From the sequence record OQ873415.1: a DNA stretch of 64,000 nucleotides. One strand, given 5' to 3'. A program made the translations under genes and the position numbers. The stretch is from Escherichia phage PECP20. Of this stretch, positions 1 through 64,000 are shown piece by piece. How positions within the stretch are numbered: position 1 is the first letter of the stretch; every line of letters starts with the position of its first letter. The notes beneath the pieces were generated by a model. The model was not told where the DNA came from. It was given only the letters and a program-made list of their open reading frames with translations, and did not search any database.

Positions 1-133
1 AAACCACTTCAGTGTAGCATAAAAATTCAGTCCAGTTTTTCTGTACAACAACTAAATCAGGATTAAACAGAACATCTTCAAACTCATCGATGTTTGAATC
101 AGTAGTTACGTTTTTAATGATTTGACGTTTCAT
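1..133 (-). CDS. hypothetical protein, partial (N-terminal 44 codons; rest lies beyond window start)
   Basis: ATG at 133-131 preceded by GAGGAG; frame open to position 2; not in ORF track because truncated. Confidence 0.4.
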   Translation of the reverse strand, partial: MKRQIIKNVTTDSNIDEFEDVLFNPDLVVVQKNWTEFLCYTEVV

Positions 134-190
134 AATATTCTCCTCTTGTTTTGATAGGTCTATAGTATCATAGACCATAGTTGTTGTACA

Positions 191-715
191 TCATTTTAGC
201 AAAATAAAATCAACTTGTTCTGCCAATGAACGTCTAAACATTAATTGACAACTTCCGAGGATGAAATCAGGTGCTTCATAGACCGCGATGTAGTATCCTT
301 TAGCTTTCAAGAGTTCAACATCCACCTGGTCATCAAACCATGCATAAACCGCGTCAACGCTTTCAAATCCAAAATAGAACCCTTGAGCCCAATCTTCACT
401 CAATTCAAATGTGTACTCAATTCTATGGTATCTTAAGATATTTTGTTCAAGAAGTTTGTCTTCATTTACTGTAGGACGATTAGGGACATTATAGTTGTCG
501 CCGTGATGGTAGAAGTTACCTGAGATTATTCCATGTTTATCAAGGAACTCCCATGTTTCTTCAGAGTTGTCAGTGCCAGACCAACCGTAAGGTGAGCGTG
601 GTTCTTTATTCCAAGAGGTTTCCCAAATTCTGACGGCTTTACCGTCTTCGATAGCAATTCCTGGTAATGATTCACGTTGAGTACAAAAACTACGTTCTAC
701 GCGGTAAACTAACAT
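191..715 (-). CDS. hypothetical protein (174 aa)
   Basis: Long minus-strand ORF in gene-dense early region; no recognisable motif. Confidence 0.6.
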   Translation of the reverse strand: MLVYRVERSFCTQRESLPGIAIEDGKAVRIWETSWNKEPRSPYGWSGTDNSEETWEFLDKHGIISGNFYHHGDNYNVPNRPTVNEDKLLEQNILRYHRIEYTFELSEDWAQGFYFGFESVDAVYAWFDDQVDVELLKAKGYYIAVYEAPDFILGSCQLMFRRSLAEQVDFILLK

Positions 716-774
716 ATTATTCTCCTCTGGTTAATATGGTTATAATATCAAAACCAGAGGAGAAGTAAACAACT

Positions 775-1194
775 TTATGCGAAAGCAGCTGGGCTATATT
801 TTTTAATTTGGAATTCAGGAACTACCATGAACTGTCCAGCGAAAACGATGTTATAAAGCTTAACACCATCTTCTACCCAACGGTCGCTAATAAAACCAGC
901 AATTTGCTTAGTTTTCCATGGCGTTCCATCAGTTGCCGCAGCAATAGTGAATTCATGGTCTTTTTCAACAGAAACTGATCTGCATAGTCCCCATTTGAAC
1001 GCTTTTTCTTCCGGTTCAATGAATTGGCCTGAGACATAGCCAATGTTACCATCGGCGTCACGAACTTTAACTTCATTACGTCCAAAAACCGGATCGCTCA
1101 CAGAAAGAACTTCAACCAACTTCCCGGCAACTTTAGAGCGAGAAGCAACAGATACATATACGTAATCACCTGTAGAGAGATTTACAATATTCAT
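775..1194 (-). CDS. hypothetical protein, tandem paralog family member (139 aa)
   Basis: Shares C-terminal W-[VI]-EDG-x-x-L-[YL]-N-[IV]-V block with the two ORFs upstream; dexA.1/dexA.2 position. Confidence 0.65.
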   Translation of the reverse strand: MNIVNLSTGDYVYVSVASRSKVAGKLVEVLSVSDPVFGRNEVKVRDADGNIGYVSGQFIEPEEKAFKWGLCRSVSVEKDHEFTIAAATDGTPWKTKQIAGFISDRWVEDGVKLYNIVFAGQFMVVPEFQIKKYSPAAFA

Positions 1195-1203
1195 AATAAT
1201 TCC

Positions 1204-1689
1204 TTAAGCTTTACGAGGAGACACATAGCGAGTGATTTCAGATTCTTTAACAACTCGGAAGTCACCTAAGAATACGATATTGTATAACTTTTCACCATCT
1301 TCTACCCATTGGTCACTAATGAAGCCACACATAGTATCAGTTTTGCTTGGATAACCGTATTCATCGATGAAGTCAAATTCTTTATCAGTCTGGAATTCAA
1401 CACCTTTACACAAGGCCCATTTGAACTGTGCATTAGGCTCTGTGGATTCAACTTTTTCTCTTGAAGCAAAAGCACCACTCACAGGAGTTTCCAAGAACTT
1501 TGCACGAACATAAGCAAATTGGGTTTCCATTGACCCAAGACTAGGAATAATACGAACTTTTACCTCAGAATCTTCATCTTTAACACCTTCTTTAAGTTGA
1601 ATACTTACAACTTCGACCAATTTTCCTGCTGCTTTAGAACGAGATTTGTTAGATACGCGAACGATTTCACCAATAATACCAAGATTCAT
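1204..1689 (-). CDS. hypothetical protein, tandem paralog family member (161 aa)
   Basis: Same conserved C-terminal block (ISDQWVEDGEKLYNIVFLGDF). Confidence 0.65.
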   Translation of the reverse strand: MNLGIIGEIVRVSNKSRSKAAGKLVEVVSIQLKEGVKDEDSEVKVRIIPSLGSMETQFAYVRAKFLETPVSGAFASREKVESTEPNAQFKWALCKGVEFQTDKEFDFIDEYGYPSKTDTMCGFISDQWVEDGEKLYNIVFLGDFRVVKESEITRYVSPRKA

Positions 1690-1718
1690 AATTTTCTCTC
1701 TTTGTTTAAGTTGAATTC

Positions 1719-1748
1719 ATTATACTCCATCCGTCCTTGGATGTACAA
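1719..1748 (-). promoter_or_regulatory. early-type promoter (minus strand GTACAA-N-TATAAT) upstream of 1204..1689
   Basis: Plus-strand cattatactccatccgtccttggatgtacaa; same cassette as at 2277, 43855, 44875. Confidence 0.4.
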
Positions 1749-1750
1749 CA

Positions 1751-2245
1751 TTAATTAAGGATATTAACCACAGCACTACGTGGAACTACACTAAAATCAC
1801 CTGCATGAACAACGTTCAGAAGTTCAACACCGTCTTCAATCCACTGATCAGTCACCCATCCATTTACTGGACCAGCGAATGGGCGTCGAATTGAAACATA
1901 TTTACACAACAAATCGGTAGGCTCAATAGGCTTAATCAGAGTACCGTACATACAAGCGATATCCATATCAATACAGATATCTTTAACGGGTTCTACTTCT
2001 TCAATCAACAGTTCAAAGTCGGTGCTTGGAAGGGCGGTGGTAGAAATTGTACCATATGAATTTTTAATTTCTAAGAATAACCAAGGGCCTTCAACTTGTT
2101 TGATGAAGTTAACAATAGTGAAACTATTACCTTGAGTGGCACCTAAAATTTCGCAAAACTTTTCATAAGCTCGCACTGAAGCACTGTACCAGTTGATTTG
2201 TTTTTCGTCTTTCAGGATATAAGTAGCCGTAGTATTGATATTCAT
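1751..2245 (-). CDS. hypothetical protein, tandem paralog family member (164 aa)
   Basis: C-terminal VTDQWIEDGVELLNVVHAGDF matches paralog block. Confidence 0.65.
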   Translation of the reverse strand: MNINTTATYILKDEKQINWYSASVRAYEKFCEILGATQGNSFTIVNFIKQVEGPWLFLEIKNSYGTISTTALPSTDFELLIEEVEPVKDICIDMDIACMYGTLIKPIEPTDLLCKYVSIRRPFAGPVNGWVTDQWIEDGVELLNVVHAGDFSVVPRSAVVNILN

Positions 2246-2276
2246 AATGTTTTTCCTGTTTGGTTAAGATAGAAAG

Positions 2277-2306
2277 ATTATACTCCAACCATCCTTGGTT
2301 GTAAAC
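2277..2306 (-). promoter_or_regulatory. T4-type early promoter (GTTTAC-N18-TATAAT on minus strand)
   Basis: Plus-strand attatactccaaccatccttggttgtaaac between dexA stop and next gene start. Confidence 0.45.
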
Positions 2307-2311
2307 TGATT

Positions 2312-2989
2312 TTATCGCTGTTTTACACTTAACGGGTCAGGATTCTCAGGGACATCTTCAAGGCCAAGCGCATAACGCTGAGCATATTTTAACATCAAAA
2401 TATCTTTAGCACAATCATGAACACTATCATGGGCAACGAATCCTTTTAGCGTACCCATTGGTAACGGACACATACTTAATCCTCGCGTCAACGAGTAAGC
2501 TTCGATTGCCGTACGAATATCGCGTTGAGCCCAGAATTTAACCGGTTCTAATTTATCAGTATCAATATCTGGTTCAAGAACACCTTCATCACGATAGAGG
2601 TCACGAATCAAATCGACCAAGATTGGGAAGTCAAAACTCATACCACGGCACCACATTTGTGATTTCCATTGGTCAACTTTATTAGCTCGACAATAATCTA
2701 AAAAGATTTTAATGCCATCAAGCGTAGTGACATCGTCTTCAGATGGGGCCAAGTTTTTACGTGCTTCAGCCGATTGTTCTTTCCACCATTTCATGGTGGA
2801 TTTAGCGAAAACTCGCTTCCCTTTTTGAGAAGCTAAATTAAATTTAATTCGCTTACCTCGTTGAACAAGTTCTTCGAATGATTCAACAACTTCAGGGTCT
2901 GAATTATATGCAATAACCGCAAGGTCAATAACAGCCGCTTTTGATGTATTGCCGAATGTTTCAAAGTCTATAATAACATCAGTGCTCAT
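2312..2989 (-). CDS. dexA: exonuclease A (DnaQ-like DEDD 3'-5' exonuclease)
   Basis: 225 aa; N-terminal IIDFETFG exo I motif; immediately downstream of dda as in T4. Confidence 0.8.
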   Translation of the reverse strand: MSTDVIIDFETFGNTSKAAVIDLAVIAYNSDPEVVESFEELVQRGKRIKFNLASQKGKRVFAKSTMKWWKEQSAEARKNLAPSEDDVTTLDGIKIFLDYCRANKVDQWKSQMWCRGMSFDFPILVDLIRDLYRDEGVLEPDIDTDKLEPVKFWAQRDIRTAIEAYSLTRGLSMCPLPMGTLKGFVAHDSVHDCAKDILMLKYAQRYALGLEDVPENPDPLSVKQR

Positions 2990-2998
2990 AATTTTCTC

Positions 2999-4312
2999 TC
3001 AAATAAAATGGACGTCAAAACGACCACGAGTTGTGCCGACATACAATAGCTGTTTAGCTAATTCTGAATCGGCATAATGGATACACGGTGTATAAACAAA
3101 GGCCGTGTCAACAGACATACCCTGAGCCTTATGGAAGGTTGATACAGGTAGCGCCTTCACCTTAGTGAACATGCGTTTAGCATCCCAGAATTTACTCCAT
3201 GGAGCTTTACCACCTTTATTCCAGAATTTGTATGTTTCTGCGGTCTTAGCCAAAAACAAATTGAATTTATAAAGCTCTTCTTCGGAAGAAATAACCTTTA
3301 TATCCTCGCGGACGTATTCTTCATCATCCCCATATGTTTCTACTGTAAGATTCCAGTATCGTATCATATATTCGCCTGAAACACCACGTGCTTTAACGAA
3401 TGTAGACGTTTCTACAGCATCTCGAATACGAACGAATTGCCCGTTATTGAAAAGCATTTCGGTCATATTTTTGCCATCTAGCTTATACGTCTTGGTAAAC
3501 GGCTCTTGTAGAACAATGACTTCGTCTTTAATAAATGGCTTTTCTGTTTCAAGAAGTTTTCGGCGAATAATTGAATTTAACTTGTCCACCGACTTATTTG
3601 TGAATGCCATCATTCGATTTTCGAAAAGGTCTTCAGGAGTTTTAACGACATTAAAATAGTTCATCATATACGATTTAAGGTCTGTATATCCATGAACACC
3701 GTGCCCATCAACTACTTTATCATAAATCCATTTGCCATTACGAATATCAGTCGCAACATCAATAATTGGTGCATTGCTACGTTTAACTTCTGTAAGGTTG
3801 CATTGCACGAAGTCTTTGTGAGTGAAGAAAGGACTTAGATACGCAGTGGATTCGCCTGGGTCTACCGGACGAATCTGGCATCGGTCACCAATTCCAATTA
3901 CTGTGCACCATTTAGGGATACTAGCTAACATTATTTTAAACAGAGAACGGTCACACATTGATGCTTCATCAAATAACAGTACACGACACAAGGCTAAGTC
4001 GGGAACCTTTTTCTGTTCAAATAATACGTTTTCTTCGTATGTAGTTGGGTTGATTTTAAGAATGCTATGAATAGTCGATGCTTCTTGACCCGCAAGTTTG
4101 CTTAGAACCTTTTTAGCAGCATGTGTAGGGGCTGCTAAAATAATACCTGATTCTCCGGCAGAAATAAGGGCTTCAACGATGAATCTAGTAAGGGTTGTTT
4201 TACCTGTACCAGCAGGCCCGTTAATAGTTACGTGATGTTTCTTTTCTTTAATAGCTTTCATAACAACGTTGAAGGCGTTTTTCTGGCCTTCGGTCAAATC
4301 ATCAAATGTCAT
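2999..4312 (-). CDS. dda: Dda DNA helicase (SF1B)
   Basis: 437 aa; near-colinear with T4 Dda as recalled (MTFDDLTEGQKNAFN..., Walker A GPAGTGKTT). Confidence 0.95.
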   Translation of the reverse strand: MTFDDLTEGQKNAFNVVMKAIKEKKHHVTINGPAGTGKTTLTRFIVEALISAGESGIILAAPTHAAKKVLSKLAGQEASTIHSILKINPTTYEENVLFEQKKVPDLALCRVLLFDEASMCDRSLFKIMLASIPKWCTVIGIGDRCQIRPVDPGESTAYLSPFFTHKDFVQCNLTEVKRSNAPIIDVATDIRNGKWIYDKVVDGHGVHGYTDLKSYMMNYFNVVKTPEDLFENRMMAFTNKSVDKLNSIIRRKLLETEKPFIKDEVIVLQEPFTKTYKLDGKNMTEMLFNNGQFVRIRDAVETSTFVKARGVSGEYMIRYWNLTVETYGDDEEYVREDIKVISSEEELYKFNLFLAKTAETYKFWNKGGKAPWSKFWDAKRMFTKVKALPVSTFHKAQGMSVDTAFVYTPCIHYADSELAKQLLYVGTTRGRFDVHFI

Positions 4313-4620
4313 CGTAAAGTCCCTGCAATTGGAATACTAACAATACGGCCAGTATCTAGAATTCGTTGATACAATCTTTGCGTCTCCGCATCTAGTTTAA
4401 TGTGTTTCATTTCAAGCTTATTAAACCAGAACTTACGCGGAGTTTCGACCATTCTTAGAACTCCCATTTTTAAATCTGTTTTATACTGTGTTTTCAAAGT
4501 ATCGAAAACTTTATCTGCAATATCCTTTCTAAAAAATACTGCAGGACGATGTTCATCAAGTGGAACTGGGACAGTAAATCCTTCCATATCTCGATAAACT
4601 ATTGCATATACATAAACCAT
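4309..4620 (-). CDS. hypothetical protein (dda.1 position, 103 aa)
   Basis: ORF overlapping dda start by 4 nt. Confidence 0.6.
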   Translation of the reverse strand: MVYVYAIVYRDMEGFTVPVPLDEHRPAVFFRKDIADKVFDTLKTQYKTDLKMGVLRMVETPRKFWFNKLEMKHIKLDAETQRLYQRILDTGRIVSIPIAGTLR

Positions 4621-4622
4621 AA

Positions 4623-5369
4623 TTAACCTTTAATCAGTTGGAATAATGATGCGCTAAGTGGTAGGCCACGTTTCAATTTTAATTTACCAATGAAACCAAT
4701 CTTTTCAAAACGTTGCAGACCTTGGATAACTTTATCATATGTATCGAAAAGCGATTCAGCGTCAGTTAATTTAGTTTTAGTTTTCCAGTCAGAGCCTTTA
4801 AGAAGAACGTTGAGTTTAGTAAGTTCATGGCCTTCTGCTTGATGCGAGCCATTAATGCGTGCTTTCAAAGCAACAATTCTAAGTTTAGATTCGTTAGATA
4901 AAGGTTGATTTTTCATCATGTTCGTCATATGCTTAACACGATTTTCACGTTTTGCTCGGATTTTTAAAATAGTATCATAAACCTTTTTGATTTGGGCCCA
5001 TTTCTTCTCGTCGAGATTAAGTTTCTCTACTTTACGGGCAGAAGGATTAGCGATACGCCTTGCAATGGCATCACGTTTCTCGATAAGTTCTTCTAATGTT
5101 AAATCGGAACGAGCCGTGTTATATTTTTTCTTAACTGGGATAACATTACCTTTAATGTAGCCGATATCGTTATCAAAACGTTCTAAGGATAATTTCTCAC
5201 CTTCAACAGAGTTATTGAAAGATTCACCTGAGTAAGCGCAGACCTTTTGATCAAGAATGTTTTTAAGGTAATTAAAGTCTAAGTTAAAATCCTTAGAGCG
5301 TCTCTTCGCAGAAGCTCTGGTGTGGTCAAGACGACGATTGATTTTGTTAATTTTATTATTTGATAACAT
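4623..5369 (-). CDS. hypothetical basic protein in the srd position; N-terminal HNH-like motif
   Basis: 248 aa; between dda.1 and the mod genes as T4 srd is; contains CAYSG...ERFDNDIGYIKGNV resembling HNH endonuclease motifs. Confidence 0.5.
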   Translation of the reverse strand: MLSNNKINKINRRLDHTRASAKRRSKDFNLDFNYLKNILDQKVCAYSGESFNNSVEGEKLSLERFDNDIGYIKGNVIPVKKKYNTARSDLTLEELIEKRDAIARRIANPSARKVEKLNLDEKKWAQIKKVYDTILKIRAKRENRVKHMTNMMKNQPLSNESKLRIVALKARINGSHQAEGHELTKLNVLLKGSDWKTKTKLTDAESLFDTYDKVIQGLQRFEKIGFIGKLKLKRGLPLSASLFQLIKG

Positions 5370-5522
5370 AATATTTTCCTCTGTCTTACGGACGTTAAGG
5401 TCATTTAGCTGATAAGCTTATAATATCATGCCCTCAGGTAGTGTACACTCTTTTTTCGTAAAATGCTTTAATTTTTTATGTGTTATAATGGTTCTGAGTT
5501 CCATCCGGTTATTCCAATCCAG

Positions 5523-6131
5523 TCAGTAACCGACAATAGACAGATTCCAGATTGTATAATTTCCATCTTGAATAATAGAATCTACACGCAGTGTAGTCCC
5601 TATAGGGAGCATAAATTCACATTCGTCAGATATAAGTCTAGCATTAGACCGTCTTGTCGCTTCAGGGAAAGCTCCATTGAACTCACAAGATGGCGCAGCC
5701 AGAATCATGTTAAGCATATGTTCACGGAAGTTGAAAGCAAATGGTGCATCTTTGATGCAGAACATATTAAATGTTCCGTAAAAATTATACGAAGCAAAGT
5801 TACGTGCTACACCGAACACTGGACTAAAGCTCATTACTCTGTCAAATTTAATAATACTACCAATGCCTTTATCATCGAGTGTGGCCATAGTTTTCTTAGA
5901 GATTCCACGATACATTGTCTCAGGAACAGAAGACGTCCAATTTCTACGAACAATTGCACTTAAATCTTGTTGGATGCTATCAGGCTTGTTTTCCATACAC
6001 TGCCATAGTACACTTTGTTCAATGTCGCTGAATTGACTATCAATTTCGTACTGCAATTCATCTTGATATTCAGGGCATTGAGCACGACGAACCATTTCTT
6101 CAATTTCACACTCGTTATACGGCATAAACAT
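5523..6131 (-). CDS. modA: ADP-ribosyltransferase, ModA/ModB family
   Basis: 202 aa; R-S-E type motifs (YRG, SFS, ECEF); synteny; modA versus modB assignment is by position only. Confidence 0.6.
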   Translation of the reverse strand: MFMPYNECEIEEMVRRAQCPEYQDELQYEIDSQFSDIEQSVLWQCMENKPDSIQQDLSAIVRRNWTSSVPETMYRGISKKTMATLDDKGIGSIIKFDRVMSFSPVFGVARNFASYNFYGTFNMFCIKDAPFAFNFREHMLNMILAAPSCEFNGAFPEATRRSNARLISDECEFMLPIGTTLRVDSIIQDGNYTIWNLSIVGY

Positions 6132-6188
6132 TTAGGTTTCTCCTGTGGTTGATAAAGGTATAGTATCATCATCGGAAGAGTTTGTACA

Positions 6189-6770
6189 CTAAAAATTCAA
6201 CATTTTCAAATGAATGATTTTGTATAACCGAGATAAAGGGTCATATTCTAAGTCTTCAATTTCTACAATCTCAAATCTAGAGATACCTGAGACCATGTAT
6301 TCTTGTTCAGATTCAATCATATCTAGGACGTCAACACGTTTTTCTTCCATAACATGCTTAGGGTTCTTTCCGGCGAGTACAATGTTAACCATGTTTTGGT
6401 AGTAATCGAAAATGAACGGAGCATTCCTGAGACTAAGAATAGTGTACGTTTGATATTCCCAACTCCCAGAGAACTGTCTGGCCGTACCAAAGTCTGTTGT
6501 AAACGATGTTACTCGTCCAGGAGACCAATGGCATCCTACAGATAACAATGAAAGATGTTCTACTTCTTCTGGAGTTACACCACGGTAGAGTTCTACTGGT
6601 ACTGTAGAAGTCATATGCTTACGAACAAGACGGTCTAATTCATAGTGGAAATCTGGGTCTTCCTTATAATCAGTGCAAGCCCAGAGAATGTTTTGTTCTT
6701 GTTTAGTGAATTTATCATCAATTAGTGCTGCGAGATATTCGCGTTCTTGAAGTTCAGATTGACATGTCAT
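6189..6770 (-). CDS. modB: ADP-ribosyltransferase, ModA/ModB family
   Basis: 193 aa paralog of the previous ORF (YRG, TSFT, EQEY). Confidence 0.6.
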   Translation of the reverse strand: MTCQSELQEREYLAALIDDKFTKQEQNILWACTDYKEDPDFHYELDRLVRKHMTSTVPVELYRGVTPEEVEHLSLLSVGCHWSPGRVTSFTTDFGTARQFSGSWEYQTYTILSLRNAPFIFDYYQNMVNIVLAGKNPKHVMEEKRVDVLDMIESEQEYMVSGISRFEIVEIEDLEYDPLSRLYKIIHLKMLNF

Positions 6771-6986
6771 GATAGACCTCCATTTAAAGATAAGCCTATC
6801 ATAACACGAGAGGAGGGAATGTAAACTACTTTTTAAGCTTTCCTACTAAAGGTCCATCAGGGCCAGGTTGTTCTAACATGAATAACGATGCTTTAAAAAG
6901 CAATGTTAACCCTTTCACCATTCGATACCATGTCTCAAAGTCTTTTTCCTTGATTTCTAGTAAGAATTTCTCTTTAAATTTCTCTT

Positions 6987-7175
6987 TCATTTCCAAGGAC
7001 TCCATGGTGGAGGGTCGTCATAATAAGAGGCAAGGTCTTTCAGGGCTTCAACAGGTAAACTAAAGCCGTGTCGTTGTATAATACTATCTAGTTCATCAAC
7101 AAGTTCACTACGATGCACTTTAGGAGCCTTGACTTCAGGCTCATCAAACATACTCATAAGGTCCATCTTATTCAC
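6987..7175 (-). CDS. hypothetical protein (62 aa)
   Basis: Small acidic ORF overlapping next gene start by 8 nt. Confidence 0.4.
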   Translation of the reverse strand: MNKMDLMSMFDEPEVKAPKVHRSELVDELDSIIQRHGFSLPVEALKDLASYYDDPPPWSPWK

Positions 7176-7632
7176 CTAAATAAAAACTAGCAGGTTCAGA
7201 GAATGTTTCTAGTGCTACACCTTTTGTCTTAAAAAATTTCCAAATAGCTCGTTGCAAATGGATTAAATCTGCTAATGATGTAATAAAGTATTTTTTGGCA
7301 AAATACGTATGGTCTCGCTTTTCAAACAGGTCTAAACGCTTTTCAGGATTCACATAAACAGCATTTTCTGTAGATTCATAACCTAAGTCCTTTATGCCTT
7401 CTTCAAGACTAAACGGAGAATTTTTAGAATGAGTAATAGCTCCAACTCGCTCTACACGAATTTTGTAACCTTTAGGAATCTGCAATTTGCAGAATTCTTC
7501 TACGATATATTGCGGATTATTTAGACTTTTGTTAATGAGAATAGCTATTTCTAGTGGAGTCTTATCTTCTACTGGTATATGTTTAAATGACTTGGCTTCA
7601 AGCAAATACATTTTAAATAACATAGCATCCAT
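7168..7632 (-). CDS. hypothetical protein (154 aa)
   Basis: ORF in mrh region by synteny. Confidence 0.6.
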   Translation of the reverse strand: MDAMLFKMYLLEAKSFKHIPVEDKTPLEIAILINKSLNNPQYIVEEFCKLQIPKGYKIRVERVGAITHSKNSPFSLEEGIKDLGYESTENAVYVNPEKRLDLFEKRDHTYFAKKYFITSLADLIHLQRAIWKFFKTKGVALETFSEPASFYLGE

Positions 7633-7810
7633 TATAATTTCCTCGATGGTTCACCCATATAAAGTTTTACAATACGTTCGCCTTCATCTTCGACGAGCTT
7701 TTCTTCATGTTTCTGGAATTCTTTAGCCATATTCTCTTCAAGAACATCTAACCAATCTTCTGGTCCGACTCCATCATTCCAGCTTTTAAACCATTTTACT
7801 ATTCTGTTCA

Positions 7811-7999
7811 CTAATCACAACTCCCAGAGTCCGAACTACAATCGGAATAACTTGAACCAGAATCTCCAGACCAGGATGATACGTAAGAATGATTATAACT
7901 TGAAGAGTTTGAAGCAGACTTAGGACGAATAACTTCTTCCATCACGCCGTCACCAATATATTCCCAACTTTTTTCATGTGTATCAGGAATAGGCATCAT
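7811..7999 (-). CDS. hypothetical Ser-rich small protein (internal start of track ORF 7811..8122)
   Basis: Internal Met choice avoids overlap with 8013..8240; start not verified. Confidence 0.3.
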   Translation of the reverse strand: MMPIPDTHEKSWEYIGDGVMEEVIRPKSASNSSSYNHSYVSSWSGDSGSSYSDCSSDSGSCD

Positions 8000-8012
8000 A
8001 CCTTCGCCTGGT

Positions 8013-8240
8013 TTAACAACAAATAACTTCTTCAGCATCGTAAGCATTAATTGTTCCTCGAACAAAACGAACACCACCATCATCCCAACGGATTTCGGCA
8101 TTAAATTTGACGTCTTCACCATCCATCATGAATGAGTGTACGACTACGTCATCATAATATCCAAGACCGTATTTCAGCGAAACTTCTTGTGCAATCAAAG
8201 CGCCTAATGTGTTATTAGGTTTAATCCAACGATTTAACAT
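8013..8240 (-). CDS. hypothetical protein (75 aa)
   Basis: ORF; overlaps the 5' part of ORF-track entry 7811..8122 in another frame. Confidence 0.45.
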   Translation of the reverse strand: MLNRWIKPNNTLGALIAQEVSLKYGLGYYDDVVVHSFMMDGEDVKFNAEIRWDDGGVRFVRGTINAYDAEEVICC

Positions 8241-8312
8241 ATTGTTCTCCTCTTGAGTAAGTAAGAATATCTTAACATAGTTTTTAGTGGATGTAAACTC
8301 TAGAAACGAAAA

Positions 8313-8334
8313 AAGGAATCCCGAAGGATTCCTT
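8313..8334 (-). terminator. intrinsic terminator-like UUCG hairpin after soc
   Basis: Minus RNA AAGGAAUCC-UUCG-GGAUUCCUU followed by UUUUCGUUUC; 8 nt after soc stop. Confidence 0.5.
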
Positions 8335-8341
8335 AAATTAT

Positions 8342-8578
8342 TTAACCACTTACTGGTGTAGGGGTAAACATTGCAGCGTTCTTAGTACGCCAATCTGCTG
8401 CGTCAGTCACCACAGTAGTGTAAGCAGCTTTTTCAGACGGGAAAGTCTGATAATGAGAATCTGCAATCCGATGTTCGTTTGAATAAATCTCAAACGGAAC
8501 AGAAACTTCCATACCTTTAACTTCTTTGCCTTCACCAGCAGGATGCGTAAAGGTTTTGATGTTTACATAACCACCCAT
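8342..8578 (-). CDS. soc: small outer capsid protein Soc
   Basis: 78 aa; YVNIKTF...HYQTFPSEKAAY matches T4 Soc as recalled. Confidence 0.85.
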   Translation of the reverse strand: MGGYVNIKTFTHPAGEGKEVKGMEVSVPFEIYSNEHRIADSHYQTFPSEKAAYTTVVTDAADWRTKNAAMFTPTPVSG

Positions 8579-8609
8579 AATTAACTCCTTTGTTGTTTAA
8601 TTACAGGTG

Positions 8610-8617
8610 TATTTATA
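8610..8617 (-). promoter_or_regulatory. T4 late promoter core TATAAATA upstream of soc
   Basis: Plus-strand tatttata about 35 nt upstream of soc ATG. Confidence 0.5.
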
Positions 8618-8623
8618 ACTTAA

Positions 8624-9145
8624 TTAGTAACCATTATCCTGACGTTCAAAGTTGTGTTGGTTTTTCAAGTAGTAAAGTTTAAAGATTTCTTCAGCAGAAA
8701 GACCAAGACCTTGGAACATATTTAGAACGAAATGCAGAATATCAATCATTTCAAATTTAATTTCAAGCTGGTCTTCAGGAGACAGTTCATCGATACGACG
8801 ATTTCGATATTCAGCATGTTGTGCTTTCCATGGCTTCCATACACTGCTAGCGGCTTTTTCACCATTGCTCATACCACCAAGTGAAGTCAGCAGTTCACGG
8901 AATTCATCATCAATATAATCTTTCTGATTACGCAGCCAATCAACAACATCACCAGCAGTAGCCAATTCATCAGGATGTTTGTTATGTTCAGGCTTGTCAT
9001 TTGCCAGACGAACCTGTAAAGATTTCTGCATATCAAGCATTACCTGCAGTGGGTCTTTATCTTCGTGAATCAGAGCATTAAAATAAGCTTCTTCTGCTTT
9101 ATCAACACCAGAAATAAGTTGTGAACATTCATTAAAGTGCGCCAT
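8624..9145 (-). CDS. 56: dCTPase/dUTPase (gp56)
   Basis: Strong similarity to T4 gp56 as recalled; start set at MAHFNEC ATG (9145) rather than track start 9160. Confidence 0.9.
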   Translation of the reverse strand: MAHFNECSQLISGVDKAEEAYFNALIHEDKDPLQVMLDMQKSLQVRLANDKPEHNKHPDELATAGDVVDWLRNQKDYIDDEFRELLTSLGGMSNGEKAASSVWKPWKAQHAEYRNRRIDELSPEDQLEIKFEMIDILHFVLNMFQGLGLSAEEIFKLYYLKNQHNFERQDNGY

Positions 9146-9233
9146 TATTTTTCCTTTCAATTCAGTATAAGAGAGTTAATTCTAACATTAATTTTATAAA
9201 GCGTAATAAATAATAGGTAACTAAGGAGATATT

Positions 9234-9431
9234 ATGTTTAAACTTCCATCGTTAATCAACGCTATTAAAGGCAATAAAAAGAAAACTGCTATCGCCGCAA
9301 TAGTTGTAGGTGGCATTATTTCATGGAACTTCGGGATTGCACCATTGTTAGTTGCCCATGGTATTATAGTTCCTTCTGTTCCATTGGATACTGTAGTTGA
9401 TTTGGCCTTTGCTATTATAGGGCTTGTTTAA
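9234..9431 (+). CDS. small hydrophobic membrane protein (65 aa)
   Basis: Only convincing plus-strand ORF; AAGGAG 7 nt before ATG; Gly/Ile-rich predicted helices. Confidence 0.5.
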   Translation: MFKLPSLINAIKGNKKKTAIAAIVVGGIISWNFGIAPLLVAHGIIVPSVPLDTVVDLAFAIIGLV

Positions 9432-10450
9432 ATCTTCGAATAACGAGATAATCTCATTTTAGCATGCAACCCACTTGAAATATTCTGTTTCATATATTCT
9501 AAAATTTCTTGTGGTGTTGCATTTTCTTTCATTACCATATCATTCACATCCTTTGAACTCCATGGAGCTCGGTCCCAGAACATAACACGTTCGCCTGCAT
9601 CTACTAATCGCTTCATACGAGCTATAGTATCCGGATGCCTAGGTTCATTATCCATCACCCATACCCGACGTTCTTTAAATGGTACCACATCTAAATCTAT
9701 TGAACCGCCTGTAATAGCGATTGCATTGGGTATGAATAAACTATCAATAGGGCCTTCCATTACCCAGACGTCTCCTTCCTTAACACGTTCAACACCATAA
9801 ATTTTTGTTGCAGACTCAAACGCTTTAATAGTTATATATTTCTGAGGAGCATCTTTGCGAAGTGCACGTCCTTGAAATGACTCAGCCTTCCCGTCTTTAT
9901 TAAAAATAGGAATCACTAAACGCGGTTCTGGAATCTCTTTCTTATACGTGCCTGGTTGAATCTTGTTGACCAATTTAGGCCATTCTAATGTGAACCATAA
10001 TCTGTTCCACGATTCTTTAGGAATACACCGAGACTTAACATATTTCACAATAGGATGCTCTTCAGGCAACTTGTCCAGACGAGAACAAGACGGCAAAGAA
10101 TTTATAGTCTTTTTCTCCGGTTCTGGTTTATGTTCAGGAACCTTTTCAATCTTTGGTTCCATTCTAGCTTTTTCTTTACGAACTTCCATTAGATATTCAC
10201 GATAAAGCTCTTCGTCATACTCTTTTAAGTATCCGGAAATCGTATTATGATATTGACAGTTATAGCAATGCACATTACCTGGAGTACCGCCATAATACCA
10301 TCCGCGGGCTTTCATTGCATCTGTCTGAGAGTCGCCACAAACTGGACAACGAAACGTTAATTTAAATGTGCTTGAATTATTGATTTGTCTAAAACGAGGT
10401 AGGTGAGAAAACGCACGATAAGCAAATTCATTATCTATCCATTCAGCCAT
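9428..10450 (-). CDS. 61: DNA primase (gp61)
   Basis: 340 aa; zinc ribbon CPVCGDS...CYNC and TOPRIM region near-identical to T4 gp61 as recalled. Confidence 0.95.
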   Translation of the reverse strand: MAEWIDNEFAYRAFSHLPRFRQINNSSTFKLTFRCPVCGDSQTDAMKARGWYYGGTPGNVHCYNCQYHNTISGYLKEYDEELYREYLMEVRKEKARMEPKIEKVPEHKPEPEKKTINSLPSCSRLDKLPEEHPIVKYVKSRCIPKESWNRLWFTLEWPKLVNKIQPGTYKKEIPEPRLVIPIFNKDGKAESFQGRALRKDAPQKYITIKAFESATKIYGVERVKEGDVWVMEGPIDSLFIPNAIAITGGSIDLDVVPFKERRVWVMDNEPRHPDTIARMKRLVDAGERVMFWDRAPWSSKDVNDMVMKENATPQEILEYMKQNISSGLHAKMRLSRYSKI

Positions 10451-10489
10451 AGTATTCTCCAGAGGCCTTAAATTAATAAGGCCATCATA

Positions 10490-10984
10490 TCACAACTTAT
10501 TGATATTTACTTTAATTCGCTTTCTTTTCTTGGAAGGAATTTGTTCTGGACCTTTATTTACGACTGCACCTGTAGTTGTTCCTGATGCAATAGCTTGAGG
10601 GCTGCCACCTGAATCACCGGCCACCATATCCTCAAATAAAGGGAGTTCTTTAAATATTTCTTTCTGCTGTTCTTCCGTAATGTTATAGCGTGAAGCTACA
10701 GCACTCCAGGCAGACATCATTGAGGCCATTCCATTAAGACCTGGAACAGTACTCATCATTCGCTTCATTGAACGAACTGAAGCGTGAAAAGGTGTATAAG
10801 CCGCTTTCTCTTCGGGAGTAGAAGGACGTTTAAGAACACTTCCACGTTCGTCGATTATTTTGGCTTCGTACGCTTTCCATTCGGTAAAAGGTTTTTGCAT
10901 TAGTCGAATAAACTTATATGCGTAAACAGAATCTATTGCAGTGTTAATAATACCCATAGGTACCTCCTGAGTATATTTAATCAA
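10490..10984 (-). CDS. hypothetical protein (164 aa)
   Basis: ORF in the 61-to-41 accessory block. Confidence 0.6.
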   Translation of the reverse strand: MIKYTQEVPMGIINTAIDSVYAYKFIRLMQKPFTEWKAYEAKIIDERGSVLKRPSTPEEKAAYTPFHASVRSMKRMMSTVPGLNGMASMMSAWSAVASRYNITEEQQKEIFKELPLFEDMVAGDSGGSPQAIASGTTTGAVVNKGPEQIPSKKRKRIKVNINKL

Positions 10985-11174
10985 TCACAAAGATCGCTTT
11001 ATCACCGTTCGCATCTGTGACTTCATATGTAGTGTCTTCATAGTGTGGAATATTCCAAATTACACCATCATTAGCTTTTACGCTAATATGGTATTGGTGT
11101 TTTGAAACAACTTCATAATCTTCAAAACTTGTAAAAACACTAATTTTAGAACCAGTGCAAATTGCAGTAGTCAT
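10977..11174 (-). CDS. hypothetical protein (65 aa)
   Basis: ORF with 8-nt overlap to downstream gene. Confidence 0.5.
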   Translation of the reverse strand: MTTAICTGSKISVFTSFEDYEVVSKHQYHISVKANDGVIWNIPHYEDTTYEVTDANGDKAIFVID

Positions 11175-11175
11175 T

Positions 11176-11835
11176 TTAACCTCGATTCATAAATGCATTA
11201 AATATTTGGTCATCAACAGAAATTTCTAATTCGGCTTCAATTGCTTCAGCCTTTTCTTCAGGTGGTAATTCGTATCCACACACTACAATTTTTTCATCGA
11301 TATCAAAATATACAGAAGCAATACGATTAATGTTACTTTCAGTTAAGTCTAAATCAACATCAACATCTTTTTGACCTACACTTAAAGGATAACTAATACG
11401 GGTTATTTTATTATCTTTAACAAAGAGTCCACCAACATACTCTGTACTACGTTTGAAGTTTACACGTTTCCGAATTGAAAGATATGATACATCTTTACCG
11501 TGAGCTCGGCTCATAGGACATAATGAATAGCTAGAATAAGAGATGTCAAATCCTACACCTTCAATATGAGCCAACGTGTCATGAGTAAACCAATTATAAT
11601 CATATGCCAAATCCATTAAATTATAATATGTGAAAGGCACTGGATTAACATCATATGTTGTACCTTTAAAATCAGCCCAGGCAACGATTTCGTTATCTTT
11701 AACAATTACAAAAATTACACCAATATGGTATCCGTTATTATTTTCATTCGGCGTTATATTATAACATTGTGCATTAGGAAATTTACCATATTTAAATGGT
11801 GCGTTTTTGTGCATGTAATAAATCATATTATTCAC
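11176..11835 (-). CDS. hypothetical protein (219 aa)
   Basis: ORF; no motif recognised. Confidence 0.6.
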   Translation of the reverse strand: MNNMIYYMHKNAPFKYGKFPNAQCYNITPNENNNGYHIGVIFVIVKDNEIVAWADFKGTTYDVNPVPFTYYNLMDLAYDYNWFTHDTLAHIEGVGFDISYSSYSLCPMSRAHGKDVSYLSIRKRVNFKRSTEYVGGLFVKDNKITRISYPLSVGQKDVDVDLDLTESNINRIASVYFDIDEKIVVCGYELPPEEKAEAIEAELEISVDDQIFNAFMNRG

Positions 11836-12121
11836 CTGTGATTTCGGTTACGATATCTTTGTTATCGAAATTAGGGTCACAATACAAAACATAGTTGTAC
11901 TGCATGATACCGCCAGACTTAAGTTGTTCAACAACTTTATTAACCATATTAGGACGGTCTCGTTTAGTGATGTTCATGATATCAGAGAAGATTTGTTGTT
12001 CAACATCTTCTTGATTTGCAGTCATTGACCACTCACAGAGGTCTTTATCATAACCTGCTGTAACTGGAGCTGGTGCACATGATACTGCGAGTAAGATTGC
12101 TGCCAATGATAACTTTTTCAT
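11828..12121 (-). CDS. putative lipoprotein (97 aa)
   Basis: Signal peptide with lipobox LAVSC (MKKLSLAAILLAVSC). Confidence 0.6.
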   Translation of the reverse strand: MKKLSLAAILLAVSCAPAPVTAGYDKDLCEWSMTANQEDVEQQIFSDIMNITKRDRPNMVNKVVEQLKSGGIMQYNYVLYCDPNFDNKDIVTEITGE

Positions 12122-12150
12122 TTTAACTCCTTAGTTGATTTGATAGGACT

Positions 12151-12180
12151 ACTATACTATAGACCATCTATAATGTAAAC
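12151..12180 (-). promoter_or_regulatory. early-type promoter (GTTTAC-N18-TATAGT) upstream of lipoprotein gene
   Basis: Plus-strand actata...gtaaac; contains gataggact half-palindrome. Confidence 0.4.
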
Positions 12181-12184
12181 AAAT

Positions 12185-12433
12185 TTATTCTTTTTCGCGA
12201 ATAATAATTACTTGTTGAGGCTGCTGAGCAGATTTCTTTTCGGCAACGATAGACCAAATTAAAGTTCCAATCCAACCAATCATCGTCCAGTTAAAGAGTA
12301 AAGATACAAAGAAGATTGCTGTTGTGCTTTTTGTGCCACGAATAAGTGCGATTACCCAAGGCAACATGTAAATGATGATTGAACCAATACCTGCGATTAA
12401 AACTGCCACTGAACTAGCTACGAATAATTCCAT
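12185..12433 (-). CDS. small integral membrane protein (82 aa)
   Basis: Two to three hydrophobic helices. Confidence 0.6.
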   Translation of the reverse strand: MELFVASSVAVLIAGIGSIIIYMLPWVIALIRGTKSTTAIFFVSLLFNWTMIGWIGTLIWSIVAEKKSAQQPQQVIIIREKE

Positions 12434-12494
12434 GTTAATTTCCTCTTGATTTGTTATGTTTATAATATCTCGTTTTAACTTTGGCGTAAACCAA

Positions 12495-12863
12495 TTAATT
12501 AAATTTGTTTAAACGTTCAATACACTGGACGTAGTTATTCGCGATTTGTTTCTGGGAAGGCTCTTTGCCAGTTGTTTCAACATAGCGAATGAATGCGATT
12601 TCAGTAGCCTGTAAGCAATGTTCTTTAACGCGTTGTTCTTTTGACAATGCTACAGTATCAGAGTCACGATAACGTTGAGCATGGGCATCAGCTTGAATCA
12701 TTCGATTACCTACAGTAACCGGGTCTTCCACTTCGACTTTAGGTTGGTTGTACTGTTTAACATTCGGGTTATAAATCAATTGGCCAACATTATTAGGGAT
12801 AAAGCCATGAGCACCACATCCAGTTAATCCGAATACCATTGCTAAAGCTATTAATTTTTTCAT
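12495..12863 (-). CDS. putative lipoprotein (122 aa)
   Basis: Signal peptide with lipobox LTGC (MKKLIALAMVFGLTGC). Confidence 0.6.
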   Translation of the reverse strand: MKKLIALAMVFGLTGCGAHGFIPNNVGQLIYNPNVKQYNQPKVEVEDPVTVGNRMIQADAHAQRYRDSDTVALSKEQRVKEHCLQATEIAFIRYVETTGKEPSQKQIANNYVQCIERLNKFN

Positions 12864-12923
12864 TTCAATTTCCTCTGTAGTTGATAGAAAGATAGTAACA
12901 CAGTATGTGGTGCTTGTAAACAG

Positions 12924-13175
12924 CTATTTTAAACTTTTGCGAAATTTGCGTTTTTCTTGACGAATCTGTCGTTTAGTCGGACGTACAGCAAATTTAACGA
13001 AGTCCACTTTGCCGTGTGGAAACTTTTCAGATGCTTCACAGTCCATCATTAGTTCCCATCCTTCTAGAATAAGAGCTTTCCATTGTGTAGTTGATGCAAA
13101 TTCGTATGTTGATGGTTTAAACACAGTTGAATACATATTATCCTCTGAAATCAGCTTCAAAAACTTTCTCGTCAT
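12924..13175 (-). CDS. hypothetical basic protein with C-terminal VRPTKRQ motif (83 aa)
   Basis: ORF; C-terminus resembles the small ORF at 40935..41105. Confidence 0.45.
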   Translation of the reverse strand: MTRKFLKLISEDNMYSTVFKPSTYEFASTTQWKALILEGWELMMDCEASEKFPHGKVDFVKFAVRPTKRQIRQEKRKFRKSLK

Positions 13176-13350
13176 TAATAAATGCTTTAACTAATGCATT
13201 GTTCACTTCAGCAAGTTGTACCGTAACCCACTCGATTTCTTCGCGATCACCTGATAATATGATATCTTTAGTGAACATCTCGCCGCTTTTAAACCAGCCA
13301 ATAAAAGTAACTTTAGTTAATTTGCTCATATTTCCTCGCAAAATGCCCAT
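13138..13350 (-). CDS. hypothetical protein (70 aa)
   Basis: ORF; partial overlaps with both neighbours. Confidence 0.45.
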   Translation of the reverse strand: MGILRGNMSKLTKVTFIGWFKSGEMFTKDIILSGDREEIEWVTVQLAEVNNALVKAFINDEKVFEADFRG

Positions 13351-13643
13351 TCAGCATGATAAACTGTAGCACCTTTAGTATCATTCATTTGAACTACATC
13401 TACCGGAGAAATTACTCGATAGAGACGTGGTTCACCTCCATAAGAGCGTGCTGCTCGTCCTGCGTAAATCTTTGCTAAACCGATATCTTCAGTAAAGAAT
13501 ACACGATTCAAGTTTTTCTTACGTCCGGTTTCAGACAGAACTCCTGTTTCTTCAGGAGGACAAAGCATGTTTTCGATTTTAGCTGAACTACTTGAACCGT
13601 GATAAAAAATCTTAAATTCTGCTTTACAATCGATGGTTTTCAT
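13326..13643 (-). CDS. hypothetical protein with HGS motif (105 aa)
   Basis: ORF preceded by promoter cassette; FYHGSSSS motif. Confidence 0.55.
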   Translation of the reverse strand: MKTIDCKAEFKIFYHGSSSSAKIENMLCPPEETGVLSETGRKKNLNRVFFTEDIGLAKIYAGRAARSYGGEPRLYRVISPVDVVQMNDTKGATVYHAEWAFCEEI

Positions 13644-13669
13644 TTTGTTCTCCAGTAGTTGATAGGTCT

Positions 13670-13698
13670 ATAATAACACAACTACTGGAGAAGTAAAC
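13670..13698 (-). promoter_or_regulatory. T4-type early promoter (GTTTAC-N17-TATTAT)
   Basis: Plus-strand ataata (13670-13675) and gtaaac (13693-13698); spacer carries 5' arm of an SD-sequestering inverted repeat. Confidence 0.45.
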
Positions 13699-14073
13699 TT
13701 AAAAACGTAATTTAGATATATCTGCGTTGATTTCGTTTTGGTTTGCGTCGTATGCAATTAAACGAACCGCTTTAGATGGGTCATTCAATGCATAGAAATG
13801 ATGGAACATTGCTCGAACGATATCACCATTTACGAGTTCTACCTGGATAGGAGAACCTTTTTCGAGTTGGAAATGTTCATAAGCTTTGATGGTTCGCAGA
13901 TAATCAAGTTTTTGATTTCCAGCTCCAACTATTTGTACGATACGTTTGCCCATGTTTTCCATACGAGATACAATAGTTTTAGGAGCAAGAATAACGTAGG
14001 TTGCCAGTGGAGAAACTACTTCAACAGTTGTGTTTTCGGTGATTGCAGTAAAAATTGCTTGAGACATATTCAT
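13699..14073 (-). CDS. hypothetical protein (124 aa)
   Basis: ORF immediately downstream of gene 41. Confidence 0.6.
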   Translation of the reverse strand: MNMSQAIFTAITENTTVEVVSPLATYVILAPKTIVSRMENMGKRIVQIVGAGNQKLDYLRTIKAYEHFQLEKGSPIQVELVNGDIVRAMFHHFYALNDPSKAVRLIAYDANQNEINADISKLRF

Positions 14074-14139
14074 AATGTTTTCCTCTTGGTTGGTGTAAGT
14101 TCATCATATCATGCCTAGAGGAAGATGTAAACCCCGAAA

Positions 14140-14155
14140 GGAGACCGAAGTCTCC
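14140..14155 (-). terminator. UUCG-tetraloop hairpin just after gene 41
   Basis: Minus RNA GGAGAC-UUCG-GUCUCC then UUUCGGGG; followed by GTTTAC promoter-like hexamer. Confidence 0.4.
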
Positions 14156-14161
14156 TTTTTA

Positions 14162-15604
14162 TTAAAATTTTAACTCATTGGCTAAGCTATCTAGGTCAGC
14201 ACGTGTTGCTTTGGCTTTACCTACGCGTTCCGTACGATTCACCTCTGCCTGACGCATCTGAGCACCTGCGTTTTCATTTACCGTGTTAGGTGTGTTCATG
14301 CCTTCTTGCTCAATCTCAACCCATTTCTGATTGCCTTTACGTACACCCATCAAGAACTTGTTCCACTTATTCTTATCACCGTATCGTGATTTGATTTGTT
14401 TGATAAGTTGTTGTTCAGCTTGTGCAAGTTCTTCGGTTTCAATTACAGCCAACATGAAATCTGCCGTTGCTGGTAAACCTGCTGATTCTGCGATATCACT
14501 CATGTTCATGTCTGAAGCATCCCATGCTGCACGTCCTACTTGAGCTGCAGTCCATAGAACTGTTTCAGATTCTACTGCTAATGCACGAAGTTCTTCTGCG
14601 ATAGCTTTAACTAATGTGTAGCTATTTTCAGTGTAAACTCTGATACGACAAGACCCACAAATACCTAAGTAATCGACTATGATTACAGACGGCACAAAGT
14701 TCTTCTTGAGTTTCAATTCATTAAGCAATGCACGGAATGTATTAGCATTAGCTCCACCAGTAGGATACTGTTTGACTACTAAACGTCCTAATGTTGATTT
14801 TGAACGCCATTTTTCCATCTTGGCTTTATATTCAGCATAAGATACATTACCATCATCGATATCATCGAGTGATACGTCAAGCATGTTTGCATCTATACGC
14901 TTAGCACAAACTTCTTCAGCCATTTCCATGGAAATATAAAGAACATTATGTCCTGTTTGAAGATAATCTGCAGCAAGTGAACAAAGGCCTAAAGATTTAC
15001 CAACGTTAACACCAGCCATTAAAACGTTCAGTGTACCTGTTTCTGCACCGCCTTTGGTGATTTTATTCAAAATGTTTAATTTGAACGGGACCTTACGTGC
15101 TTTATTTAGATAAGAAAGCCAGCGTGCTTCATAGTCTTCCATCCAGTCATGACCAACATAACTATCAAACGAAATTGAAAGTGCTTGACGCATAATATCA
15201 GGAATAGCTCCTACGTCAGGCATTTTCTTGTTACGTTGTTCTGGAGGTAGTTCAGCATTAGACTGAATCTCAATGATTTTGGATGTAGCATTATACATCG
15301 CTTTTTGCTGGACATATTTCTCAGTTTCTTTAACCAACCATTCGTGGTCTTCAGGAGTATCAGCCAATTTTTCAATTAGGTCCGAAGTTCCTTTATATTC
15401 GGCTTCAGTTAAAGAACTGTTATCTAAAGCCACCTTTAATGCATTGATAGATGGCATTGCATTATATTCGTTAACGTGGCTCTTTATAATTTTAAAGACA
15501 TTTTTTGCCGGTCCACGCTCAAAATACTCAGAATCCATATAAGGCCAGACCTTAGAAAAATAAGCCTGGTCATATACTAGATGAGACAAAATAATTTCTA
15601 CCAC
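14162..15604 (-). CDS. 41: replicative DNA helicase (gp41, DnaB-like)
   Basis: 480 aa; MVEIILSHLVYDQAYFSKV and Walker motifs match T4 gp41 as recalled. Confidence 0.95.
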   Translation of the reverse strand: MVEIILSHLVYDQAYFSKVWPYMDSEYFERGPAKNVFKIIKSHVNEYNAMPSINALKVALDNSSLTEAEYKGTSDLIEKLADTPEDHEWLVKETEKYVQQKAMYNATSKIIEIQSNAELPPEQRNKKMPDVGAIPDIMRQALSISFDSYVGHDWMEDYEARWLSYLNKARKVPFKLNILNKITKGGAETGTLNVLMAGVNVGKSLGLCSLAADYLQTGHNVLYISMEMAEEVCAKRIDANMLDVSLDDIDDGNVSYAEYKAKMEKWRSKSTLGRLVVKQYPTGGANANTFRALLNELKLKKNFVPSVIIVDYLGICGSCRIRVYTENSYTLVKAIAEELRALAVESETVLWTAAQVGRAAWDASDMNMSDIAESAGLPATADFMLAVIETEELAQAEQQLIKQIKSRYGDKNKWNKFLMGVRKGNQKWVEIEQEGMNTPNTVNENAGAQMRQAEVNRTERVGKAKATRADLDSLANELKF

Positions 15605-15613
15605 GATAACTCC

Positions 15614-15955
15614 TTAAAAGAATTTAAATTTTTTCTTGGTCCGTTCATTAAAAGCTTGTTGTACTTGCATTGTAACACATTTTTCAACATGTGGTGCAAG
15701 TTCTGCTTTTCTGTCCTGGTCAAGAACTGCAAAGTCCATTACGATTTTACCATCAACCCAGTCTAGTTTTGTAATATAGACTATATGATGAGAACCATCT
15801 TCAAGTGTAATCAGAATCTCTTGAATGACATTTTCCATTGCTGAACGGATAATTTTAAGAGATTCATTAAACACTCGTTCTTTGCGAATGTCTTCCCCTT
15901 CCGAAGAAGGGGATTCATCAACGATTTCTAGATTTAAATCATCGAGATTATTCAT
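15614..15955 (-). CDS. hypothetical protein in the gene 40 position
   Basis: In-frame ATG (MNNLDD) at 15955 overlaps uvsX stop by 8 nt; track start 16075 would sit inside uvsX. Confidence 0.5.
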   Translation of the reverse strand: MNNLDDLNLEIVDESPSSEGEDIRKERVFNESLKIIRSAMENVIQEILITLEDGSHHIVYITKLDWVDGKIVMDFAVLDQDRKAELAPHVEKCVTMQVQQAFNERTKKKFKFF

Positions 15956-17120
15956 CGAAATCTTCCATTTCGTCAAGGTCGTTTTCAATATCTGCTGCAG
16001 ACGGAGCATCAGAAGCTTTAACCGGAACTTTAGTTGTTGCTTTGCAATTAATAAGGTCGTTAACAGCGTCATCAACTTCTTTAATAGAAGAGATAGCGCC
16101 TAGTTTATATTTAGTTTCAATTGCATCTCGGAAAGGTTTGTGTTTAAACAACGGTCCCCAGAATTCTACACAATCAGTAGCTTTAGCACGCCACGATTTC
16201 TCTTCACGAATCATTTCACCTGTTTCTTCGTCAAGGAATTCACGAGCATACCAACCAGCTTTAGGCTTAACAACAAATCCAATTTCAGTTGCCATTTCTA
16301 ACAAGCCACTGAATGGATCGATACCGCCGTCAAAATTAACCGTGATTGGGAAAGTAGATTTCTCTTTAACTGTACGAGATTTTTCTGCTTTCAACGTGAA
16401 GTCATAACCGGTCAATTCTGTACCTTCTTTAACCTGACGTTTAGAGATAAAGAATACAGTGTTAGCAGAGTAAAGAATACCTGTACCACCACCCATAATC
16501 TCTTTAGGATATAGTCCGCCGATTTCCATTGCTGTATGGTTGATTGCAACACACGGAATATCTTTAATAGTCAGATAAGGAGTCACAATACGGAACAGAG
16601 ATTTAAGTGCCTTAGCACGAGACATATCACCTACGACTTTCTCGTTCAATGCATCTTCGGTTTCTTTCTTAGATGCAGTATTACCGATTGAATCGATAAA
16701 GATAATAACTTTATCACCGCGTTCAATAGCGTCAAGCTGATTAGTCATATCAACTTTAAGTTGTTCTACAGATTGAATCGGAGTATGAACTACACGGTCT
16801 AAATCAACACCCATTGAACGAAAATAAGATTCTGAAGCACCGAATTCCGAGTCATAAAACAAACAGATTGCATCTTTATATTTCTTCATATACGCTGCAA
16901 CCATAGTCAGCCCAAACAATGTTTTAAAGTGTTTAGAAGGAGCAGCAAAAATAGTTAAGCCTGATTGCAATCCTGCATTCAGAGCACCACCTAGTGCGAT
17001 ATTCAACATCGGAATACGAGTAGGGACTTCATCACGATTATTAAACAGCTTAGACTTAGTCAAGTCTGCAGTCATTTTAGAAGTAGAAGCTTTAATCAGA
17101 CGAGATTTTAAATCAGACAT
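15948..17120 (-). CDS. uvsX: UvsX recombinase (RecA/Rad51 family)
   Basis: 390 aa; near-colinear with T4 UvsX as recalled. Confidence 0.95.
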   Translation of the reverse strand: MSDLKSRLIKASTSKMTADLTKSKLFNNRDEVPTRIPMLNIALGGALNAGLQSGLTIFAAPSKHFKTLFGLTMVAAYMKKYKDAICLFYDSEFGASESYFRSMGVDLDRVVHTPIQSVEQLKVDMTNQLDAIERGDKVIIFIDSIGNTASKKETEDALNEKVVGDMSRAKALKSLFRIVTPYLTIKDIPCVAINHTAMEIGGLYPKEIMGGGTGILYSANTVFFISKRQVKEGTELTGYDFTLKAEKSRTVKEKSTFPITVNFDGGIDPFSGLLEMATEIGFVVKPKAGWYAREFLDEETGEMIREEKSWRAKATDCVEFWGPLFKHKPFRDAIETKYKLGAISSIKEVDDAVNDLINCKATTKVPVKASDAPSAADIENDLDEMEDFDE

Positions 17121-17218
17121 TGTATTTTTCCATAGGCATCATTATATTTTACTCATGTTTAAAAGATAAGACGATTATATACTAAGGGTTATACAGCATT
17201 TAAAACTTTAAATGGCTC

Positions 17219-17767
17219 TTAACGAGCCCATTTGATGATTTCTGTAATCAAACCATTACGTTCGCTTGCATTAAATCCTATAATTTTGTTAGCACCATCA
17301 TGATTAAGTAATTGATACGTTTGGATTTTGTTATGAATTGCAAACTCTTCAAAATGTGAAATGACTGTATTAAAACCGAATGAAGACAAAGTAATAAGGT
17401 CGTCTTCAAAACTTTCAGTCATTTCATTACGTGTTAAAATAATTGTGAACACATCATGGTTTTGGCAAAGACGAACATAGTCCTGTTCATAAACATCAAG
17501 AACAGAGTCCGCATCTTGCCGAATACGTCCATAAACCCAGTTACTAATATATCCACGGTCTAACAGATAAATCTTAGTAGGGTCTAAATAATTCAACATC
17601 GTTTCGAAACAGCCAACTTCATTTCGAGACTTAACATCGAAACGTCCATCAACTGTTCGTTTAGGAAAATCAATCTTTACATATCTTTCACTAATTTCCA
17701 TTATGTCATTAATGAAAGTTGTTTTACCAGCATTATCTGGGCCGTCTACTAAAATAATTTTAGCCAT
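17219..17767 (-). CDS. thymidylate-kinase-like P-loop nucleotide kinase
   Basis: 182 aa; P-loop GPDNAGKTT; DRGY...Y lid-like motif; occupies part of the T4 beta-gt slot. Confidence 0.7.
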   Translation of the reverse strand: MAKIILVDGPDNAGKTTFINDIMEISERYVKIDFPKRTVDGRFDVKSRNEVGCFETMLNYLDPTKIYLLDRGYISNWVYGRIRQDADSVLDVYEQDYVRLCQNHDVFTIILTRNEMTESFEDDLITLSSFGFNTVISHFEEFAIHNKIQTYQLLNHDGANKIIGFNASERNGLITEIIKWAR

Positions 17768-17768
17768 T

Positions 17769-18668
17769 TTATTCCTCGATTACGACATCTTCGTATTTAG
17801 GTATATTATATGGTGAAGAAATTAAAGCATTAAAGTAGATGAACTCACCAAGACCTGGATGGAATACTTCTTCAGGATTTTCGAAATATTGAATCTTCGG
17901 GCGTCCTTTAAGAATTTGATAGTACTCAGTTTTAGTTGGTTTAAAAATTCGAATCAGCGCTTCTTCAGGATACTTATTTCTGTCGAAGCTATTATTTGGA
18001 TCGGTTATATAAAGCGGTTGACCTAATTGAATTGCACATTCAACCACTTGTTCAAAACGATAACATGGGTCACTAATTCGAAATGGATGAAAAATACCAT
18101 CTAGATGAATAGGAGCCAAATCACCTACAAGACGCTGCATGATGGAAGGACGTATAACTTTCTGAGTTACGATAATCTTATTACCATCTGCACCTGCGTT
18201 AACCAGCACTTCTTTTTGACGTTCATTCAACACGGTAGTTTGAAGTGAACGATTAACTGACAACATATCGGTTTTTAAGAATTCGTCAATATAAAAACGT
18301 TGTTTATTAGGGTCTGCAGTGATATTGAAATTGAATTCTACATCAAAAGCGCCGCCATAACCAGTGATATCTGTGATTAGAAAATCACAATCATAATAAT
18401 CAATTAATGAATCAACCACAAATTCATTTTCAGTCCAGAAATATTTACGAGTGTTATACGCGTTATCTTTATACCATAATGGAACAAACTTAAATTCTGG
18501 GAAAAGACGTTCGCATTCTTTAATATCAGATGCATTACGTGGATATGTAATCACATCACCCGGATTAGCACGGTGCAAATGAAGTTGGAAGTTGCCATCC
18601 TTAAGGATAGCATACTGTCCAGTTTCATAAGACCGCATACTCAAGATTGGTACGCGGAAAATAGCCAT
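17769..18668 (-). CDS. hypothetical protein (299 aa) in the beta-glucosyltransferase slot
   Basis: ORF between kinase and gene 42 homolog; no similarity to T4 beta-gt recognised. Confidence 0.6.
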   Translation of the reverse strand: MAIFRVPILSMRSYETGQYAILKDGNFQLHLHRANPGDVITYPRNASDIKECERLFPEFKFVPLWYKDNAYNTRKYFWTENEFVVDSLIDYYDCDFLITDITGYGGAFDVEFNFNITADPNKQRFYIDEFLKTDMLSVNRSLQTTVLNERQKEVLVNAGADGNKIIVTQKVIRPSIMQRLVGDLAPIHLDGIFHPFRISDPCYRFEQVVECAIQLGQPLYITDPNNSFDRNKYPEEALIRIFKPTKTEYYQILKGRPKIQYFENPEEVFHPGLGEFIYFNALISSPYNIPKYEDVVIEE

Positions 18669-19384
18669 TAGTCAAGGAATCCTTTAACATAATCAAAATC
18701 ACGTTCAAACACATGGGCGCTTACCATGGTATGAGTATAATCACCAACTTCTACACCGCATTCGTTAGCGATATAATGAAGTAATTTTCCTTGGAGATAA
18801 AAATCCAACTGCATAACAACAGCACAGTTCTGAGAACGCATATGACAGTGGGTATAAAGCTTACCATCACGAATATAATAAGTTACTGAGTCAGTACATG
18901 GATATTCAAGTGTTTCGTCCGAATCAAGCAAAGCCTGATCAGAACTTTCTAGAATTTGGAACACAACTCTTCGAGAGTTAGGTTTTTCTTTAAGTTCTTT
19001 TAGAAGAGTTGGTAATTGGGCCGCAATGCGAGGGCCATAGAAAGTGTTGAAGTTCGCCGGCAAAACATCTGATTTTGGTTTAGAAATAAATTTAGCGACA
19101 TTAGGATATGCCTTAAACGCTTCTTCTGCGTTGGTACCACCAGAAATCATAAACTTCCAGAAGTCTTCGGCATATTCATAAGAGATGCGGTTAATACGTG
19201 GGTCGGTCATTTTGAATGATGATGGAGTGTCAACAACTACTGTCATAGACCCAATTTCATTACAACGTCCAATACGAGAATCAGTTACGAATTCGGGGTT
19301 TTCTAAAATTTCACGATTGACTGCTTTAAATGCGGTTTGAAAATCTGCGGCTTTGATATATTTCATTGTGTTATGTTTTCCCAT
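18668..19384 (-). CDS. 42: dCMP hydroxymethylase-like (thymidylate synthase fold)
   Basis: 238 aa; thymidylate synthase-like core (PCTDSV...MRSQNCAVV); syntenic with T4 gene 42 but diverged. Confidence 0.7.
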   Translation of the reverse strand: MGKHNTMKYIKAADFQTAFKAVNREILENPEFVTDSRIGRCNEIGSMTVVVDTPSSFKMTDPRINRISYEYAEDFWKFMISGGTNAEEAFKAYPNVAKFISKPKSDVLPANFNTFYGPRIAAQLPTLLKELKEKPNSRRVVFQILESSDQALLDSDETLEYPCTDSVTYYIRDGKLYTHCHMRSQNCAVVMQLDFYLQGKLLHYIANECGVEVGDYTHTMVSAHVFERDFDYVKGFLD

Positions 19385-19426
19385 GTTTACCTCAATACAA
19401 TTTATTATATACTCAATTCATAAAGC

Positions 19427-19666
19427 TTATTTGAATTTCTTGACAATGTTGATATAACGTAAAGCTTCAGAATCTATACTTCCAAGAACACTATGAAGGA
19501 ATGCATCAGTGTAGTATTCCAATTGAACAGGTTCTTTAATCACTTTAGCCGCTTTGGTTTCAAACAGGCCCATAAGGGCCTTTTTAAGAATTTGTTCGTT
19601 AGTGTTCAGTTTCATAGTCAAAATCTCTTCGTTAAGTTTATAATTAAAACTTTTTCTAGAAATCAT
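19427..19666 (-). CDS. hypothetical protein (79 aa)
   Basis: ORF; 4-nt overlap with upstream gene. Confidence 0.5.
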   Translation of the reverse strand: MISRKSFNYKLNEEILTMKLNTNEQILKKALMGLFETKAAKVIKEPVQLEYYTDAFLHSVLGSIDSEALRYINIVKKFK

Positions 19667-20823
19667 TCCGGGTACCTCAAAGCGTCATCAGAGTTAGTTA
19701 TATCAATAATAGATATGGAGTTTTCTGCTAACCCGTTTTTAGATAATTGACGTTTATAATACCTTTCACAATATGTACACGTTGACCCACAGATTTCATT
19801 AGCACAATCAAAATCTGGATGTCTGAACCACCTTTTTTCTAAAAAGCCATCTAACAAAGAGGTTTCAATATTTACTGTATGTGAAAACTCAGTCTCATTT
19901 TCAAGAGTGAAAATAGTCTCTAAAGGCTTCCACAGTTCTAACAAATTACCTTCAAACTTTTCAGAAGCGTATGCTTCAAGAACTTTCAAAATGTAGTCTG
20001 TGCTACCTGTACGTCCTGAAACTTTGAATTGAGTGATACCAATATCATTATAAAGTTTCAAATCTTGAGGACGAACAAAACGAGTTCTCAACCAGTTAAA
20101 TGGGTCTGTATCACGAGCTTTAATACAGTGCTGCATAGGATATCCATTTAAGGATTTAGCATCATCAGCGGTAACATCAGTACTATGGAAAATATAGCAA
20201 GAGTCACGATAACTACAATGTGTTGTATACCCTTTACCAGCATTAGAACAGAACTCATTTACAAGAACTTCAAATATTATATTGTTCTTATTGCAAAACT
20301 CTGCTGCACGCTTCAGGAAAGAAACTGAACGGTTCTTATGAATTCCGCAACAGACCTTTTTGATGTTATATTGGTCATGTAAGTATTTGATTTGAGTTAC
20401 CGCATCGACATGTAGAATTGTTGAAACTTCAATCTCAATATCTTTATTGACTTCACGAACAATTTCCATAACAACAGGGTTAGCGATAGTAATACGCCAT
20501 ACGCCTATTGACCAAAGATACTGAACATAATCCTGAATAGCTTTCTTCTTCCACTCAACTAGTTCTCTTTTTGAACCAGGATTTATCGTGTTGAGTGTAT
20601 AGTTAAAGCAAATACCTAATTCGTTACAACGTTTAACGTAGTCTTCTAACATCTTTTTGTCAACGTCAGGAAGCCTAAAATCAGGTCTGGCTGCTACAAA
20701 AGCCATTTCTCTTGTAGAGCCATATACTTCGTTTATCAAGCTATTAGGATAGGTTTTATTGAGCTCTACGATTTTATCAAGAAGAGCTAAATCAAAATTC
20801 GTTCCGATTTTAAAAGTATTCAT
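19663..20823 (-). CDS. hypothetical Cys-rich protein, possible Fe-S enzyme
   Basis: 386 aa; C-terminal C-x4-C-x3-C-x-Y-C cluster plus scattered Cys; family not assigned. Confidence 0.7.
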   Translation of the reverse strand: MNTFKIGTNFDLALLDKIVELNKTYPNSLINEVYGSTREMAFVAARPDFRLPDVDKKMLEDYVKRCNELGICFNYTLNTINPGSKRELVEWKKKAIQDYVQYLWSIGVWRITIANPVVMEIVREVNKDIEIEVSTILHVDAVTQIKYLHDQYNIKKVCCGIHKNRSVSFLKRAAEFCNKNNIIFEVLVNEFCSNAGKGYTTHCSYRDSCYIFHSTDVTADDAKSLNGYPMQHCIKARDTDPFNWLRTRFVRPQDLKLYNDIGITQFKVSGRTGSTDYILKVLEAYASEKFEGNLLELWKPLETIFTLENETEFSHTVNIETSLLDGFLEKRWFRHPDFDCANEICGSTCTYCERYYKRQLSKNGLAENSISIIDITNSDDALRYPE

Positions 20824-20879
20824 TTTTTTGCATCTCGCGTTAATTGATGCGATGGTTTTTGCAGGTCTTACTTAAATTA

Positions 20880-21281
20880 TTATAGATTTGGTTTATATGA
20901 TTTAAATGTTTCGAATTCGCCTTTATTCATAAGAGCTTTGAATTCGTCAGGACGCATAGCTTTGTCGTCGATAATCCAATCATATACTGGTTTATGTGTT
21001 AGCAAATTATGGTACTTCAAACCAATGTTTTCCAAGTTCTGAATCAGACTTGGGAGAATGTCAATTGCTATACGACCAGGACCTACCGACTTCATACCAC
21101 GGGCAGTGTAAAGCGTTATGGTATGCCCTGCATCATACAGGGCATTAATGGCAGACACCATTTCGACGTCTGGTTTGAAGTTCACGTAATCACGATTGTT
21201 ATTCCACTCTGTTATACAATCATCGACATCAAAACAAAGATTAAGCATGTTTTCTACACGGTGCATTAGATTCGTTCCCAT
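20880..21281 (-). CDS. HAD-superfamily phosphatase (sugar-phosphate phosphatase-like)
   Basis: 133 aa; N-terminal FDVDDCIT (DxD nucleophile motif). Confidence 0.65.
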   Translation of the reverse strand: MGTNLMHRVENMLNLCFDVDDCITEWNNNRDYVNFKPDVEMVSAINALYDAGHTITLYTARGMKSVGPGRIAIDILPSLIQNLENIGLKYHNLLTHKPVYDWIIDDKAMRPDEFKALMNKGEFETFKSYKPNL

Positions 21282-22951
21282 TGATGAGTGATATCGCCGC
21301 CGATTGGACGATAGGAAACACCAGTTTCTTTATCAGTTAGTACCCATTTACCAGGATTTTTTGTAATCAGAGTAGCCGTTACAGGTTCTGCTACGTCATA
21401 ACTAATAGAGCCGTCTTGAAGTACACGGCCCATGTTACGTAATTGCTTAGTCAGAAGTTCCATACCTTTATAATATGCGGCAACCGCTTTAAGTGGATTA
21501 TTCTTGAAATAACCACCTAATGCAATCCAGATAATTGCTACTGCCAAATGATGATACTCGTTAAACGAACTCATCTTTCCATATTTGTAAACTAATGGAT
21601 TGATGTTAATAGTCAAATTACAAGTTGTTTCATCAATAGTAAACTGACCCCAGGTCGGATTAGCATTGAATTCATCATAACCTGAAACAGCATAAAGCAC
21701 TTTAGCTTCATCATACAATTTTGGCCCGTAAATCTTGGTTTCACCAAAATATCCACGAGGGTCGATAAACTTGACTTCGCCGTTATCGGTAATCATAGTA
21801 TTACTGAAGTTCGGGTCACCATGAATAACAGAGTACTGTCCCTGAGAACGGTTATGATAACGAATAAGATGTTCTAAAGCTTGTTTCAACATTGGCTTCA
21901 GACGTCCAATCTTAGTGTAGTTCACATGTGTGATTTTACCAAATGAATCAATCAATGGCTGAATGCTTTCACAACGATCAATAACTTTCGTATAGAACTC
22001 TTTAGTGAAATCACGGCGAACAGTTTCAGGACTTACAAAATAAGTGTCCGTGCTGAATTTCAGTGCATCTAAAATTGCATCAACAATTTGTGGACGAGCA
22101 AGACTTGATTTGGATTTAATATATTCAAATGCCGGCTTACCTTTAATACGTTCCATTTCAAAATTATTTTCATTTACCGAAACTAACTGAGGAACTGAAT
22201 CTGATTTCACTTTCAAATACCATGAAATCTCATCTTTTTGAAGAGCTCGACCTTGTTCGGTTAACGCGAATTTAGTTACAGTTTCTTCGCCAATTTCAAC
22301 TGCATTAAAACTACGATTCAGTTCACGAACTTCATGAGCCTTTTCAAGTTTAGGCATATCACCTAAATCAATTAGATTCATAAGCTCTGATTTATTGAAT
22401 GCACTGCCGTAAAGGAATTCTACGAAATCACGACCTTTGCAGTATTCGTGAATTTCCTCATCAGTAGAACCCATGTAGAATTCCCAGTCTTTGAACTGAT
22501 AAATTCCTACAACATTACCACCTGTTGAACCTACGTTAGTGATATTTTCACCATCGAAATTATATCGACATTCATCACCCTTAACATAGATTGCGTTAAC
22601 ATTCCAAGACCATGAACCAAAGTCAGGAATAATATCACACCAGTTAACAATTACGTTATGGCCATCTAAATCTTTGTATAATTTAGCAAGAGCATAAGCA
22701 GAACCATACGCTTCATCAACTGTACGAATAGTCACATTGAACCCTTCTTGCTCGCAATAAGCTCGAACAGTTTCAGCAAATTTTGAATGAACTACTACAA
22801 TAATTTCATCTGCGCCAAGGTCAGAATAAATTGTATACAAATTGCTCAGAATAGTGTCTTGTTTATAGTTAACAAGCACCTTAGGAATATGGTGAGTAAT
22901 TGGATATAAACGAGTTGCTAATCCAGCACCAAGAATAACAGCTTTTTTCAT
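21266..22951 (-). CDS. bifunctional sugar-1-phosphate nucleotidyltransferase / APH-type sugar kinase
   Basis: 561 aa; N-terminal MKKAVILGAGLATRLYP (RmlA-like); C-terminal HGDPNFSN...IDPRG (aminoglycoside/choline-kinase-like). Confidence 0.8.
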   Translation of the reverse strand: MKKAVILGAGLATRLYPITHHIPKVLVNYKQDTILSNLYTIYSDLGADEIIVVVHSKFAETVRAYCEQEGFNVTIRTVDEAYGSAYALAKLYKDLDGHNVIVNWCDIIPDFGSWSWNVNAIYVKGDECRYNFDGENITNVGSTGGNVVGIYQFKDWEFYMGSTDEEIHEYCKGRDFVEFLYGSAFNKSELMNLIDLGDMPKLEKAHEVRELNRSFNAVEIGEETVTKFALTEQGRALQKDEISWYLKVKSDSVPQLVSVNENNFEMERIKGKPAFEYIKSKSSLARPQIVDAILDALKFSTDTYFVSPETVRRDFTKEFYTKVIDRCESIQPLIDSFGKITHVNYTKIGRLKPMLKQALEHLIRYHNRSQGQYSVIHGDPNFSNTMITDNGEVKFIDPRGYFGETKIYGPKLYDEAKVLYAVSGYDEFNANPTWGQFTIDETTCNLTININPLVYKYGKMSSFNEYHHLAVAIIWIALGGYFKNNPLKAVAAYYKGMELLTKQLRNMGRVLQDGSISYDVAEPVTATLITKNPGKWVLTDKETGVSYRPIGGDITHQWERI

Positions 22952-22993
22952 GTTGAAGTCCTCATTGGTAAGTAGGTGTATTGTACACTATTC

Positions 22994-23136
22994 TAGTTAA
23001 AGCATTCATACTTTGCCTGTAGACCAATCATAATCCATCCAATTACAAGTGTTGGAATCATTACTGGAGCCGTTAAGCCCCAGTAGATAGTCATGGCAAG
23101 CATCAATAGTAAAAGTCCTATTGTTATTGCTTTCAT
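22994..23136 (-). CDS. small hydrophobic peptide (47 aa)
   Basis: ATGA overlap with stop of upstream SIS gene; hydrophobic; below ORF-track size cutoff. Confidence 0.35.
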
Positions 23137-23768
23137 TGTTCGCCTCGTAACATGGCACCTAGTGCACCACCAGGGTGGAACTTAAGGAAGTCATTAGAGG
23201 TAAATCCACGTTCAGACGAAAGGTTGATAGCAAACGTATCGATAAGCGCTAACAACAATGTAGTGGACATGGTCGGAGCCAGAGAATTCTCATCAACCTC
23301 TACCGCGATGCCTGTACAGAACGTATAATCAAAAAGAGCTTCGTATTCTTGCGGAATGTCAGGGTTACAATGTAACAGAATCTGTTTAACCTGAGGACGA
23401 ATCATACGAAGATGTTTAGCAACACCTATCATTTCTTCAGTCTTACCAGAACGACTGATGTGAACTAATACATCATTAGGTGCAATAAATCCTGCGTCGC
23501 CATGAGAATAATGCCCGGTGTTCAAATACATGCTAGGAATACCTAGTGAAGCAAAAGTCTCGGAAGCTTTAGTTGCGATATTAGCGTTCTTACCAACACC
23601 TGTAATAATTACTCGGCTTTCATAATTACTCAGTCCAGGGCGACGAAGAGTTTCAAGAATAGCATTATATCGGGCAGAGTTTTGACTAATTACTTTAGCC
23701 ATAGTGGCAAGAGATGAAGCTTGTTTTACGATTGCGTCAATAGCGATAGTGATTGGTGTAGTTTTCAT
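23133..23768 (-). CDS. SIS-domain sugar-phosphate isomerase (arabinose-5-phosphate isomerase-like, no CBS domains)
   Basis: 211 aa; ITGVGKNANIATK...HGDAG...ISRSGKT...HPGGALG closely resembles KdsD/GutQ SIS domain. Confidence 0.8.
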   Translation of the reverse strand: MKTTPITIAIDAIVKQASSLATMAKVISQNSARYNAILETLRRPGLSNYESRVIITGVGKNANIATKASETFASLGIPSMYLNTGHYSHGDAGFIAPNDVLVHISRSGKTEEMIGVAKHLRMIRPQVKQILLHCNPDIPQEYEALFDYTFCTGIAVEVDENSLAPTMSTTLLLALIDTFAINLSSERGFTSNDFLKFHPGGALGAMLRGEQ

Positions 23769-23808
23769 ATTTCTCTCATTTAATTAGTTTACCGTCCATG
23801 GCATTATA

Positions 23809-26520
23809 TCAAAAATCGAACATATCGAACAGAGATGCTTTCTTCTCGTAATCGAGTTTCGCTGCTGATGTGAATCCTTCAAGTGGTTTAATAAATGTCT
23901 TCTCAAGGAGAACAGTGTAGTCCATCCAATGAAGTACGTCGTCTTTAATTAAATCTGTGATTTCAGTACCAGAAGGCCATGCGATACATTTATCACCGAA
24001 CGGGTTTCCATCACGTAAAGGCAGAACGTATACCTTTTCGCCTTCTACAACTTGTGGAGCATCAATATTACCTTTGATAGCTCTGTTATATGTCAGAATT
24101 CCACGAATATGGAACGGGCATTTAGGACCAGGGAATCCACCAACGTCATATTTAGCAATGTTATTCGCAGAAGATACTGACGCGATGCTAATATAATTCA
24201 ATTGACGGAATTCTTTTTCAAACTCTTTAAAATATTCTTGTAATGATTCTTCACCTTCTTGAAGCATACGACGAATACATTCTTTAAGAGCTTTCTGTAC
24301 TGCTTTAGGGGTCGAAGATTTCTGTGTTTCGAGACCCATGATTTTGAGTTTAGGCTCAGCGTATCTGGTTCCTTCCATATCCCACACGTTTAATGCATAA
24401 CGTTTCTTACCAGTCCAGAATCCACCAATACCTTTAGAACCGAGTGGAGGACCAGCAATAGCTTCTCGGTCCATGAACATCAAATGTTGCTTATTATTCA
24501 TGTATTCACACATTTCACGGAAACCTCTATCAATAGCCGGTTCCATACGTTCACGAGCGAACTTATCTAAGAAGTCTACCCAATGGTTGGTATCACGGAA
24601 TTTAGATTCACCAACCTTATCAATAATTTTATCTGCAGATACGTAAATAGAGTCTGTATCACCATAAAGAACGAAAGCTTCACCTTCTGTACCACAAACT
24701 TCGTTCAGATATTCATTAACTTTACGTTCAATCCACTGTAAAGCCATTTGACCAAATGTTGTGATTGCAGTTGCATTACGCAAATCGTAATAACGGAACC
24801 AAACGTTACCAAGTGCACCATAAAGCGAGTTGATGAGCAATTTACGGTTAATTTGTGCAGTCATACCTGCAACTTCAGTACGTTGAGCTCTAAACAACAT
24901 TTCATTAAGAGATTTAGCAGACAACTTTTTAATCTTTTCTTTAATCTCATCGCTGAAGTCGAAACGATAATCAACATCTAATGGTTCGTCAACAGAAAGA
25001 TTAGGATTATGCAACGCCTCTTTAATTATTTCACCATTACGTTGAGCCGCAAGCATGTAACCTTTATGTTCTTTACGTTGATTAAAGACCTTAGTGATTT
25101 CAGTTGGAACTACACCATCACGGTCTTTATAATACATCATGCCATTAGGAGAACAACTGTACACATCTGAAGGACGTTCAGCGATTGCGTTAATATAATC
25201 ATGCAGTGGAGCTACTTTAAACGTTCCTGCTATTGTTTCCGGGCTAATATTCACTTGGCGAATAATACTTGGATACAGGGATGTAAGGTCGAAACTCATT
25301 ACATATTTGTATCGATTTGGAATAGGTTCCTTAACAAAAGCGCCAGGATAAGGTTGAACCGGGTGAGAACGACCTTGTGGAATCACCTTGTTCTGCTCTT
25401 TAAGGCTATTAAAAATAATAGCATCCCATGTTTTAATTGGGCTAAACACAGATTGAATCTGTATCTTAGCATAATAACCCATGTCCAAACTCAAGTTGAT
25501 GAACTGACGCTTAGCATCAATTTGCAATACACGATACACGTCGATAATGTTATAAGAAATATATCGTTGGTGATTGCTTTCACGAAGCTTAGAAATAGGG
25601 CCGTCATATTTCAGTTTACCAACGTTCAATTCAAATTCTGAAATGTAATCCAGAGAATACGACGGTTGATTGGTAAAAGAGAATTTTTTGTAAAGGTCAA
25701 TGTAATCAAGAACAGAGATACCGAACAATGTAATGATTTCACGAGAACCATACATGTTTTCGATAACTTTAACACGAGTTTTACGATGTGGTGATAAACG
25801 TTTTGCTGTGGATTCACCAAAAATATTCTTGATTCTGTTATACACATATGGAATATCAAATGACTCAACGTTCCATCCAGTCAAAATGACAGGAGTTTTC
25901 TGTTGCCAGAAGTTGAGATATTCCATCAACAATTCTTTTTCGTTATCGAACGGCATATAAATGATTTTATCGATAATTTCGGATGGAACTTCATCACCAC
26001 CTTGTTCTTGAAGCTTAGCAGCGATTTCAATAGACCATTCTTCTACATTACCATATGGAGAATTCAATAGATCAAATACGTAGAACCTGTCGTCAATTGA
26101 GTCATAATGAGTGATAGCATCAATCGGATGTTTTGCTTGTGACGGCTCAGGGAACCCATCCGGAGATGTTACTTCGATGTCGAAGTTAGCCACACGAATT
26201 TTTGTATGGTCGTATTTGATTTCATAGTTATAAGTGTCAGACAAATACGCCAATTTGAAATCGTCCATGCCAAGTGCTTCAAGTCCGATATCTTCCATGC
26301 GTTTAATCCATTGGGAGGCATCACGCATATTAGCGAACAACTTACGAGTACACGGCTTACCGTAGATATCGAAATATTTCGTAGCCTGACTTTCTGGACA
26401 ATGTGCAAACAACGATGGCTTATACTCTACTTCACGAGTACGTTCACGGCCATTAGAATCGATGTAACGTTCAAAAATTGAATCACCAATCTGTTCAACC
26501 GTTAAGTAAAATTCTTTCAT
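23809..26520 (-). CDS. 43: DNA polymerase (family B, gp43)
   Basis: 903 aa; exo motifs (FDIEV), polymerase motifs (DxxSLYPSII, YGDTDS); N-terminus matches RB69 gp43 as recalled. Confidence 0.98.
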   Translation of the reverse strand: MKEFYLTVEQIGDSIFERYIDSNGRERTREVEYKPSLFAHCPESQATKYFDIYGKPCTRKLFANMRDASQWIKRMEDIGLEALGMDDFKLAYLSDTYNYEIKYDHTKIRVANFDIEVTSPDGFPEPSQAKHPIDAITHYDSIDDRFYVFDLLNSPYGNVEEWSIEIAAKLQEQGGDEVPSEIIDKIIYMPFDNEKELLMEYLNFWQQKTPVILTGWNVESFDIPYVYNRIKNIFGESTAKRLSPHRKTRVKVIENMYGSREIITLFGISVLDYIDLYKKFSFTNQPSYSLDYISEFELNVGKLKYDGPISKLRESNHQRYISYNIIDVYRVLQIDAKRQFINLSLDMGYYAKIQIQSVFSPIKTWDAIIFNSLKEQNKVIPQGRSHPVQPYPGAFVKEPIPNRYKYVMSFDLTSLYPSIIRQVNISPETIAGTFKVAPLHDYINAIAERPSDVYSCSPNGMMYYKDRDGVVPTEITKVFNQRKEHKGYMLAAQRNGEIIKEALHNPNLSVDEPLDVDYRFDFSDEIKEKIKKLSAKSLNEMLFRAQRTEVAGMTAQINRKLLINSLYGALGNVWFRYYDLRNATAITTFGQMALQWIERKVNEYLNEVCGTEGEAFVLYGDTDSIYVSADKIIDKVGESKFRDTNHWVDFLDKFARERMEPAIDRGFREMCEYMNNKQHLMFMDREAIAGPPLGSKGIGGFWTGKKRYALNVWDMEGTRYAEPKLKIMGLETQKSSTPKAVQKALKECIRRMLQEGEESLQEYFKEFEKEFRQLNYISIASVSSANNIAKYDVGGFPGPKCPFHIRGILTYNRAIKGNIDAPQVVEGEKVYVLPLRDGNPFGDKCIAWPSGTEITDLIKDDVLHWMDYTVLLEKTFIKPLEGFTSAAKLDYEKKASLFDMFDF

Positions 26521-26548
26521 TTAATTTCCTTTAGACGAGTTATTGTCT
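26521..26548 (-). promoter_or_regulatory. gene 43 translational operator (hairpin with AAUAACUC loop plus SD)
   Basis: Minus RNA AGAC-AAUAACUC-GUCU-AAAGGAAAUUAA-AUG; loop matches the T4 gp43 operator loop as recalled. Confidence 0.55.
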
Positions 26549-26580
26549 TTTGTTTGTTGATGAACTTATTATACTCCAAA

Positions 26581-26600
26581 TGGGACCGAAGTCCCATTGC
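26581..26600 (-). other. stable UUCG-tetraloop RNA hairpin between regA and gene 43
   Basis: Minus RNA AAUGGGAC-UUCG-GUCCCAUU directly after regA stop; followed by TATAAT hexamer. Confidence 0.5.
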
Positions 26601-26601
26601 T

Positions 26602-26970
26602 TTAATTACCAATTGTATATTTTGCTTTCAAAGTCCAGTCATCTTTCTGTTTAAAAGAGATAACACGGAAGTTATTAGTCAGGCTAAATAGATCTTCACG
26701 AGCAGAGTCTTCAATAACAATTAACCCCCAGTCTTCAAGCAACTGGGCAATCGAATCACGTCGCTGATAGTCTTCACCGTCGATATCAACTTGTCGTCCG
26801 TCCATACGCAGCATTTCTTTAAAGTGGACGATGTAGTATTTACCTTGCTTTTGGAGGATATGACAGGACTGATAAAGAACTTTATCCTTGTTATTAGCGA
26901 TGCCCATACGGGTCAGAGTCTCTTTGACTTTCAGAAAATCTTCGGGGTTCTTCAATTTAATTTCGATCAT
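26602..26970 (-). CDS. regA: translational repressor RegA
   Basis: Near-identical to T4 RegA as recalled; start set at MIEIKL ATG (26970), 122 aa; track start 26979. Confidence 0.9.
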   Translation of the reverse strand: MIEIKLKNPEDFLKVKETLTRMGIANNKDKVLYQSCHILQKQGKYYIVHFKEMLRMDGRQVDIDGEDYQRRDSIAQLLEDWGLIVIEDSAREDLFSLTNNFRVISFKQKDDWTLKAKYTIGN

Positions 26971-26972
26971 TT

Positions 26973-27536
26973 TTACCATTCCAATGCTAATTTTTTAAAT
27001 TGTTTTTGTTCTTTCACATTTTTTGTAACTTCTTTGAGAAACTCATCAGTGACCATGGCCTTCAGTTCTTTAAGGACTATTGGCAGCTTGTTATTTTTTT
27101 CAAGGAGCCGTTTATACTCGGTGGCATCATTCATGTTGATTGTGTAATGTTTCATCAACAATTTGATAACTAGTAACTCTGAAGTGTCTTCGACTAGTTT
27201 AGCCCATTTAGAGAATCGACGACCACGCGGAATTGCCGCCATCATATAGTTGAAGTGCGCTTCATCACTTAATTCAGAACCGACTAAGTTCATCATGTAA
27301 ACAGCTGGCATACATTCCGGGAACTGGGATAATGAGTTCTCAACCATAAATTTTGAGTAGTCGACCTGAGCAATTGACATAGATTTCTTTTCATTAATAG
27401 CATTAACGATTTTAAAGAATTCATTCTCAGGTTTTTCTTTAAACATATCAGCACATTTTTGAATCGCATCAGCGTCATTAGACTTCCATGCAATTTGGTG
27501 CTCGTTAAGCTGGACGTCATCATCGAATAAGTTCAT
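26973..27536 (-). CDS. 62: clamp loader subunit gp62
   Basis: 187 aa; position and length as T4 gp62. Confidence 0.9.
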
Positions 27537-27537
27537 A

Positions 27538-28500
27538 TTATTTCCAAGTCAGTTCGCAGGTCAGTTGAAGAAGCATATACATAACATGTAATTCAATATT
27601 ACTTGCTAGTCCATGAAACTTATTATTTTCGCCTGCAATTTCGTAAAGCGAAATAATACTTTTACCAGGTGCAACTTGGTCATAACATTCTGAAACTAAT
27701 TTATCGATGAACCATGAATAATCTGCAGCATATTTTGGAGCTAATGCACGAAGTTGTTTGATATCTTTGTTCTTCATTGCTTCGATAACATCAGAGACTG
27801 TGCCACGATCATTGGTTACAATCGACAAAATACCCGCATCAAGAACACCTTTAGACGAGTACTGGTCTAATTGACCAATTGTACGACGAAAGTCTGGGAA
27901 GTTCTTTTTAACCAGAGCTGCAACAACTTTCATATCAGCGATTTCGATATTTTCGTTCTTACAGATTTCAACCATGCGATGAATCATTTTCTTCATCATT
28001 GAGATTTTATCTTCTTCAGTCGGACGACCGAATTCGATAACTCGACAACGGCTACGTAATGGTTCAATAATTCCATCAATATTGTTAGCAGTGATAATAA
28101 TAGAGCAGTTACTAGAGAATTCTTCCATAAACGTACGAAGGTGACGTTGTGATTCGGCAAGGCCACTACGGTCAAATTCATCAATAACAATAACTTTCGG
28201 CTTGCCTTCCATTGAGACTGAACGAGCGAATGCAGTTAACGGACCACGCACAAAATCAATTTTACAATCAGAACCGTTGACGAACATCATTTCAGCGTTG
28301 ATATCGTTACATAATGCTTTTGCTACGGTTGTTTTACCGGTACCAGGAGATGGAGAGTGTAAAATAATATGAGGAAGTTTTCCTTTAGTAACCAAAGACT
28401 TGAATGTTTCATGGTCGTAGGCAGGCAGAATACATTCGTCAATGGATGAAGGACGATATTTCTGTTCTAGAATGTGTTCTTTGGAATTGATAGTAATCAT
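27538..28500 (-). CDS. 44: clamp loader ATPase gp44 (AAA+)
   Basis: 320 aa; Walker [11 protein letters not shown]; near-colinear with T4 gp44. Confidence 0.95.
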
Positions 28501-28575
28501 GTAATTTTCCTCATTATCATTAATCTGGAGGATTTCTCCTCCATAATCGTACTACATTAAACGTAAAGCTTTGTC

Positions 28576-29262
28576 TTAGAAGTCGTGAGTAGAATCGGCT
28601 TCCATTGCAATAACATAACTTACTTGAGAGCTTTCAAACTTGGCTGCAACTTTATCACCAGCTCCCCACAACATTACTTTATAGTTACCTGGCTGGATTT
28701 TCATATTAGCCATATTGATTACGAAGTTAAAGTTGTTAGAACCGTCATAATCGGTAAGAGTCAAAGAATACTTAGGACGAGTTAGTCCAGAATCTTCAAC
28801 TTTATTGTAACCATTGATAACAATTTTACCATCTTTATTTGTAATAGCAATTGTATCAATCTGGAGACCACGTGAAACTCGAAGCAATTGTTGAAGGTCT
28901 TCAGCTTTAATTTCAGTAATCACAGAAGCCACCGGGAATTGAATTGGCTTATTAGGAAAAACAATAGTGCTCTTGTCGGCAGCAGGCCAATAAACTGTGG
29001 AACGTGTATCTGCAATTTTAATATTGCCATCGGTGTGCATTGAAATTTCAGCATCATCAGACACTAGACTCAAAATGCTTAAGAAGCTATTCAAATCATA
29101 AAGTGCTACGTCAAAATCAATTTCATCAGAGATATTTGCTTCCGCATAAGTGGTGCCATTAACTGCACGGGTCATAATAAATTTACCTTGACTCAGCAGA
29201 ATACCGGAGTTAATAGAGGCAAAGTTTTTCAGAATAGCGATAGTATCTTTAGACAGTTTCAT
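28576..29262 (-). CDS. 45: sliding clamp gp45
   Basis: Start set at MKLSKD ATG (29262), 228 aa, matching T4 gp45; track start 29277. Confidence 0.95.
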   Translation of the reverse strand: MKLSKDTIAILKNFASINSGILLSQGKFIMTRAVNGTTYAEANISDEIDFDVALYDLNSFLSILSLVSDDAEISMHTDGNIKIADTRSTVYWPAADKSTIVFPNKPIQFPVASVITEIKAEDLQQLLRVSRGLQIDTIAITNKDGKIVINGYNKVEDSGLTRPKYSLTLTDYDGSNNFNFVINMANMKIQPGNYKVMLWGAGDKVAAKFESSQVSYVIAMEADSTHDF

Positions 29263-29304
29263 TTTATTTCCTTTCAAGACAATTCAAAGTTTATAACAAA
29301 TTTA

Positions 29305-29721
29305 TTATGCAGCAACCATCTGCTTTTTAATAGCTTCAGGCAGTGATTCAATATATTCTGGAATTTTAGAAGCAACAATTTCGCCGGCTGCAATTAATTG
29401 TTCGTCGGCATCAACACAGTAGAAATCTTCCAGACGCTCAGAACCGTCTTTATCAAGAACGATTTTTCCACCTGCTTCAATAGAATCTTTATAGTGCTTA
29501 CGCATCAGATGAATCCACATATCAGATACATCGTTATCAATAAAACCATAAATCATAAAACGAGTTTCTTGTGGCAAAGATTGAAGCTTTTTAGCACTTG
29601 CGTCATCACAATGCAGGACCCATGCTTTACGAACACGATTATGGTTATGCGGGTTAGCGTCAGTACGGATAGAAGTAACTTTCAGATCAGCAGCAGTGAA
29701 ACCTTTAGCAGTAGTAAACAT
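29305..29721 (-). CDS. rpbA: RNA polymerase-binding protein RpbA-like
   Basis: 138 aa ORF between 45 and 46 as T4 rpbA; assignment by synteny. Confidence 0.5.
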   Translation of the reverse strand: MFTTAKGFTAADLKVTSIRTDANPHNHNRVRKAWVLHCDDASAKKLQSLPQETRFMIYGFIDNDVSDMWIHLMRKHYKDSIEAGGKIVLDKDGSERLEDFYCVDADEQLIAAGEIVASKIPEYIESLPEAIKKQMVAA

Positions 29722-29733
29722 ATTATTTCTCTC

Positions 29734-29922
29734 TTATTCGTAGAAGTCAGTAACTGTCCATGCGGAATTGCGATTAGACATTATTTTATTATACTCATCT
29801 TTAAAAGCAGATTTGAGCATTTGTTCAGTAACAATATGTTCTTCACCTGAAAACGTATTGGTCAAAACATATTTTTTAATTTCAGGGACAACGAGAAGAT
29901 GTTGTCCGGTTGAATACTCCAT
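29734..29922 (-). CDS. hypothetical protein (45.2 position)
   Basis: Start set at second in-frame ATG (29922), which has GGAG 8 nt upstream; track start 29934. Confidence 0.45.
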   Translation of the reverse strand: MEYSTGQHLLVVPEIKKYVLTNTFSGEEHIVTEQMLKSAFKDEYNKIMSNRNSAWTVTDFYE

Positions 29923-29949
29923 GTTGTTCTCCATTTAATTTGATGTGGT

Positions 29950-29974
29950 CATTATAACCACATCGTGTTAAAGC
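29950..29974 (-). promoter_or_regulatory. candidate MotA-dependent middle promoter (CGCTTTA box, 12-nt spacer, TATAAT)
   Basis: TATAAT lies inside an 8-bp-arm palindrome gatgtggt...accacatc. Confidence 0.35.
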
Positions 29975-29976
29975 GT

Positions 29977-31665
29977 TTATGAAACAGTCATCACAGTAAA
30001 TCGTCCAACTTTGCTCATTTGAAGATGTTGTCCATAAGCTTGTGGGTCATGGTCTCTGTGACTAATTATAAACACGTTTGCATCGGTTAGAGAGTTAAGA
30101 ATTGTTGAAATAGCTTTAATACCTTCAGAATCAGTCGCGGAATCCATGACTTCGTCCATAATTAATGTATTGATTCTAACACCAGAGACTTTTTCAGCAA
30201 TATCTCGCCATGTAAACAACAATGCGATATCGATACGTGCCTTTTCACCTTGACTAAATGAAGCATAACTGAACTCTTCACGGCCACGTGATTTTATAGA
30301 TTCATTGAATTCTTCATCAATAGAAAACACGTAATCGGCTTCCATGATTTTAAGATAATGGTTAATCTGCTTGTTGAACAGAGGCACATATTTTTTAATG
30401 ATAGCACCTTTAATACCAGAATCTTTTAACATATCTGTGATAATACCACGATGGTATTTTTCAAGAACGATATCTGATTTTGTTTTAATGATTTTATCAA
30501 GTTCTTTTTGAAGCAAAGCTATCTCATCGGCATGGTCGATAAATTCTGCCGAGGCTTGCTCTATTGCAGCTTTAACTTTCTTAGCTTTATCAATAGTGGC
30601 AATCATTGCTTGTTTCTTGGTACGAATATCAGATGCAAGGTCCTGCTTAGTCTTAACATTAGCTCTATATTCGTCCACTAGGACACTCAGATTATCTCTG
30701 TGACAGGTAAGTTGCTCGAATGAGTGATTACATTCATGAAGCTTATCGGTAATCTTAGAGACAATAGGATCACCCTGGTGCAACTGTGATGCACAAGTAG
30801 GACATGTACCGCCATCATGATACATCTTAATAACTTTGTTATATGAGTCAATTTTAGATTTAATCAAGAATGCTTCTTGTCCTATCTTGTTGAATGCCTC
30901 AGTAGGGTCTTCGTCAAGAACGATATTAAGTAGACGCTCATTGGCTTCTTCAATTTCTGCTTTTAATGAACGAGCTTCTTTGGCTAGGTCGTCATACATA
31001 TTCTGTAGACGTGCTACATTATCGCCAGATAATTTCTTTTGGCGTTCGATATTCTCGTTATAAATCTTAATTTGTTGGATAACACCATCTTTCTTGGCAT
31101 CGAGAACTTGTCCCTGGGAATTAAGTTCTCGAACTTGAGACTTATTGATTTTATCCATTTCAGCGAGTGTTCCAACTTCTAATAAGTCTTCAACAAGCTT
31201 TCTGCGAGCAGGGGTGCTAAGAGCCATGAAAGGGGTATACCCTGCCGTCCCAAGCACAACGATCTGTTTAAAAGACGCGTATGACATTCCGATGCTACGT
31301 TCAAATTCTTCTTGGAAGTCACGACTGCTGGCAGATTCATCAAGACGAACACCGCCAACGGAGATTTCGAAAATATTGGGCTTTTGGCCACGTTTAATGA
31401 AGTATTTTTTATCATCAAATTCCATCCAAAGCTCAACTAAGAGCTCTTTCTTGTTCGTGCTATTAATGATTTGTCCTTTCTTAACATCACGAAATGGTTT
31501 ACCGAAAAGTCCGAAAGTAATGGCTTCTAACATCGTAGATTTACCACCGCCATTTTTACCAGTGATTAATGTCTTTTGGACTTTATCTAATTGGATATCA
31601 ATAGGATTCCCACCTACCGACATGATGTTTTGATAACGAACACGATTTAATTTAAATGATTTCAT
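29977..31665 (-). CDS. 46: recombination nuclease subunit gp46 (SbcC/Rad50-like ATPase)
   Basis: 562 aa; N-terminal Walker A GKNGGGKST; near-colinear with T4 gp46. Confidence 0.9.
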   Translation of the reverse strand: MKSFKLNRVRYQNIMSVGGNPIDIQLDKVQKTLITGKNGGGKSTMLEAITFGLFGKPFRDVKKGQIINSTNKKELLVELWMEFDDKKYFIKRGQKPNIFEISVGGVRLDESASSRDFQEEFERSIGMSYASFKQIVVLGTAGYTPFMALSTPARRKLVEDLLEVGTLAEMDKINKSQVRELNSQGQVLDAKKDGVIQQIKIYNENIERQKKLSGDNVARLQNMYDDLAKEARSLKAEIEEANERLLNIVLDEDPTEAFNKIGQEAFLIKSKIDSYNKVIKMYHDGGTCPTCASQLHQGDPIVSKITDKLHECNHSFEQLTCHRDNLSVLVDEYRANVKTKQDLASDIRTKKQAMIATIDKAKKVKAAIEQASAEFIDHADEIALLQKELDKIIKTKSDIVLEKYHRGIITDMLKDSGIKGAIIKKYVPLFNKQINHYLKIMEADYVFSIDEEFNESIKSRGREEFSYASFSQGEKARIDIALLFTWRDIAEKVSGVRINTLIMDEVMDSATDSEGIKAISTILNSLTDANVFIISHRDHDPQAYGQHLQMSKVGRFTVMTVS

Positions 31666-31916
31666 ATGTATTCTCTTCGAATGAAGTCCTCTACATATTT
31701 TAACATGTCATTTCTATCAGCAAAATATTCATCTAGTTCTGCATACATAACAACACCTGGTGCGTACTCACAGGTAACATACATTGTTCCAAAGAAACGA
31801 GGAGTTGATTCCTCGTAATTCTCAGTCCATTCAACGATACCAATATAACCGTCGCCAATACTAAATTCGTGACGATGGATTTCATAGTCAGTCTTCGTCA
31901 TTATACGCATCCTCAA
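31662..31916 (-). CDS. hypothetical protein (46.1 position)
   Basis: 84 aa ORF, 4-nt overlap with gene 46. Confidence 0.55.
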   Translation of the reverse strand: MRMRIMTKTDYEIHRHEFSIGDGYIGIVEWTENYEESTPRFFGTMYVTCEYAPGVVMYAELDEYFADRNDMLKYVEDFIRREYI

Positions 31917-32145
31917 TACACGCTTCAGCCATTTTAAGAATAGAGCCAGGAGTATCGTTGTCCATTATATTAAAGCTAAATTCAATAGCCCAGTCGGTGC
32001 AGACATGAACTGCTTTAACTTCATTGCCTTCAACGCGTAATGGCTCAATCCAATACTTGATAGTGTTCTCGAATCCATCATCATCTTTAACGTCTATTTC
32101 AACTTCAAGCCCGAGCCCAGCATTATTAAATTCATCTAAAGTCAT
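31888..32145 (-). CDS. hypothetical protein (46.2 position)
   Basis: 85 aa acidic ORF. Confidence 0.55.
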   Translation of the reverse strand: MTLDEFNNAGLGLEVEIDVKDDDGFENTIKYWIEPLRVEGNEVKAVHVCTDWAIEFSFNIMDNDTPGSILKMAEACIEDAYNDED

Positions 32146-33161
32146 TGTGTTGCCTCAATATAAAGTTCGTTGGAATATTTGACCAGCGCTTCTCTGTCTT
32201 CGTCTGAGATATCTGGAATCGCGTCAATATATTCTTTAATGATATCTTGAAGTGATTTAATCTCGATTTCCTGGTCGTCATCAGATTCAACACTGTTATC
32301 AACTTTAGAAACCATACGAAGAGAGTGAACTACTTTTTCAAGTTCAGATTCAAACTTAGTCAACTCTGAATCAATTTCTGATACTATAACACGTACGGCT
32401 AGATTAGTATAATCAGAATAATTGATTTTGCCTTTAAATGGATAAGTGATTCGTCGATGCCATGTTGTTTCATTAGGAATAAATTCCATACGTTCAACAT
32501 CAGTGTCAAATACCCAGAATCCACGTGGGTCGTTCTCGTCACCTGCAGTAAGGGTCCATGGTGTCCCAATATATTTGACGTTAGCAGCTTCAGAGATTGT
32601 GTGGAAGTGGCCGGACCAGACTTGTTTATAGGTCTTTAAGAAATCAGGTTCAAGCCCATGGGACTTCATTCCTTTATAGAAATAAAAGCCGTTCAGTTCC
32701 CAGTGACCAACACAATACGCAGCAGAAGAAGTCTTGATGTGCTCTAAGATTTCACCTGTATTTTCTTCACACATCCATGGAACGATATCAATCAGACATC
32801 CGTCAAAATCTACAGTAGTTGGATGCTCGTAAATAGTAAAGTTTTCAAATTGAGTTAACAATTCAGAAACAGTGTTAGGTGTTATTGTATTCTTAAACGC
32901 CATGTCATGGTTTCCTATCGTGACATGAACGTGAATGCCTGCTTTAGAAATCATATCAACGATTTCACGATTGAATTCCATTGTACGATGTGTTATTGCT
33001 TTACGGACGTCAAACCAATCACCGTACTGAATCCAAGTTTTAATCCCGTGTTTCTTAGAGTATTCAATTGCTTGTCGAATACCATCACGTTGAATATCTT
33101 GAACCCATGGGTCGTCTTGTTTGACTCCGATATGGAAGTCGCCTAAGTGCAAAATTTTCAT
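32142..33161 (-). CDS. 47: recombination nuclease subunit gp47 (SbcD/Mre11-like phosphoesterase)
   Basis: 339 aa; MKILHLGDFHIG calcineurin-like motifs. Confidence 0.9.
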   Translation of the reverse strand: MKILHLGDFHIGVKQDDPWVQDIQRDGIRQAIEYSKKHGIKTWIQYGDWFDVRKAITHRTMEFNREIVDMISKAGIHVHVTIGNHDMAFKNTITPNTVSELLTQFENFTIYEHPTTVDFDGCLIDIVPWMCEENTGEILEHIKTSSAAYCVGHWELNGFYFYKGMKSHGLEPDFLKTYKQVWSGHFHTISEAANVKYIGTPWTLTAGDENDPRGFWVFDTDVERMEFIPNETTWHRRITYPFKGKINYSDYTNLAVRVIVSEIDSELTKFESELEKVVHSLRMVSKVDNSVESDDDQEIEIKSLQDIIKEYIDAIPDISDEDREALVKYSNELYIEATQ

Positions 33162-33212
33162 ATTATTTCCTCATTAGTTAATTCATTCTATCATCCGTTT
33201 ATAAAGCAAAAA

Positions 33213-33232
33213 AGGAACTCCGAAGAGTTCCT
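33213..33232 (-). terminator. intrinsic terminator-like UUCG hairpin upstream of gene 47
   Basis: Minus RNA AGGAACUC-UUCG-GAGUUCCU followed by UUUUUUGCUUUAU. Confidence 0.5.
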
Positions 33233-33401
33233 ATCCACATAGTACACCGTACAGAGGCTCATTTGAACTTTTAAATCGAATGGGCTTGTACGTAATAGTT
33301 CCTTCGGCTTTAGCTTTATCATAAGACTCTTTAAAACGTCTCATTCTTTCTGCTTTGCCTTTACGGATTTTATCGAAATTTTCAGAAGTCGGGATGTTCG
33401 T
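33231..33401 (-). CDS. small hypothetical protein (about 57 aa)
   Basis: Hand-translated ORF (MTNIPTSENFDKIRKG...) ending at the hairpin; below track cutoff; coordinates approximate. Confidence 0.3.
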   Translation of the reverse strand, partial: TNIPTSENFDKIRKGKAERMRRFKESYDKAKAEGTITYKPIRFKSSNEPLYGVLCG

Positions 33402-33443
33402 CATGCATAAGCACCTCTCAGAAAATACCTAAATCGATTTCTC

Positions 33444-33665
33444 TCATCGTTTCCACCATTTCTTAACTTGAAATGAATCGACCCACACGAGTTGTTTTGG
33501 GTCTGCCTTTACAATAGGCGGACAAATTTCTGTAATAGAACCGTCGTGATATTCCTTTTCAGAAATTTTAACGCAAAGAGGACCACCCAATTTAACGGTG
33601 AACCCTGCGTTCAGCTTCAGACGTTTAAACTTTGTTTGAACTAGCGCCATTAATGATGTCCTCAA
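33444..33665 (-). CDS. hypothetical protein (73 aa)
   Basis: ORF; start uncertain. Confidence 0.45.
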   Translation of the reverse strand: MRTSLMALVQTKFKRLKLNAGFTVKLGGPLCVKISEKEYHDGSITEICPPIVKADPKQLVWVDSFQVKKWWKR

Positions 33666-33948
33666 TAGCCTGACGAGTAGTAACCCACTGGATTTTAATT
33701 AACTTGTCATTATACGGTTGTCGTAGAATATCCCGAGATTTCTTAATAGCATATTCGTAAGCTTCGAAGTTGTTTTGAATTGCTGCTTCTTGAGCATGTG
33801 CATAAAGACGGTTTAGTTCAAAACGATTCTTTTTAAGAATCTTTTCGGATTTTTTACGTGCTTCAGCTTCATTTTTCTTTTGGATTTCTTGTAGCATTTT
33901 AGCTACTGCATCTTCTGCTTCTTTATTTTCAATAATCTCGGTAGTCAT
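33625..33948 (-). CDS. hypothetical protein (107 aa)
   Basis: ORF; charged, helical-looking. Confidence 0.55.
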   Translation of the reverse strand: MTTEIIENKEAEDAVAKMLQEIQKKNEAEARKKSEKILKKNRFELNRLYAHAQEAAIQNNFEAYEYAIKKSRDILRQPYNDKLIKIQWVTTRQAIEDIINGASSNKV

Positions 33949-33949
33949 A

Positions 33950-34165
33950 TTATCTCATTAAATTAAAATAAAAACGTCCATCCTCTTCAATACAGAACTC
34001 GTACTCAACTGGAGTCCCATTTATCGAAAATGACACGTCATGTGGGTTCAAAGGGTCGATGTCAAAATTAATTTTAAATTCACGACCCAACAGTTTTACC
34101 AAATAAGGGATTGCTTCGTCAAAAGGTTCTTCTAAGTAGTTAGAGATGTCAATTGTCATCCTCAT
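33950..34165 (-). CDS. hypothetical protein
   Basis: Internal ATG start chosen to limit overlap with gene 55 3' end. Confidence 0.45.
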
Positions 34166-34706
34166 ATAAAAAATCCAAACTAGGCGAATCGCTAACAACT
34201 TCCTTCTTTTCAGCCCCAGGAGCTTTATAAGCGGATTCTTCATAATGCGTCATTTTATCGTAGATGTCTTGAATAAACGTTTCATCTACCAACGCTACCA
34301 TATCATCGTCATGACTGTCGTAGACATTATGAACGAAGTAACTATATTTCTTTGCAACTTCCTTACGTTCTTTTTTGATACGTTGGACAAAAGCATTAAA
34401 ACAAGCTCGAGTTATGTATGCATGTGGGTTATTGTACTTAGTTTCGTCGAAATTATGAAGTCCCTTAATAGAGGCTTCAATCCCATCTGCAATCATCTCC
34501 TGCTTCCAAGACTGGGTATATCCTGAAAAGTTGAAACGTTTGGACAGGCCTTCGGCGATAAGCATAATTGCTAAACCGATGGTATCATTCTGACGAATAA
34601 TTTTGTTTGGGTCTTTATTATTTAAGAGCTCCTTTTTCCACTCGATTATAGCAGCGAGAAGCTCTTTATTATTCACATAGTTATTTTTAGGTTTTTGTTC
34701 AGTCAT
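34149..34706 (-). CDS. 55: late-transcription sigma factor gp55
   Basis: Near-identical to T4 gp55 as recalled ([11 protein letters not shown]...); ATG at 34706 gives 185 aa; track start 34724 is a TTG. Confidence 0.95.
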
Positions 34707-34778
34707 AAGTACCTCTTGGCTCAATTCATAGGTCTATTATATCATAATATTTAGAGACCTATCTTAAAGCACGAGATA

Positions 34779-35048
34779 CTATCGGAGCAAACAATAAGCC
34801 TGAAACACTTTTTCCATTAAACGTTTGAACTCATGGATATCGATATAAAGCTCAGTAAGACCGGCATTATAAAGAAAATCTAAAAAGTTCTCATGTGTTT
34901 CGTTATAGTCGCCTTCGTTTAATTGAGATACATGAGTTTCCCAAAAACCGACACCTTTAACAAATGGAAAATACGTAACTTTCATAAAGTTGTCGACGTA
35001 AAATTCGCCCAGCTTTTCTTCAGTTATACTGATTCGAGTTAATTTCAT
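34779..35048 (-). CDS. hypothetical protein (89 aa)
   Basis: ORF in small-gene chain. Confidence 0.5.
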   Translation of the reverse strand: MKLTRISITEEKLGEFYVDNFMKVTYFPFVKGVGFWETHVSQLNEGDYNETHENFLDFLYNAGLTELYIDIHEFKRLMEKVFQAYCLLR

Positions 35049-35272
35049 TCTAGTTCCTTTGCTGCAAATAAGGCAGCATCCAATGAATCAAATTGGTCAA
35101 CGAAATCAATATTCAACGCATCGTCAACCGTAGCATATAGCCACCATTGTTTGAATTCGTATTCTAGAATAAATCCAGGACCTTCGATCTGAGGAAGACC
35201 TAGACTATTTGTACCAACTTCGTAACCAGCTAGACGCAGGTCATTAATCAAAGTTTCTGTTAATACGCTCAT
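35045..35272 (-). CDS. hypothetical protein (75 aa)
   Basis: ORF; 4-nt overlap coupling. Confidence 0.5.
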   Translation of the reverse strand: MSVLTETLINDLRLAGYEVGTNSLGLPQIEGPGFILEYEFKQWWLYATVDDALNIDFVDQFDSLDAALFAAKELE

Positions 35273-35649
35273 TTTACCGCCTTAACAATTTTAAGGTCAA
35301 CGAATTTTTTCTTACGTTGATTTTTCATACGACGGATAGTCTTTTCAGAGATTTCATGTTTCTGATAAGCTTTAGATTCAACACCAAATGCAGCAACGTC
35401 AAATTCAGAAAGAATATATTGTACTAGAATTTCACGAATAGAATTACGTCCAATTTTCTGGTCGTGTTTTTGCATGATTTCATAAAGACGGAATTCCCAC
35501 GCGTCAAGAACTTGAGGAGTAACAATATTGCCGGATTCCAGAAGAGCAACAACTTTATCGAAAGCGAAAGAATTAACTACGTTTTTGATTTTAGTAGACA
35601 TATTATTTTCCTCGGTTATTTTATTATCCAACGAGAGAATTATACTCAT
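35269..35649 (-). CDS. hypothetical protein (126 aa)
   Basis: ORF; 4-nt overlap coupling. Confidence 0.55.
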   Translation of the reverse strand: MSIILSLDNKITEENNMSTKIKNVVNSFAFDKVVALLESGNIVTPQVLDAWEFRLYEIMQKHDQKIGRNSIREILVQYILSEFDVAAFGVESKAYQKHEISEKTIRRMKNQRKKKFVDLKIVKAVK

Positions 35650-35667
35650 CTCTCAAGAGTTTGTATA

Positions 35668-35907
35668 TTATTTTTTAAGCATGAAAAGTAAGTAATTTGT
35701 ATCACGTGGAGTAATATCAACACCCATATCAAAGATGCCTTTATAGATTGGGTATTTGTTTTCGGTTGTATCGAAGCTGAAACTATTTCCATCACAACTA
35801 ACAGTAATAGCATCTGTTAAAATGTCATACTCAATCCTAACAATTGAATTCCCAATTTTAACGTCGAGGTGTTTTTTGAATTTGATAAAATCTAATTCTT
35901 GGGCCAT
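35668..35907 (-). CDS. hypothetical protein (79 aa)
   Basis: ORF. Confidence 0.5.
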   Translation of the reverse strand: MAQELDFIKFKKHLDVKIGNSIVRIEYDILTDAITVSCDGNSFSFDTTENKYPIYKGIFDMGVDITPRDTNYLLFMLKK

Positions 35908-35970
35908 GATATTTTCCTCATTTTAAGACGATAGAAAGATAATAACATGTCTTCCTATCGTTGTACATTA

Positions 35971-36171
35971 TTAACCGAACTTTTTAGCGCCTTTCCAGCC
36001 TTCGTACATAGCTGCACAAGTCAATAGTACAGCGTGCTGGCATTCTTTGTATTTGTAAATCCAGAACCAGCGTAAGAAGTCTTCATCCTCAACGCCGTTG
36101 AGTTTCATATTGGCAAAGAATTCGGCACGTTCTTCACGAAGCTTTTGCGATAACATAGATTCAGGATTCAT
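35971..36171 (-). CDS. hypothetical protein
   Basis: ATG at 36171 forms ATGA overlap with upstream stop. Confidence 0.45.
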   Translation of the reverse strand: MNPESMLSQKLREERAEFFANMKLNGVEDEDFLRWFWIYKYKECQHAVLLTCAAMYEGWKGAKKFG

Positions 36172-36302
36172 TTTGTATTCCACGCCCCATTTTCATCGAT
36201 GAACTTAATCCAGTCATTTACAGACCATTTAGTTGTATCACCCTTTGGATTAACATTTAAAGTATATAATCCTTGCTTAAAAAGCATTCGTTTAATATTC
36301 AT
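36168..36302 (-). CDS. small hypothetical protein (44 aa)
   Basis: ATG at 36302 with GAGG upstream, directly after upstream stop; track ORF 36168..36395 would overlap upstream gene. Confidence 0.35.
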   Translation of the reverse strand: MNIKRMLFKQGLYTLNVNPKGDTTKWSVNDWIKFIDENGAWNTK

Positions 36303-36309
36303 AATTTCC

Positions 36310-36603
36310 TCAACTGTAACGATAACATTCGTTAGCTTTACGTTTGGCTTCAGTATGAGAAGTATTATAATCATACTCTTCTTTACTGTAAACATCTTTT
36401 TTCAACTTACGAACCTCTTTGCGGAGTTGTCGATTCATTTCATTCTTGACTTCAGAATCAACACCTTTCATACGTTTCCATTTATCTGAGCGGAAGATGT
36501 TTTCAACCATGTCTTTGTGGCTAACACCGTCAGGAGCTTTACGCTTACCAAAATAGTCGTAATCGCGAACTTTCAAATCTTTACGACGATATGTTTTACC
36601 CAT
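36310..36603 (-). CDS. hypothetical basic protein (97 aa)
   Basis: ATG at 36603 avoids overlap with 36611..36859; Lys/Arg-rich. Confidence 0.5.
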   Translation of the reverse strand: MGKTYRRKDLKVRDYDYFGKRKAPDGVSHKDMVENIFRSDKWKRMKGVDSEVKNEMNRQLRKEVRKLKKDVYSKEEYDYNTSHTEAKRKANECYRYS

Positions 36604-36610
36604 AAGTACC

Positions 36611-36859
36611 TCAGAGGTTGATTGATACAATGCGTTTGATAAAATTCACTTCACTTACTGAAAGGTCTTTAAGACCGATTGATTCTAAACGCTGAGTAAG
36701 CGTCAACATTGGGATATAGTCCCATTGAGTTTTAGACATTTGATAAGTACGAACGCCATTAGCAATTTCAACATGCAAATCTGAAATGGTAACGAATACC
36801 GGTCGCTCATCATTAACTTTAAGGGTTAGAACAACTTTCTTTGAATCTAAACTAATCAT
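36611..36859 (-). CDS. hypothetical protein (82 aa)
   Basis: ORF. Confidence 0.5.
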   Translation of the reverse strand: MISLDSKKVVLTLKVNDERPVFVTISDLHVEIANGVRTYQMSKTQWDYIPMLTLTQRLESIGLKDLSVSEVNFIKRIVSINL

Positions 36860-37134
36860 AGTTTAATTTCCTTCGCAATTGAACAGAAGATACTACGGTC
36901 ACAAAGCATTTCACCAATTTCTGGATATTTGATTGAACGGTACCAAACATCCAGGCTTGAAACTCTGGTTATCTGTACTGCATTACCGTTGACAGAATAG
37001 TACTGGTCAACCTTAATTTCTTTATCTTCAATTGTCATTTTGTTTTCCTCTATAGCAGATGGTTTAATCTTAACACATCTATCGAGGATGTAAACTGTTT
37101 TATGAAAAATATTTTTGATTTGAGAGGGGCGCAA
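36856..37134 (-). CDS. hypothetical protein (92 aa)
   Basis: ORF; 4-nt overlap. Confidence 0.5.
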   Translation of the reverse strand: MRPSQIKNIFHKTVYILDRCVKIKPSAIEENKMTIEDKEIKVDQYYSVNGNAVQITRVSSLDVWYRSIKYPEIGEMLCDRSIFCSIAKEIKL

Positions 37135-37187
37135 GGAGATAGTGAAGTGAAGATTCCAATGGATTATATTAGAAATAGGATAAAGAA

Positions 37188-37206
37188 GACCAGGCGCCGC
37201 CTGGTC
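37188..37206 (-). terminator. GC-rich hairpin terminator after glutaredoxin-like gene
   Basis: gaccagg-cgccg-cctggtc stem-loop overlapping the stop codon, followed on minus RNA by UUCUUUAUCC. Confidence 0.5.
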
Positions 37207-37528
37207 AATCTTCTATGATATCAGAGTCATATCCTAATGAAATCAAGGACTTTTTAAACTCTGCAATATTCTTTTGTTTCTTATCATTTAAAAATATGAC
37301 AGGATAACGAATATTAAGTGAAGTGAATCCTGCACGTTTAGCAAGAGATACGATTAAAGGACGGTCGTATTCAATCTTACCATTATTAGTGAGGACTTTA
37401 TAAAATGTATAAGGAACATTGAGCTCCTTTAAAAGTTTTGTAACAGTATAACATCCTGGACAACGTCCAACTTCTTCAGGGATGCCATAAATTTCAATCT
37501 TGTTCTTTAAGTTCGAGTTTTGTTCCAC
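37205..37528 (-). CDS. nrdH: glutaredoxin/thioredoxin-fold redoxin (CPGC active site)
   Basis: IYGIPEEVGRCPGC redoxin motif; no in-frame ATG after upstream stop, so start proposed at GTG 37528 with AAGGAA upstream; start uncertain. Confidence 0.55.
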   Translation of the reverse strand: MEQNSNLKNKIEIYGIPEEVGRCPGCYTVTKLLKELNVPYTFYKVLTNNGKIEYDRPLIVSLAKRAGFTSLNIRYPVIFLNDKKQKNIAEFKKSLISLGYDSDIIED

Positions 37529-37811
37529 GAGAAATAATTCCTTGATAAGCCCAATAAGGAGGATTAACAGAATCATCACCAGAGTTTTCTTCAGGAAAAT
37601 AAACCTGGATAACAAATCCAGATGCATCAAATGTAAAATAAACTGTAGGCAGTTCACCTAACAATTCGACACGAGCATTAATTTCTTCGAGATCTCGTTC
37701 GCGTCCAGCCCAAAAACTAGGATTTAGATTACATTCGTAAAAATAATAGTCATTACCGAACATATCAAACCCATTCCAACTCTCTACCACGTACCGCTCA
37801 AAACTAATCAT
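37494..37811 (-). CDS. hypothetical protein (105 aa)
   Basis: ORF with ATG start. Confidence 0.6.
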   Translation of the reverse strand: MISFERYVVESWNGFDMFGNDYYFYECNLNPSFWAGRERDLEEINARVELLGELPTVYFTFDASGFVIQVYFPEENSGDDSVNPPYWAYQGIISRGTKLELKEQD

Positions 37812-37813
37812 AA

Positions 37814-38029
37814 TTAAGCCTTTTTATCAAGAACAGCATTCAGCTTGTTAGTAATTTTATCCAGACGCTCATTGAACTCACTAGAAGATAAGCCCTTTTC
37901 TGGAGAAATTAAACTAATCACGAAAAATACACCAGTAAAAGGAATAAGAAAAATAGCTCCAACTGCCATAAACAAAAAGAACGTTACAGTTGTAAGAAAA
38001 TCAGCTAAACCTTTACGAAATTTATACAT
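37814..38029 (-). CDS. small membrane protein (71 aa)
   Basis: Two hydrophobic helices. Confidence 0.55.
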   Translation of the reverse strand: MYKFRKGLADFLTTVTFFLFMAVGAIFLIPFTGVFFVISLISPEKGLSSSEFNERLDKITNKLNAVLDKKA

Positions 38030-38140
38030 ATTTACCCCTAATTAATTAACCAAGCATTGATAAGCAAACCATATTGCGAATAAAATTCTGGACCAAAATG
38101 AAAAATCATATCATTTATAGTATCCATAATGTAATTCAAT

Positions 38141-38611
38141 TTAATCATGTTTCCACACCCCATCGGTATTTGACCAAAGTCGCTGATTATCTGATCCTCG
38201 CCACAGCTTTTTGGTCGGAAGATTTTTCTCATACTTCCCATCAATAATAACATCAACATATTTAAGCATTTCTAGCTGTTTAATATCTTCAAACTTATAT
38301 CCTGTCCACAACCAAATGCTTTTATTGGGATAAAGATTTTTAATAGTTTGAACTACAGAGTGAATAACATCTCGGTTATCAGGATAGAGAGGGTCTCCTC
38401 CGGTTATAGTCAATCCTTCTATATAATCATTATTCAAACATTCAATTAATTGTTCTAGTGTTTCACCAGTGAATGGAATACCATTTCTAGCATTCCATGT
38501 TGATTTATTATAACACCCTTCGCATTTATGCAAACAACCTGTAACGAAAAGAACGACCCTGCAACCAGGGCCATTAACAAAATCGCAAGGATAAAATCTA
38601 TCATAATTCAT
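38141..38611 (-). CDS. nrdG: anaerobic ribonucleotide reductase activating protein (radical SAM)
   Basis: 156 aa; CLHKCEGC radical SAM motif; directly downstream of nrdD. Confidence 0.9.
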   Translation of the reverse strand: MNYDRFYPCDFVNGPGCRVVLFVTGCLHKCEGCYNKSTWNARNGIPFTGETLEQLIECLNNDYIEGLTITGGDPLYPDNRDVIHSVVQTIKNLYPNKSIWLWTGYKFEDIKQLEMLKYVDVIIDGKYEKNLPTKKLWRGSDNQRLWSNTDGVWKHD

Positions 38612-40425
38612 TGGTGTTTAACCCTATGCATGATTTCTTTATTTTTACCGAGATTAAATCCGCGTTCGTTCGGATTTCCCAAATAACCGCATGTCCTTCT
38701 TATAGTGTTCATCTTTTTAGGATCAGTTTCTCCACAAACTGAACAAACAAATCCGTTTTCAGTAGGAGTCATTTCATGAGTACTTCCACACGTAAAACAT
38801 TTATCTACTGGCATATTAACACCAAAATAATCTAAATGTTGTGCAGCATAATCCCACACGGCCTCAAGACCTTTTAGGTTATTTTTCATATCAGGAAGTT
38901 CAACATAAGAAATGTGACCACCTGTCGCAATGAAATGATATGGCGCTTCACGAGAAATCTTTTCAAACGGAGTAATATTTTCTTCTACTGAAACGTGGAA
39001 ACTATTAGTGTACCAGCCTTTATCGGTAACATCTTTTACGCTTCCATATTTTTCTGTATCAAGTTTACAGAAACGATAACACAAGTTTTCAGCAGGAGTA
39101 GAATATAAACTAAAAGCAAATCCAGTTCTTTCGGTCCACTGTTTAAGATGAGCATTCATTTTAGTTAAAATTTCTTGCCCAATATCACGACCGACAAGAA
39201 TATTCAATTCGTGAATACCAATGTATCCCAAAGACACTGAACTTCTACCGTTTTTAAATAACTCAATTATATCGTCGTCAGGTTTAAGACGAACCCCAAA
39301 TGCACCTTCTTGGTAAAGAATAGGAGCAACAGTCGCTTTAACTCCTTTTAAGGAACTAATTCTACACATCAAGGCTTCAAAGCACAGATCCATTCGTTCA
39401 TTAAATAACTCAACAAATTTCTGTTCATTGAACTGTGTTCCAATATAAGAATCTAACGCGATGCGAGGAAGATTCAGTGTTACAACACCGAGATTATTAC
39501 GTCCATCAAGAATTTCATTACCAGTCGAATCTTTCCATACACTCAAGAAACTACGGCAACCCATTGGAGAAACTGGAACTGAAGAACCAGTAATAGCTTT
39601 ATTATTCTTAACCGAAATAATGTCAGGATACATTCTTTTGCTTGCACATTCTAACGCAAGTTGTTTAATATCATAGTTCGGATCATCTTTATAAAGATTA
39701 ACACCTTCTTCAACAAACATAACAAGTTTAGGAAAAATAGGAGTTATTCCATCACGACCAAGACCTTTAATCCGATTTTTCAGAATTGCTTTCTGAATCA
39801 TTCGTTCGGTCCAATCAGTTCCAGTACCAAATGTAATTGTTACAAAAGGCGTTTGCCCGTTTGAACTAAAAAGAGTATTTACCTCATACTCATAAGCTTG
39901 AAATGCGTCATATACATCTTTTTCTGTTTTAGATTGAGCATAATTCAGAATGTCTGGTATTTGCCATTTTTCTGCATCTTCAACATGTTTAGCGTATGTA
40001 CGTTTAACATAAGGAGAAAGAACTTTATCGACATTCGCAAATGTAGTTCCGCCGTACTGATGTGAAGCAACTTGTGCAGTAATTTGTGCCATAATTGCAG
40101 TAGCAACACCAATCGATTTAGGCGTTTCAATTTGAGCATTGCCCAATTTAAATCCGTTCTCAAGCATCCCCTTTAAATCGACTAAACAGCAATTGGTAAA
40201 CGGAAGAGCAGGAGAATAATCAATATCATGCATGTGGATAATTCCACTTTCATGCGCATTCATAATAAAAGACGGGACCATATTTTTGGCAATGTGCTTA
40301 GACACAATACCAGCCATAAGGTCCCGTTGAGTTGGAAAAACACGAGAATCTTTATTAGCATTCTCGTTCAAAAGATCTTTATTAGTTTTATAAATTAATC
40401 CTTCAATTTCTTTTTCAATTTTCAT
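38608..40425 (-). CDS. nrdD: anaerobic ribonucleoside-triphosphate reductase (glycyl radical enzyme)
   Basis: 605 aa; C-terminal glycyl radical motif RRTCGYLG and Zn-ribbon cysteines. Confidence 0.95.
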   Translation of the reverse strand: MKIEKEIEGLIYKTNKDLLNENANKDSRVFPTQRDLMAGIVSKHIAKNMVPSFIMNAHESGIIHMHDIDYSPALPFTNCCLVDLKGMLENGFKLGNAQIETPKSIGVATAIMAQITAQVASHQYGGTTFANVDKVLSPYVKRTYAKHVEDAEKWQIPDILNYAQSKTEKDVYDAFQAYEYEVNTLFSSNGQTPFVTITFGTGTDWTERMIQKAILKNRIKGLGRDGITPIFPKLVMFVEEGVNLYKDDPNYDIKQLALECASKRMYPDIISVKNNKAITGSSVPVSPMGCRSFLSVWKDSTGNEILDGRNNLGVVTLNLPRIALDSYIGTQFNEQKFVELFNERMDLCFEALMCRISSLKGVKATVAPILYQEGAFGVRLKPDDDIIELFKNGRSSVSLGYIGIHELNILVGRDIGQEILTKMNAHLKQWTERTGFAFSLYSTPAENLCYRFCKLDTEKYGSVKDVTDKGWYTNSFHVSVEENITPFEKISREAPYHFIATGGHISYVELPDMKNNLKGLEAVWDYAAQHLDYFGVNMPVDKCFTCGSTHEMTPTENGFVCSVCGETDPKKMNTIRRTCGYLGNPNERGFNLGKNKEIMHRVKHQ

Positions 40426-40895
40426 TTTAAACTCTTTCTAAGCTGCTTTTTGAATGAAGCTATTAATTGTGTTTTAGTATCAGATTCATTATATTCAAAT
40501 CCTCTTTGAAGCATCTCAGTCATCATTTCCTCTTTACCTAGTCTTGAGAACTCTTTAGTTTTGTCTGGAACAAAATTAGGATGGATATTATTATCAGAAT
40601 AATCTTGTTTCAAATAAGCAAGAAGAGCTTCAAGCCATTCGAGGTAGTCGACATCACGACCTTTAAGACCAGAACGGTTGAACTTATGCTTCATTTGGCC
40701 TTCTGCTGCGTTGCACAGATTACAGAGTAATCCACGAACTCTACCGGCTTTTGGCCCGTTTAACTCGTGGTCGTGGTCAAGATGGTTACCTTGAACATCA
40801 GGGTCTAATTCACGGTGGCAAATAGGACACTTACCGTTCTGTGCATCATAAAATTTTTGTTTTTCTTCTTTATATTTTGCGCCTGATAATAACAT
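40422..40895 (-). CDS. 49: endonuclease VII (Holliday junction resolvase, gp49)
   Basis: 157 aa; near-identical to T4 gp49 as recalled (GKCPICHREL...HELNGPKAG). Confidence 0.95.
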   Translation of the reverse strand: MLLSGAKYKEEKQKFYDAQNGKCPICHRELDPDVQGNHLDHDHELNGPKAGRVRGLLCNLCNAAEGQMKHKFNRSGLKGRDVDYLEWLEALLAYLKQDYSDNNIHPNFVPDKTKEFSRLGKEEMMTEMLQRGFEYNESDTKTQLIASFKKQLRKSLK

Positions 40896-40934
40896 GATAA
40901 ACCCTTACCTTAAATAGATAAGGGTATTTATAAT

Positions 40935-41105
40935 TTAGTAAATGTTATAAAAGTTACGATGAGAACGTTTAGCTTTGCGAAGCTGACGTTTAGTAGGACG
41001 AACTGTAAATGGTTGTCCAGAGAAAAAATTCGGATCGGTTTTAATAAGCAAATACCAATCACGCTTGCCATTTTTTAATAAACGGTACAATAATTTAACT
41101 TGCAT
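40935..41105 (-). CDS. small basic protein with C-terminal VRPTKRQ motif (56 aa)
   Basis: Hand-translated ORF MQVKLLYRLLKNGKRDWY...FTVRPTKRQLRKAKR; paralogous C-terminus to 12924..13175. Confidence 0.35.
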   Translation of the reverse strand: MQVKLLYRLLKNGKRDWYLLIKTDPNFFSGQPFTVRPTKRQLRKAKRSHRNFYNIY

Positions 41106-41233
41106 AATAATCTCTTCCCATTTCCATATCGATTAATTCATTTATTGAAGGTTCATCATAACATGGTTCTTCGTCGTTGTAAACTGTTTCGACGTCTGGC
41201 TCGACAGTCTCCCATCGAGCAGAATACCACGGT

Positions 41234-41590
41234 TTAACCCCGGAGTTTATTGAGCTCTTCATAATCAATCCAGGATTCTAGCCCTGACGGCAGGTCACAT
41301 TCAATGTTCCACAGAAGCTCTTCAATGGCTTGCAGGCGATTATATTCTTCAACGGTAATGGTAACCATTGGTGCAACCGGTTCTGCCTTTTTAACCATCA
41401 TGTCATTCATCAGGACATACAAGTCATCACGAACGACGGTGTCGTTCCAACCCCATGATTTGGCTTCATACGCTAATGATGAAGGGAGCACATTTAAAAC
41501 TTCAATAATAGATGGAGATTCAGGACCAAGCTCTGATACACAAACTTCGTATGCATCTTGGAAATCTTTAAGATTTAATGAATATGTCAT
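41234..41590 (-). CDS. hypothetical protein (118 aa)
   Basis: ORF. Confidence 0.6.
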   Translation of the reverse strand: MTYSLNLKDFQDAYEVCVSELGPESPSIIEVLNVLPSSLAYEAKSWGWNDTVVRDDLYVLMNDMMVKKAEPVAPMVTITVEEYNRLQAIEELLWNIECDLPSGLESWIDYEELNKLRG

Positions 41591-41608
41591 TTAAAATATT
41601 CTCGCAGT

Positions 41609-41905
41609 TTATTGTTCTACCCAGGCATAGGAAACTTCGAAATCAGGACCACCGTATTCCCAGTGATATTCACCAACAGGAATCCAGTCACCGTGCTCGT
41701 TTTCTTCATAGTCCTCAGCCTCAAGGCCAACGAATCGCCATTGGACACCGATGATTCGATTACCCATCATTACTCTAAATTCACCCCATGGATTATCGAT
41801 AGCATATTGGATATCGTTCTTAGCACGAGAACACATTTCTTGATATAACAAAGCTTCTAATTTACCCTGGTCATAAGAGCCCGGGAAAGTTAAATCAATA
41901 CTCAT
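41609..41905 (-). CDS. hypothetical protein (98 aa)
   Basis: ORF; Trp/Tyr-rich. Confidence 0.6.
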   Translation of the reverse strand: MSIDLTFPGSYDQGKLEALLYQEMCSRAKNDIQYAIDNPWGEFRVMMGNRIIGVQWRFVGLEAEDYEENEHGDWIPVGEYHWEYGGPDFEVSYAWVEQ

Positions 41906-42165
41906 TTAAAATATTCTCGCAGTTGGTCAAATCCACCAATATGACTTCCATCAGGAGCAAACACTTGAGGCATAGTCAATCCGACTTGTGATTCACGTCC
42001 AAGCTTAACCAGAAGCTCAGCAATTTTCTCATCATCAAAAACACCTTTTTCTGGCATAACATTAATGAATTCGAATGGCTGTTTCTTAACAGTCAGCAAT
42101 CGTTTCGCATTATCACAATAAATGCATTTATGAATAGTAGAGTCATACCCGTACACTTTAAACAT
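41902..42165 (-). CDS. nrdC: thioredoxin/glutaredoxin NrdC
   Basis: MFKVYGYDS...HKCIYCDNAK near-identical to T4 NrdC as recalled; start at ATG 42165. Confidence 0.9.
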   Translation of the reverse strand: MFKVYGYDSTIHKCIYCDNAKRLLTVKKQPFEFINVMPEKGVFDDEKIAELLVKLGRESQVGLTMPQVFAPDGSHIGGFDQLREYFK

Positions 42166-42571
42166 TATTTTTCCTTTCATCGATTAAATATGCAATGCCA
42201 AATACAATACATGTAATAAAACCTGTGATACAGATAGAAACCAACAACACTGTACCAAAGAACCAAATCAAGTTATCTTTAGTAGTTTGTTTGATATCCA
42301 TCTCACGAATTTCTATAGCTATCGTATCACCTTTATTCAGAAGCGTATAAAACGACGGTGATACACGCCTGTCAAAAACTCGTCCTTGCTCATCTTTATA
42401 GACTGCAATAAATTCTAATTTAGAATATTTTCCTGTAGATTGGCCTGAGATTAATTCCACTACCTCCACAGGAATTACTTTAGTTTCCATGTAAGTATTC
42501 TGGCTGTTCCAAATGAATGGAATAATGGCAAAAACTAAAGCTGCGATAAAACAACGAAGGCTATATCTCAT
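42158..42571 (-). CDS. membrane protein (137 aa)
   Basis: N- and C-terminal hydrophobic helices. Confidence 0.6.
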   Translation of the reverse strand: MRYSLRCFIAALVFAIIPFIWNSQNTYMETKVIPVEVVELISGQSTGKYSKLEFIAVYKDEQGRVFDRRVSPSFYTLLNKGDTIAIEIREMDIKQTTKDNLIWFFGTVLLVSICITGFITCIVFGIAYLIDERKNNV

Positions 42572-42876
42572 TATAATGTTCTCTCAAATTTGTGGAAGCA
42601 TTTACGGCATTTCAATTTCAAGTTATCAGTGGTCCAGTTAACCAGTTGGACTTGGATAGTTCCACATTCCGGGCATGGATGTTTTGCTGCTGATTTGGCA
42701 GCATTTTCACGTCGTTCAACCATTTTCATTATTTCGTTCCATGCTGGAGGAACGAACTCTTCTTCACCGTGGATTTTATCTCGCTGAACAAATTCAATCT
42801 TTGAACTATCGTCAATAAACTTAACCAAGCCATGATTAGTGCTCATATCAATATCCTCTAAAAGACGTAGTTTCAT
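42571..42876 (-). CDS. zinc-ribbon protein (101 aa)
   Basis: CPECG...CRKC pair. Confidence 0.6.
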   Translation of the reverse strand: MKLRLLEDIDMSTNHGLVKFIDDSSKIEFVQRDKIHGEEEFVPPAWNEIMKMVERRENAAKSAAKHPCPECGTIQVQLVNWTTDNLKLKCRKCFHKFERTL

Positions 42877-43826
42877 TATAACACCTCAATGGCATTTCGT
42901 AAACCGTCCGCTTTCGCATTCAGAGTTTTTAACGATTTAGTCTGTTCTTTAATCTGGGCTTCGACTTCTTTCAGACGAGATTTGAGATATTCACGTTCTT
43001 CGCTCAAGTTGTCAACTTTTTCTACTTTAGGTTCTTTAATAGTCTTAAGTTTATACTCGTTAGGGTTCTTCAGCTTAATTCGGGTGCGAGAACTGTATAA
43101 CATTGAACCGTTATCTTCGGATTCGTCGAACGTTTCAACAACATCCATAGTCTCTAACAATGTAATAAGTTTATAAGACAATGAACGAACGGTTTTATTA
43201 TGCTTATTAATTTCTTCAGCTTTCATGGTACCGAGATTACGTGAGTAGTAATAAGGAACCTGGATATCAATTGATAATGATGCGTTACCATTACCGGTCG
43301 GTTTGAATACTGCAGTAACCCAATCTTTAACATGAACTTTATTTGTACGACAATCACCGCCCGTGAATAATTTACGAGAATGTTTAAAAAGCATATTCAC
43401 TTGGTTATTGAATTCACAAGCAAATTTATCAGCGAATTTAGTTTCAGGAATGGTAGATAACCAATCAGCCAAATGAGTCTTTTTAACATCATTAACAATA
43501 GTGAATTCAACCAAATCAGTTTTAGATGTCACAGATTTAATAAAGCTCGGTTTCATAAAGTTTTTAATGTTATCGCGAGCTACAGTAGAAGATAATAAAC
43601 GAGAACGTTTGAACCATTGAAGCAGTGTCCCTAATGAATGAGAATACGCATTCTGAGTATCTTTACAGATATGATTTTCTTGACCTGTGTATGTACCAAA
43701 ATCGCGAAGAATACCACTTACTACATCTCGGTGTGGAACATCAAATCCTAGTGCACCAACAGCGCGCTGGGCACGAACGTTAGCGATAAGACCGGCAAAG
43801 TATTCAATGTAATGTGAACGTGTCAT
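42876..43826 (-). CDS. hypothetical protein with C-terminal coiled coil (316 aa)
   Basis: ORF with own promoter cassette; C-terminal heptad-like region. Confidence 0.7.
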   Translation of the reverse strand: MTRSHYIEYFAGLIANVRAQRAVGALGFDVPHRDVVSGILRDFGTYTGQENHICKDTQNAYSHSLGTLLQWFKRSRLLSSTVARDNIKNFMKPSFIKSVTSKTDLVEFTIVNDVKKTHLADWLSTIPETKFADKFACEFNNQVNMLFKHSRKLFTGGDCRTNKVHVKDWVTAVFKPTGNGNASLSIDIQVPYYYSRNLGTMKAEEINKHNKTVRSLSYKLITLLETMDVVETFDESEDNGSMLYSSRTRIKLKNPNEYKLKTIKEPKVEKVDNLSEEREYLKSRLKEVEAQIKEQTKSLKTLNAKADGLRNAIEVL

Positions 43827-43854
43827 AATATTTTCCTCTCGTTAAGATAGATTT

Positions 43855-43884
43855 ATTATACTCCAACCATCCTTGGTTGTAAAC
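43855..43884 (-). promoter_or_regulatory. T4-type early promoter (GTTTAC-N18-TATAAT)
   Basis: Plus-strand attatactccaaccatccttggttgtaaac, identical to the cassette at 2277..2306. Confidence 0.45.
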
Positions 43885-43888
43885 CGTT

Positions 43889-44848
43889 TTATGATTTTAA
43901 TGCATTCATTGCATTAAAAAGTTTAGAGTACTGCAACTGGAGATTCGTTACAACACTTTGAGCATCACGAAGCTTAGCTTGTGCTTTGTCAAGTTCAACG
44001 GACAGTTGGTCTGCAGTAGCCTTGATTTGGTTGTAATGATAATCTTCGGCCGGAAGAAGGTCATTAGAAACATTTAGTTTTACTGCCGACAGTTTGCACA
44101 CATTTGGCAAACCTTTAAACATACCGGGTTGTGTCGGAGAATATGCGCTTAGAACCTCTGCATTACCGACTGGTGTTGCTGTGATATTGCCTTCGAACGT
44201 TGCATTTTCCTTTTTAAGATTTTGATAGTATTCAGAGTCTTTGTGCCACCATGGCGCAGGAACCTTTTTACCAATAGATACACGAGCCTGGATAGCGATA
44301 TGGCCCTTATTCTTGATAGGGTCGATAATATTAAGCTCACGAGAATAAATTGCTTTAATCTGGTGGATATTATCACCTAAAACTTCTAACGCTTGGTGGA
44401 ATACACGAGCAACGTTATCGTTCTTAGGTTTATACGTGAGAGTGAACTCGTTCTCGCTGATAACCATGATTTCCAACTTATCGTAAGTATATTTCAAATG
44501 TTTCATGTTAATTGCTTGAGGACGAATACGAGAAGCAATGGCCATCAGATTGTTAAGGTTATTCCGGAACTGCTTAGCGAAATATTGTCCTTCACCGCCA
44601 ATACAAAAATTACGAAGTTTCTGTTTGGCTAATAAACGGCTGAACTCACCATTTTTAATGAACTCTTTAACGGGCGTGTTAGTAACACATTCAAATTGAG
44701 TAAACATACGAGAAGTAATCCCATAATACGAACAGACTTCCTCAATCTCTTCAGGAGTTTTTACAGGCATACGGATAGGATTAGGTCCTGGAGTATATGC
44801 GTTCGAGGTAAATTCTTTGATAAGTTCTCTACGTGTAATAAAAGCCAT
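43889..44848 (-). CDS. hypothetical protein with C-terminal coiled coil (319 aa)
   Basis: ORF with own promoter cassette. Confidence 0.7.
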   Translation of the reverse strand: MAFITRRELIKEFTSNAYTPGPNPIRMPVKTPEEIEEVCSYYGITSRMFTQFECVTNTPVKEFIKNGEFSRLLAKQKLRNFCIGGEGQYFAKQFRNNLNNLMAIASRIRPQAINMKHLKYTYDKLEIMVISENEFTLTYKPKNDNVARVFHQALEVLGDNIHQIKAIYSRELNIIDPIKNKGHIAIQARVSIGKKVPAPWWHKDSEYYQNLKKENATFEGNITATPVGNAEVLSAYSPTQPGMFKGLPNVCKLSAVKLNVSNDLLPAEDYHYNQIKATADQLSVELDKAQAKLRDAQSVVTNLQLQYSKLFNAMNALKS

Positions 44849-44874
44849 TTTATATTCCTCATGTTGAAAAATTT

Positions 44875-44904
44875 ATTATACTCCAACCATCCTTGGTTGT
44901 ACAT
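44875..44904 (-). promoter_or_regulatory. early-type promoter (GTACAA variant of the same cassette)
   Basis: Plus-strand attatactccaaccatccttggttgtacat. Confidence 0.4.
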
Positions 44905-45899
44905 CATTCCTTAAGAAGTTTTACTACTTGAATAAGATTAGCTCGTTCTGTTTTATTTTTACCATTTAAGCCTGCTAATCGTGAGATTTCATCGTCAGTC
45001 TGTTGAATAGTTACATTAAGTTCGTTAATCAAAGCTTCAAAGTATTTGATTTGCTCAGCATGTTTTGATTCAAATTTCTGAACCGGAATAACGTCTTGGT
45101 TCAGTTCATCAATAAGGTCTTTAAGAGCATCTTCTTGGTTGATATCGTATTCAACTTCTTTTATTTCTTCAACGAACTCGTTTTTATATCTAACATCTTT
45201 TAGTCCTGGTGCCGGTCCTGAAATCTCTTCTTTAAGAGTACAAACATACCCAATACGGTATTGGATACCGTCTCGCTTGATATCAACTTCGTCGATAAAT
45301 CCGCAATGTTTAAGACCAGAGCCGATTAGGTCAAAATATCCTTGACGTCGTCCTTCAAACGTTACACGAACTACTAAGACAGTTTTGCCAGCGACCTTTT
45401 GAAGCTCACATTTATAAAAGTTCGTTGAACCTGAATAACGTGGATGAGTTTTAAAGTTCATCTGACGATCTAGGCCCATTTGTAAACGTGCTGTTACGGC
45501 CATAAAACGTGTTTGGTTCTCGTTAAGATGAGCAACAATCCATTTCAAAGGCATTTTACCCTGTTCACGACCGAACAAATCAGTACATCCTAGATTACGC
45601 AGGATGTTGTTAGAGTTAATCATCGACAGAACGTTAAGTTTATTCAGCGCGCTGAAGATTCCATCAGCCATTGATTTTCCATAACCTTTACACGCTTTAA
45701 TAAGTGCTCGCGGCAGATTAGTATAGATTTCAGACGGCATATGAAAATCAAATTTACTAGTCAGTAATTGATGAACTTGGATAGCAATTTGCTCGTAATT
45801 AAGTGCTCTGCGATCATTATGGTCTTTAAACCACACTTTAATCTGTGAAGCACATAAACCGTTAATTTCATGTTTTACCGCATCAGATGTAATGCTCAT
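44904..45899 (-). CDS. hypothetical protein with C-terminal coiled coil (331 aa)
   Basis: ORF. Confidence 0.7.
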   Translation of the reverse strand: MSITSDAVKHEINGLCASQIKVWFKDHNDRRALNYEQIAIQVHQLLTSKFDFHMPSEIYTNLPRALIKACKGYGKSMADGIFSALNKLNVLSMINSNNILRNLGCTDLFGREQGKMPLKWIVAHLNENQTRFMAVTARLQMGLDRQMNFKTHPRYSGSTNFYKCELQKVAGKTVLVVRVTFEGRRQGYFDLIGSGLKHCGFIDEVDIKRDGIQYRIGYVCTLKEEISGPAPGLKDVRYKNEFVEEIKEVEYDINQEDALKDLIDELNQDVIPVQKFESKHAEQIKYFEALINELNVTIQQTDDEISRLAGLNGKNKTERANLIQVVKLLKE

Positions 45900-45961
45900 A
45901 ACTATTTCCTCAGATTGAATTGGAACTCAAAACCATTATAACCCGTCCTTGGGTAAAGCGT

Positions 45962-46489
45962 TTATGCGTGAACCGTCTTTAAACGTTCTTCAAATTTCCG
46001 AAGAGTACTAATACGTTCTGCTTTCTGTTTTGTATAGTTTGCAATACGTTCTGAAGTGAGAGCGTATCGTTCGTTTACTGTTTCTTTCATGAAGTCAGGG
46101 ATTTCACGAGAAGCTTTAATTTCATCAAACTTGTCGAGTACTGCCTGGTCTTCAGCGATTAAATTTTCATACATCTCGATATCTTTCTTGATAAACTCGA
46201 TATCTTCCTGGGTTACTTTGGATAAACGAGACGCTTTATCCTTTTTGTACTGCTCGTTAGTTTCACGAGACCAGAATAATGTACGTTTTTTGTTAGTGTT
46301 TTTGTAGACTTCCACAATTCCAACTGAATCGATGATAACAATCCAATTCCAGCGAGATTTGAAAATCTGACCTCCGTCCACGGTAATCTCGTTATCATAA
46401 GCAACGTCATTAAAGAACTTGCTTTGTGCTTCAGATTTAAATTTACCGTCGTTATAATTTACCAGGTTGAAAATATCTTTAGCGTTCAT
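45962..46489 (-). CDS. hypothetical protein (175 aa)
   Basis: ORF preceded by promoter cassette. Confidence 0.65.
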   Translation of the reverse strand: MNAKDIFNLVNYNDGKFKSEAQSKFFNDVAYDNEITVDGGQIFKSRWNWIVIIDSVGIVEVYKNTNKKRTLFWSRETNEQYKKDKASRLSKVTQEDIEFIKKDIEMYENLIAEDQAVLDKFDEIKASREIPDFMKETVNERYALTSERIANYTKQKAERISTLRKFEERLKTVHA

Positions 46490-46516
46490 GTTTTACCTCC
46501 AGTAGTTGATAGGTCT

Positions 46517-46545
46517 ATAATAACATAACCATAGACCTTGTAAAC
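46517..46545 (-). promoter_or_regulatory. T4-type early promoter (GTTTAC-N17-TATTAT)
   Basis: Plus-strand ataata (46517-46522) and gtaaac (46540-46545); followed by GGAGG. Confidence 0.45.
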
Positions 46546-46547
46546 AA

Positions 46548-46835
46548 CTAAAAGAAACTTTTTTCAGTATTTTTTCCACTGAACCAAACAGACTTCGGGA
46601 TTTTTTGTAATTTTTCAGACTTAAGTTTCTCTTCCTGTTCTTTCTTATATACTCCCTTGTCGTACTGGAGCATCTCTAGGGCATTCTTTTGCAAACGATC
46701 TAAGGTAATTAAGGCTTTAGTTTTTCCTTTCAAGGAAGAGTCCTGGCGAACTTCCTCGCTATATTGCATCGTAGAACTAACCATACGATGTGCATACAGT
46801 TCGACTGCGGCTTTGATTTTTTGCATAAAATCCAT
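46548..46835 (-). CDS. hypothetical protein (95 aa)
   Basis: ORF. Confidence 0.55.
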   Translation of the reverse strand: MDFMQKIKAAVELYAHRMVSSTMQYSEEVRQDSSLKGKTKALITLDRLQKNALEMLQYDKGVYKKEQEEKLKSEKLQKIPKSVWFSGKNTEKSFF

Positions 46836-46973
46836 AACATATCCTCTTTGATTTGTACATCATTATTTTTAAATATTTCTATGCCCTCAGTAGGTTCCTG
46901 GTGTCCTTCTTTGAGGTAAGCCATATGGTTATTAATCTTTGTGGCTTTTGTTACCTCAGGACTTCCTGTAAGC

Positions 46974-47975
46974 TTATTTCAGTAAAGTTACTTCAGAGAT
47001 TTCCTCCCAACCATCTTTATCGGTTGAAATAAAATCTGCTACATAAAGAGCCGTACGTAATGATACATTGCGAAGACGAGATACATTAGCCTTCATCCAG
47101 GACAATGCTTTATACGTTTCAGCATCAGTCAAGCCACGTTTCTGCATCATATCAGTAGATAATATTACATCTTCAACTCGAACCATAATCTCTTCATTAG
47201 AGTGTACTCCAAGGTCGAGATACACTGAACGAGATACTAAAGCTTGAAGGTGTGGAGCAAGTTTCGAACCCCGTTCTAACTCTTTATCGATATCAACGTT
47301 TGTAATGAAAACGATAGTACCTTCAAACTCAAATTCTTTATCAATACCCTTATCCTCGAGATAAGATGACGCAGTGCTCCAACAAACTTTGCGTTTATCT
47401 CCGGTATCTAATGCTGCTTTAAGAAGGTTCAGGATGTCCATATCTGAGAATACGTCAACGTCATCGATTAAGAGAACGCTGTCTTCATCACGGTTGAGCC
47501 AAAGTTGTTCGTAAAGGCCAATACCGGAGATTTTACCATTAATGCTTTTGTATTTGATGAAACCATTATCATTAGCATTATTAAGTGCTTTATCCAGAGA
47601 ATACGTCTTACCAATACCAGCTGCACCTGAAATAATGAGTGAACGAATTTTGCCATCAATAATGCCATTCGTCATCATGTTCATTACTTTAAAGCGTTTG
47701 TTGATACGAGTTTTCATATCTTCAGTGCTTTCAACAACTGCAACTGGTGACGTCTCAACTCCTTCCATTACGATGTCTGATTTGAAGACCCATACTCCAC
47801 GTTCAGAACCATCAATCATAACGAAAATTTTACCATCACCTAAGTGGGAACATTCAGGATTAAGCTTTGCCGGGAACCATGTCTTTGTGGCAACATAAGA
47901 ACCAGAGATTTCGTTATTACGATAGATACCTTTTTTGATTTGAACGTTGAACATTTTATTCTCCAATTTACTCAT
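46974..47975 (-). CDS. P-loop ATPase (AAA-like) with N-terminal domain
   Basis: 333 aa; Walker A GAAGIGKTY and Walker B LLIDDVD. Confidence 0.75.
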   Translation of the reverse strand: MSKLENKMFNVQIKKGIYRNNEISGSYVATKTWFPAKLNPECSHLGDGKIFVMIDGSERGVWVFKSDIVMEGVETSPVAVVESTEDMKTRINKRFKVMNMMTNGIIDGKIRSLIISGAAGIGKTYSLDKALNNANDNGFIKYKSINGKISGIGLYEQLWLNRDEDSVLLIDDVDVFSDMDILNLLKAALDTGDKRKVCWSTASSYLEDKGIDKEFEFEGTIVFITNVDIDKELERGSKLAPHLQALVSRSVYLDLGVHSNEEIMVRVEDVILSTDMMQKRGLTDAETYKALSWMKANVSRLRNVSLRTALYVADFISTDKDGWEEISEVTLLK

Positions 47976-48051
47976 TTCGTTTCGATAGGTCTATAGTATC
48001 ATATCCTAAAAGCATGTACACTACTTTTTAAAAATATTTTGACCCCCTAAA

Positions 48052-48067
48052 GGGACCCGAAGGTCCC
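48052..48067 (-). terminator. UUCG-tetraloop hairpin downstream of 48145..48333
   Basis: Minus RNA GGGACC-UUCG-GGUCCC with flanking G/C and U tracts. Confidence 0.45.
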
Positions 48068-48144
48068 CACATTTACTTATCGCACTTAGCAACATAATTA
48101 GGCATATCACAGAATACGGAGCGTGTAACTACTCGACCCTTTGA

Positions 48145-48333
48145 CTATGCTTCAGTTGCTTGTCCGGCAGTGCTATTAATATAGCTCGATTTGATATTCT
48201 CAATACCCTGAGAATGTGATGCATTTACCGAACCGTTGGAAGGCCCAGAAGACTGGTTACCACCAGCTCCTGTGGTAGCACCAACAGAGAATGCCATCAT
48301 TACTGCGAATAAACCAATTGCTAATTTTTTCAT
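48145..48333 (-). CDS. small secreted protein (62 aa)
   Basis: Signal-peptide-like N-terminus followed by Gly/Ser/Asn-rich region. Confidence 0.55.
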   Translation of the reverse strand: MKKLAIGLFAVMMAFSVGATTGAGGNQSSGPSNGSVNASHSQGIENIKSSYINSTAGQATEA

Positions 48334-48364
48334 ATTTACCTCAAGTTAAGGGTTATTTATCTAC

Positions 48365-49354
48365 TTATTTATAGTAAGAATTATGATTTTCGAGATAGAC
48401 TTGCTCAAGGAAATCATCCCAGAAACTCATATCTACTTTTTGTTGCATACCATTCTTGGCAGCTTGTTCTGACGCATGTTCAACTTGGTCAACGATATCT
48501 TCTAGGAATTCTTGTACAGTTTTAAACGTATGTTTACCAAGCTTAACATCGAGAATAAATGGAGCATCCTGAAGTGGGTAAACCAGGTCGCCGGTTTTGT
48601 AAATTTCCAATAATTGAAGTCCACCACGACATGCATGACTCAATGCTTTCCAGTCAATACCTTCGTTAGCTTCTGCTTTACGAGCACGTTCACCATAGTT
48701 CTCTTCCAGTTTAACCAGGATAGCATTGAACTCTTTATTGGTTAACGTGTCTTGGAATTTACGGTCTAACAGACTATAGAATGTTTGCTTACCTGTTTTC
48801 TCGTTTTCGGTTTCAACCCATGAAGCAAATTCACCTACAGGTAGAACATTCTTCATATGTGATAAACGAATTACTGCACCATTATCAAAGTATTGTCCCC
48901 ATTCATTAGAACGTTTAAGGGCTTGACGAAGAACAGCCAGTCGAGAACCCTTGACACCGTATTTAGAAGCTTGCTTACGGACGTACCCTAAATAAGATTT
49001 CATGTTAGTGGTATAGAAACGAGACCTGTTATCTTGAATATACTTCCATACATCAGGCAAATCAGATTTAACTACTAGACTTGGTGGAGTATGAAGCATA
49101 TCTAATGCGACGGTTTCACCATCTGCAGCTAGTTTAAAGAAATATTTGAGACTATATAACTCATGGTCTACGTCGTCTTTTGTGTTCTTAGAAGATGTGT
49201 TATTCGTGTTCTTGCTCATATGTTCTTTAACGTTACCGGTCAAAATATCACGAGCATGAGGGACATAAATTTCTTTAAAATCGACGTCAGATTCAGGAGT
49301 AGACGTTCCATAAAGGTGGCTACCAAAGTAGCTTTTCATAATTGTTTTCATCAT
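48365..49354 (-). CDS. nucleotidyltransferase-fold protein (Pol-beta superfamily signature)
   Basis: 329 aa; N-terminal FGSHLYGTSTPESDVDF fits the G[GS]-x9-13-D-x-[DE] minimal NTase motif. Confidence 0.7.
   Translation of the reverse strand: MMKTIMKSYFGSHLYGTSTPESDVDFKEIYVPHARDILTGNVKEHMSKNTNNTSSKNTKDDVDHELYSLKYFFKLAADGETVALDMLHTPPSLVVKSDLPDVWKYIQDNRSRFYTTNMKSYLGYVRKQASKYGVKGSRLAVLRQALKRSNEWGQYFDNGAVIRLSHMKNVLPVGEFASWVETENEKTGKQTFYSLLDRKFQDTLTNKEFNAILVKLEENYGERARKAEANEGIDWKALSHACRGGLQLLEIYKTGDLVYPLQDAPFILDVKLGKHTFKTVQEFLEDIVDQVEHASEQAAKNGMQQKVDMSFWDDFLEQVYLENHNSYYK
48366..48373 (-). promoter_or_regulatory. T4 late promoter core TATAAATA upstream of 48145..48333
   Basis: Plus-strand tatttata about 35 nt upstream of the ATG. 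Confidence 0.45.
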
Positions 49355-49824
49355 TTAGCCTTATATTCAAGAGTAGGACAGACTTTTTCTTTACGAGCTT
49401 TAAGGTATTCACCTATTAATGATTTCTTACGTTCAATAGGCTCAAGTCCATTTTTAATTCGTTCTTGGTTTTGCGCAATGAGCTCAATTTCTTTATAATA
49501 TTTTCTGTCGTTATATTTGTCTAACAACCAAGACGGACCAATTACCAACCCGGTAGCAATAAAAGCCATGACTGCTACAATTAAAATGCCTACACCAATT
49601 GAGGCTGGAACTAATGTCCATAGACTGCTAAAAACAAAGAATTTAGTTAAAATTTCCTGGCCAATGATTGTGACTGCTGCTAAAATCGCAAATCCAATAA
49701 TTGAAACAGCCAATACCGGGATTAACGTTTTCCAAAAATAAGCACACAACGTTTTCGGACGATTCCATGTACTATTGAACGCGGCATAAATTTTAAAGTG
49801 CCAAGAGTTTTCATTGATAATCAT
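49351..49824 (-). CDS. integral membrane protein (157 aa)
   Basis: Three to four predicted TM helices. Confidence 0.65.
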   Translation of the reverse strand: MIINENSWHFKIYAAFNSTWNRPKTLCAYFWKTLIPVLAVSIIGFAILAAVTIIGQEILTKFFVFSSLWTLVPASIGVGILIVAVMAFIATGLVIGPSWLLDKYNDRKYYKEIELIAQNQERIKNGLEPIERKKSLIGEYLKARKEKVCPTLEYKAK

Positions 49825-49833
49825 AATAATTCC

Positions 49834-50364
49834 TTATTTCAAAGTTGGGATAATAGAATCGAGATAAGCTTTAAGAGCAACTGCTTCATCTTTGTCTAAT
49901 GTAACGATATGTTGACGAAGGTCATCAATTTGACGAATAACTACAACATCGCCATCTTCATAAGAAGGATTAACGCCTAGGACCGTTGTATAGTCAGGGC
50001 GGTCCTGATTTGTAATAAAAGCATTACGGCATTTAGCCCATTGAAGTTTGGCCTTTTTGGCTATTTCAGATTCCATTAATTCTTTCACCTTAGTGACGAA
50101 TGTTTTCCAATTATTGATAGAAAGGCATTCATCTTCTGTTTCGATATTAACCCCACTATAAAGACCGTGATAAAAACGAACTTGAAGGTCTTCATCGATG
50201 TTAATTACAGATGCATGGCCCGGCGGATTGAGTTTCAAAATCTTGTCCAGTTCCATAGGAAGAATAGTAACAGAATCATCTTCTTGTGTCAGAACGTAAG
50301 CATAACCACGTTTTTCGATACATAAATCACCAAACAACTCGGTTGTTTCAATTACAATTTTCAT
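49834..50364 (-). CDS. hypothetical protein (176 aa)
   Basis: ATG at 50364 (MKIVIET) with GGTGAATAAT upstream; track start 50376 is non-ATG. Confidence 0.65.
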   Translation of the reverse strand: MKIVIETTELFGDLCIEKRGYAYVLTQEDDSVTILPMELDKILKLNPPGHASVINIDEDLQVRFYHGLYSGVNIETEDECLSINNWKTFVTKVKELMESEIAKKAKLQWAKCRNAFITNQDRPDYTTVLGVNPSYEDGDVVVIRQIDDLRQHIVTLDKDEAVALKAYLDSIIPTLK

Positions 50365-50365
50365 A

Positions 50366-50545
50366 TTATTCACCAATTAAAGTTTCAACAAAATTCACCA
50401 AAGCATTCTGGCACGCATCAACCTGATTTTCATAAAAGTCTCCGTTATCATTTACCGCGTGATAAGCTACATCATTCAAATCTGAATCGGCTTCACGTAG
50501 GTCACGGATAAGGTCCATCAATTTATTAGCTTGTTCACGGGTCAT
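50366..50545 (-). CDS. small acidic protein (59 aa)
   Basis: Hand-translated ORF MTREQANKLMDLIRDL...; below track cutoff. Confidence 0.4.
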   Translation of the reverse strand: MTREQANKLMDLIRDLREADSDLNDVAYHAVNDNGDFYENQVDACQNALVNFVETLIGE

Positions 50546-50681
50546 TTTACCATACTCGTTTCAATAAGATTCACTATGCCGTTTACCATGTTATAAGTAA
50601 ACATCGGATAATTGTATTGTACTACAACATAAGCGATAAGCAAAAGTTTCATTTTGTTCTCCGTTCGTTTTGGTAGGACTA

Positions 50682-50710
50682 CTATAACATAGTCCTACCA
50701 AGATGTAAAC
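50682..50710 (-). promoter_or_regulatory. early-type promoter with -10 inside a 9-bp-arm palindrome
   Basis: GTTTAC-N17-TTATAG; plus-strand ggtaggact-N10-agtcctacc. Confidence 0.35.
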
Positions 50711-50943
50711 TACCGATTGTGTTTTAAATGTTGATAAAGTTCTTCAACTTGTTTAGGGTCCAAAACAATTAGGTCATTTTCTTGACGAAGATAAATCCAT
50801 CCCTTATCCCCAGGGCCATTTTTACAAAACATCACCACCATATCATCATCTTCAGCGCTTTCAGGCAAAAGTTCAAGTACACCGTCTTCAGATTTTCCAG
50901 TATAATCGTAAAGCATAATGTCCTCACATAATCTCGTTAACAT
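50710..50943 (-). CDS. hypothetical protein (77 aa)
   Basis: ORF. Confidence 0.5.
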   Translation of the reverse strand: MLTRLCEDIMLYDYTGKSEDGVLELLPESAEDDDMVVMFCKNGPGDKGWIYLRQENDLIVLDPKQVEELYQHLKHNR

Positions 50944-51103
50944 ACATTTGCAATTCGGTGTGGGCGTCGGCCATCTTTTTCATAGCTCTGTTAATGTCGA
51001 TGTCTCCATCTTCGCAACCATGAGCATTTTCCCAATCAGATACCGCATTAGCGTACTCTTCAATCAAAAACATCAACTTAGAAATCTTTTCTTTACGTGT
51101 CAT
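50924..51103 (-). CDS. hypothetical protein (59 aa)
   Basis: ATG at 51103 with GAGGAG upstream and promoter cassette at 51130-51159; track ORF extends to 51172. Confidence 0.45.
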   Translation of the reverse strand: MTRKEKISKLMFLIEEYANAVSDWENAHGCEDGDIDINRAMKKMADAHTELQMYVNEIM

Positions 51104-51129
51104 AACGTTCTCCTCTAGTAAGTAAGGAC

Positions 51130-51159
51130 TACTATAACACATCTCAAGGAGAAGTAAAC
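51130..51159 (-). promoter_or_regulatory. early-type promoter (GTTTAC cassette variant)
   Basis: Plus-strand aaggactactataacac...gtaaac. Confidence 0.35.
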
Positions 51160-51204
51160 TGTTAAATACCAAAAAGCCCCAACCATAAGGAAGGGGCTAG
51201 TAAA

Positions 51205-51507
51205 TTAGATAGATGTAGGCTCTAATTTTATTTTCATGAACTCAGCAAATTGTCTGGCAGTTTTTATGCCTTGTTCATGACATTCAAATGCATCATCACA
51301 GGGGCTATTTTTGTAATGCTTTGCCATATACTTATAGAATTTTTCAGAATTCTCGACATTTTGAATTTCAAACAAAGTATATACGTTTTTAATCCCTGAT
51401 TCCATAAAGTTATCAAAATATGGGTCAATATGTGCAGTACCAACGATAGGAGTTGTTGCTGCAAAAAACCCCAGCATCGCCATGACAGCTATCGCTCTTA
51501 AGGCCAT
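51205..51507 (-). CDS. secreted/periplasmic protein (100 aa)
   Basis: N-terminal signal-peptide-like segment MALRAIAVMAMLGFFAATTPIVGTA. Confidence 0.55.
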   Translation of the reverse strand: MALRAIAVMAMLGFFAATTPIVGTAHIDPYFDNFMESGIKNVYTLFEIQNVENSEKFYKYMAKHYKNSPCDDAFECHEQGIKTARQFAEFMKIKLEPTSI

Positions 51508-51519
51508 ATAGGCCTCCTG

Positions 51520-51732
51520 TTAATTTTGGCCAGTATTTATTTTTCGCCTTTGGACGGCCTTAACATCTGTGAGGTATTTTTCCAGCTTGCGCTTGCGTGT
51601 ATAATCAGCTTTAGAACCAGTTTGACGGATATCCTCGTTTAAATGAGAAATAGAATGTCCTAATTCTCTTCGGATTTCATCCAATTGGGTTACAGTAAGA
51701 TTACGAAGTTGTCTTTCGTTTAATTGCTGCAT
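51520..51732 (-). CDS. hypothetical protein (70 aa)
   Basis: ORF; charged. Confidence 0.5.
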
Positions 51733-51759
51733 ATATACCTCTTGGTTAGATATTAGTAT

Positions 51760-52341
51760 TTATAACAACCCTGTCAAATCATTCCAATGCTTCCGGCATA
51801 ATGACACATATCTATCGGTATCACCAATTTCAATTTGACTGCCATCTGTAATTGGAAGTCCGTCTTCCGTGACTCTAGCTACCATTGTGGCCTTTTTACC
51901 ACAATGACAGACACCTTTAAGTTCAACAAGCTTATCGGCAATAGCCATTAATGCTTGAGAACCTTCAAATAGATTACCTTTAAAATCTGTTCGTAGTCCA
52001 TATGCCATTACCGGCACATTGTATACGTCAACAATACGACTAAGTTGATACACCTTTTCAGTAGTTAAGAACTGAGCTTCGTCAACAAATACGCAGTGAA
52101 TATCCTTTTGTGCTGCAGCCCATTTATAGAATTCAAAGATATCCATGTCTTTTGTAATTATATTGGCATCCTGACGAATACCAATACGAGAGACTATTTC
52201 ACCTTTTGAATCACGAGTATCAATAGCCGGTTTAAGAACTAATACACCCATGCCACGTTCTTTATAGTTATGTGCGGCAGTAAGTAATGAAGCAGACTTA
52301 CCAGCGTTCATAGCGGCATAGGTAAAAATTAAACTAGCCAT
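51760..52341 (-). CDS. tk: thymidine kinase
   Basis: 193 aa; P-loop AAMNAGKS and Zn-ribbon CHCGKKA...C; matches T4 tk length. Confidence 0.92.
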   Translation of the reverse strand: MASLIFTYAAMNAGKSASLLTAAHNYKERGMGVLVLKPAIDTRDSKGEIVSRIGIRQDANIITKDMDIFEFYKWAAAQKDIHCVFVDEAQFLTTEKVYQLSRIVDVYNVPVMAYGLRTDFKGNLFEGSQALMAIADKLVELKGVCHCGKKATMVARVTEDGLPITDGSQIEIGDTDRYVSLCRKHWNDLTGLL

Positions 52342-52350
52342 AAGAGTCCC

Positions 52351-52533
52351 TTATAGTGAATTCACGTAGTCAATGAGTTCTTGTTCTTTCCTGTCAAATG
52401 ATTCCATCAATGCTTGATATTCTTCGTCTGTTAAAGGAGCATATTCATCGTACGCATTAGTGGCTGCTTGCTCATCCAATAGGTCATGGATAAGTTCGAA
52501 CAGTTTAGTTTTCTCTTCTTTAGTCAATTTCAT
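52351..52533 (-). CDS. hypothetical acidic protein (60 aa)
   Basis: ORF. Confidence 0.5.
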   Translation of the reverse strand: MKLTKEEKTKLFELIHDLLDEQAATNAYDEYAPLTDEEYQALMESFDRKEQELIDYVNSL

Positions 52534-52757
52534 TTAGGTTCACCTTCTTTAACGAAATCTGGGTAAGGGTAAAATCCTGAGTAAAACCCTTCACCTTTAT
52601 GATTGCTACAACCTTTGTTCGAACAGTAACACCAATAATCAAAATCACAAGCCATTTCGTCATTGCATAAAGCAAAAACTACAGGCCATTCGCATTTTTC
52701 GCATTTAGCACCTGTAAGAATTTTTGTTTGACTCATAACCATTTGACCTGCATGCAA
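52530..52757 (-). CDS. Cys-rich small protein (75 aa)
   Basis: Multiple Cys (CEKCEWP...CYCSNKGC), possible zinc binding. Confidence 0.5.
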   Translation of the reverse strand: MHAGQMVMSQTKILTGAKCEKCEWPVVFALCNDEMACDFDYWCYCSNKGCSNHKGEGFYSGFYPYPDFVKEGEPK

Positions 52758-52960
52758 TATTCTTCGACATGCTTTTTACGACATTTCTTATCAATAAAGG
52801 TATATTCCATAAAGCGTCCATGATAACGACGTTCAACATCGTGAGGGGTGTTAATAGGACACTTAGTCTGGCGAATTTCTTCCCATTCACGAATAATAAC
52901 TGCTTTATTCTTTGGGTCATACGGGTGAGGATAATGCACATTCATAACAATGGTTCCCAA
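52733..52960 (-). CDS. hypothetical protein (75 aa)
   Basis: Preferred over overlapping 52705..52941 frame on composition and coupling with neighbours. Confidence 0.45.
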   Translation of the reverse strand: MGTIVMNVHYPHPYDPKNKAVIIREWEEIRQTKCPINTPHDVERRYHGRFMEYTFIDKKCRKKHVEEYCMQVKWL

Positions 52961-53409
52961 TCAACAATCACAATTTCTAGTTTAGTGGAATACGTATCTA
53001 AAATCTCTTCGATGACATCCCAGTTTCCACCACCAATACCTGCACCAATTCTTGGCATATAAATTACAGGCTTTGTTATCTTATTTTTTCCGAATTCATT
53101 TAATTCTATTATACAATTCATTAAAGCAGAGTACTCAAAATTAGGTCCCGGCTCAAACTGTGTATAAAGATTAAAGCAATAAGCTTTATGGGTCTTAAAA
53201 TATTTTTCATAAACCGAATAAGTCCCGAGTTTAGACTCGTCTCCGAATTCGGTTTGAAGTTTATCGGCTTCTAAAATTTTTGGATAAGCCTTTGCCAATT
53301 GACCTGCTACACCGGCACCCATTGTATGAAAACAATTGCACCCATGAGCAATATTATTACCTTTAGAAAACAGGGCGACAATATCGCCCTTGATATAGTT
53401 TTTAATCAC
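52942..53409 (-). CDS. macro-domain-like protein (ADP-ribose binding/processing fold)
   Basis: 155 aa; N-terminal GDIVALFSKGNNIAHGCNCFHTMGAGVAGQL and C-terminal PRIGAGIGGG resemble macro-domain Gly-rich loops. Confidence 0.6.
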   Translation of the reverse strand: MIKNYIKGDIVALFSKGNNIAHGCNCFHTMGAGVAGQLAKAYPKILEADKLQTEFGDESKLGTYSVYEKYFKTHKAYCFNLYTQFEPGPNFEYSALMNCIIELNEFGKNKITKPVIYMPRIGAGIGGGNWDVIEEILDTYSTKLEIVIVDWEPLL

Positions 53410-53749
53410 TTGCTACAAGTCCTCTAGTATAAGAGTCAACTAGACGGTCCACCATAGAATTGCATGCTGCCTTATCTTTAGGTTCCGCCACCGAGCATTC
53501 TAATATTTGCCATTTTTTATAGTATCTTTTAATTAAGGTAGACGCCTTGAACCTACTAGACGCCCCATCTTTTTCTCCGTCTTTATACGCATATAACAAT
53601 TTTTGTGAAAAATCTACTTTACACTCTTGACTTTTACCACAATAATCAGACGCCGTTCTGTTTGTATACTCCGTTACATCAGTATATGTAGTATTAGCAA
53701 GAGCGTTAAATGAAACCAAGCCAACTATTAAAGCTAACATTTTGGTCAT
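53402..53749 (-). CDS. secreted protein (115 aa)
   Basis: Signal peptide MTKMLALIVGLVSFNALA. Confidence 0.6.
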   Translation of the reverse strand: MTKMLALIVGLVSFNALANTTYTDVTEYTNRTASDYCGKSQECKVDFSQKLLYAYKDGEKDGASSRFKASTLIKRYYKKWQILECSVAEPKDKAACNSMVDRLVDSYTRGLVASD

Positions 53750-54288
53750 TCTTTTATTTCCAGTAGTTTATTTGATTTAAGGTAATTAGCCTTTTCTAGG
53801 ACTTCAGAAGCATATTTACTTCCAGCACTTGTCTTCCACCCCGCATTATATGAGGATATAGCTTTTCTTATATCCCCGTTATGTATATTTAACCAATAAG
53901 AAAATTCGATATAAGCCCATCTGGCCGAATTAGACCGCTTAGATAGCATTTTCTTAATTTGGGCATCAGACATATTATAACCAAGCTGGTTAATTCTTGC
54001 CCTCATTGTTGGTAGATAGTTTTGGAACATTCCATACGCATGGTGACCTTTCTTATCTTTAAGATTAATACCGGCAGATGATTCTTGCCATAGTATTGCG
54101 GCCATTATGTATCCAAGTCCTTTCTTATGCATATTTTCATGCGTTTTAAATTTTCCGTCCTTAGAAAACTGTTCCCCAAACTGATAAGCATAATTCAAGT
54201 TATCGAGTTGGACATTACTAAAAGTATGCTCGGAGCTATGTGCTGATAACGAAAGAGCAAATAGACCAGCGAGTAGTGCTTTTCTCAT
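53746..54288 (-). CDS. secreted lysozyme-like / lytic transglycosylase-like protein
   Basis: Signal peptide; AAILWQESS motif typical of the lytic transglycosylase catalytic region. Confidence 0.6.
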   Translation of the reverse strand: MRKALLAGLFALSLSAHSSEHTFSNVQLDNLNYAYQFGEQFSKDGKFKTHENMHKKGLGYIMAAILWQESSAGINLKDKKGHHAYGMFQNYLPTMRARINQLGYNMSDAQIKKMLSKRSNSARWAYIEFSYWLNIHNGDIRKAISSYNAGWKTSAGSKYASEVLEKANYLKSNKLLEIKE

Positions 54289-54296
54289 GTTTACCT

Positions 54297-54755
54297 CTAG
54301 ATTTTAATCACTGCTTTAGAAGCTTTTCCTGGTAGTCGTTTACTGTTAATAATAGCCATTCTACATTGAAGAGTCTTCATTTTGAATGTTGGATTTTCGC
54401 GACAGACTGTAAGTCCTAACCAAAGATTTCCATCAGTTATTTCTAAACGGCCTGGGCGATATTCGACACCTTCGACAAAATCTTCATCAACATCTGGACG
54501 TGCCGGCATTGATAAAAATTCTGCAACTTCTTTAACATGATTTTTTACTTTATGAAATAATTCAAAAACGTAATTCTCATCTATTTCTCTCTGGATGGCG
54601 CGATCTAAGAGATGTTGAGAATACTTGATATGAAAGCCTGGTAGTCCAAAAGACTTTGCAGCATCTTTTATACCGGCATTTATTTTGCGGAACTCCGTTT
54701 CAAAGATTCGACGGAGTTTATTACGGCGGATAAAAACTTCCGAATTGATAGTCAT
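54297..54755 (-). CDS. regB: endoribonuclease RegB
   Basis: 152 aa; near-identical to T4 RegB as recalled (MTINSEVFIRRNKLRR...). Confidence 0.92.
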   Translation of the reverse strand: MTINSEVFIRRNKLRRIFETEFRKINAGIKDAAKSFGLPGFHIKYSQHLLDRAIQREIDENYVFELFHKVKNHVKEVAEFLSMPARPDVDEDFVEGVEYRPGRLEITDGNLWLGLTVCRENPTFKMKTLQCRMAIINSKRLPGKASKAVIKI

Positions 54756-54766
54756 TTTGATTTCTC

Positions 54767-54812
54767 CTCTAGTTGACAGGTCTATAGTAACACAACTAGA
54801 GGAGAAGTAAAC
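54767..54812 (-). promoter_or_regulatory. regB upstream region: early-type promoter plus SD-sequestering inverted repeat
   Basis: GTTTAC-N17-TACTAT; arms CCUCUAGUUG / CAACUAGAGG pair the GAGG of the SD; 5' arm lies in the promoter spacer. Confidence 0.45.
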
Positions 54813-55111
54813 TACTCTTTGAAAGGAATTAACTTTTTAACTGCTTTAGATACTTCGTCACGAACCTGATGGAAGTTCTTGAGCTGTTCAAGGCGTTGTT
54901 CGTAATACGCAATCTCATCTTCTTCAAGACAATCGTCAGCGTCTTCTTTCAGATATGCCTTGTACTCATTAAAGAGGGCCCATAGGCGGTTCTCAAAGTC
55001 ATCAAGGCTTTGAATTTTCTTGTGCTTCGGAACAAGGCCAAAAGGATTGCTTTCAGTTATGCGTCTAGATGCTTCATAATGAGTTCCAAAGCCTGATAGG
55101 ATTTGAGCCAT
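54812..55111 (-). CDS. hypothetical protein (99 aa)
   Basis: ORF. Confidence 0.55.
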
Positions 55112-55377
55112 TAGTATTTTTCCTCAGGTCGAAATACTGCACGACAGGCCCACATGCTGGCTTCTTTTAGATGTTGCTTAGCATACTTAAGAGCCTGTAC
55201 TGCATCCATATCTTCTTTGGTTTGTTGCTCTGTTTCATTTTCTTTCAAGATATATGCTTCTTCAATCAGAGCATCAAACAACAATCCAAGACGGACTTCT
55301 GCATCTTTAATAGCGTTCACTTTACCGATTTTATCGTCGGTATGTGGCTTGTAGCCTTTAATATCTTCAATCGACAT
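55111..55377 (-). CDS. hypothetical protein (88 aa)
   Basis: ATG at 55377 (MSIEDIKG) forms ATGA overlap with upstream stop; track ORF extends to 55545. Confidence 0.5.
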
Positions 55378-55591
55378 AAGGAATTTCCTCATCGGTGGCA
55401 AGGTCATATTCGACCAATTGGATAGGCTCATTAATACCATATCCACGTACAGTGATATCAGTTGCCGGATAGTTTCCAGTAATATCACCCATTCTAAATG
55501 CTTCAATGAATGATTGCTCGCCTGAGCAACTAAACCAGGCGGCAAAACATTTTAAAACATCTTCAGACCCTTCTATAATCAATTTAGCCAT
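55367..55591 (-). CDS. hypothetical acidic protein (74 aa)
   Basis: ORF. Confidence 0.5.
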   Translation of the reverse strand: MAKLIIEGSEDVLKCFAAWFSCSGEQSFIEAFRMGDITGNYPATDITVRGYGINEPIQLVEYDLATDEEIPYVD

Positions 55592-55953
55592 TATAGACTC
55601 TCAGTAAAGGTACGAGCGATAACGTCACGCTGCTGTTCCGGAGTCAGAGAGTTAAAGCGAACTGCATAACCGGATACACGGATGGTCAGCTGCGGATATT
55701 TTTCCGGATGCTTAACTGCATCTTCCAGAGTTTCACGACGCAGAACATTAACGTTCAGGTGTTGACCACCTTCAATTTTAACTTTAGGTTGATGTTCAAT
55801 TTCAATTTCGCGGGCATGTAAACCGTAGAAAATTTCCGGGTCTACAATAGCGTCTTCTTTAAAAGTCTTAGAGACAATAATCCGGGCTTGAGTACCGTCT
55901 TCAAAATAAATAGTGCCTTTGTGTGTGCCTTCAAGAATTTGATATGCTTTCAT
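55591..55953 (-). CDS. autonomous glycyl radical cofactor (GrcA/YfiD-like)
   Basis: 120 aa; C-terminal ~60 aa ([60 protein letters not shown]) match E. coli GrcA as recalled, including the RVSGY glycyl radical loop. Confidence 0.9.
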
Positions 55954-55959
55954 ATAACC

Positions 55960-56268
55960 TCAATTAGAAAATAAATTTATCCAAGTTTTTTCTTTAATCA
56001 AAAATGGGTCGGAATTAAACGCCATTAAACTTTGAGTGATTAATCCCTTAAATGGCCCATCAATAAATTCCATTTTGAAATGCGGAATACTAGTCATCAA
56101 CCGTGCATTAGGAGCAGTACAAAGAACCTGCTGCCCTGCGAACGGACCTTTAGTCAAACGGTATCGTTTAGGTTTAAAATGGTAAATCTCGTAATTTTCT
56201 ACAAGAGCCCTTTTATTGCATACTGGGCTGTTATAACAATACTCAAAAACTTCAATAGTGGTCATCAT
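55960..56268 (-). CDS. hypothetical protein (102 aa)
   Basis: ORF. Confidence 0.55.
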   Translation of the reverse strand: MMTTIEVFEYCYNSPVCNKRALVENYEIYHFKPKRYRLTKGPFAGQQVLCTAPNARLMTSIPHFKMEFIDGPFKGLITQSLMAFNSDPFLIKEKTWINLFSN

Positions 56269-56804
56269 TGCATTCCAATCACAAAAAATTGAGGACGAGC
56301 ATTACCGCCGATGCAATATTTGCTTTTGCAACAGTGTTGGACTGTTTTAATATGTACATTGTAAATCTTATCCATATCAGGAGCTTTAATAGGCTCGTCA
56401 ATTATATACAGAATACGAGAAAGCGTTAATCCACGGAATTTAGAACCTTCATTGCCAATAAAACTACGAACAGAATCAGTAAATAAACGGAATCGAATAT
56501 CGTCGCTAGAATAACGAGAAAATTCTTTTTTAATGTTGCCAGCAGAAATTTTAGAATAAGCTGAAGTATTAGAAAGAACAATAACTGTTCCACCATCATA
56601 CAGCCAATTAACAGCAAAATTAGTTACTGCGGTCGATTTACCTGATTGTCGGCCGCCGTCTAAACGAAGTGTACAGTACTGCTTGAGTACGTCTTCAAAC
56701 GGTGGGATATAACCGTTCTTACAAATTTCTTCTACTCTAGCATCAGAATGGTGTGTAAAAGCATTCATCAGGGATAGATAAGGTCCAGTTAAAAATGTTC
56801 TCAT
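56265..56804 (-). CDS. P-loop NTPase (179 aa)
   Basis: Walker A GGRQSGKST and Walker B YIIDEP. Confidence 0.65.
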   Translation of the reverse strand: MRTFLTGPYLSLMNAFTHHSDARVEEICKNGYIPPFEDVLKQYCTLRLDGGRQSGKSTAVTNFAVNWLYDGGTVIVLSNTSAYSKISAGNIKKEFSRYSSDDIRFRLFTDSVRSFIGNEGSKFRGLTLSRILYIIDEPIKAPDMDKIYNVHIKTVQHCCKSKYCIGGNARPQFFVIGMQ

Positions 56805-56976
56805 TTAGTTTCTCTTAAGGTTGGGGCCATTCCATGGCACATGTTAGGTCCTTCGACTCGCTATGTAAACCCATTACCGCATTGCGCTCGACCTTATTAC
56901 AGGTTGGAAAAGGTACATCACTCAGAGGACTCGACGTTCATGAGGAGAGGTTGCGTTTCCCTTTATTAGGCAAGAA

Positions 56977-57306
56977 TTATACTCTAGGCTTTTGAGCTTG
57001 TTTGGTATTGGATTCCCATGTGGCTTTGGTAATTTTGTTAGCGGCATAACCAAAGGCATTAGATAGAACACCTTTAGAGTTGAATACATCCAATCCAATA
57101 AGTACACCGGCTGTGTTAAATTTAGGAGCAAAGTACGCATTAGTTTTAGAAAGAGCTTTTTTCAATTCAGGGTCTTGAACCAAGTCATCAAAAACGCCTT
57201 TACTATTTACTTTATATGTTACTTTGGGATTTTTACTTTCTTCGATAGCAGCTTTCTGTTCCGCAGATAATGTAACTTCAGTGATAAACTCTTGATATGT
57301 TTTCAT
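56977..57306 (-). CDS. capsid internal protein with capsid targeting sequence
   Basis: ATG at 57306 gives N-terminus MKTYQEFITE, the T4 internal-protein targeting consensus; Lys/Ala-rich body. Confidence 0.7.
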   Translation of the reverse strand: MKTYQEFITEVTLSAEQKAAIEESKNPKVTYKVNSKGVFDDLVQDPELKKALSKTNAYFAPKFNTAGVLIGLDVFNSKGVLSNAFGYAANKITKATWESNTKQAQKPRV

Positions 57307-57313
57307 TTTTTCC

Positions 57314-57727
57314 TTAGTAAATTGATTTACCATAGTATTTGTACCAAGTCGGACGTTGAGCAATTTTTTCATCTAAGCGTGCTTGACTTATCGCAATGGA
57401 CACTTCGGACGGGACATAATTATTACGAAATTCGGCAGGAATGTCGGAAATATCCTGGACTGTCGTGTCCTTGATTTTGAAACCACGTTTCAAACATTCA
57501 GCGATTAGCTCGATTTGTCGTAAACGTAAAAATTCAAGTTTGTCGTAAAAGAATGTTACGTGACCTGTGCCTAAGATAAATGTTGGAGAGATTTTAAAAT
57601 CCTTTACACGTTTACCGTTTTGAACATGTTTACGGACTGCACCAAATACGCGTGGTAATTCACGATACTCAGCCATAAGATGTTGGTCGGACAGTTCAGA
57701 AACAAGTGTTAAATTGATACGAGTCAT
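57314..57727 (-). CDS. denV: endonuclease V (pyrimidine dimer DNA glycosylase)
   Basis: Near-identical to T4 DenV as recalled ([12 protein letters not shown]...); start at ATG 57727. Confidence 0.95.
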
Positions 57728-57785
57728 AATTTCCTCCAAGTAGTTGATGAATGTATAGTATCAAAACCCTTGGAGGAAGTAAACA

Positions 57786-58067
57786 CTATTTTTCTGAAGC
57801 GCCTGAAATATATTTTTCAAGACGTTGTTTCATCAGCGAGCCGTTCTTAGCGATTTCTTCTGGTTTATCGCACATACGCAACAAGGCTTCAAGCTTAGCG
57901 ATATCGCTGGTACGTTCAAATTTGCGAGTATCTATCTTACTAGCAAGTTCAGAAATACGTGCTAATAGACTTTCAGCTTCAACCAAAGCTGCACCTAGCT
58001 TAGTTGCAAATGTGTCAGTAGCTTCGTTAAGAATAGATTCTGATAAAAATTCACTATATGTTTTCAT
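57786..58067 (-). CDS. capsid internal protein with capsid targeting sequence
   Basis: ATG at 58067 gives [10 protein letters not shown]; ATGA overlap with lysozyme stop. Confidence 0.7.
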
Positions 58068-58552
58068 ATATACGCTTTCCAAGTTCCTGTTTTAAATGTT
58101 GAGATTACGCGTTTCGCGCGATTAGGTGTCTGACGATACCATTTAGATTGAGCTAGATTTACTGCCGCTTCATCCCAACGTTTCTGTTTAAGCATACGAA
58201 GAGAATTAGTAAAACCGGCGACTCCTGCTACACCCATTTGGAAGACCATATTGACCAATGCACACCGACGAACTGCATCTAAAGAATCATATACCGGTTT
58301 AAGTTTAGCATTACCCAAGATTCCGCGAACGGCTTTATCGACGTCTTCATTAAATAGCTTTTCAGCCTCATCAAGGGTAATTGTACCGTTGCATTTACGA
58401 CCGATCATTCTGTCAAGTTCAGCTTTAGCTACGGCTAAAGACTGGTTCTTTGTTACCAAGTGGCCTATGCCAATCGTCCAAAAGCCTTCAGTGTCTTTGT
58501 ATAAAGTCAGTCTAAGACCTTCGTCATTACGAAGCATTTCAAATATATTCAT
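58064..58552 (-). CDS. e: lysozyme (endolysin, T4 e type)
   Basis: [32 protein letters not shown] matches T4 lysozyme as recalled; start at ATG 58552. Confidence 0.95.
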
Positions 58553-58556
58553 AATA

Positions 58557-58576
58557 CCTCCCACGTTTATAGGAGG
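58557..58576 (-). promoter_or_regulatory. SD-sequestering hairpin upstream of lysozyme gene
   Basis: Minus RNA CCUCC-UAUAAACGU-GGGAGG, where GGGAGG is the SD 5 nt before ATG; TAATAAATA just upstream. Confidence 0.5.
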
Positions 58577-58586
58577 TATTTATTAC

Positions 58587-59045
58587 TTATAGGATGGTAG
58601 TGAGCACCTTATATAATGATTTGCCCATTACATATTCCCATTGAGAAGGTTTAATTAAAGCGAATGCATCAAATTCAGGAATCTGTCGTCCGTCTGGGAA
58701 TGTATGATAGGAATTACAAACACTGTTTCTGAATTGCTCGTGCTCTACAGGGATGGTATATAGGAACAGATGAATATTCTTATTATCTGAGTAATGATGT
58801 TCACCTAGGTCTTTCAGGAAGACAGGGTCATATTGTGTAAACCCAGTTTCTTCTTCGCATTCACGAATAGCGGCTTCAATAGGAGATTCGCCAGGTTCGA
58901 CATGGTCTTTAGGAATATCCCACCGATGAGCTAAAGAACCTTTAGGACGAGAACCAGTTACACGACCCATGAATAACTCTTTATCTTTTGTCATGAAGAT
59001 AATACCGGCTGATAGTTCTTTCACTTTATTTTTCTTACTCATCAT
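58587..59045 (-). CDS. nudE: Nudix hydrolase
   Basis: 152 aa; Nudix box GESPIEAAIRECEEETGF; position downstream of e as T4 nudE. Confidence 0.8.
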   Translation of the reverse strand: MMSKKNKVKELSAGIIFMTKDKELFMGRVTGSRPKGSLAHRWDIPKDHVEPGESPIEAAIRECEEETGFTQYDPVFLKDLGEHHYSDNKNIHLFLYTIPVEHEQFRNSVCNSYHTFPDGRQIPEFDAFALIKPSQWEYVMGKSLYKVLTTIL

Positions 59046-59286
59046 ATCGGTCCCATGATTTGGCCATCAATTCGGACATAAATTCTTCAATGCGCGTTTC
59101 TTTAGATGGACTTTCACTATTAGAGACCGCAAGTTTGTAATCTGCAATAGGACAGAACATATCAAGGTCCATATTAAGATCGTCTTTGATTTTTTCTTCT
59201 GACACATCTTTATCATACGTGTACAGATAACTATCGCATGATTCTGATTTAATGTAAATTGCTATACTCATCTCAAATTCCTGCAT
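59035..59286 (-). CDS. hypothetical acidic protein (83 aa)
   Basis: ORF. Confidence 0.5.
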   Translation of the reverse strand: MQEFEMSIAIYIKSESCDSYLYTYDKDVSEEKIKDDLNMDLDMFCPIADYKLAVSNSESPSKETRIEEFMSELMAKSWDRYDE

Positions 59287-59759
59287 TCGGTAATAAAACG
59301 TTCAACTTCGTTATTCTTGGCCTTTATCTTGTCTTTACGTTCCTGTAAACTACTTTTAACAAGATTAATAATGATGGCGGCGGTACCGCCGCCAATGATG
59401 CCACCAACAACACTTACGATACTAGATGCTAATAAGATAGCAATAATATCAACAAAACCGAAAGAACTCACCTTAGTACTGAAAAACCATACCGACGGTA
59501 CAAATATAATCCATCCTGTTATCCATTGGCACTTATTGAAAAACTTTTCAAGCTCAGCTTGAGTTGTTCGTATTACTTCATCGATAGGTTGATATCCATT
59601 AATGTATCTGTTCACGATAATACCTGCTGGCTGGTCGATTTTAAATTCTTGGCAAATACGTTTCACTAAGTAGGATGGACATCCTGTCCAATCCACTGAA
59701 TAGTACGAAATACCTTCGTTGCCATCGTCTATATTAGACCAATATGTTTTGTTAATCAT
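59268..59759 (-). CDS. membrane protein with C-terminal ERFITECR motif (163 aa)
   Basis: Central TM helices; C-terminal motif shared with 60447..60752 and 63113..63472. Confidence 0.6.
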   Translation of the reverse strand: MINKTYWSNIDDGNEGISYYSVDWTGCPSYLVKRICQEFKIDQPAGIIVNRYINGYQPIDEVIRTTQAELEKFFNKCQWITGWIIFVPSVWFFSTKVSSFGFVDIIAILLASSIVSVVGGIIGGGTAAIIINLVKSSLQERKDKIKAKNNEVERFITECRNLR

Positions 59760-60445
59760 TACCAGCCTTCCATAGGGAATTCCAGATAAACTTGAGCATT
59801 GACACGAATTTCATTGGTAATCTTTTTAACTCGGTCTGTATTACGAGATACACGTCCGAACCAACGCCATCCATTACTAATTGCACGAGAACCAGTGTGC
59901 CATGTTTGCCAATCAAACTGAAGAAGAGTACGGTCCGGAGCTTCCCATTTCTCTAGTTCACCTTTTTCAATTTTTTCGAGGACTTCTTTGTGCCACTGGC
60001 GATAGATAAGTTCGCCATCAGGAATCTGACTGAACTCTGCAGTTCCTGTTGCAAAATGAGTAGGACACACATCAGCGTTAACAAGACCAAGAATATGTTC
60101 AGACAAATAGCGAGGATTGTCATAGTCAGGTTGTCCTGCAGTAATAAAATGTTGACCAACCGGAATATCCGGGCGTGGTACGTCATCATGGTGATAACCA
60201 GGAATAGCAGGATACCAACCAGGCATCAGCATATGGACTCGTGAATCAAATACTACATCTGAGTCTTTCCAATCGTCAGGGAGATTTTGGATAAAGCTAC
60301 GAGTAATTGGACCGCCGTTATCAAAAGCAAAATTCAAATCGCAATTAAAGAACATAGGCTCGTTTTTAATCTGGTCATTTTTAATCGCATGAGCAAAACC
60401 ACCTACTGCACGAGCTTGACTATTAAACACTTTAGAACTATTCAT
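59759..60445 (-). CDS. hypothetical protein (228 aa)
   Basis: ORF; His/Asp/Trp-rich; no family assigned. Confidence 0.65.
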   Translation of the reverse strand: MNSSKVFNSQARAVGGFAHAIKNDQIKNEPMFFNCDLNFAFDNGGPITRSFIQNLPDDWKDSDVVFDSRVHMLMPGWYPAIPGYHHDDVPRPDIPVGQHFITAGQPDYDNPRYLSEHILGLVNADVCPTHFATGTAEFSQIPDGELIYRQWHKEVLEKIEKGELEKWEAPDRTLLQFDWQTWHTGSRAISNGWRWFGRVSRNTDRVKKITNEIRVNAQVYLEFPMEGW

Positions 60446-60446
60446 A

Positions 60447-60752
60447 TTATTTTCCTCGACATTCTTTAATGAAATTTTCTAGATTGGTAGATTCAATAGC
60501 TTTTTTACGAGCTTCTGCGTGTTCTTCTTCAGACAATTTACATTTATAATTGACCCAGACGTTATGGTCGAAACTAGTCGTGGCATATAATAACAATGCT
60601 CCAACGAATAGCAAAAACGGCGATAAGAATACAAAACCAGGAACACCATCCATACTGTAAGCCTTTTGTAATACTGCAACAGAAAGAGCTGCGTAAAAAA
60701 GTGATACAAATATTGTTAAAAGACCAATTCGGTTGGTTTCGCCTAATTTCAT
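60447..60752 (-). CDS. membrane protein with C-terminal ENFIKECR motif (101 aa)
   Basis: Two TM helices; C-terminus LENFIKECRGK. Confidence 0.6.
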   Translation of the reverse strand: MKLGETNRIGLLTIFVSLFYAALSVAVLQKAYSMDGVPGFVFLSPFLLFVGALLLYATTSFDHNVWVNYKCKLSEEEHAEARKKAIESTNLENFIKECRGK

Positions 60753-60810
60753 AATATTCTCCTCATGTTTTAATAGGACTACTATAACATAGTCCTATCA
60801 GTTTGTACAC

Positions 60811-61029
60811 TTATTTTGACATTTCTTCGATGTCACGACGATACCCATCACGAACTTCACGAAGAGCTTCAAGGCCACACATAGGCTCGATACCAGTAAT
60901 GTGAACTTGATTAATCTGATACTCTACATCTTCTAACTGAGCGAAAACATAACGACGTTCTGCTGCACAACCAGGTTTAGCTTTACCGAAACGTTTATTC
61001 AAAGTAGTCATTTTTATATCTCCATTCAC
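60811..61029 (-). CDS. hypothetical protein (72 aa)
   Basis: ORF. Confidence 0.5.
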   Translation of the reverse strand: MNGDIKMTTLNKRFGKAKPGCAAERRYVFAQLEDVEYQINQVHITGIEPMCGLEALREVRDGYRRDIEEMSK

Positions 61030-61091
61030 TCATTTGTTTTGATAGGTCTATAGTATCAACAACTACAGACCTTGTAAACTGTTTTGTGAAA

Positions 61092-62048
61092 TTATTTGAA
61101 AGGTTTTACCATATGAAAGTTTTGTTTGAAACGCTTGACGTAATCGTCGTGTCCTAAGCTTTGGTACATACTTACTACTTTGTTATAATTTTCCCAAGCG
61201 AACTCACGGAACCATCCTGATGTGATTGATGTACAGACCTTTTCAAGGGCCATCATAAAACTATCACGTGGATGGATTTCAAAGTTATTAGGAATCTGAG
61301 AACGTTCTAACGCTAGTACACATGATTCTTCGTATACGCCGGCCAATTTGACCATTTCTGGTAATGATTCGAACTTCTCGCGTGAGGTCATGACTTCAGA
61401 ACCATCTTTCATATAAAATGTATACGCTGGACGGTCTGTTAGTGCAATGGCTTCATGAATAGTATCATGGTCATATGTATAGATGTCATCTTTAAAGAAC
61501 GCACTTTTAGAAGTGTCAAGAACTGGGTGAGCATAATTCAAGGTTTCTTTCTGGCGTTTCAGCATAATTTCAGTAAGTTCATCGTTCAGTGTAACACCTT
61601 TACCACGAAGATACTGAATATGGTTCATAGTCTTTAAAAAGAATGGATTATTTTTCTTGAAACGATGAGACATCTTAATTGCAAGACATATCTCAGGAGT
61701 TGCCCAGTAAAACCCGTTCAAACGGTCTTTAGTCAAATTTTTCTTGGCGTATTTTAAAAGGTCATAAGAAGACGTGAAATCTTCAGGAGTGAGTTCACCG
61801 ACTAGTTCGCGAACGTTAGTGATAGCCGGAACGATGTATGCTTCAAAATGAGTTTCGCGTCCATTATGGAAGCATTTGAAAACTTGGACATCAGGGTTAT
61901 CTTGGTGAACATATACACCCATCATTTGATTTTTGAATGCATTCCAAGAACCTTGGTCCGCAATAAAGTCCCAATCACTATTTTTAATAGCGCTAGAATC
62001 AATAAGACCGTGATAGTGAAGTGCACGAGAACCAATAACTAACATCAT
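61092..62048 (-). CDS. hypothetical protein, possible nucleotidyltransferase-like N-terminus (318 aa)
   Basis: N-terminal VIGSRALHYHG...SDWDF loosely resembles GS...D-x-D nucleotidyltransferase signature; weak. Confidence 0.65.
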   Translation of the reverse strand: MMLVIGSRALHYHGLIDSSAIKNSDWDFIADQGSWNAFKNQMMGVYVHQDNPDVQVFKCFHNGRETHFEAYIVPAITNVRELVGELTPEDFTSSYDLLKYAKKNLTKDRLNGFYWATPEICLAIKMSHRFKKNNPFFLKTMNHIQYLRGKGVTLNDELTEIMLKRQKETLNYAHPVLDTSKSAFFKDDIYTYDHDTIHEAIALTDRPAYTFYMKDGSEVMTSREKFESLPEMVKLAGVYEESCVLALERSQIPNNFEIHPRDSFMMALEKVCTSITSGWFREFAWENYNKVVSMYQSLGHDDYVKRFKQNFHMVKPFK

Positions 62049-62076
62049 AATATTTTCCTCGGATTAATTCATTAAC

Positions 62077-62328
62077 TTAAATTTCACGACATGCGATATT
62101 ATATTCATCCCAGAGGTCATCATGTGAAGCCTCTACCAATGGAACGATTGTACCGTTTATGTCTTCATTATAAGGGCAAATTGTACAGTGCGCATCTTCG
62201 AATCGGATGCCTTTGTGTTCAGATTTTTTATAACGCATATCGAATATCTTTGCAAACTTTTCACGAGTAATGGTTTTACCAACCACTTTGGTTCCGATAC
62301 TTTCGTAATAAATCATTGTGGACTCCAT
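62077..62328 (-). CDS. Cys/His-containing small protein (83 aa)
   Basis: ORF preceded by promoter cassette at 62334-62374. Confidence 0.55.
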   Translation of the reverse strand: MESTMIYYESIGTKVVGKTITREKFAKIFDMRYKKSEHKGIRFEDAHCTICPYNEDINGTIVPLVEASHDDLWDEYNIACREI

Positions 62329-62378
62329 TTGTTTTGATAGGACTACTATAACATAGCCCTATCTTGTTGTAAACTGTT

Positions 62379-62576
62379 TTAGCAAGAATAACTAGATGAT
62401 ACCCAGCCTTGAACAGTGATACTATTGTGGGATAATGAGATCGCGTCCTGGAGATTCAGACCTGCGTTATCTTCAATCCATAATGTAACTTCTTCGCGTT
62501 CTTCTGCTGCAATTTGGAACAGGTTTTCCAGAGCAGCTACTGCCGTACGTACAGCACAATCTAATTCACGAGACAT
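62379..62576 (-). CDS. small protein ending W-x-SSS-x-x-C (65 aa)
   Basis: C-terminus GWVSSSYSC; tandem paralog family. Confidence 0.5.
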   Translation of the reverse strand: MSRELDCAVRTAVAALENLFQIAAEEREEVTLWIEDNAGLNLQDAISLSHNSITVQGWVSSSYSC

Positions 62577-62585
62577 ATTGTTTCC

Positions 62586-62813
62586 TTAGCAAGACATAGA
62601 GGAAGAGAACCAGAAACCTTTGCCTTCCGGAATTCCATAATCGTTACGGATCCAGCCATATTCATCATATTCTGAACTGGTCGCCGGAATATATCGGTTA
62701 AGTCCTTCAGCATACACATGAAAATACTCGCCGGTTTTATCAGCTAATTGTTGGCCTTCACAGATTAGTGCTCGAATTTGGTCTTCAATTTCTTTAACGG
62801 TTTTAGTGGTCAT
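62586..62813 (-). CDS. small protein ending W-x-SSS-x-x-C (75 aa)
   Basis: C-terminus FWFSSSMSC. Confidence 0.5.
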   Translation of the reverse strand: MTTKTVKEIEDQIRALICEGQQLADKTGEYFHVYAEGLNRYIPATSSEYDEYGWIRNDYGIPEGKGFWFSSSMSC

Positions 62814-62822
62814 TTTATTTCC

Positions 62823-63116
62823 TTAACATATTTGAGAAGAGGAGATCCATACACCGGAAGTAACGATACCATTTTCGTCAACTTCACCGCCATAGTTTTC
62901 AATTTCATCGCGCATCCAGCGACTACATTCATAACCAACAGGATAGTAAGTACGACCTGAACCATATTCACCTACATCAAATGAAACACCATACTTATCT
63001 GCGATAATAGTAGCTTCATTCTCGATATGGTCTTGAGCACGAAGAAGTTTGCTGATTGCTTCTTCTGCAGATTTAGCGTCATTGTATTCAGGGATTACGA
63101 TTTCAATTTTACTCAT
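62823..63116 (-). CDS. small protein ending W-x-SSS-x-x-C (97 aa)
   Basis: C-terminus VWISSSQIC. Confidence 0.5.
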   Translation of the reverse strand: MSKIEIVIPEYNDAKSAEEAISKLLRAQDHIENEATIIADKYGVSFDVGEYGSGRTYYPVGYECSRWMRDEIENYGGEVDENGIVTSGVWISSSQIC

Positions 63117-63472
63117 TTTCTACATTCCTTAATAAAGTTTTCGATTGTTTCATTTTCACGTTTAGCTAGGAGTTCATTATAACTAATCATTTGAGAAGCG
63201 TAAACCTTTTTATTTTTCTTGTTGTGGTTTATAAAATCGTAGTAAAAATAGACTACAGTACAAAATGATGCGATGGATGCAAAGGCTTGGGTATACCGTA
63301 AGTCCTGCCATTGGTCTGTGAATCCACCAGTGTTCCCTATAAATCCTAACACAACGCCGTCAATAAGAAATCCAACTAATCCAAAGGCAAATCCCATGCC
63401 AATACTCATAATAAAAATTAGAATGTTCTCACCAAGAGAAGGCCATACGGTTAAGAGTTGAGGCTTTTGCAT
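63113..63472 (-). CDS. membrane protein with C-terminal ENFIKECR motif (119 aa)
   Basis: TM helices; C-terminus IENFIKECRK. Confidence 0.6.
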   Translation of the reverse strand: MQKPQLLTVWPSLGENILIFIMSIGMGFAFGLVGFLIDGVVLGFIGNTGGFTDQWQDLRYTQAFASIASFCTVVYFYYDFINHNKKNKKVYASQMISYNELLAKRENETIENFIKECRK

Positions 63473-63825
63473 CTTATTTCCTTAACGAATTCCATAGCTT
63501 CTTCATATTCATACTTTTTAACAGCTTCATCATACTGAGCTTGGGCTTTTGCGCACTGAACTTTCCATTCTCTTAATCGGGCTCTGTGATGACGGCCTTG
63601 GTGCCAATATCCTACCCAATTAATAGGCATTAATAAAAACGGTACAATAAGTGGTGCGACGAACATTAATGAAAATGCTGCATCAGACGATATAACTTCA
63701 CTAGAATCTAAAACAGCTCCTATAATCATAAAGATTAAAAATGCTAAAGCTAAAATAGGACCAAATAATACTTCATACGGGATTAATTTACGTTTGTATT
63801 CGTAGGCCCAGGGCTTACTTGGCAT
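63451..63825 (-). CDS. membrane protein (124 aa)
   Basis: ATG at 63825 (MPSKPWAY) chosen; overlaps the stop of the partial gene upstream; track start 63876. Confidence 0.5.
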   Translation of the reverse strand: MPSKPWAYEYKRKLIPYEVLFGPILALAFLIFMIIGAVLDSSEVISSDAAFSLMFVAPLIVPFLLMPINWVGYWHQGRHHRARLREWKVQCAKAQAQYDEAVKKYEYEEAMEFVKEIRCKSLNS

Positions 63826-64000
63826 GTATAGGGTTGGCTTTGACATATTCTCTACATTCCATAATAAATTGCTCAAGGATTAAATTGTTAGTGAAATTAG
63901 GACTAACAACCATAGTTTCATAAAGCGCATCAATAGCACTTAAAGCATCAACTCTTTTAAGCAAAGGCTTGCCTTCATACATAGTTTCAGAATCGATGAT
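63815..64000 (-). CDS. hypothetical protein, partial (C-terminal 61 codons; N-terminus beyond window end), FIMECR motif
   Basis: Open frame from window edge to TAA at 63817-63815; C-terminus ...EQFIMECREYVKANPIHAK resembles the ENFIKECR family. Confidence 0.4.
   Translation of the reverse strand: MIDSETMYEGKPLLKRVDALSAIDALYETMVVSPNFTNNLILEQFIMECREYVKANPIHAK

Follow-up and report, generated by a model that had tools for sequence, protein, structure and literature searches.

The window analysed here is the whole 64,000-nt stretch of DNA taken from Escherichia phage PECP20 (OQ873415.1). The region of interest is the junction of genes 46 and 45.2, where every local gene is carried by the minus strand. 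This region demonstrates 98.6% identity to RB69 and 99.9% identity to LH01, both members of the Mosigvirus genus, and window positions at the locus are converted to RB69 positions by adding 6830. The 45.2 product is 76% identical to T4 gp45.2, and 45.2 is also the name used in the RB69 annotation. On the minus strand the junction reads ...gtttcaTAAaCGCTTTAacacGATGTGGTTATAATgACCACATCaaattaaatGGAGaacaacATG, and the following features were recognized in and around it:

31665-29977, minus strand: gene 46, a Rad50/SbcC-like recombination nuclease subunit
29979-29977, minus strand: gene 46 stop codon TAA, overlapping the MotA box in its A/T-rich 5' part
29978-29969, minus strand: candidate MotA box aaaCGCTTTA, with its CGCTTTA core at 29975-29969
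29972-29934, minus strand: extended quasi-palindrome TTTAA.CAC.[GATGTGGT]TATAATG[ACCACATC].AAA.TTAAA, with 19-nt arms that are 79% complementary
29968-29957, minus strand: spacer acacgatgtggt = acacGATGTGGT, exactly 12 nt, whose last 8 nt (29964-29957) are the 5' arm of the palindrome
29964-29957, minus strand: 5' arm GATGTGGT, forming a perfect 8 bp with the 3' arm
29956-29951, minus strand: sigma-70 -10 hexamer TATAAT (6/6), in the loop of the palindrome
29949-29942, minus strand: 3' arm ACCACATC, at about -5 to +3
29943-29945, minus strand: predicted transcription start, about A29944, 7 nt past the last T of the -10 hexamer by analogy with T4 P45.2
29932-29929, minus strand: Shine-Dalgarno sequence GGAG of gene 45.2, recognized from sequence
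29922, minus strand: true start codon ATG of gene 45.2, with the GGAG upstream
29922-29734, minus strand: gene 45.2, encoding a 62-aa product; it is the first gene that the candidate promoter would serve
29721-29305, minus strand: rpbA, followed by gene 45 and gene 44

The preliminary description of this DNA had reported a minus-strand CGCTTTA, a 12-nt spacer and a TATAAT upstream of gene 45.2, the latter within 8-bp palindromic arms, and each of these elements is present in the sequence exactly as described. The coordinates given there, 29943-29974, place the element correctly and fall one base short at each end (C29942 and C29975). The TATAAT had also been called centred in the palindrome. 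It is indeed enclosed by arms that are perfect over 8 bp around the 7-nt loop TATAATG, but it lies half a base off the exact centre, and the repeat is longer than reported, running from 29972 to 29934.

The consensus of the MotA box is (a/t)(a/t)(a/t)TGCTTtA, with single deviations tolerated by MotA, and in T4 the box is located 12 +/- 1 bp from TAtaaT (PMC2988021). The aaaCGCTTTA box agrees with nine of the ten consensus positions, the mismatch being a C for T ahead of an intact GCTT, and its 12-nt distance from the hexamer falls within the T4 range. The CGCTT variant is shared by four of the eight minus-strand candidate sites in the window. At the 17-nt position the sequence reads TAAACG, unlike the TTGACA of a sigma-70 -35 element, and a sigma-70 promoter scan does not list the site. 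Matches to GCTTTA-N11-13-TATAAT are 80-fold enriched in the window (5 found vs. 0.06 expected), and GCTT-N13-15-TATAAT was found 11 times against 0.96 expected. A second box of the aaaCGCTTTA type, cataaaCGCTTTA, with a 13-nt spacer, a TATAAT and no hairpin, was observed on the minus strand at window positions 45959-45935, and this site is probably another RB69-type middle promoter.

Several published predictions and annotations coincide with the site at the 46/45.2 junction. The RB69 middle-promoter prediction Pm:36813 has a score of 20 and is the fifth best of 32 (Nolan et al. 2006, PMC1524935, Additional file 4). Its coordinates, RB69 36773-36813, are the same 41 bp as window positions 29943-29983, and the two genomes are 100% identical over a 66-nt query spanning the intergenic region. 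The Pm:36813 entry consists of coordinates and an HMM score; the palindrome is unmentioned in it, and there is no terminator entry near those RB69 coordinates (PMC1524935). GenBank record OL960576, from a near-identical phage, has two annotations on this sequence, 'T4 middle promoter' and 'rho-independent terminator', and a predicted middle promoter is entered at the corresponding place in the record of the T4-like phage fPS-90. The motA and asiA genes are located outside the 64-kb window; both have been reported in RB69 (PMC1524935). A tblastn search with T4 MotA identified orthologs with about 50% identity in close Mosigviruses, among them OR525701, whose identity to the window at this locus is 99.3%. 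No transcript mapping at this site for PECP20 or RB69 was found in the literature reached, and no genome-wide study of T4 5' and 3' ends was found in the literature searched.

The T4 counterpart of the site is P45.2, whose start at position 33257 is credited to Hsu and Karam 1990 (PMC2988021, Table 1). We identified T4 P45.2 as the positional ortholog of the PECP20 site by comparing the two junctions, the T4 sequences being as follows:

NC_000866, minus strand: T4 junction sequence taatttataagagattaTGCTTTAatttattagagTATAATctctatGGAGGaaaaacATG
T4 stretch upstream of the P45.2 MotA box, within a long hairpin: AGAGATTAT

The T4 start at 33257 is a G exactly 7 nt beyond the last T of the aligned -10 hexamer. 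Both sites share the 46/45.2 junction, the strand, the GCTTTAA core, the TATAAT, the downstream genes 45.2, rpbA and 45, and a strong hairpin. They differ in spacing (11 nt in T4 and 12 nt in PECP20), in the MotA box (TGCTTTA and CGCTTTA, respectively) and in the position of the start, which in T4 falls on the first G of the Shine-Dalgarno sequence, whereas in PECP20 it is predicted to leave a 22-nt leader. When the junctions of Mosigvirus, Tequatrovirus and Gaprivervirus were aligned from the gene 46 stop region to the start codon, the only invariant blocks were GCTTTAA and TATAAT, located 11-12 nt apart.

The site is therefore very probably a middle promoter of the P45.2 type, a reading that follows from the orthology to T4 P45.2, the invariant blocks, the RB69 prediction, the database annotations and the MotA orthologs. 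The suggestion of a middle promoter in the preliminary description is thus borne out by P45.2 orthology, the invariant box and -10 hexamer, Pm:36813 and the presence of MotA in relatives, this support being indirect. In T4, AsiA restructures sigma-70 region 4, and MotA binds to a box centred near -30. In PECP20, MotA would similarly occupy aaaCGCTTTA (29978-29969) and sigma-70 region 2 would contact TATAAT (29956-29951), with transcription starting near A29944 and continuing into 45.2, rpbA and gene 45, which encodes the sliding clamp.

The distribution of this promoter among T4-like phages is narrow. A 40-55-nt promoter-bearing spacer between genes 46 and 45.2 was found only in the Tequatro-, Mosig- and Gaprivervirus genera. 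In Karam-, Dhaka-, Gelderland-, Marfa-, Jiaoda-, Teguna- and Muldoonvirus, as well as in a Serratia phage, the two genes overlap (ATGA) or abut without a promoter. The promoter-carrying junction is the derived state. Searches with a gene 46 C-terminal pattern recovered 33 loci from IMG/VR and 13 loci from metagenome contigs, among which only the three already known spacer types were seen. In Erwinia phage FBB1 (MT920315, Roskildevirus), where the promoter is absent, a small hairpin (GCCTCataaGAGGC) directly precedes the 45.2 homologue and holds the gene 46 stop codon in its loop.

As RNA, the inner stem of the PECP20 palindrome is extended by a U.G and an A-U pair to 10 bp around a UAA loop, with five of the ten pairs being G-C; it starts 12 nt past the gene 46 stop codon and has an energy of -11.8 kcal/mol. 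The extended RNA stem comprises 15 bp, with a hairpin energy of -13.4 kcal/mol. The folding energy is -13.7 kcal/mol (z = -3.0) for a 60-nt promoter segment and -15.2 kcal/mol (z = -2.1) for a 76-nt segment, and the segment folded as DNA gives -7.9 kcal/mol (z = -4). Since the sense and antisense RNA folds of PECP20 are equally stable, the window holds no RNA-specific pointer. An 8-bp repeat is not rare in itself, because the window contains 22 perfect inverted repeats (stem of at least 8, loop of 3-10) vs. 10.7 +/- 3.5 after shuffling; inverted repeats enclosing TATAAT number 2 vs. 0.13 expected. The 45.2 site is the only one of the window's 11 GCTT-N13-15-TATAAT matches at which a hairpin overlaps the -10 hexamer. 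No second copy of the palindrome was found in the 64-kb window at up to three mismatches, and an Rfam search of the element returned only noise (E of at least 1). A different palindrome, tctataatCAATTTAGCCattataga, was observed at window positions 55572-55597, with a TATAAT in each arm, one per strand; it is located where ...gagtctataATGgctaaattgattatagaag hints at a gene start.

In the minimum-energy folds of the 45.2 site, both the Shine-Dalgarno sequence (29932-29929) and the AUG (29922) lie outside the stem, with a weak outer pair touching only the first G of the former. The stem is followed by the tail AAAUUAAAU (also given as AAAUUAAAUGGAG), in which there is no U-run. Folding indicates that read-through RNA coming from gene 46, which holds both arms, forms the hairpin downstream of the gene 46 stop codon and ahead of the 45.2 Shine-Dalgarno sequence. 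RNA initiated at the promoter would be free of the hairpin, as the predicted start falls inside the 3' arm. Masking of the Shine-Dalgarno sequence as a translational control was rejected as a candidate role, given its position outside the stem.

The hairpin of T4 P45.2 (NC_000866 33245-33300, minus strand) has 16-19 bp, with AGAGAUUAUGCUUUAA pairing with UUAGAGUAUAAUCUCU, and folds at -19 to -22 kcal/mol with z of about -6 (-19.3 kcal/mol, z = -6.2). Two G.U pairs give its sense RNA (-18.1 kcal/mol) twice the stability of its antisense RNA (-9.1 kcal/mol). Within the first 50 kb of the T4 genome, we scanned 29 middle promoters known from experiments for structure and obtained a mean z of -0.5 vs. 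-0.35 for random windows, with P45.2 as the single strong outlier; the other 28 have no comparable hairpin. A different way of stacking a terminator and a middle promoter was observed at T4 P43 (29933), P47 (36576), P39 (5349) and PmobB (38682), where the MotA box is located inside or just after a terminator hairpin of the GGGGC-UUCG-GCCCC type; in P43, the GCTT is the tetraloop region.

The hairpins of T4 and PECP20 differ in their centres, which in T4 lies in the spacer, so that the half of the promoter with the MotA box pairs with the half bearing the -10 hexamer, and in PECP20 on the -10 hexamer itself; their arm sequences are unrelated. The extra sequence of T4 amounts to about 12 nt and lies 5' of the MotA box; that of Mosigvirus, about 11 nt, lies 3' of the -10 hexamer and includes ACCACATC. 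This stretch of about 11 nt holding the 3' arm is absent from T4 and Gaprivervirus, and the Mosigvirus ACCACATC is the complement of an older spacer sequence common to Gaprivervirus (ACA.GATGT). Judging from these alignments, the T4 and Mosigvirus hairpins are separate acquisitions via different lineage-specific insertions. In Gaprivervirus, the orthologous promoter has no significant hairpin (z of about 0), and the hairpins of the three promoter-bearing lineages cannot be aligned with one another. In Gaprivervirus, rpbA and gene 45 may be the genes served by the promoter instead of 45.2, because the predicted start would follow the Shine-Dalgarno-like AGAGG. In the Gaprivervirus TH57, the -10 region (GTTATAATAG) is able to pair with the 45.2 start region (CTATTATGGC), a pairing that is broken in sister genomes (CTGTTATG, CTGCTATG).

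Within genera, the element is nearly invariant: none of the 140 Mosigvirus records has lost the palindrome, and all 444 Tequatrovirus records keep the T4-type region, at low divergence. Among the Mosigvirus records, 114 of 140 are 100% identical over 66 nt, whereas a 700-nt flank is 90-95% identical in most of them, a divergence traced to a mosaic patch inside gene 46. This conservation is uninformative on the hairpin, since variable sites are no more frequent in the neighbouring 45.2 coding sequence (5 of 189) than in the spacer (2 of 54), and it was dropped as evidence for the stem.

No change in the MotA box, the arms, the -10 hexamer or the Shine-Dalgarno sequence was found over the 66-nt region in the 140 Mosigvirus records, and two natural variants lengthen the stem. 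One is C29965->T, which adds 1 bp and shifts the fold from -14.7 to -17.0 kcal/mol. The other, in phage AV116 (OR352946.1), is a clustered AAA->GTG at 29941-29939 against a background of 98.3% identity. The new GTG is exactly complementary to the opposing CAC, which results in a perfect palindrome with 16-bp arms and brings the RNA fold from -14.7 to -26.3 kcal/mol (z = -5.9) and the DNA fold to -16.9 kcal/mol. The remaining Mosigvirus variants are C29965->A and an A->T just ahead of the ATG. Template-switch (quasi-palindrome) mutation was described by Ripley and first seen in T4 rIIB (PMC7202029). With three neighbouring changes against 98.3% identity elsewhere, the AV116 allele looks like such a templated mutation, and it supports formation of the hairpin in single-stranded DNA during replication.

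Taken as a whole, the site is probably the Mosigvirus (RB69-type) ortholog of T4 P45.2, dependent on MotA and AsiA, with promoter DNA that is also a quasi-palindrome. The role of the hairpin itself is put forward more tentatively: the stem-loop may be a transcript-boundary element between the 47-46 message and the MotA-driven 45.2-rpbA-45 unit. It would attenuate or pause read-through transcription and/or shield the 3' end of the 47-46 message from exonucleases. The PeSL/PmSL cassettes of T4-like phages have been proposed to work on this principle. This role was judged the likeliest because only the read-through RNA is predicted to fold, the Shine-Dalgarno sequence is unmasked and there is no U-tract. 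Selection on the feature is suggested by the P45.2 orthologs of T4 and PECP20, both of which are structured with different sequence and geometry. The RegB consensus is GG*AGRAYARAA (PMC3014915), and GGAGAACAACA at the 45.2 Shine-Dalgarno sequence matches 10 of its 11 positions. Speculatively, a RegB cut at GGAG would leave the hairpin at most 10 nt from the 3' end thus created on the gene 46 message. It is possible, albeit doubtful in its entirety, that the P45.2 stem-loop is a selected marker of the 47-46 boundary, acquired independently in the T4-type and RB69-type phages, maybe acting together with a RegB cut and still evolving through template-switch extension, as in AV116.

Several other explanations were weighed against these readings. 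That the site is a chance consensus match, with 45.2-45 transcribed solely from upstream promoters and a promoter before gene 45, is extremely unlikely: the MotA box is off at one position, but five matches to the pattern occur where 0.06 are expected per window, the T4 ortholog of the site is a promoter mapped by experiment, and the promoter elements are invariant in three genera amid variable surroundings. A more serious, though still unlikely, explanation is that the promoter is real and the palindrome is a functionless by-product of template-switch mutagenesis copying one arm from the other. Such mutagenesis tends to lengthen imperfect inverted repeats, and AV116 bears the Ripley template-switch signature in its AAA->GTG change; the C29965->T variants extend the stem as well, the 3' arm complements an older spacer and arose as a lineage-specific insertion, Gaprivervirus functions without a hairpin, and the PECP20 folds have no strand asymmetry. 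Set against this are two independent acquisitions at one orthologous promoter while 28 T4 and 10 window sites have no comparable hairpin, the G.U pairs of the T4 hairpin, which work in the sense RNA only, and the retention of the palindrome in all 140 Mosigvirus and of the T4-type region in all 444 Tequatrovirus records, a retention tempered by low divergence.

The annotation of OL960576, based on TransTermHP/WebGeSTer, implies instead a rho-independent terminator of the 47-46 unit that the promoter merely overlaps, and a 'terminator' feature label is likewise found under the T4-type site in MZ726795. The stable inner stem (-11.8 kcal/mol) 12 nt past the gene 46 stop codon would suit this function, and PeSL stem-loops cut downstream reporter expression like a strong terminator (PMC2839356). 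However, classical intrinsic termination is improbable because no U-tract follows the stem, the tails being AAAUUAAAUGGAG in PECP20 and AUGGAGGAAAAAC in T4. A terminator scan of the window does not call the hairpin, and the terminator-type hairpins of the window are perfect stems with UUCG loops, unlike that of P45.2. The intrinsic terminator was rejected on the absent U-tract and the negative scan. Five perfect 8-9-bp hairpins were observed at 8313-8334, 14137-14158, 15894-15913, 26579-26598 and 33213-33232, with the loop CGAA on the plus strand, i.e., UUCG on the minus (coding) strand; these look like T4-type terminators or stabilisers. It is also highly improbable that the palindrome acts at the DNA level as a switch, either as an operator bound by a dimeric protein of phage or host origin or as a cruciform exposing a single-stranded -10 hexamer. 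A perfect 8-N7-8 dyad centred on the -10 hexamer is a classic operator layout, its AT-rich centre would favour extrusion, and the DNA fold (-7.9 kcal/mol, z = -4) agrees with this; yet the 64 kb contain no second full or near-full copy, the T4 ortholog differs in arms and symmetry centre and thus shares no binding site, and the dyad is absent from Gaprivervirus. We know of no candidate binding protein for the dyad. The operator reading was set aside, there being no second copy of the dyad in the window.

The window contains 24 early-promoter-like sites, 23 of them on the minus strand. About 9 of the 24 are strongly structured, and in three of the 24 a perfect inverted repeat of at least 8 bp overlaps the -10 element. 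Two types of structured sites were distinguished:

50709-50681, 60809-60781 and 62373-62345, minus strand: early cassettes composed of GT(T/G)TACA, a 17-nt spacer and TGTTATAGT
54811-54784, 13697-13670 and 769-742, minus strand: early-promoter-like sites pairing with a Shine-Dalgarno sequence, with the -10 element in the loop and z from -3.5 to -4.3

The early cassette TAGGACTATGTTATAGTAGTCCTA is present in three copies, at 50697, 60797 and 62361. In the three cassettes starting at 50709, 60809 and 62373, an extended -10 element lies in the loop of a palindrome with 9-12-bp arms (TAGGACTA...TAGTCCTA), followed by a Shine-Dalgarno sequence and an ATG. In the sites starting at 54811, 13697 and 769, the spacer (TTCTCC..GTTG) is complementary to a downstream CAAC..GGAG that holds the Shine-Dalgarno sequence of the next gene. 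Read-through RNA would mask this sequence at these three sites and promoter-initiated RNA would not.

PeSL elements are intergenic cassettes of T4-like phages that combine a promoter, a stem-loop 'overlapping the -10 box', a Shine-Dalgarno sequence and a start codon (Arbiol 2010, PMC2839356), and PmSL, their Mot-box version, was reported only in vibriophage nt-1 (Comeau 2014, PMC4122927). The proposed role of both is to halt upstream transcription while restarting it (PMC2839356, PMC4122927). The structured early cassettes of the window are PeSL-type elements. The observation in the preliminary description that a promoter inside a palindrome recurs at the early cassettes is therefore upheld, both by the counts given above and by the fit to PeSL/PmSL. 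The shared regulatory logic that it proposed was sustained in part: the likeness to the early cassettes is real, but the 10 other middle-promoter-like sites of the window and 28 of the 29 T4 promoters have no comparable hairpin, the P45.2 hairpin leaves the Shine-Dalgarno sequence unmasked, unlike several early cassettes, and the sequence of the palindrome is unique in the window.

The promoter is already published and annotated, the palindrome is already annotated as a 'terminator', and the combination of a promoter with a stem-loop is a known class of design. The confirmation as such adds little, since there is a textbook ortholog in T4, a prediction for RB69 from 2006 and published promoter-stem-loop cassettes. 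What is new within the literature searched is modest, namely the structured P45.2 orthologs in two genera, the independence of their hairpins and the templated extension in AV116. If the convergence reflects selection, the locus offers a simple system of two species, to which AV116 contributes a natural 'super-stem' allele, and it could serve to examine how neighbouring transcription units are insulated and mRNA ends shaped in T4-like phages.

Among known systems, PeSL and PmSL share with the P45.2 site an intergenic promoter, a stable stem-loop, a Shine-Dalgarno sequence and a start codon. PeSLs, however, are repeated as near-identical cassettes in hyperplastic regions, flank ORFans and mediate recombination, whereas the P45.2 element is a singleton set in the conserved 47-46-45.2-rpbA-45 cluster, although its promoter-bearing spacer is itself an indel. 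The early cassettes of the window differ from the P45.2 hairpin in the same way by being repeated and, in the type with spacer-Shine-Dalgarno complementarity, by masking that sequence. The AV116 allele resembles quasi-palindrome mutations (Ripley 1982; PMC7202029, PMC8604942) in being a clustered multinucleotide change that perfects an imperfect repeat; unlike the Ripley cases, it is a natural promoter polymorphism rather than a selected reversion, with a mechanism read from the pattern only. Finally, the promoter-in-hairpin switch of the T4 genes e, soc and 49 also relies on a read-through RNA that folds and a promoter-initiated RNA that lacks the 5' arm, but there the 3' arm sequesters the Shine-Dalgarno sequence or AUG, whereas the P45.2 hairpin leaves the Shine-Dalgarno sequence outside the stem.

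Follow-up and report, generated by a model that had tools for sequence, protein, structure and literature searches.

Escherichia phage PECP20 has no alpha-glucosyltransferase gene (a-gt) between genes 47 and 55. We consider it highly probable that this phage arabinosylates its DNA in the manner of RB69 instead of glucosylating it, and that the slot of the absent a-gt has been reduced to a 69-nt regulatory cassette, probably by loss. Our analysis covers 64,000 nucleotides of sequence record OQ873415.1 (hereafter the window), whose relevant features are collected in Table 1. The window is Mosigvirus DNA, from an ordinary RB69-like T-even phage genome.

The interval 33162-34148 is the exact gap from the gene 47 start codon (33161, minus strand) to the gene 55 stop (34149). 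A preliminary description of this DNA had reported that the interval lacks a-gt, that it holds small ORFs only, and that T4 carries a gene of about 400 residues at the same place. Each of these statements holds. The only genes present are homologues of T4 a-gt.2, a-gt.3, a-gt.4 and a-gt.5, with 57, 68, 107 and 71 residues (tblastn E-values 3e-24, 1.5e-29, 2.5e-32 and 1e-14 against the T4 proteins). The a-gt.3 homologue has no Pfam family, and the a-gt.5 homologue shares 17 nt with the end of gene 55. Two of these genes are shorter as annotated than the ORFs listed for them: a-gt.3 (ORF 33444-33665, 73 residues; 68 from the ATG annotated in related records) and a-gt.5 (ORF 33950-34243, 97 residues; 71 for the annotated 33950-34165). 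The biggest ORF of the interval has 107 residues, no gene of about 400 residues lies between gene 47 and a-gt.2, and the plus-strand ORFs all have 50 residues or fewer. An Rfam search of the interval for non-coding RNA gave no match at E ≤0.1.

Table 1. Features of the window in the gene 47-55 interval and in the cytosine-modification module
Feature	Coordinates	Strand	Evidence and remarks
Nucleotide-kinase-like protein, RB69 ORF045c homologue	17219-17767	-	98.4% identical to RB69 ORF045c; only weak P-loop Pfam matches
299-aa GT-B glycosyltransferase, RB69 gp46:47 homologue, candidate arabinosyltransferase 1	17769-18668	-	Beside gene 42 homologue
Thymidylate-synthase-family enzyme, homologue of RB69 gp48 5-hydroxy-dCMP synthase	18668-19384	-	Gene 42 position; Pfam Thymidylat_synt, E 1.9e-15
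Peptidase-U32-like protein, RB69 ORF050c homologue	19663-20823	-	99% identical to ORF050c; Pfam Peptidase_U32, E 7e-11
Putative sugar phosphatase, 128 aa, RB69 ORF051c homologue	20880-21266	-	98.4% identical to ORF051c
561-aa nucleotidyltransferase-kinase fusion, RB69 ORF053c + ORF052c homologue	21266-22951	-	99-100% identical to ORF052c, ORF053c
SIS-domain arabinose-5-phosphate isomerase-like protein, RB69 ORF055c homologue	23133-23768	-	96.2% identical to ORF055c; Pfam SIS, E 9.6e-10
Gene 47, SbcD/Mre11-like recombination endonuclease subunit	32142-33161	-	339-aa ORF; 75.8% identical to T4 gp47, full length; left boundary
Spacer, 69 nt	33162-33230	-	Occupies position of T4 47.1, a-gt, mobB; sequence read directly
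a-gt.2 homologue, 57 aa	33231-33404	-	75.9% identical to T4 a-gt.2; Pfam DUF5486, E 4.5e-28; phrog_2140
a-gt.3 homologue, 68 aa	33444-33650	-	70.8% identical to T4 a-gt.3; phrog_1648, E 5.9e-34
a-gt.4 homologue, 107 aa	33625-33948	-	57.7% identical to T4 a-gt.4; Pfam DUF2654, E 1e-27; 100% identical to RB69 a-gt.4
a-gt.5 homologue, 71 aa	33950-34165	-	46.6% identical to T4 a-gt.5; Pfam DUF5491, E 5.8e-13
Gene 55, late sigma factor	34149-34706	-	90.7% identical to T4 gp55; RNA polymerase sigma factor in related records; right boundary

Comparison of gene maps pinpoints the difference from T4. Homology and colinearity between the two phages extend over the flanking genes and all four small a-gt.N genes (47-91% amino-acid identity), but between gene 47 and a-gt.2, where the window has the 69-nt spacer, T4 has 47.1 (46 residues), a-gt (400 residues) and the homing endonuclease gene mobB (264 residues), making its 47-55 region about 2.2 kb longer. 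None of the three was detected in the window by tblastn with the T4 proteins (best E 1.3 for a-gt, 0.38 for 47.1 and 0.29 for mobB). RB69, by contrast, has an order identical to that of the window. Indeed, RB69 and the Mosigvirus phages p000y, p000v and mar005P1 all share the order 45, rpbA, 45.2, 46, 46.1, 46.2, 47, a-gt.2-5, 55, so the map comparison proposed in the preliminary description bears out its reading of the interval.

The missing gene is not a peculiarity of one sequence. The segment 32100-34800 is 99.7% identical to Mosigvirus p000y at the nucleotide level, the interval between genes 47 and 55 is 97.9% identical to that of RB69, and 146 phage records match at least 80% of 32100-34800 as a single colinear match, with the same 47-55 layout in RB69, p000v, p000y, PNJ-6 and the LF82 series among them. 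An assembly error or a laboratory deletion confined to PECP20 is refuted by the recurrence of this colinear region in 146 independent records, and we give that explanation practically no chance. We found no difference of substance between the window and RB69 or other Mosigvirus phages. The 299-aa and 561-aa genes are intact in the window, whereas known sequencing errors break each of them into two ORFs in the 2003 RB69 GenBank record (PMC6024577; PMC13326640).

What does the phage use in place of a-gt? The preliminary description had also postulated an alternative cytosine-modification module. That module is present at 17219-23768, between uvsX and gene 43 as in RB69 and other Mosigvirus phages, and its proteins are 96-100% identical to RB69 ORF045c-055c. 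The enzyme at the gene 42 position is 98.7% identical to RB69 ORF048c (gp48) and 24.8% identical to T4 gp42; 5-hydroxy-dCMP synthase activity has been demonstrated for the RB69 protein (PMC13326640). The 299-aa protein, which has a GT-B fold, fills the slot of T4 beta-gt, and this candidate first arabinosyltransferase adjoins the synthase gene, as expected of an RB69-type system. A homologue of RB69 ORF003c, the candidate second arabinosyltransferase, lies in p000y at 89802-90902 (99.2% identical). This places it outside the window, about 3 kb past window position 1; in RB69 we take ORF003c to lie between rIIA and the topoisomerase gene.

The sugar-donor set is complete in the window: SIS isomerase, phosphatase, nucleotidyltransferase-kinase fusion and U32-like protein. 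The p000v counterpart of the SIS-domain gene is annotated arabinose 5-phosphate isomerase. The fusion protein has an N-terminal Pfam NTP_transferase domain and weak kinase-family matches at residues 308-409, and its proposed role is to make the NDP-arabinose donor. The 128-aa protein has no Pfam family, and the sugar phosphatase role of its RB69 homologue ORF051c is a proposal; RB69 ORF045c has been modelled as thymidylate-kinase-like (PMC13326640 for both).

The DNA chemistry of PECP20 can be predicted from its relatives. RB69 DNA contains mono- and di-arabinosylated 5-hydroxycytosine, shown chemically, and not glucosyl-hydroxymethylcytosine (PMC13326640; PMC6024577). The same arabinosyl-5-hydroxycytosine chemistry occurs in the Mosigvirus phage NP (PMC13390438). 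By analogy with RB69 and NP, PECP20 DNA would carry arabinosyl-5-hydroxycytosine, and the modified base would be 5-hydroxycytosine rather than hydroxymethylcytosine. Because the ThyA-like enzyme is 98.7% identical to RB69 gp48 and only about 25% identical to T4 gp42, the substrate of an alpha-glucosyltransferase is not expected to be made.

Such chemistry cannot be diagnosed from an empty slot between genes 47 and 55 alone, because phages CC31 and STP4-a also lack a-gt there yet carry homologues of b-gt and ba-gt (PMC6024577, Table 1). As a check, the preliminary description had suggested a whole-genome search for any GT-B glycosyltransferase. We made this search on a composite of the window with p000y 1-23000 and 86000-169872, which stands in for PECP20's own genome and in which p000y is only 97.7% identical to PECP20 at the window ends. 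No homologue of a-gt, b-gt or ba-gt was found in this composite by tblastn, phmmer --max or a three-sequence a-gt HMM (best E 0.04). For the AGT family (PF11440) the best E-values were 0.04 by tblastn and 0.15 by HMM and phmmer with filters off; with T4 b-gt and RB14 ba-gt (PF09198 / PF20691 type) there was nothing at E <0.5. As positive controls, T4 a-gt scored 862 bits on Pfam AGT (PF11440) and T4 b-gt 325 bits on its own family. The outcome for the earlier expectation is divided: glucosyltransferase homologues are absent from the composite, but GT-B enzymes do exist. Those of the PECP20 lineage are arabinosyltransferase candidates, not a-gt orthologues. A lack of a-gt and b-gt was already reported for RB69 in 2018 (PMC6024577).

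Could an a-gt orthologue have moved elsewhere, or diverged beyond easy recognition? It might, for example, have been re-purposed as the 299-aa GT-B protein or as the ORF003c homologue. We compared the 299-aa protein with a-gt and rejected it as a diverged copy (profile-profile probability 0.5%, with the fold alone in common). A family sequence profile of this protein found no significant match among PDB sequences (best E-value 0.44). A 200-aa p000y ORF just past the window end was also considered; it gives the tblastn E of 0.04, to T4 a-gt residues 18-86, and we rejected it as a chance match (69 residues aligned, 27.5% identity; no Pfam family; phmmer E 0.15). A moved or diverged a-gt is thus largely refuted at the sequence level, and we regard it as very improbable.

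The 69-nt spacer that replaces 47.1, a-gt and mobB has a distinct anatomy. A scan for terminator-like sites found a minus-strand hairpin at 33232-33213, AGGAACTC-TTCG-GAGTTCCT, which extends over the stop codon of a-gt.2 and has a free energy of -13.9 kcal/mol (z-score -2.9). Downstream on the minus strand come a T-run, a MotA-box-like TGCTTTA (33208-33202), an 11-nt spacer, a -10-like TAGAAT (33190-33185) and, ahead of gene 47, a GAGG ribosome-binding site (33172-33169). From this order of motifs, the spacer probably joins a terminator hairpin to a downstream MotA-type middle promoter, which would drive genes 47 and 46. In a minus-strand scan of the window for composites of hairpin and MotA box, only the element at 33208 was convincing; two further candidates, with 4-bp stems and lacking a -10 element, were rejected. 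The window is not rich in this motif, and we make no statistical claim for it.

The copy number of this element follows the presence of a-gt. Hairpin, TGCTTTA and -10 element together occur as a single copy in the window, RB69, PNJ-6 and CC31, and as two copies, one on either side of a-gt, in T4 and a Jiaodavirus; the downstream copy in Cronus is a hairpin only, with no promoter part. In T4, the cassette downstream of a-gt.2 is common with the window, and the second copy lies between a-gt and 47.1. Such an arrangement recalls the promoter-early and promoter-middle stem-loop regulatory elements, PeSL and PmSL, of T4-type phages (Arbiol et al. 2010, PMC2839356; Comeau et al. 2014, PMC4122927). 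In these cassettes a stem-loop terminator is directly followed by a promoter, as appears to be the case at 33162-33230. The promoter part in the window resembles a MotA-dependent middle promoter and not a sigma-70 early one, which places it closer to the PmSL variant than to PeSL. Moreover, the topology matches: there is one copy where the gene is missing, and where the gene occurs a copy stands on each side of it. Excision between PeSL elements has been described with this topology (PMC2839356; PMC4122927), and inverse PCR for PeSL mini-circles was done for RB49 and phi1 (PMC2839356).

We envisage the following history. Mosigvirus would neither make hydroxymethylcytosine nor glucosylate it; instead, the thymidylate-synthase homologue would produce 5-hydroxy-dCMP, to which GT-B arabinosyltransferases would attach one or two arabinoses. 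The 299-aa product would be one of these transferases and the ORF003c homologue the other. The a-gt gene would be absent because its enzyme would have no substrate. Most likely, an ancestor carried a-gt in the slot between two copies of the hairpin-promoter cassette, and the Mosigvirus lineage lost the gene when the two copies recombined, whether following its switch to the arabinose pathway or as one step of that switch. What was the slot of 47.1, a-gt and mobB would now be a single cassette of terminator hairpin, MotA-type middle promoter and gene 47 ribosome-binding site. Excision by cassette recombination fits the T4 map, in which a-gt has a copy of this element on each side. We infer both the direction of change and this mechanism. 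The cassette copies are short and diverged, and the a-gt crossover point cannot be located.

Comparative evidence bears on whether a-gt was lost or never acquired. Among the eight genera examined, the slot holds a-gt in three (Tequatrovirus, represented by T4; a Jiaodavirus; and Roskildevirus, represented by Cronus) and is without it in five (Mosigvirus, Karamvirus, Dhakavirus, Gelderlandvirus and Marfavirus). Phage records that contain a-gt number 657. A seven-taxon tree of gp46, gp47 and gp55 places the window as sister to T4, and parsimony on this tree is tied, with three losses against three gains. The alternative to loss is that the empty slot is ancestral: a-gt would have been absent from the Mosigvirus lineage throughout, and a cassette-bounded copy would have been gained separately by Tequatrovirus, Jiaodavirus and Roskildevirus at the same hairpin-promoter element. 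The patchy distribution, with the slot empty in four further genera, is in keeping with this idea, as is the homing endonuclease gene mobB that accompanies a-gt in T4. In cyanophages, genes 47 and 55 are near enough for annotation under one match, and the PeSL model expressly provides for the reverse step, in which a mini-circle is inserted (PMC2839356).

Nevertheless, an ancestral empty slot requires three independent insertions at the exact same junction. Recent lateral transfer normally leaves the transferred gene more similar than its flanks. Here, pairwise identities for a-gt (66, 57 and 59%) are not above those of the adjacent core genes (69, 66 and 69% for gp47; 66, 66 and 68% for gp46). 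We therefore judge repeated gain unlikely, though a serious competitor. Loss of a-gt in the Mosigvirus lineage is favoured but not proven; the basis for favouring it is that three genera share the slot and that a-gt has diverged in proportion to its flanking genes. The preliminary description had spoken of a loss of glucosylation in favour of an alternative module. Its factual part stands, as no glucosyltransferase homologue was found and the RB69-type module is present; as an evolutionary statement, loss is favoured only.

A stronger version of the preferred history is that 33162-33230 is the recombination scar of an excised a-gt cassette, and that across the Tevenvirinae a-gt is a mobile PmSL-bounded cassette that can be lost or regained at this junction during co-infection. 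We put this forward tentatively, as a possibility somewhat short of even.

The main points of this analysis are already published, and apart from getting the annotation right they carry little weight. It has been in print since 2018 that alpha- and beta-glucosyltransferases are missing from RB69-like phages and that these phages arabinosylate their cytosines (PMC6024577); a refinement of the chemistry followed in 2026, the base being 5-hydroxycytosine with one or two arabinoses (PMC13326640). In the laboratory, PECP20 DNA should be handled on the assumption that it is arabinosyl-5-hydroxycytosine DNA, whose sensitivity to restriction enzymes, type IV restriction systems, CRISPR and DNA glycosylase defences is not that of T4 DNA. 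Only the anatomy of the cassette is mildly new, with repeated elements of hairpin and MotA promoter bounding the a-gt slot. Repeated cassettes at this slot offer a concrete route for possible gene loss or gain. If a-gt is indeed a mobile PmSL-bounded cassette, the type of DNA modification would be switchable by cassette exchange.

No alpha-glucosyltransferase gene (a-gt) lies between genes 47 and 55, just as the preliminary description had it. The exact gap between the two genes is 33162-34148; every gene in this part of the window is on the minus strand, and plus-strand ORFs inside the gap reach 50 aa at most. The gap contains four small ORFs homologous to T4 a-gt.2, a-gt.3, a-gt.4 and a-gt.5 (tblastn E-values 1e-14 to 2.5e-32). 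All four match PHROG families and three match Pfam (DUF5486, DUF2654, DUF5491), in every case with function unknown. An Rfam scan of the interval gave no match. Comparison of gene maps bears out the reading: between a-gt.2 and gene 47, T4 also carries 47.1, the 400-aa a-gt and mobB, which encodes a homing endonuclease, and none of these matched the window by tblastn (best E 0.38, 1.3 and 0.29), whereas RB69 has the same gene order as the window (47, a-gt.2, a-gt.3, a-gt.4, a-gt.5, 55) and is 97.9% identical to it in nucleotide sequence across the interval. Upstream of gene 55, homologues of ORF072c, ORF075c and ORF079c, RB69-specific genes that T4 lacks, alternate with homologues of 55.1 to 55.6, a typical hyperplastic region.

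Coordinates of features in the window
Feature	Position	Strand	Product	Remarks
uvsX	15948-17120			flanks module
Kinase-like gene	17219-17767			module
299-aa gene	17769-18668		299 aa	module; predicted GT-B
Thymidylate-synthase-family gene	18668-19384			module
U32-like gene	19663-20823			module
128-aa gene	20880-21266		128 aa	module
Nucleotidyltransferase-kinase fusion	21266-22951		561 aa	module
SIS-domain isomerase	23133-23768			module
DNA polymerase gene	23809-26520			flanks module
Gene 47	32142-33161	minus		left boundary of interval
TAGAAT	33190-33185	minus		-10 element
11-nt spacer	between TGCTTTA and TAGAAT	minus
TGCTTTA box	33208-33202	minus
Hairpin	33232-33213	minus		8 bp, UUCG loop, then T-run; terminator scan
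a-gt.2 homologue	33231-33404	minus	57 aa	Pfam and PHROG
a-gt.3 homologue	33444-33650	minus	68 aa (73 aa from upstream TTG)	PHROG only
a-gt.4 homologue	33625-33948	minus	107 aa	Pfam and PHROG
a-gt.5 homologue	33950-34165	minus	71 aa (97 aa from upstream ATG)	Pfam and PHROG
Gene 55	34149-34706	minus		right boundary of interval
ORF072c homologue	34779-35048	minus		RB69-specific
ORF075c homologue	35668-35907	minus		RB69-specific
ORF079c homologue	36611-36859	minus		RB69-specific

Neither misassembly nor a deletion private to this phage accounts for the layout, because 146 records match the region as one colinear stretch. Identity across 32100-34800 is at least 99% in 25 records, 95-99% in 111 others, and 99.7% to Escherichia phage p000y. 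The genus is Mosigvirus, of which RB69 is a member, in all taxonomy lines checked (p000y, p000v, mar005P1, RB69, PNJ-6), and the window is an unremarkable representative of this well-sampled genus. The window ends (1-663 and 63663-64000) are only 97.7% identical to p000y, against the higher value around genes 47-55, and there are shifts of about 100 nt and of about 1 kb in the coordinate offset between the two. The window is thus related to p000y as a mosaic that differs by indels, and is a different genome.

Might a glucosyltransferase be encoded elsewhere? Since the window amounts to only some 64 kb out of roughly 170 kb of genome, we completed it with the rest of the p000y sequence (1-23000 and 86000-169872; overlaps at the window ends 97.7% identical). 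The a-gt of T4, Jiaodavirus (Klebsiella phage K65PH164) and Cronus (an Erwinia Roskildevirus), T4 b-gt (beta-glucosyltransferase) and RB14 (T2-type) ba-gt (beta-alpha glucosyltransferase) were searched against this composite by tblastn, by phmmer with filters off (--max) and with an HMM made from the three a-gt proteins. The lowest E-value returned was 0.04. That tblastn match, of T4 a-gt residues 18-86 (69 aa, 27.5% identity), is probably due to chance; it falls in a 200-aa hypothetical protein with no Pfam family at p000y 21234-21836, just past the window end, with only the last ~190 nt of its ORF inside the window (about 63815-64000). Positive controls behaved as they should: against their own families T4 a-gt (Pfam AGT) scored 862 bits and T4 b-gt 325 bits, and TAGT was matched by ba-gt. 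The a-gt homologue elsewhere in the genome that, according to the preliminary description, would refute its reading was therefore not found in the composite.

In a tblastn survey of 50,697 phage records, T4 a-gt matches 657 of them, 502 at 90% identity or above, 2 at 80-90%, 143 at 60-80% and 10 below 60%; the examples listed are Tequatrovirus-type phages in the top band and Klebsiella and Raoultella phages in the 60-80% band. Among these records there is no apparent match at the level of identity that a Mosigvirus orthologue should show. This agrees with the BlastP result of Thomas et al. 2018 (PMC6024577), who found no a-gt, b-gt or ba-gt homologue in RB69.

The reading in the preliminary description, that the gap is consistent with loss of glucosylation in favour of an alternative module, is essentially right. 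Between uvsX and the DNA polymerase gene, where T4 has segA, b-gt, 42, imm and imm.1, the window carries an RB69-type arabinosyl-5-hydroxycytosine module (17219-23768) whose proteins are 96-100% identical to those of RB69 ORF045c-055c. RB69 DNA contains mono- and di-arabinosylated 5-hydroxycytosine, 5-hydroxy-dCMP is made by the ThyA homologue gp48, and gp46:47 and gp3 (ORF003c) are the proposed first and second arabinosyltransferases (Lee et al. 2026, PMC13326640). Phage NP, another Mosigvirus, shares this chemistry (PMC13390438). The ThyA-like protein of the window is 98.7% identical to RB69 gp48 and 24.8% to T4 gp42, so hydroxymethylcytosine, the alpha-glucosyltransferase substrate, is not expected to be made.

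Sugar-donor genes occupy 19385-23768, and imm and imm.1 the T4 space between 42 and 43. A p000v gene annotated 'immunity to superinfection' lies at 19528-19776 of the p000v excerpt, roughly window 12.4-12.6 kb. For the ORF054c homologue (about 22996-23103), the RB69 record annotates resemblance to the T4 42-imm intercistronic region. The 299-aa and 561-aa genes are single intact ORFs in the window; the 2003 RB69 record AY303349 splits them (ORF046c/047c and ORF052c/053c). Their intactness independently supports the published view that the RB69 splits are sequencing errors.

No Pfam family covers the 299-aa protein, and searching PDB sequences with a profile of its homologues gave no significant match (best E 0.44). 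Its AlphaFold2 model (mean pLDDT 95.4, 57 homologues) is that of a predicted GT-B glycosyltransferase, for which Foldseek returns MshA and other GT-B enzymes, reproducing published results for RB69 gp46:47. The homologue of ORF003c, which is the other candidate transferase, is at p000y 89802-90902 (99.2% identical to the RB69 protein), about 3 kb past window position 1 and so outside the window. A search for any GT-B glycosyltransferase, as had been suggested, does therefore return matches, but these are components of the alternative module rather than a-gt orthologues; when the 299-aa and a-gt families were compared profile to profile, the probability was 0.5%, and we rejected orthology. Without a Pfam model, the 299-aa family spans 342 phage records and 136 protein clusters, its carriers including Mosigvirus, Dhakavirus, Marfavirus and phages of Acinetobacter, Yersinia, Proteus, Providencia, Edwardsiella and Pseudomonas. 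Its 57-sequence alignment has 27 invariant columns, including R12, K23, D24, R197, D200 and H270.

Absence of a-gt from the slot next to gene 47 is not by itself diagnostic. Karamvirus CC31, Dhakavirus IME281, Gelderlandvirus STP4-a and Marfavirus PWKp16 have no a-gt there either, yet CC31 and STP4-a have b-gt and ba-gt homologues (Thomas et al. 2018, PMC6024577). IME281 and PWKp16 encode a homologue of the 299-aa transferase, as the window does, and a-gt is missing from the slot in all three examined genera with that transferase. This fits the two systems being alternatives, in a small sample of three genera. In T4, K65PH164 and Cronus, a-gt occupies the slot between a-gt.2-like small ORFs and gene 47. 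Directly upstream of gene 47, IME281 and STP4-a have an unannotated stretch (about 3360-3504 of the excerpts) that closely resembles T4 47.1 and likewise overlaps the start of gene 47; the window, RB69, CC31, Jiaodavirus and Cronus lack 47.1.

What remains in the slot is a 69-nt spacer from the a-gt.2 stop to the gene 47 start, reading on the minus strand TAG-GAACTC-TTCG-GAGTTCC-TTTTT-TGCTTTA-TAAACGGATGA-TAGAAT-GAATTAACTAAT-GAGG-AAATAAT-ATG. The hairpin has a free energy of -13.9 kcal/mol (z-score -2.9), and some related records annotate a terminator here. The TGCTTTA box, 11-nt spacing and TAGAAT form what we take to be the arrangement of a T4 MotA-dependent middle promoter. The window, RB69, PNJ-6 and CC31 each have a single copy of this composite element, and in T4 (where the copies follow a-gt.2 and a-gt) and Jiaodavirus one copy lies to either side of a-gt; Cronus has a complete upstream copy and a downstream copy consisting of the hairpin only. 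Such a pattern, a lone copy in genomes lacking the gene and a pair of flanking direct copies in genomes carrying it, is the topology described for promoter-early and promoter-middle stem-loop (PeSL/PmSL) cassettes, whose copies are modelled to recombine, reversibly excising the intervening gene as a mini-circle (Arbiol et al. 2010, PMC2839356; Comeau et al. 2014, PMC4122927). Neither paper mentions a-gt. By analogy, we propose that recombination between cassette copies would have removed a-gt and 47.1. The copies are too short and too diverged for the crossover to be located.

Was a-gt lost, or never present in the Mosigvirus lineage? A neighbour-joining tree built on gp46, gp47 and gp55 places the window as sister to T4, with the other two a-gt carriers further out, and event counts tie at three losses against three gains. 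This tie, and the reversibility of the cassette mechanism, leave room for a lineage that never had the gene. However, a-gt identities (T4-Jiaodavirus 66%, T4-Cronus 57%, Jiaodavirus-Cronus 59%) are like, or slightly below, those of adjacent gp47 (69%, 66%, 69%) and gp46 (66%, 66%, 68%), as expected from vertical descent in place and unlike recent lateral transfer. We consider primary absence unlikely on this ground, and for the same reason favour loss of a-gt in the Mosigvirus lineage once it had separated from Tequatrovirus, as these sequence comparisons suggest.

That RB69 has no glucosyltransferases was published in 2018, and the arabinosyl-5-hydroxycytosine pathway and the gene cluster behind it in 2026. 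Our sole, small addition is to describe the cassette anatomy of the empty slot and to argue for loss by comparison.

Follow-up and report, generated by a model that had tools for sequence, protein, structure and literature searches.

The 64-kb stretch of Escherichia phage PECP20 DNA analyzed here (the window) represents an RB69-like T4-type phage genome (Straboviridae, Mosigvirus) and encodes two small proteins carrying the motif VRPTKRQ[IL]R in their C-terminal parts. This raises the question of which family the motif marks, and what the shorter of the two proteins might do for the phage. In our overall reading, which we hold with good confidence, both open reading frames (ORFs) belong to the TifA family, the first (ORF A) being TifA itself and the second (ORF B) an RNA-binding paralog of recombinant origin with a different partner. 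Both regions were 99.6-100% identical to Escherichia phage CAU_ECP01, and the TifA region was about 98% identical to RB69. Landmarks on the minus strand of the window included gp41, dmd, imm, sp, nrdD, gene 49, and nrdC. Direct reading of the sequence located both ORFs and the shared motif where the preliminary description had placed them, on the minus strand in each case, a detail that it had not given. A motif search, as it had proposed, was run as a six-frame regular-expression scan of the 64 kb and detected RPT[KR][KR]Q and looser forms at these two sites only. The coordinates of all features are given in Table 1.

Table 1. Features of the two TifA-family loci (positions within the window; -, minus strand; AF2, structure prediction).
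Feature	Position	Strand	Remarks
AdfA, anti-DarT factor A	11176..11835	-	Pfam AdfA match, E 7.6e-119
ORF A, tifA (gene 61.4)	12924..13136	-	70 aa; 100% amino acid identity to RB69 gp61.4 (AAP75940)
ORF A, 83-aa reading	12924..13175	-	overlaps dmd; C-terminus ...FAVRPTKRQIRQEKRKFRKSLK
TifA motif V51-R-P53-T54-K55-R56-Q-I-R59	12960..12986	-	sequence read directly
dmd (inhibitor of RnlA/LsoA toxins)	13138..13329	-	Pfam Dmd PF17587, E 1.7e-21; RB69 annotation
3' flank from 081-type copy	40901..40932	-	late-promoter-like TATAAATA 40925..40932 and 10-bp hairpin 40901..40925
ORF B, TifA-family (DUF7279) paralog, 56 aa	40935..41105	-	stop TAA 40935..40937; PF23945; AF2
ORF B basic C-terminal alpha-helix, residues 39-55	40941..40991	-	AF2 prediction; block pLDDT 83-89
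Crossover zone CATCGTAACTTTTATA, codons 49-53 and next base	40946..40961	-	three-way DNA alignment with NBG1
ORF B motif V35-R-P-T-K-R-Q-L-R43	40977..41003	-	P37/T38, helix N-cap
gp49.1 homolog	41095..41262	-	translation identical to RB69 49.1

That ORF A is TifA (T4/RB69 gp61.4) is virtually certain. Its product is the RB69 protein without any exchange, and it matched Pfam family PF23945 (DUF7279) with 72.1 bits (E 3.5e-20) and PHROG 2375 with an E value of 1.4e-29. The 83-aa protein given in the preliminary description is probably 13 codons too long, since the RB69 gene in GenBank begins at an internal Met at 13136, as does the published functional construct. This Met, which is preceded by GAGGA and lies 2 nt past the dmd stop codon, is almost certainly the true start as judged from the sequence, and the motif numbering of the resulting 70-aa reading is exactly that of the published mutants (P53, T54, K55, R56, and R59). 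The gene dmd lies directly upstream of tifA in the window; in T4, both genes are co-operonic (PMC9391042). Together with dmd and tifA, the match to AdfA confirms that this phage possesses the published anti-TA island in full, with ORF A at its expected place. Inside this island, between gp41 and dmd, two further ORFs of 105 aa (13326..13643) and 124 aa (13699..14073) were found on the minus strand. They are the equivalents of RB69ORF040c and 041c, revealed no Pfam match, and are missing from the T4 layout given in the TifA papers; they could be further counter-defence candidates.

Our sources for the biology of TifA were Srikant et al. 2022 (eLife) and Guegler et al. 2024 (NAR). Since 2022, gene 61.4 has borne the name tifA; its product inhibits and co-precipitates with the endoribonuclease ToxN, and T4 escapes from the type III toxin-antitoxin system toxIN by amplification of dmd-tifA, additional tifA copies being required to beat a plasmid-borne toxIN (PMC9391042). 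The follow-up study was mostly performed with RB69 TifA, i.e., the protein encoded by ORF A (PMC10853763). It described a Pro-Thr pair which forms a helix cap, with a basic cluster directly behind it, both conserved in homologs, and the substitutions P53A/T54A and K55A/R56A/R59A each abolished RNA co-purification, ToxN binding, and ToxN inhibition (PMC10853763). Heterogeneous RNA is co-purified with TifA alone, ssDNA as well as dsDNA are bound by it in vitro, 16S rRNA is specifically enriched in the ToxN-TifA complex, and the mechanism proposed is that ToxN is trapped on abundant RNA and no longer acts as a multiple-turnover RNase (PMC10853763). Natural and evolved substitutions at position 41, in a loop within the predicted ToxN interface, tune ToxN inhibition (PMC10853763).

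Thus, the nucleic acid or ribosome binding suggested in the preliminary description is borne out for ORF A by experiments on the identical RB69 protein (PMC10853763), while for ORF B homology argues for it. That suggestion was less specific than the role of TifA as a counter-defence factor against a toxin RNase, and the known family had not been recognized. The conservation of the motif in relatives also held: all homologs tested in the TifA paper carry [VTA][RK]PT[KS][KR]Q[IV]R, and hence the core [RK]PT[KS][KR]Q[IV]R. In more distant phages, the motif is retained in the homologs, but these failed to inhibit any ToxN or TenpN toxin of the test panel (PMC10853763); therefore, the motif does not predict the target.

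Several comparisons, taken together, indicate that the likeness of ORF A and ORF B reflects true homology and not chance. Against PF23945, ORF B scored 54.0 bits (E 1.6e-14), so that both ORFs are well above the gathering score of 24.5 bits. ORF B matched PHROG 3272 (E 3e-27), and the two ORFs cross-match each other's PHROG. Pairwise BLASTP resulted in 12/19 identities (E = 8e-07). Scanning of all 1281 stop-to-stop segments with a family HMM and filters switched off detected the two ORFs with E values of 1.9e-23 and 3.1e-20, the next-best segment having an E value of 0.17; no third family member was found among these segments of the 64-kb window. Alignment of short-type versus long-type families with hhalign gave a probability of 98.1% (E 1.3e-13) over 45 columns. 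Since this match spans strand 2 with a conserved Trp, strand 3, and the helix, the homology extends past the motif, outside of which ORF B and TifA are about 28% identical. Both ORFs are thus members of the TifA family, whose signature is the VRPTKRQ[IL]R that they have in common.

Word-indexed protein searches with the single ORFs returned two clusters each and an alignment query 25, while an exhaustive profile search among 1.84 billion representative proteins revealed no more than 41 clusters (E <= 1e-3). Apart from one, these consist of small proteins (55-161 aa), and a [KR]PT..Q.R core is present in nearly all of them. From these searches, the family is apparently narrow and confined to phages; no cellular homolog that would give a functional clue was detected in the exhaustive search, and PADLOC and NCBIfam resulted in no match. 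Short-type homologs were found in Tequatrovirus, Gaprivervirus, Dhakavirus, phage Merlin, and phage S16. We found no mention of DUF7279 or PF23945 in the literature searched, and the TifA papers (PMC9391042, PMC10853763) do not mention intragenomic paralogs or copies flanking pin. Accordingly, the motif and its role were already known for TifA, and ORF B is new as a further member of the family.

The ORF B protein reads MQVKLLYRLLKNGKRDWYLLIKTDPNFFSGQPFTVRPTKRQLRKAKRSHRNFYNIY, ends in ...FTVRPTKRQLRKAKRSHRNFYNIY, and is very basic (pI 11.1; 14 K+R in 56 aa). In the alignments, its residues K39, R40, and R43 correspond to K55, R56, and R59 of TifA, and all five functional residues of TifA are conserved (P37, T38, K39, R40, and R43). 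Though presented in the preliminary description as an unlisted ORF, it is a called CDS in CAU_ECP01 and many other Mosigvirus genomes. The CAU_ECP01 copy (PQ572755.1, 99039..99209) is labelled 'pyruvate decarboxylase', several of its neighbors being labelled 'thioredoxin'; for a 56-aa DUF7279 protein, the former is clearly a mis-annotation. By tblastn against the phage collection, at least 80% of ORF B was kept in 407 of 410 matching phage records. The stop of the upstream gp49.1 homolog and the start of ORF B overlap by 11 nt, in an ATG/stop layout typical of coupled T4 early genes, which suggests translational coupling. The Shine-Dalgarno sequence of ORF B is weak (AAGAG, 6 nt from the ATG). 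A promoter scan was uninformative, with 16 sites compared to 14.9 expected; a TTTACA-17-TGnTATGAT site (41155..41183) lies 50 nt upstream of ORF B and may be due to chance.

For an analysis of selection, eight Mosigvirus copies of ORF B were compared. Diverged pairs showed pN/pS values of 0.05-0.29 at a pS of 0.25-0.54, and summed over pairs, pN/pS was 0.16 in the frame of ORF B as opposed to 1.75 and 1.69 when the remaining frames were read. Eighteen of the 28 variable sites were third codon positions. ORF B is therefore under purifying selection. In the RB69 reference (AY303349, at about 3376..3536 of the locus), the ORF B-type gene contains one extra A in an A-run (TTATTAAAAAAATGG compared to TTATTAAAAAATGG), and the copy frameshifted by +1 is annotated as ORF089c, a 38-aa ORF with a TTG start. 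This extra A could be a genuine mutation of the laboratory strain or a sequencing error; as the reference copy is frameshifted, the gene would be dispensable at least in the laboratory. In the same accessory region, one 118-aa ORF of the window (41234..41590, minus strand) corresponds to two genes in RB69 (ORF092c and ORF091c) and to one gene in NBG1, which probably points to another frameshift or sequencing error in RB69.

Comparison with related phages shows how ORF B came about. In RB69, NBG1, and AV117, the gene order is 49.1, a short TifA-like gene (083/ORF089c), pin, a second short TifA-like gene (081/ORF087c), and gene 49; the segment 40895..41105 (minus strand) of the window was compared with NBG1 2035..2809 and RB69 2772..3492 (positions within the extracted loci). 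Through codon 53, ORF B corresponds to the 083 type (083/RB69ORF089c), and beyond the crossover to the 081 type (081/RB69ORF087c); since codons 52-53 are common to both types, the match to 083 is diagnostic only up to codon 51. The part derived from 081 comprises the last three codons (NIY instead of REY), the stop codon, the TATAAATA box, and the hairpin in front of the gene 49 ATG. About 604 nt, i.e., pin and the body of 081, are missing from the window; the two-piece megablast matches spanned about 1855 nt for a query of 1251 nt, and no homolog of pin or 49.2 was found elsewhere in the 64 kb. From these alignments, ORF B is a hybrid generated by recombination within 16 nt of homology in the tails of the two TifA-like genes flanking pin, an event that removed pin and one paralog. 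The crossover preserved the reading frame and altered no more than the last three residues. About 27 of the 133 Mosigvirus records that matched contain the junction in contiguous form, with 96.5-100% nucleotide identity across it, and a third layout within Mosigvirus consists of 083 and pin without 081.

In the 3' flank, the late-promoter-like box leads straight into the 10-bp hairpin (-16.1 kcal/mol, z = -3.35). Behind the hairpin come UUUAU and, at 40895, the ATG of gene 49, the likely ribosome-binding site of gene 49 is located in its 3' arm, 6 nt before this ATG, and in NBG1 a terminator is annotated at the equivalent position. In T4, read-through early transcripts mask the ribosome-binding site of gene 49, and late transcripts begin inside the stem. 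The arrangement of hairpin and late-promoter-like box in the window resembles that of T4 gene 49.

A parallel event occurred in Tequatrovirus. In RB32, pin and the downstream TifA-like gene ORF078c both end in a stretch of c. 50 nt that forms a direct repeat (about 88% identity; copies at 1415..1464 and 1628..1677 of the extracted locus), and T4 carries the product of recombination between these repeats, so that T4 has no ORF078c-type paralog and a Pin with the TifA-like end ...MIQQYKRLHQMFYNT. Since the 3' end of pin repeats the end of a TifA-like gene, the last c. 15 residues of T4/RB32 Pin (…MIQQYKRLHQMFYNT) were captured from the basic helix of a TifA-like protein. In the TifA and SegB papers, experiments are reported in which recombination at short homologies drives changes in the accessory genes of T4. 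The region between gene 49 and nrdC harbors pin and gp49.2 as further counter-defence genes. Pin is an inhibitor of the Lon protease (T4 literature). gp49.2 is an anti-OLD factor (PMC13096335), which explains amplification of the 49.1-nrdC.1 region under OLD defence.

Structure prediction with AF2 resulted in strands at residues 2-9, 15-24, and 27-33 and a helix at 39-55 for ORF B (mean pLDDT 83.8), and in strands at 2-6, 27-33, and 43-49 and a helix at 55-69 for TifA (pLDDT 78.2). Both models thus show a three-stranded sheet with a basic C-terminal helix and match the published description of TifA. In BFVD, they share structural neighbors, namely Merlin A0A0K1LNJ9 and KP-Rio A0A1D8ES62. A sequence profile search of the PDB gave no match for either ORF, and a fold search of the PDB revealed nothing below an E value of 0.9; several dsRBD domains at TM 0.44-0.47 were not significant. 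Compared with TifA, ORF B is without the segment of about 20 residues between strands 1 and 2, and a turn of 2 residues leads from its strand 2 to strand 3, with alignment gaps at the TifA loop carrying residue 41; in the model of ORF A, this loop (34-42, including H41) is present and extended. As both the insert and the residue-41 loop are missing, ORF B would keep the RNA-binding module without the known target-recognition element.

In the TifA family, the Pro-Thr pair caps the C-terminal alpha-helix, whose Lys/Arg face binds RNA. TifA, an early protein, binds RNA as well as free ToxN, which is the toxin component of the type III system toxIN, and in the proposed mechanism holds it on abundant RNA, chiefly 16S rRNA; trapped in this way, ToxN is unable to cleave phage transcripts. 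ORF B would likewise be an early, expressed RNA-binding protein using the same tethering principle on a different protein partner, most likely a further RNA-targeting nuclease among the host defences or a variant of ToxN beyond the coverage of TifA. Such an anti-defence RNA binder is suggested by the family, the conserved residues, the predicted fold, purifying selection, the patchy and loss-prone distribution, and the location in a region rich in counter-defence genes. From its sequence, ORF B is very probably a translated RNA binder of the TifA family, the odds that it serves as a counter-defence factor appear roughly even, and a specific action on ToxN-Ec is rather unlikely. As TifA binds ssDNA and dsDNA in vitro, a DNA-related role of ORF B is conceivable.

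One alternative is that ORF B acts on the same ToxN as TifA, either redundantly or by adding dosage. It has the family, the predicted fold, and the RNA-binding residues of TifA, and dosage does matter, since T4 needs extra tifA copies against plasmid-borne toxIN (PMC9391042). However, ORF B is without the strand 2-3 loop (residue 41) and the strand 1-2 insert, i.e., the predicted ToxN interface, divergent homologs with an intact motif inhibited no tested ToxN (PMC10853763), and the identity to TifA outside the motif is low, so that we regard a second ToxN inhibitor as improbable. Of similarly low probability is a modulator without any defence target, which would bind RNA or DNA in general and act on the ribosome or on the expression of phage genes. 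The strongly basic character of ORF B, the binding of heterogeneous RNA and of DNA by TifA alone (PMC10853763), and the weak, non-significant resemblance to dsRBD domains would fit such a modulator, but the sole characterized member of the family is a specific counter-defence factor (PMC9391042, PMC10853763), and the gene is patchy, easily lost, and located in accessory regions, as is typical of counter-defence and not of core regulation.

Clearly less likely still is a non-functional scar, a fusion left by the deletion of pin and open by chance. ORF B is demonstrably a recombination product, its parent gene is frameshifted in RB69, and its Shine-Dalgarno sequence is weak. In contrast, clear purifying selection acts on the parent 083-type gene in the very frame of ORF B, which makes a dead scar unlikely; moreover, the in-frame crossover altered only the last three residues, the hybrid is intact in the c. 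27 records across the junction, and short-type homologs occur from Tequatrovirus to phage S16. Finally, conservation of the motif as a recombination or regulatory site in the DNA rather than as a protein feature is highly improbable: though 3' tails of TifA-like genes do serve as recombination substrates and the 081-type tail adjoins the late promoter and hairpin of gene 49, the motif codons differ synonymously (ORF B, GTTCGTCCTACTAAACGTCAGCTTCGC; TifA, GTACGTCCGACTAAACGACAGATTCGT; AV113, GTTCGACCAACT), the crossover lies 3' of the motif, and alanine substitutions of motif residues abolish TifA activity (PMC10853763).

Returning to ORF B as an RNA-binding paralog with a partner of its own, a comparison with known systems places it next to TifA. 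Common to both are membership in DUF7279, a PT cap, K/R/R at the three mutated positions, the strand 2 Trp, and the predicted fold. ORF B differs in size (56 aa compared to 70-85 aa), in the missing insert and loop, in a distinctive ...HRNFY tail, and in its position between 49.1 and gene 49 and not beside dmd, which TifA adjoins in the 41-61 early region. RB69ORF087c, RB32ORF078c, and VR20 gp080 (PHROG 3272 group), short TifA-like genes between pin and gene 49, are of the same length class and the closest relatives outside the ORF B type (38-44% identity); G13, W17, RPTK, R43, KR, HR, and FY are invariant among them and ORF B. ORF B received its last three codons and its 3' flank from a gene of the RB69ORF087c type. 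Its body differs (TRPTKKMIRQYKR core compared to VRPTKRQLRKAKR) and is deleted in the window save for the tail. Dmd (T4 gp61.5) and AdfA (gp61.2), both in the anti-TA island of the window, are, like TifA, small early phage proteins neutralizing host toxin-antitoxin systems, but they belong to unrelated folds and families, Dmd being a direct protein inhibitor of RnlA and AdfA countering DarT. To our knowledge, neither is known to require RNA binding, and we know of no described protein other than TifA that inhibits a type III toxin by RNA tethering, its target range being narrow.

Altogether, many T4-type phages carry one or two extra short TifA paralogs in a second accessory region together with pin and the anti-OLD gene 49.2, which suggests that further defences have been countered with the same scaffold for RNA binding. 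Tentatively, the short TifA-like genes around pin might form a distinct subfamily of RNA-tethering inhibitors directed against a defence other than ToxN-Ec, e.g., another type III toxin or an RNA- or tRNA-cleaving system, and their tails might at the same time serve as short homology sites by which counter-defence cassettes are gained, lost, and fused, as in the loss of pin here and the TifA-like tail on Pin of T4/RB32. For annotation, ORF A should be named TifA, and ORF B a TifA-like DUF7279 protein instead of 'pyruvate decarboxylase'. The tail-to-tail recombination represents a concrete natural case of short homologies reshuffling counter-defence genes; the target of the short paralogs and the tail-mediated shuffling of cassettes are the points of interest in this family.
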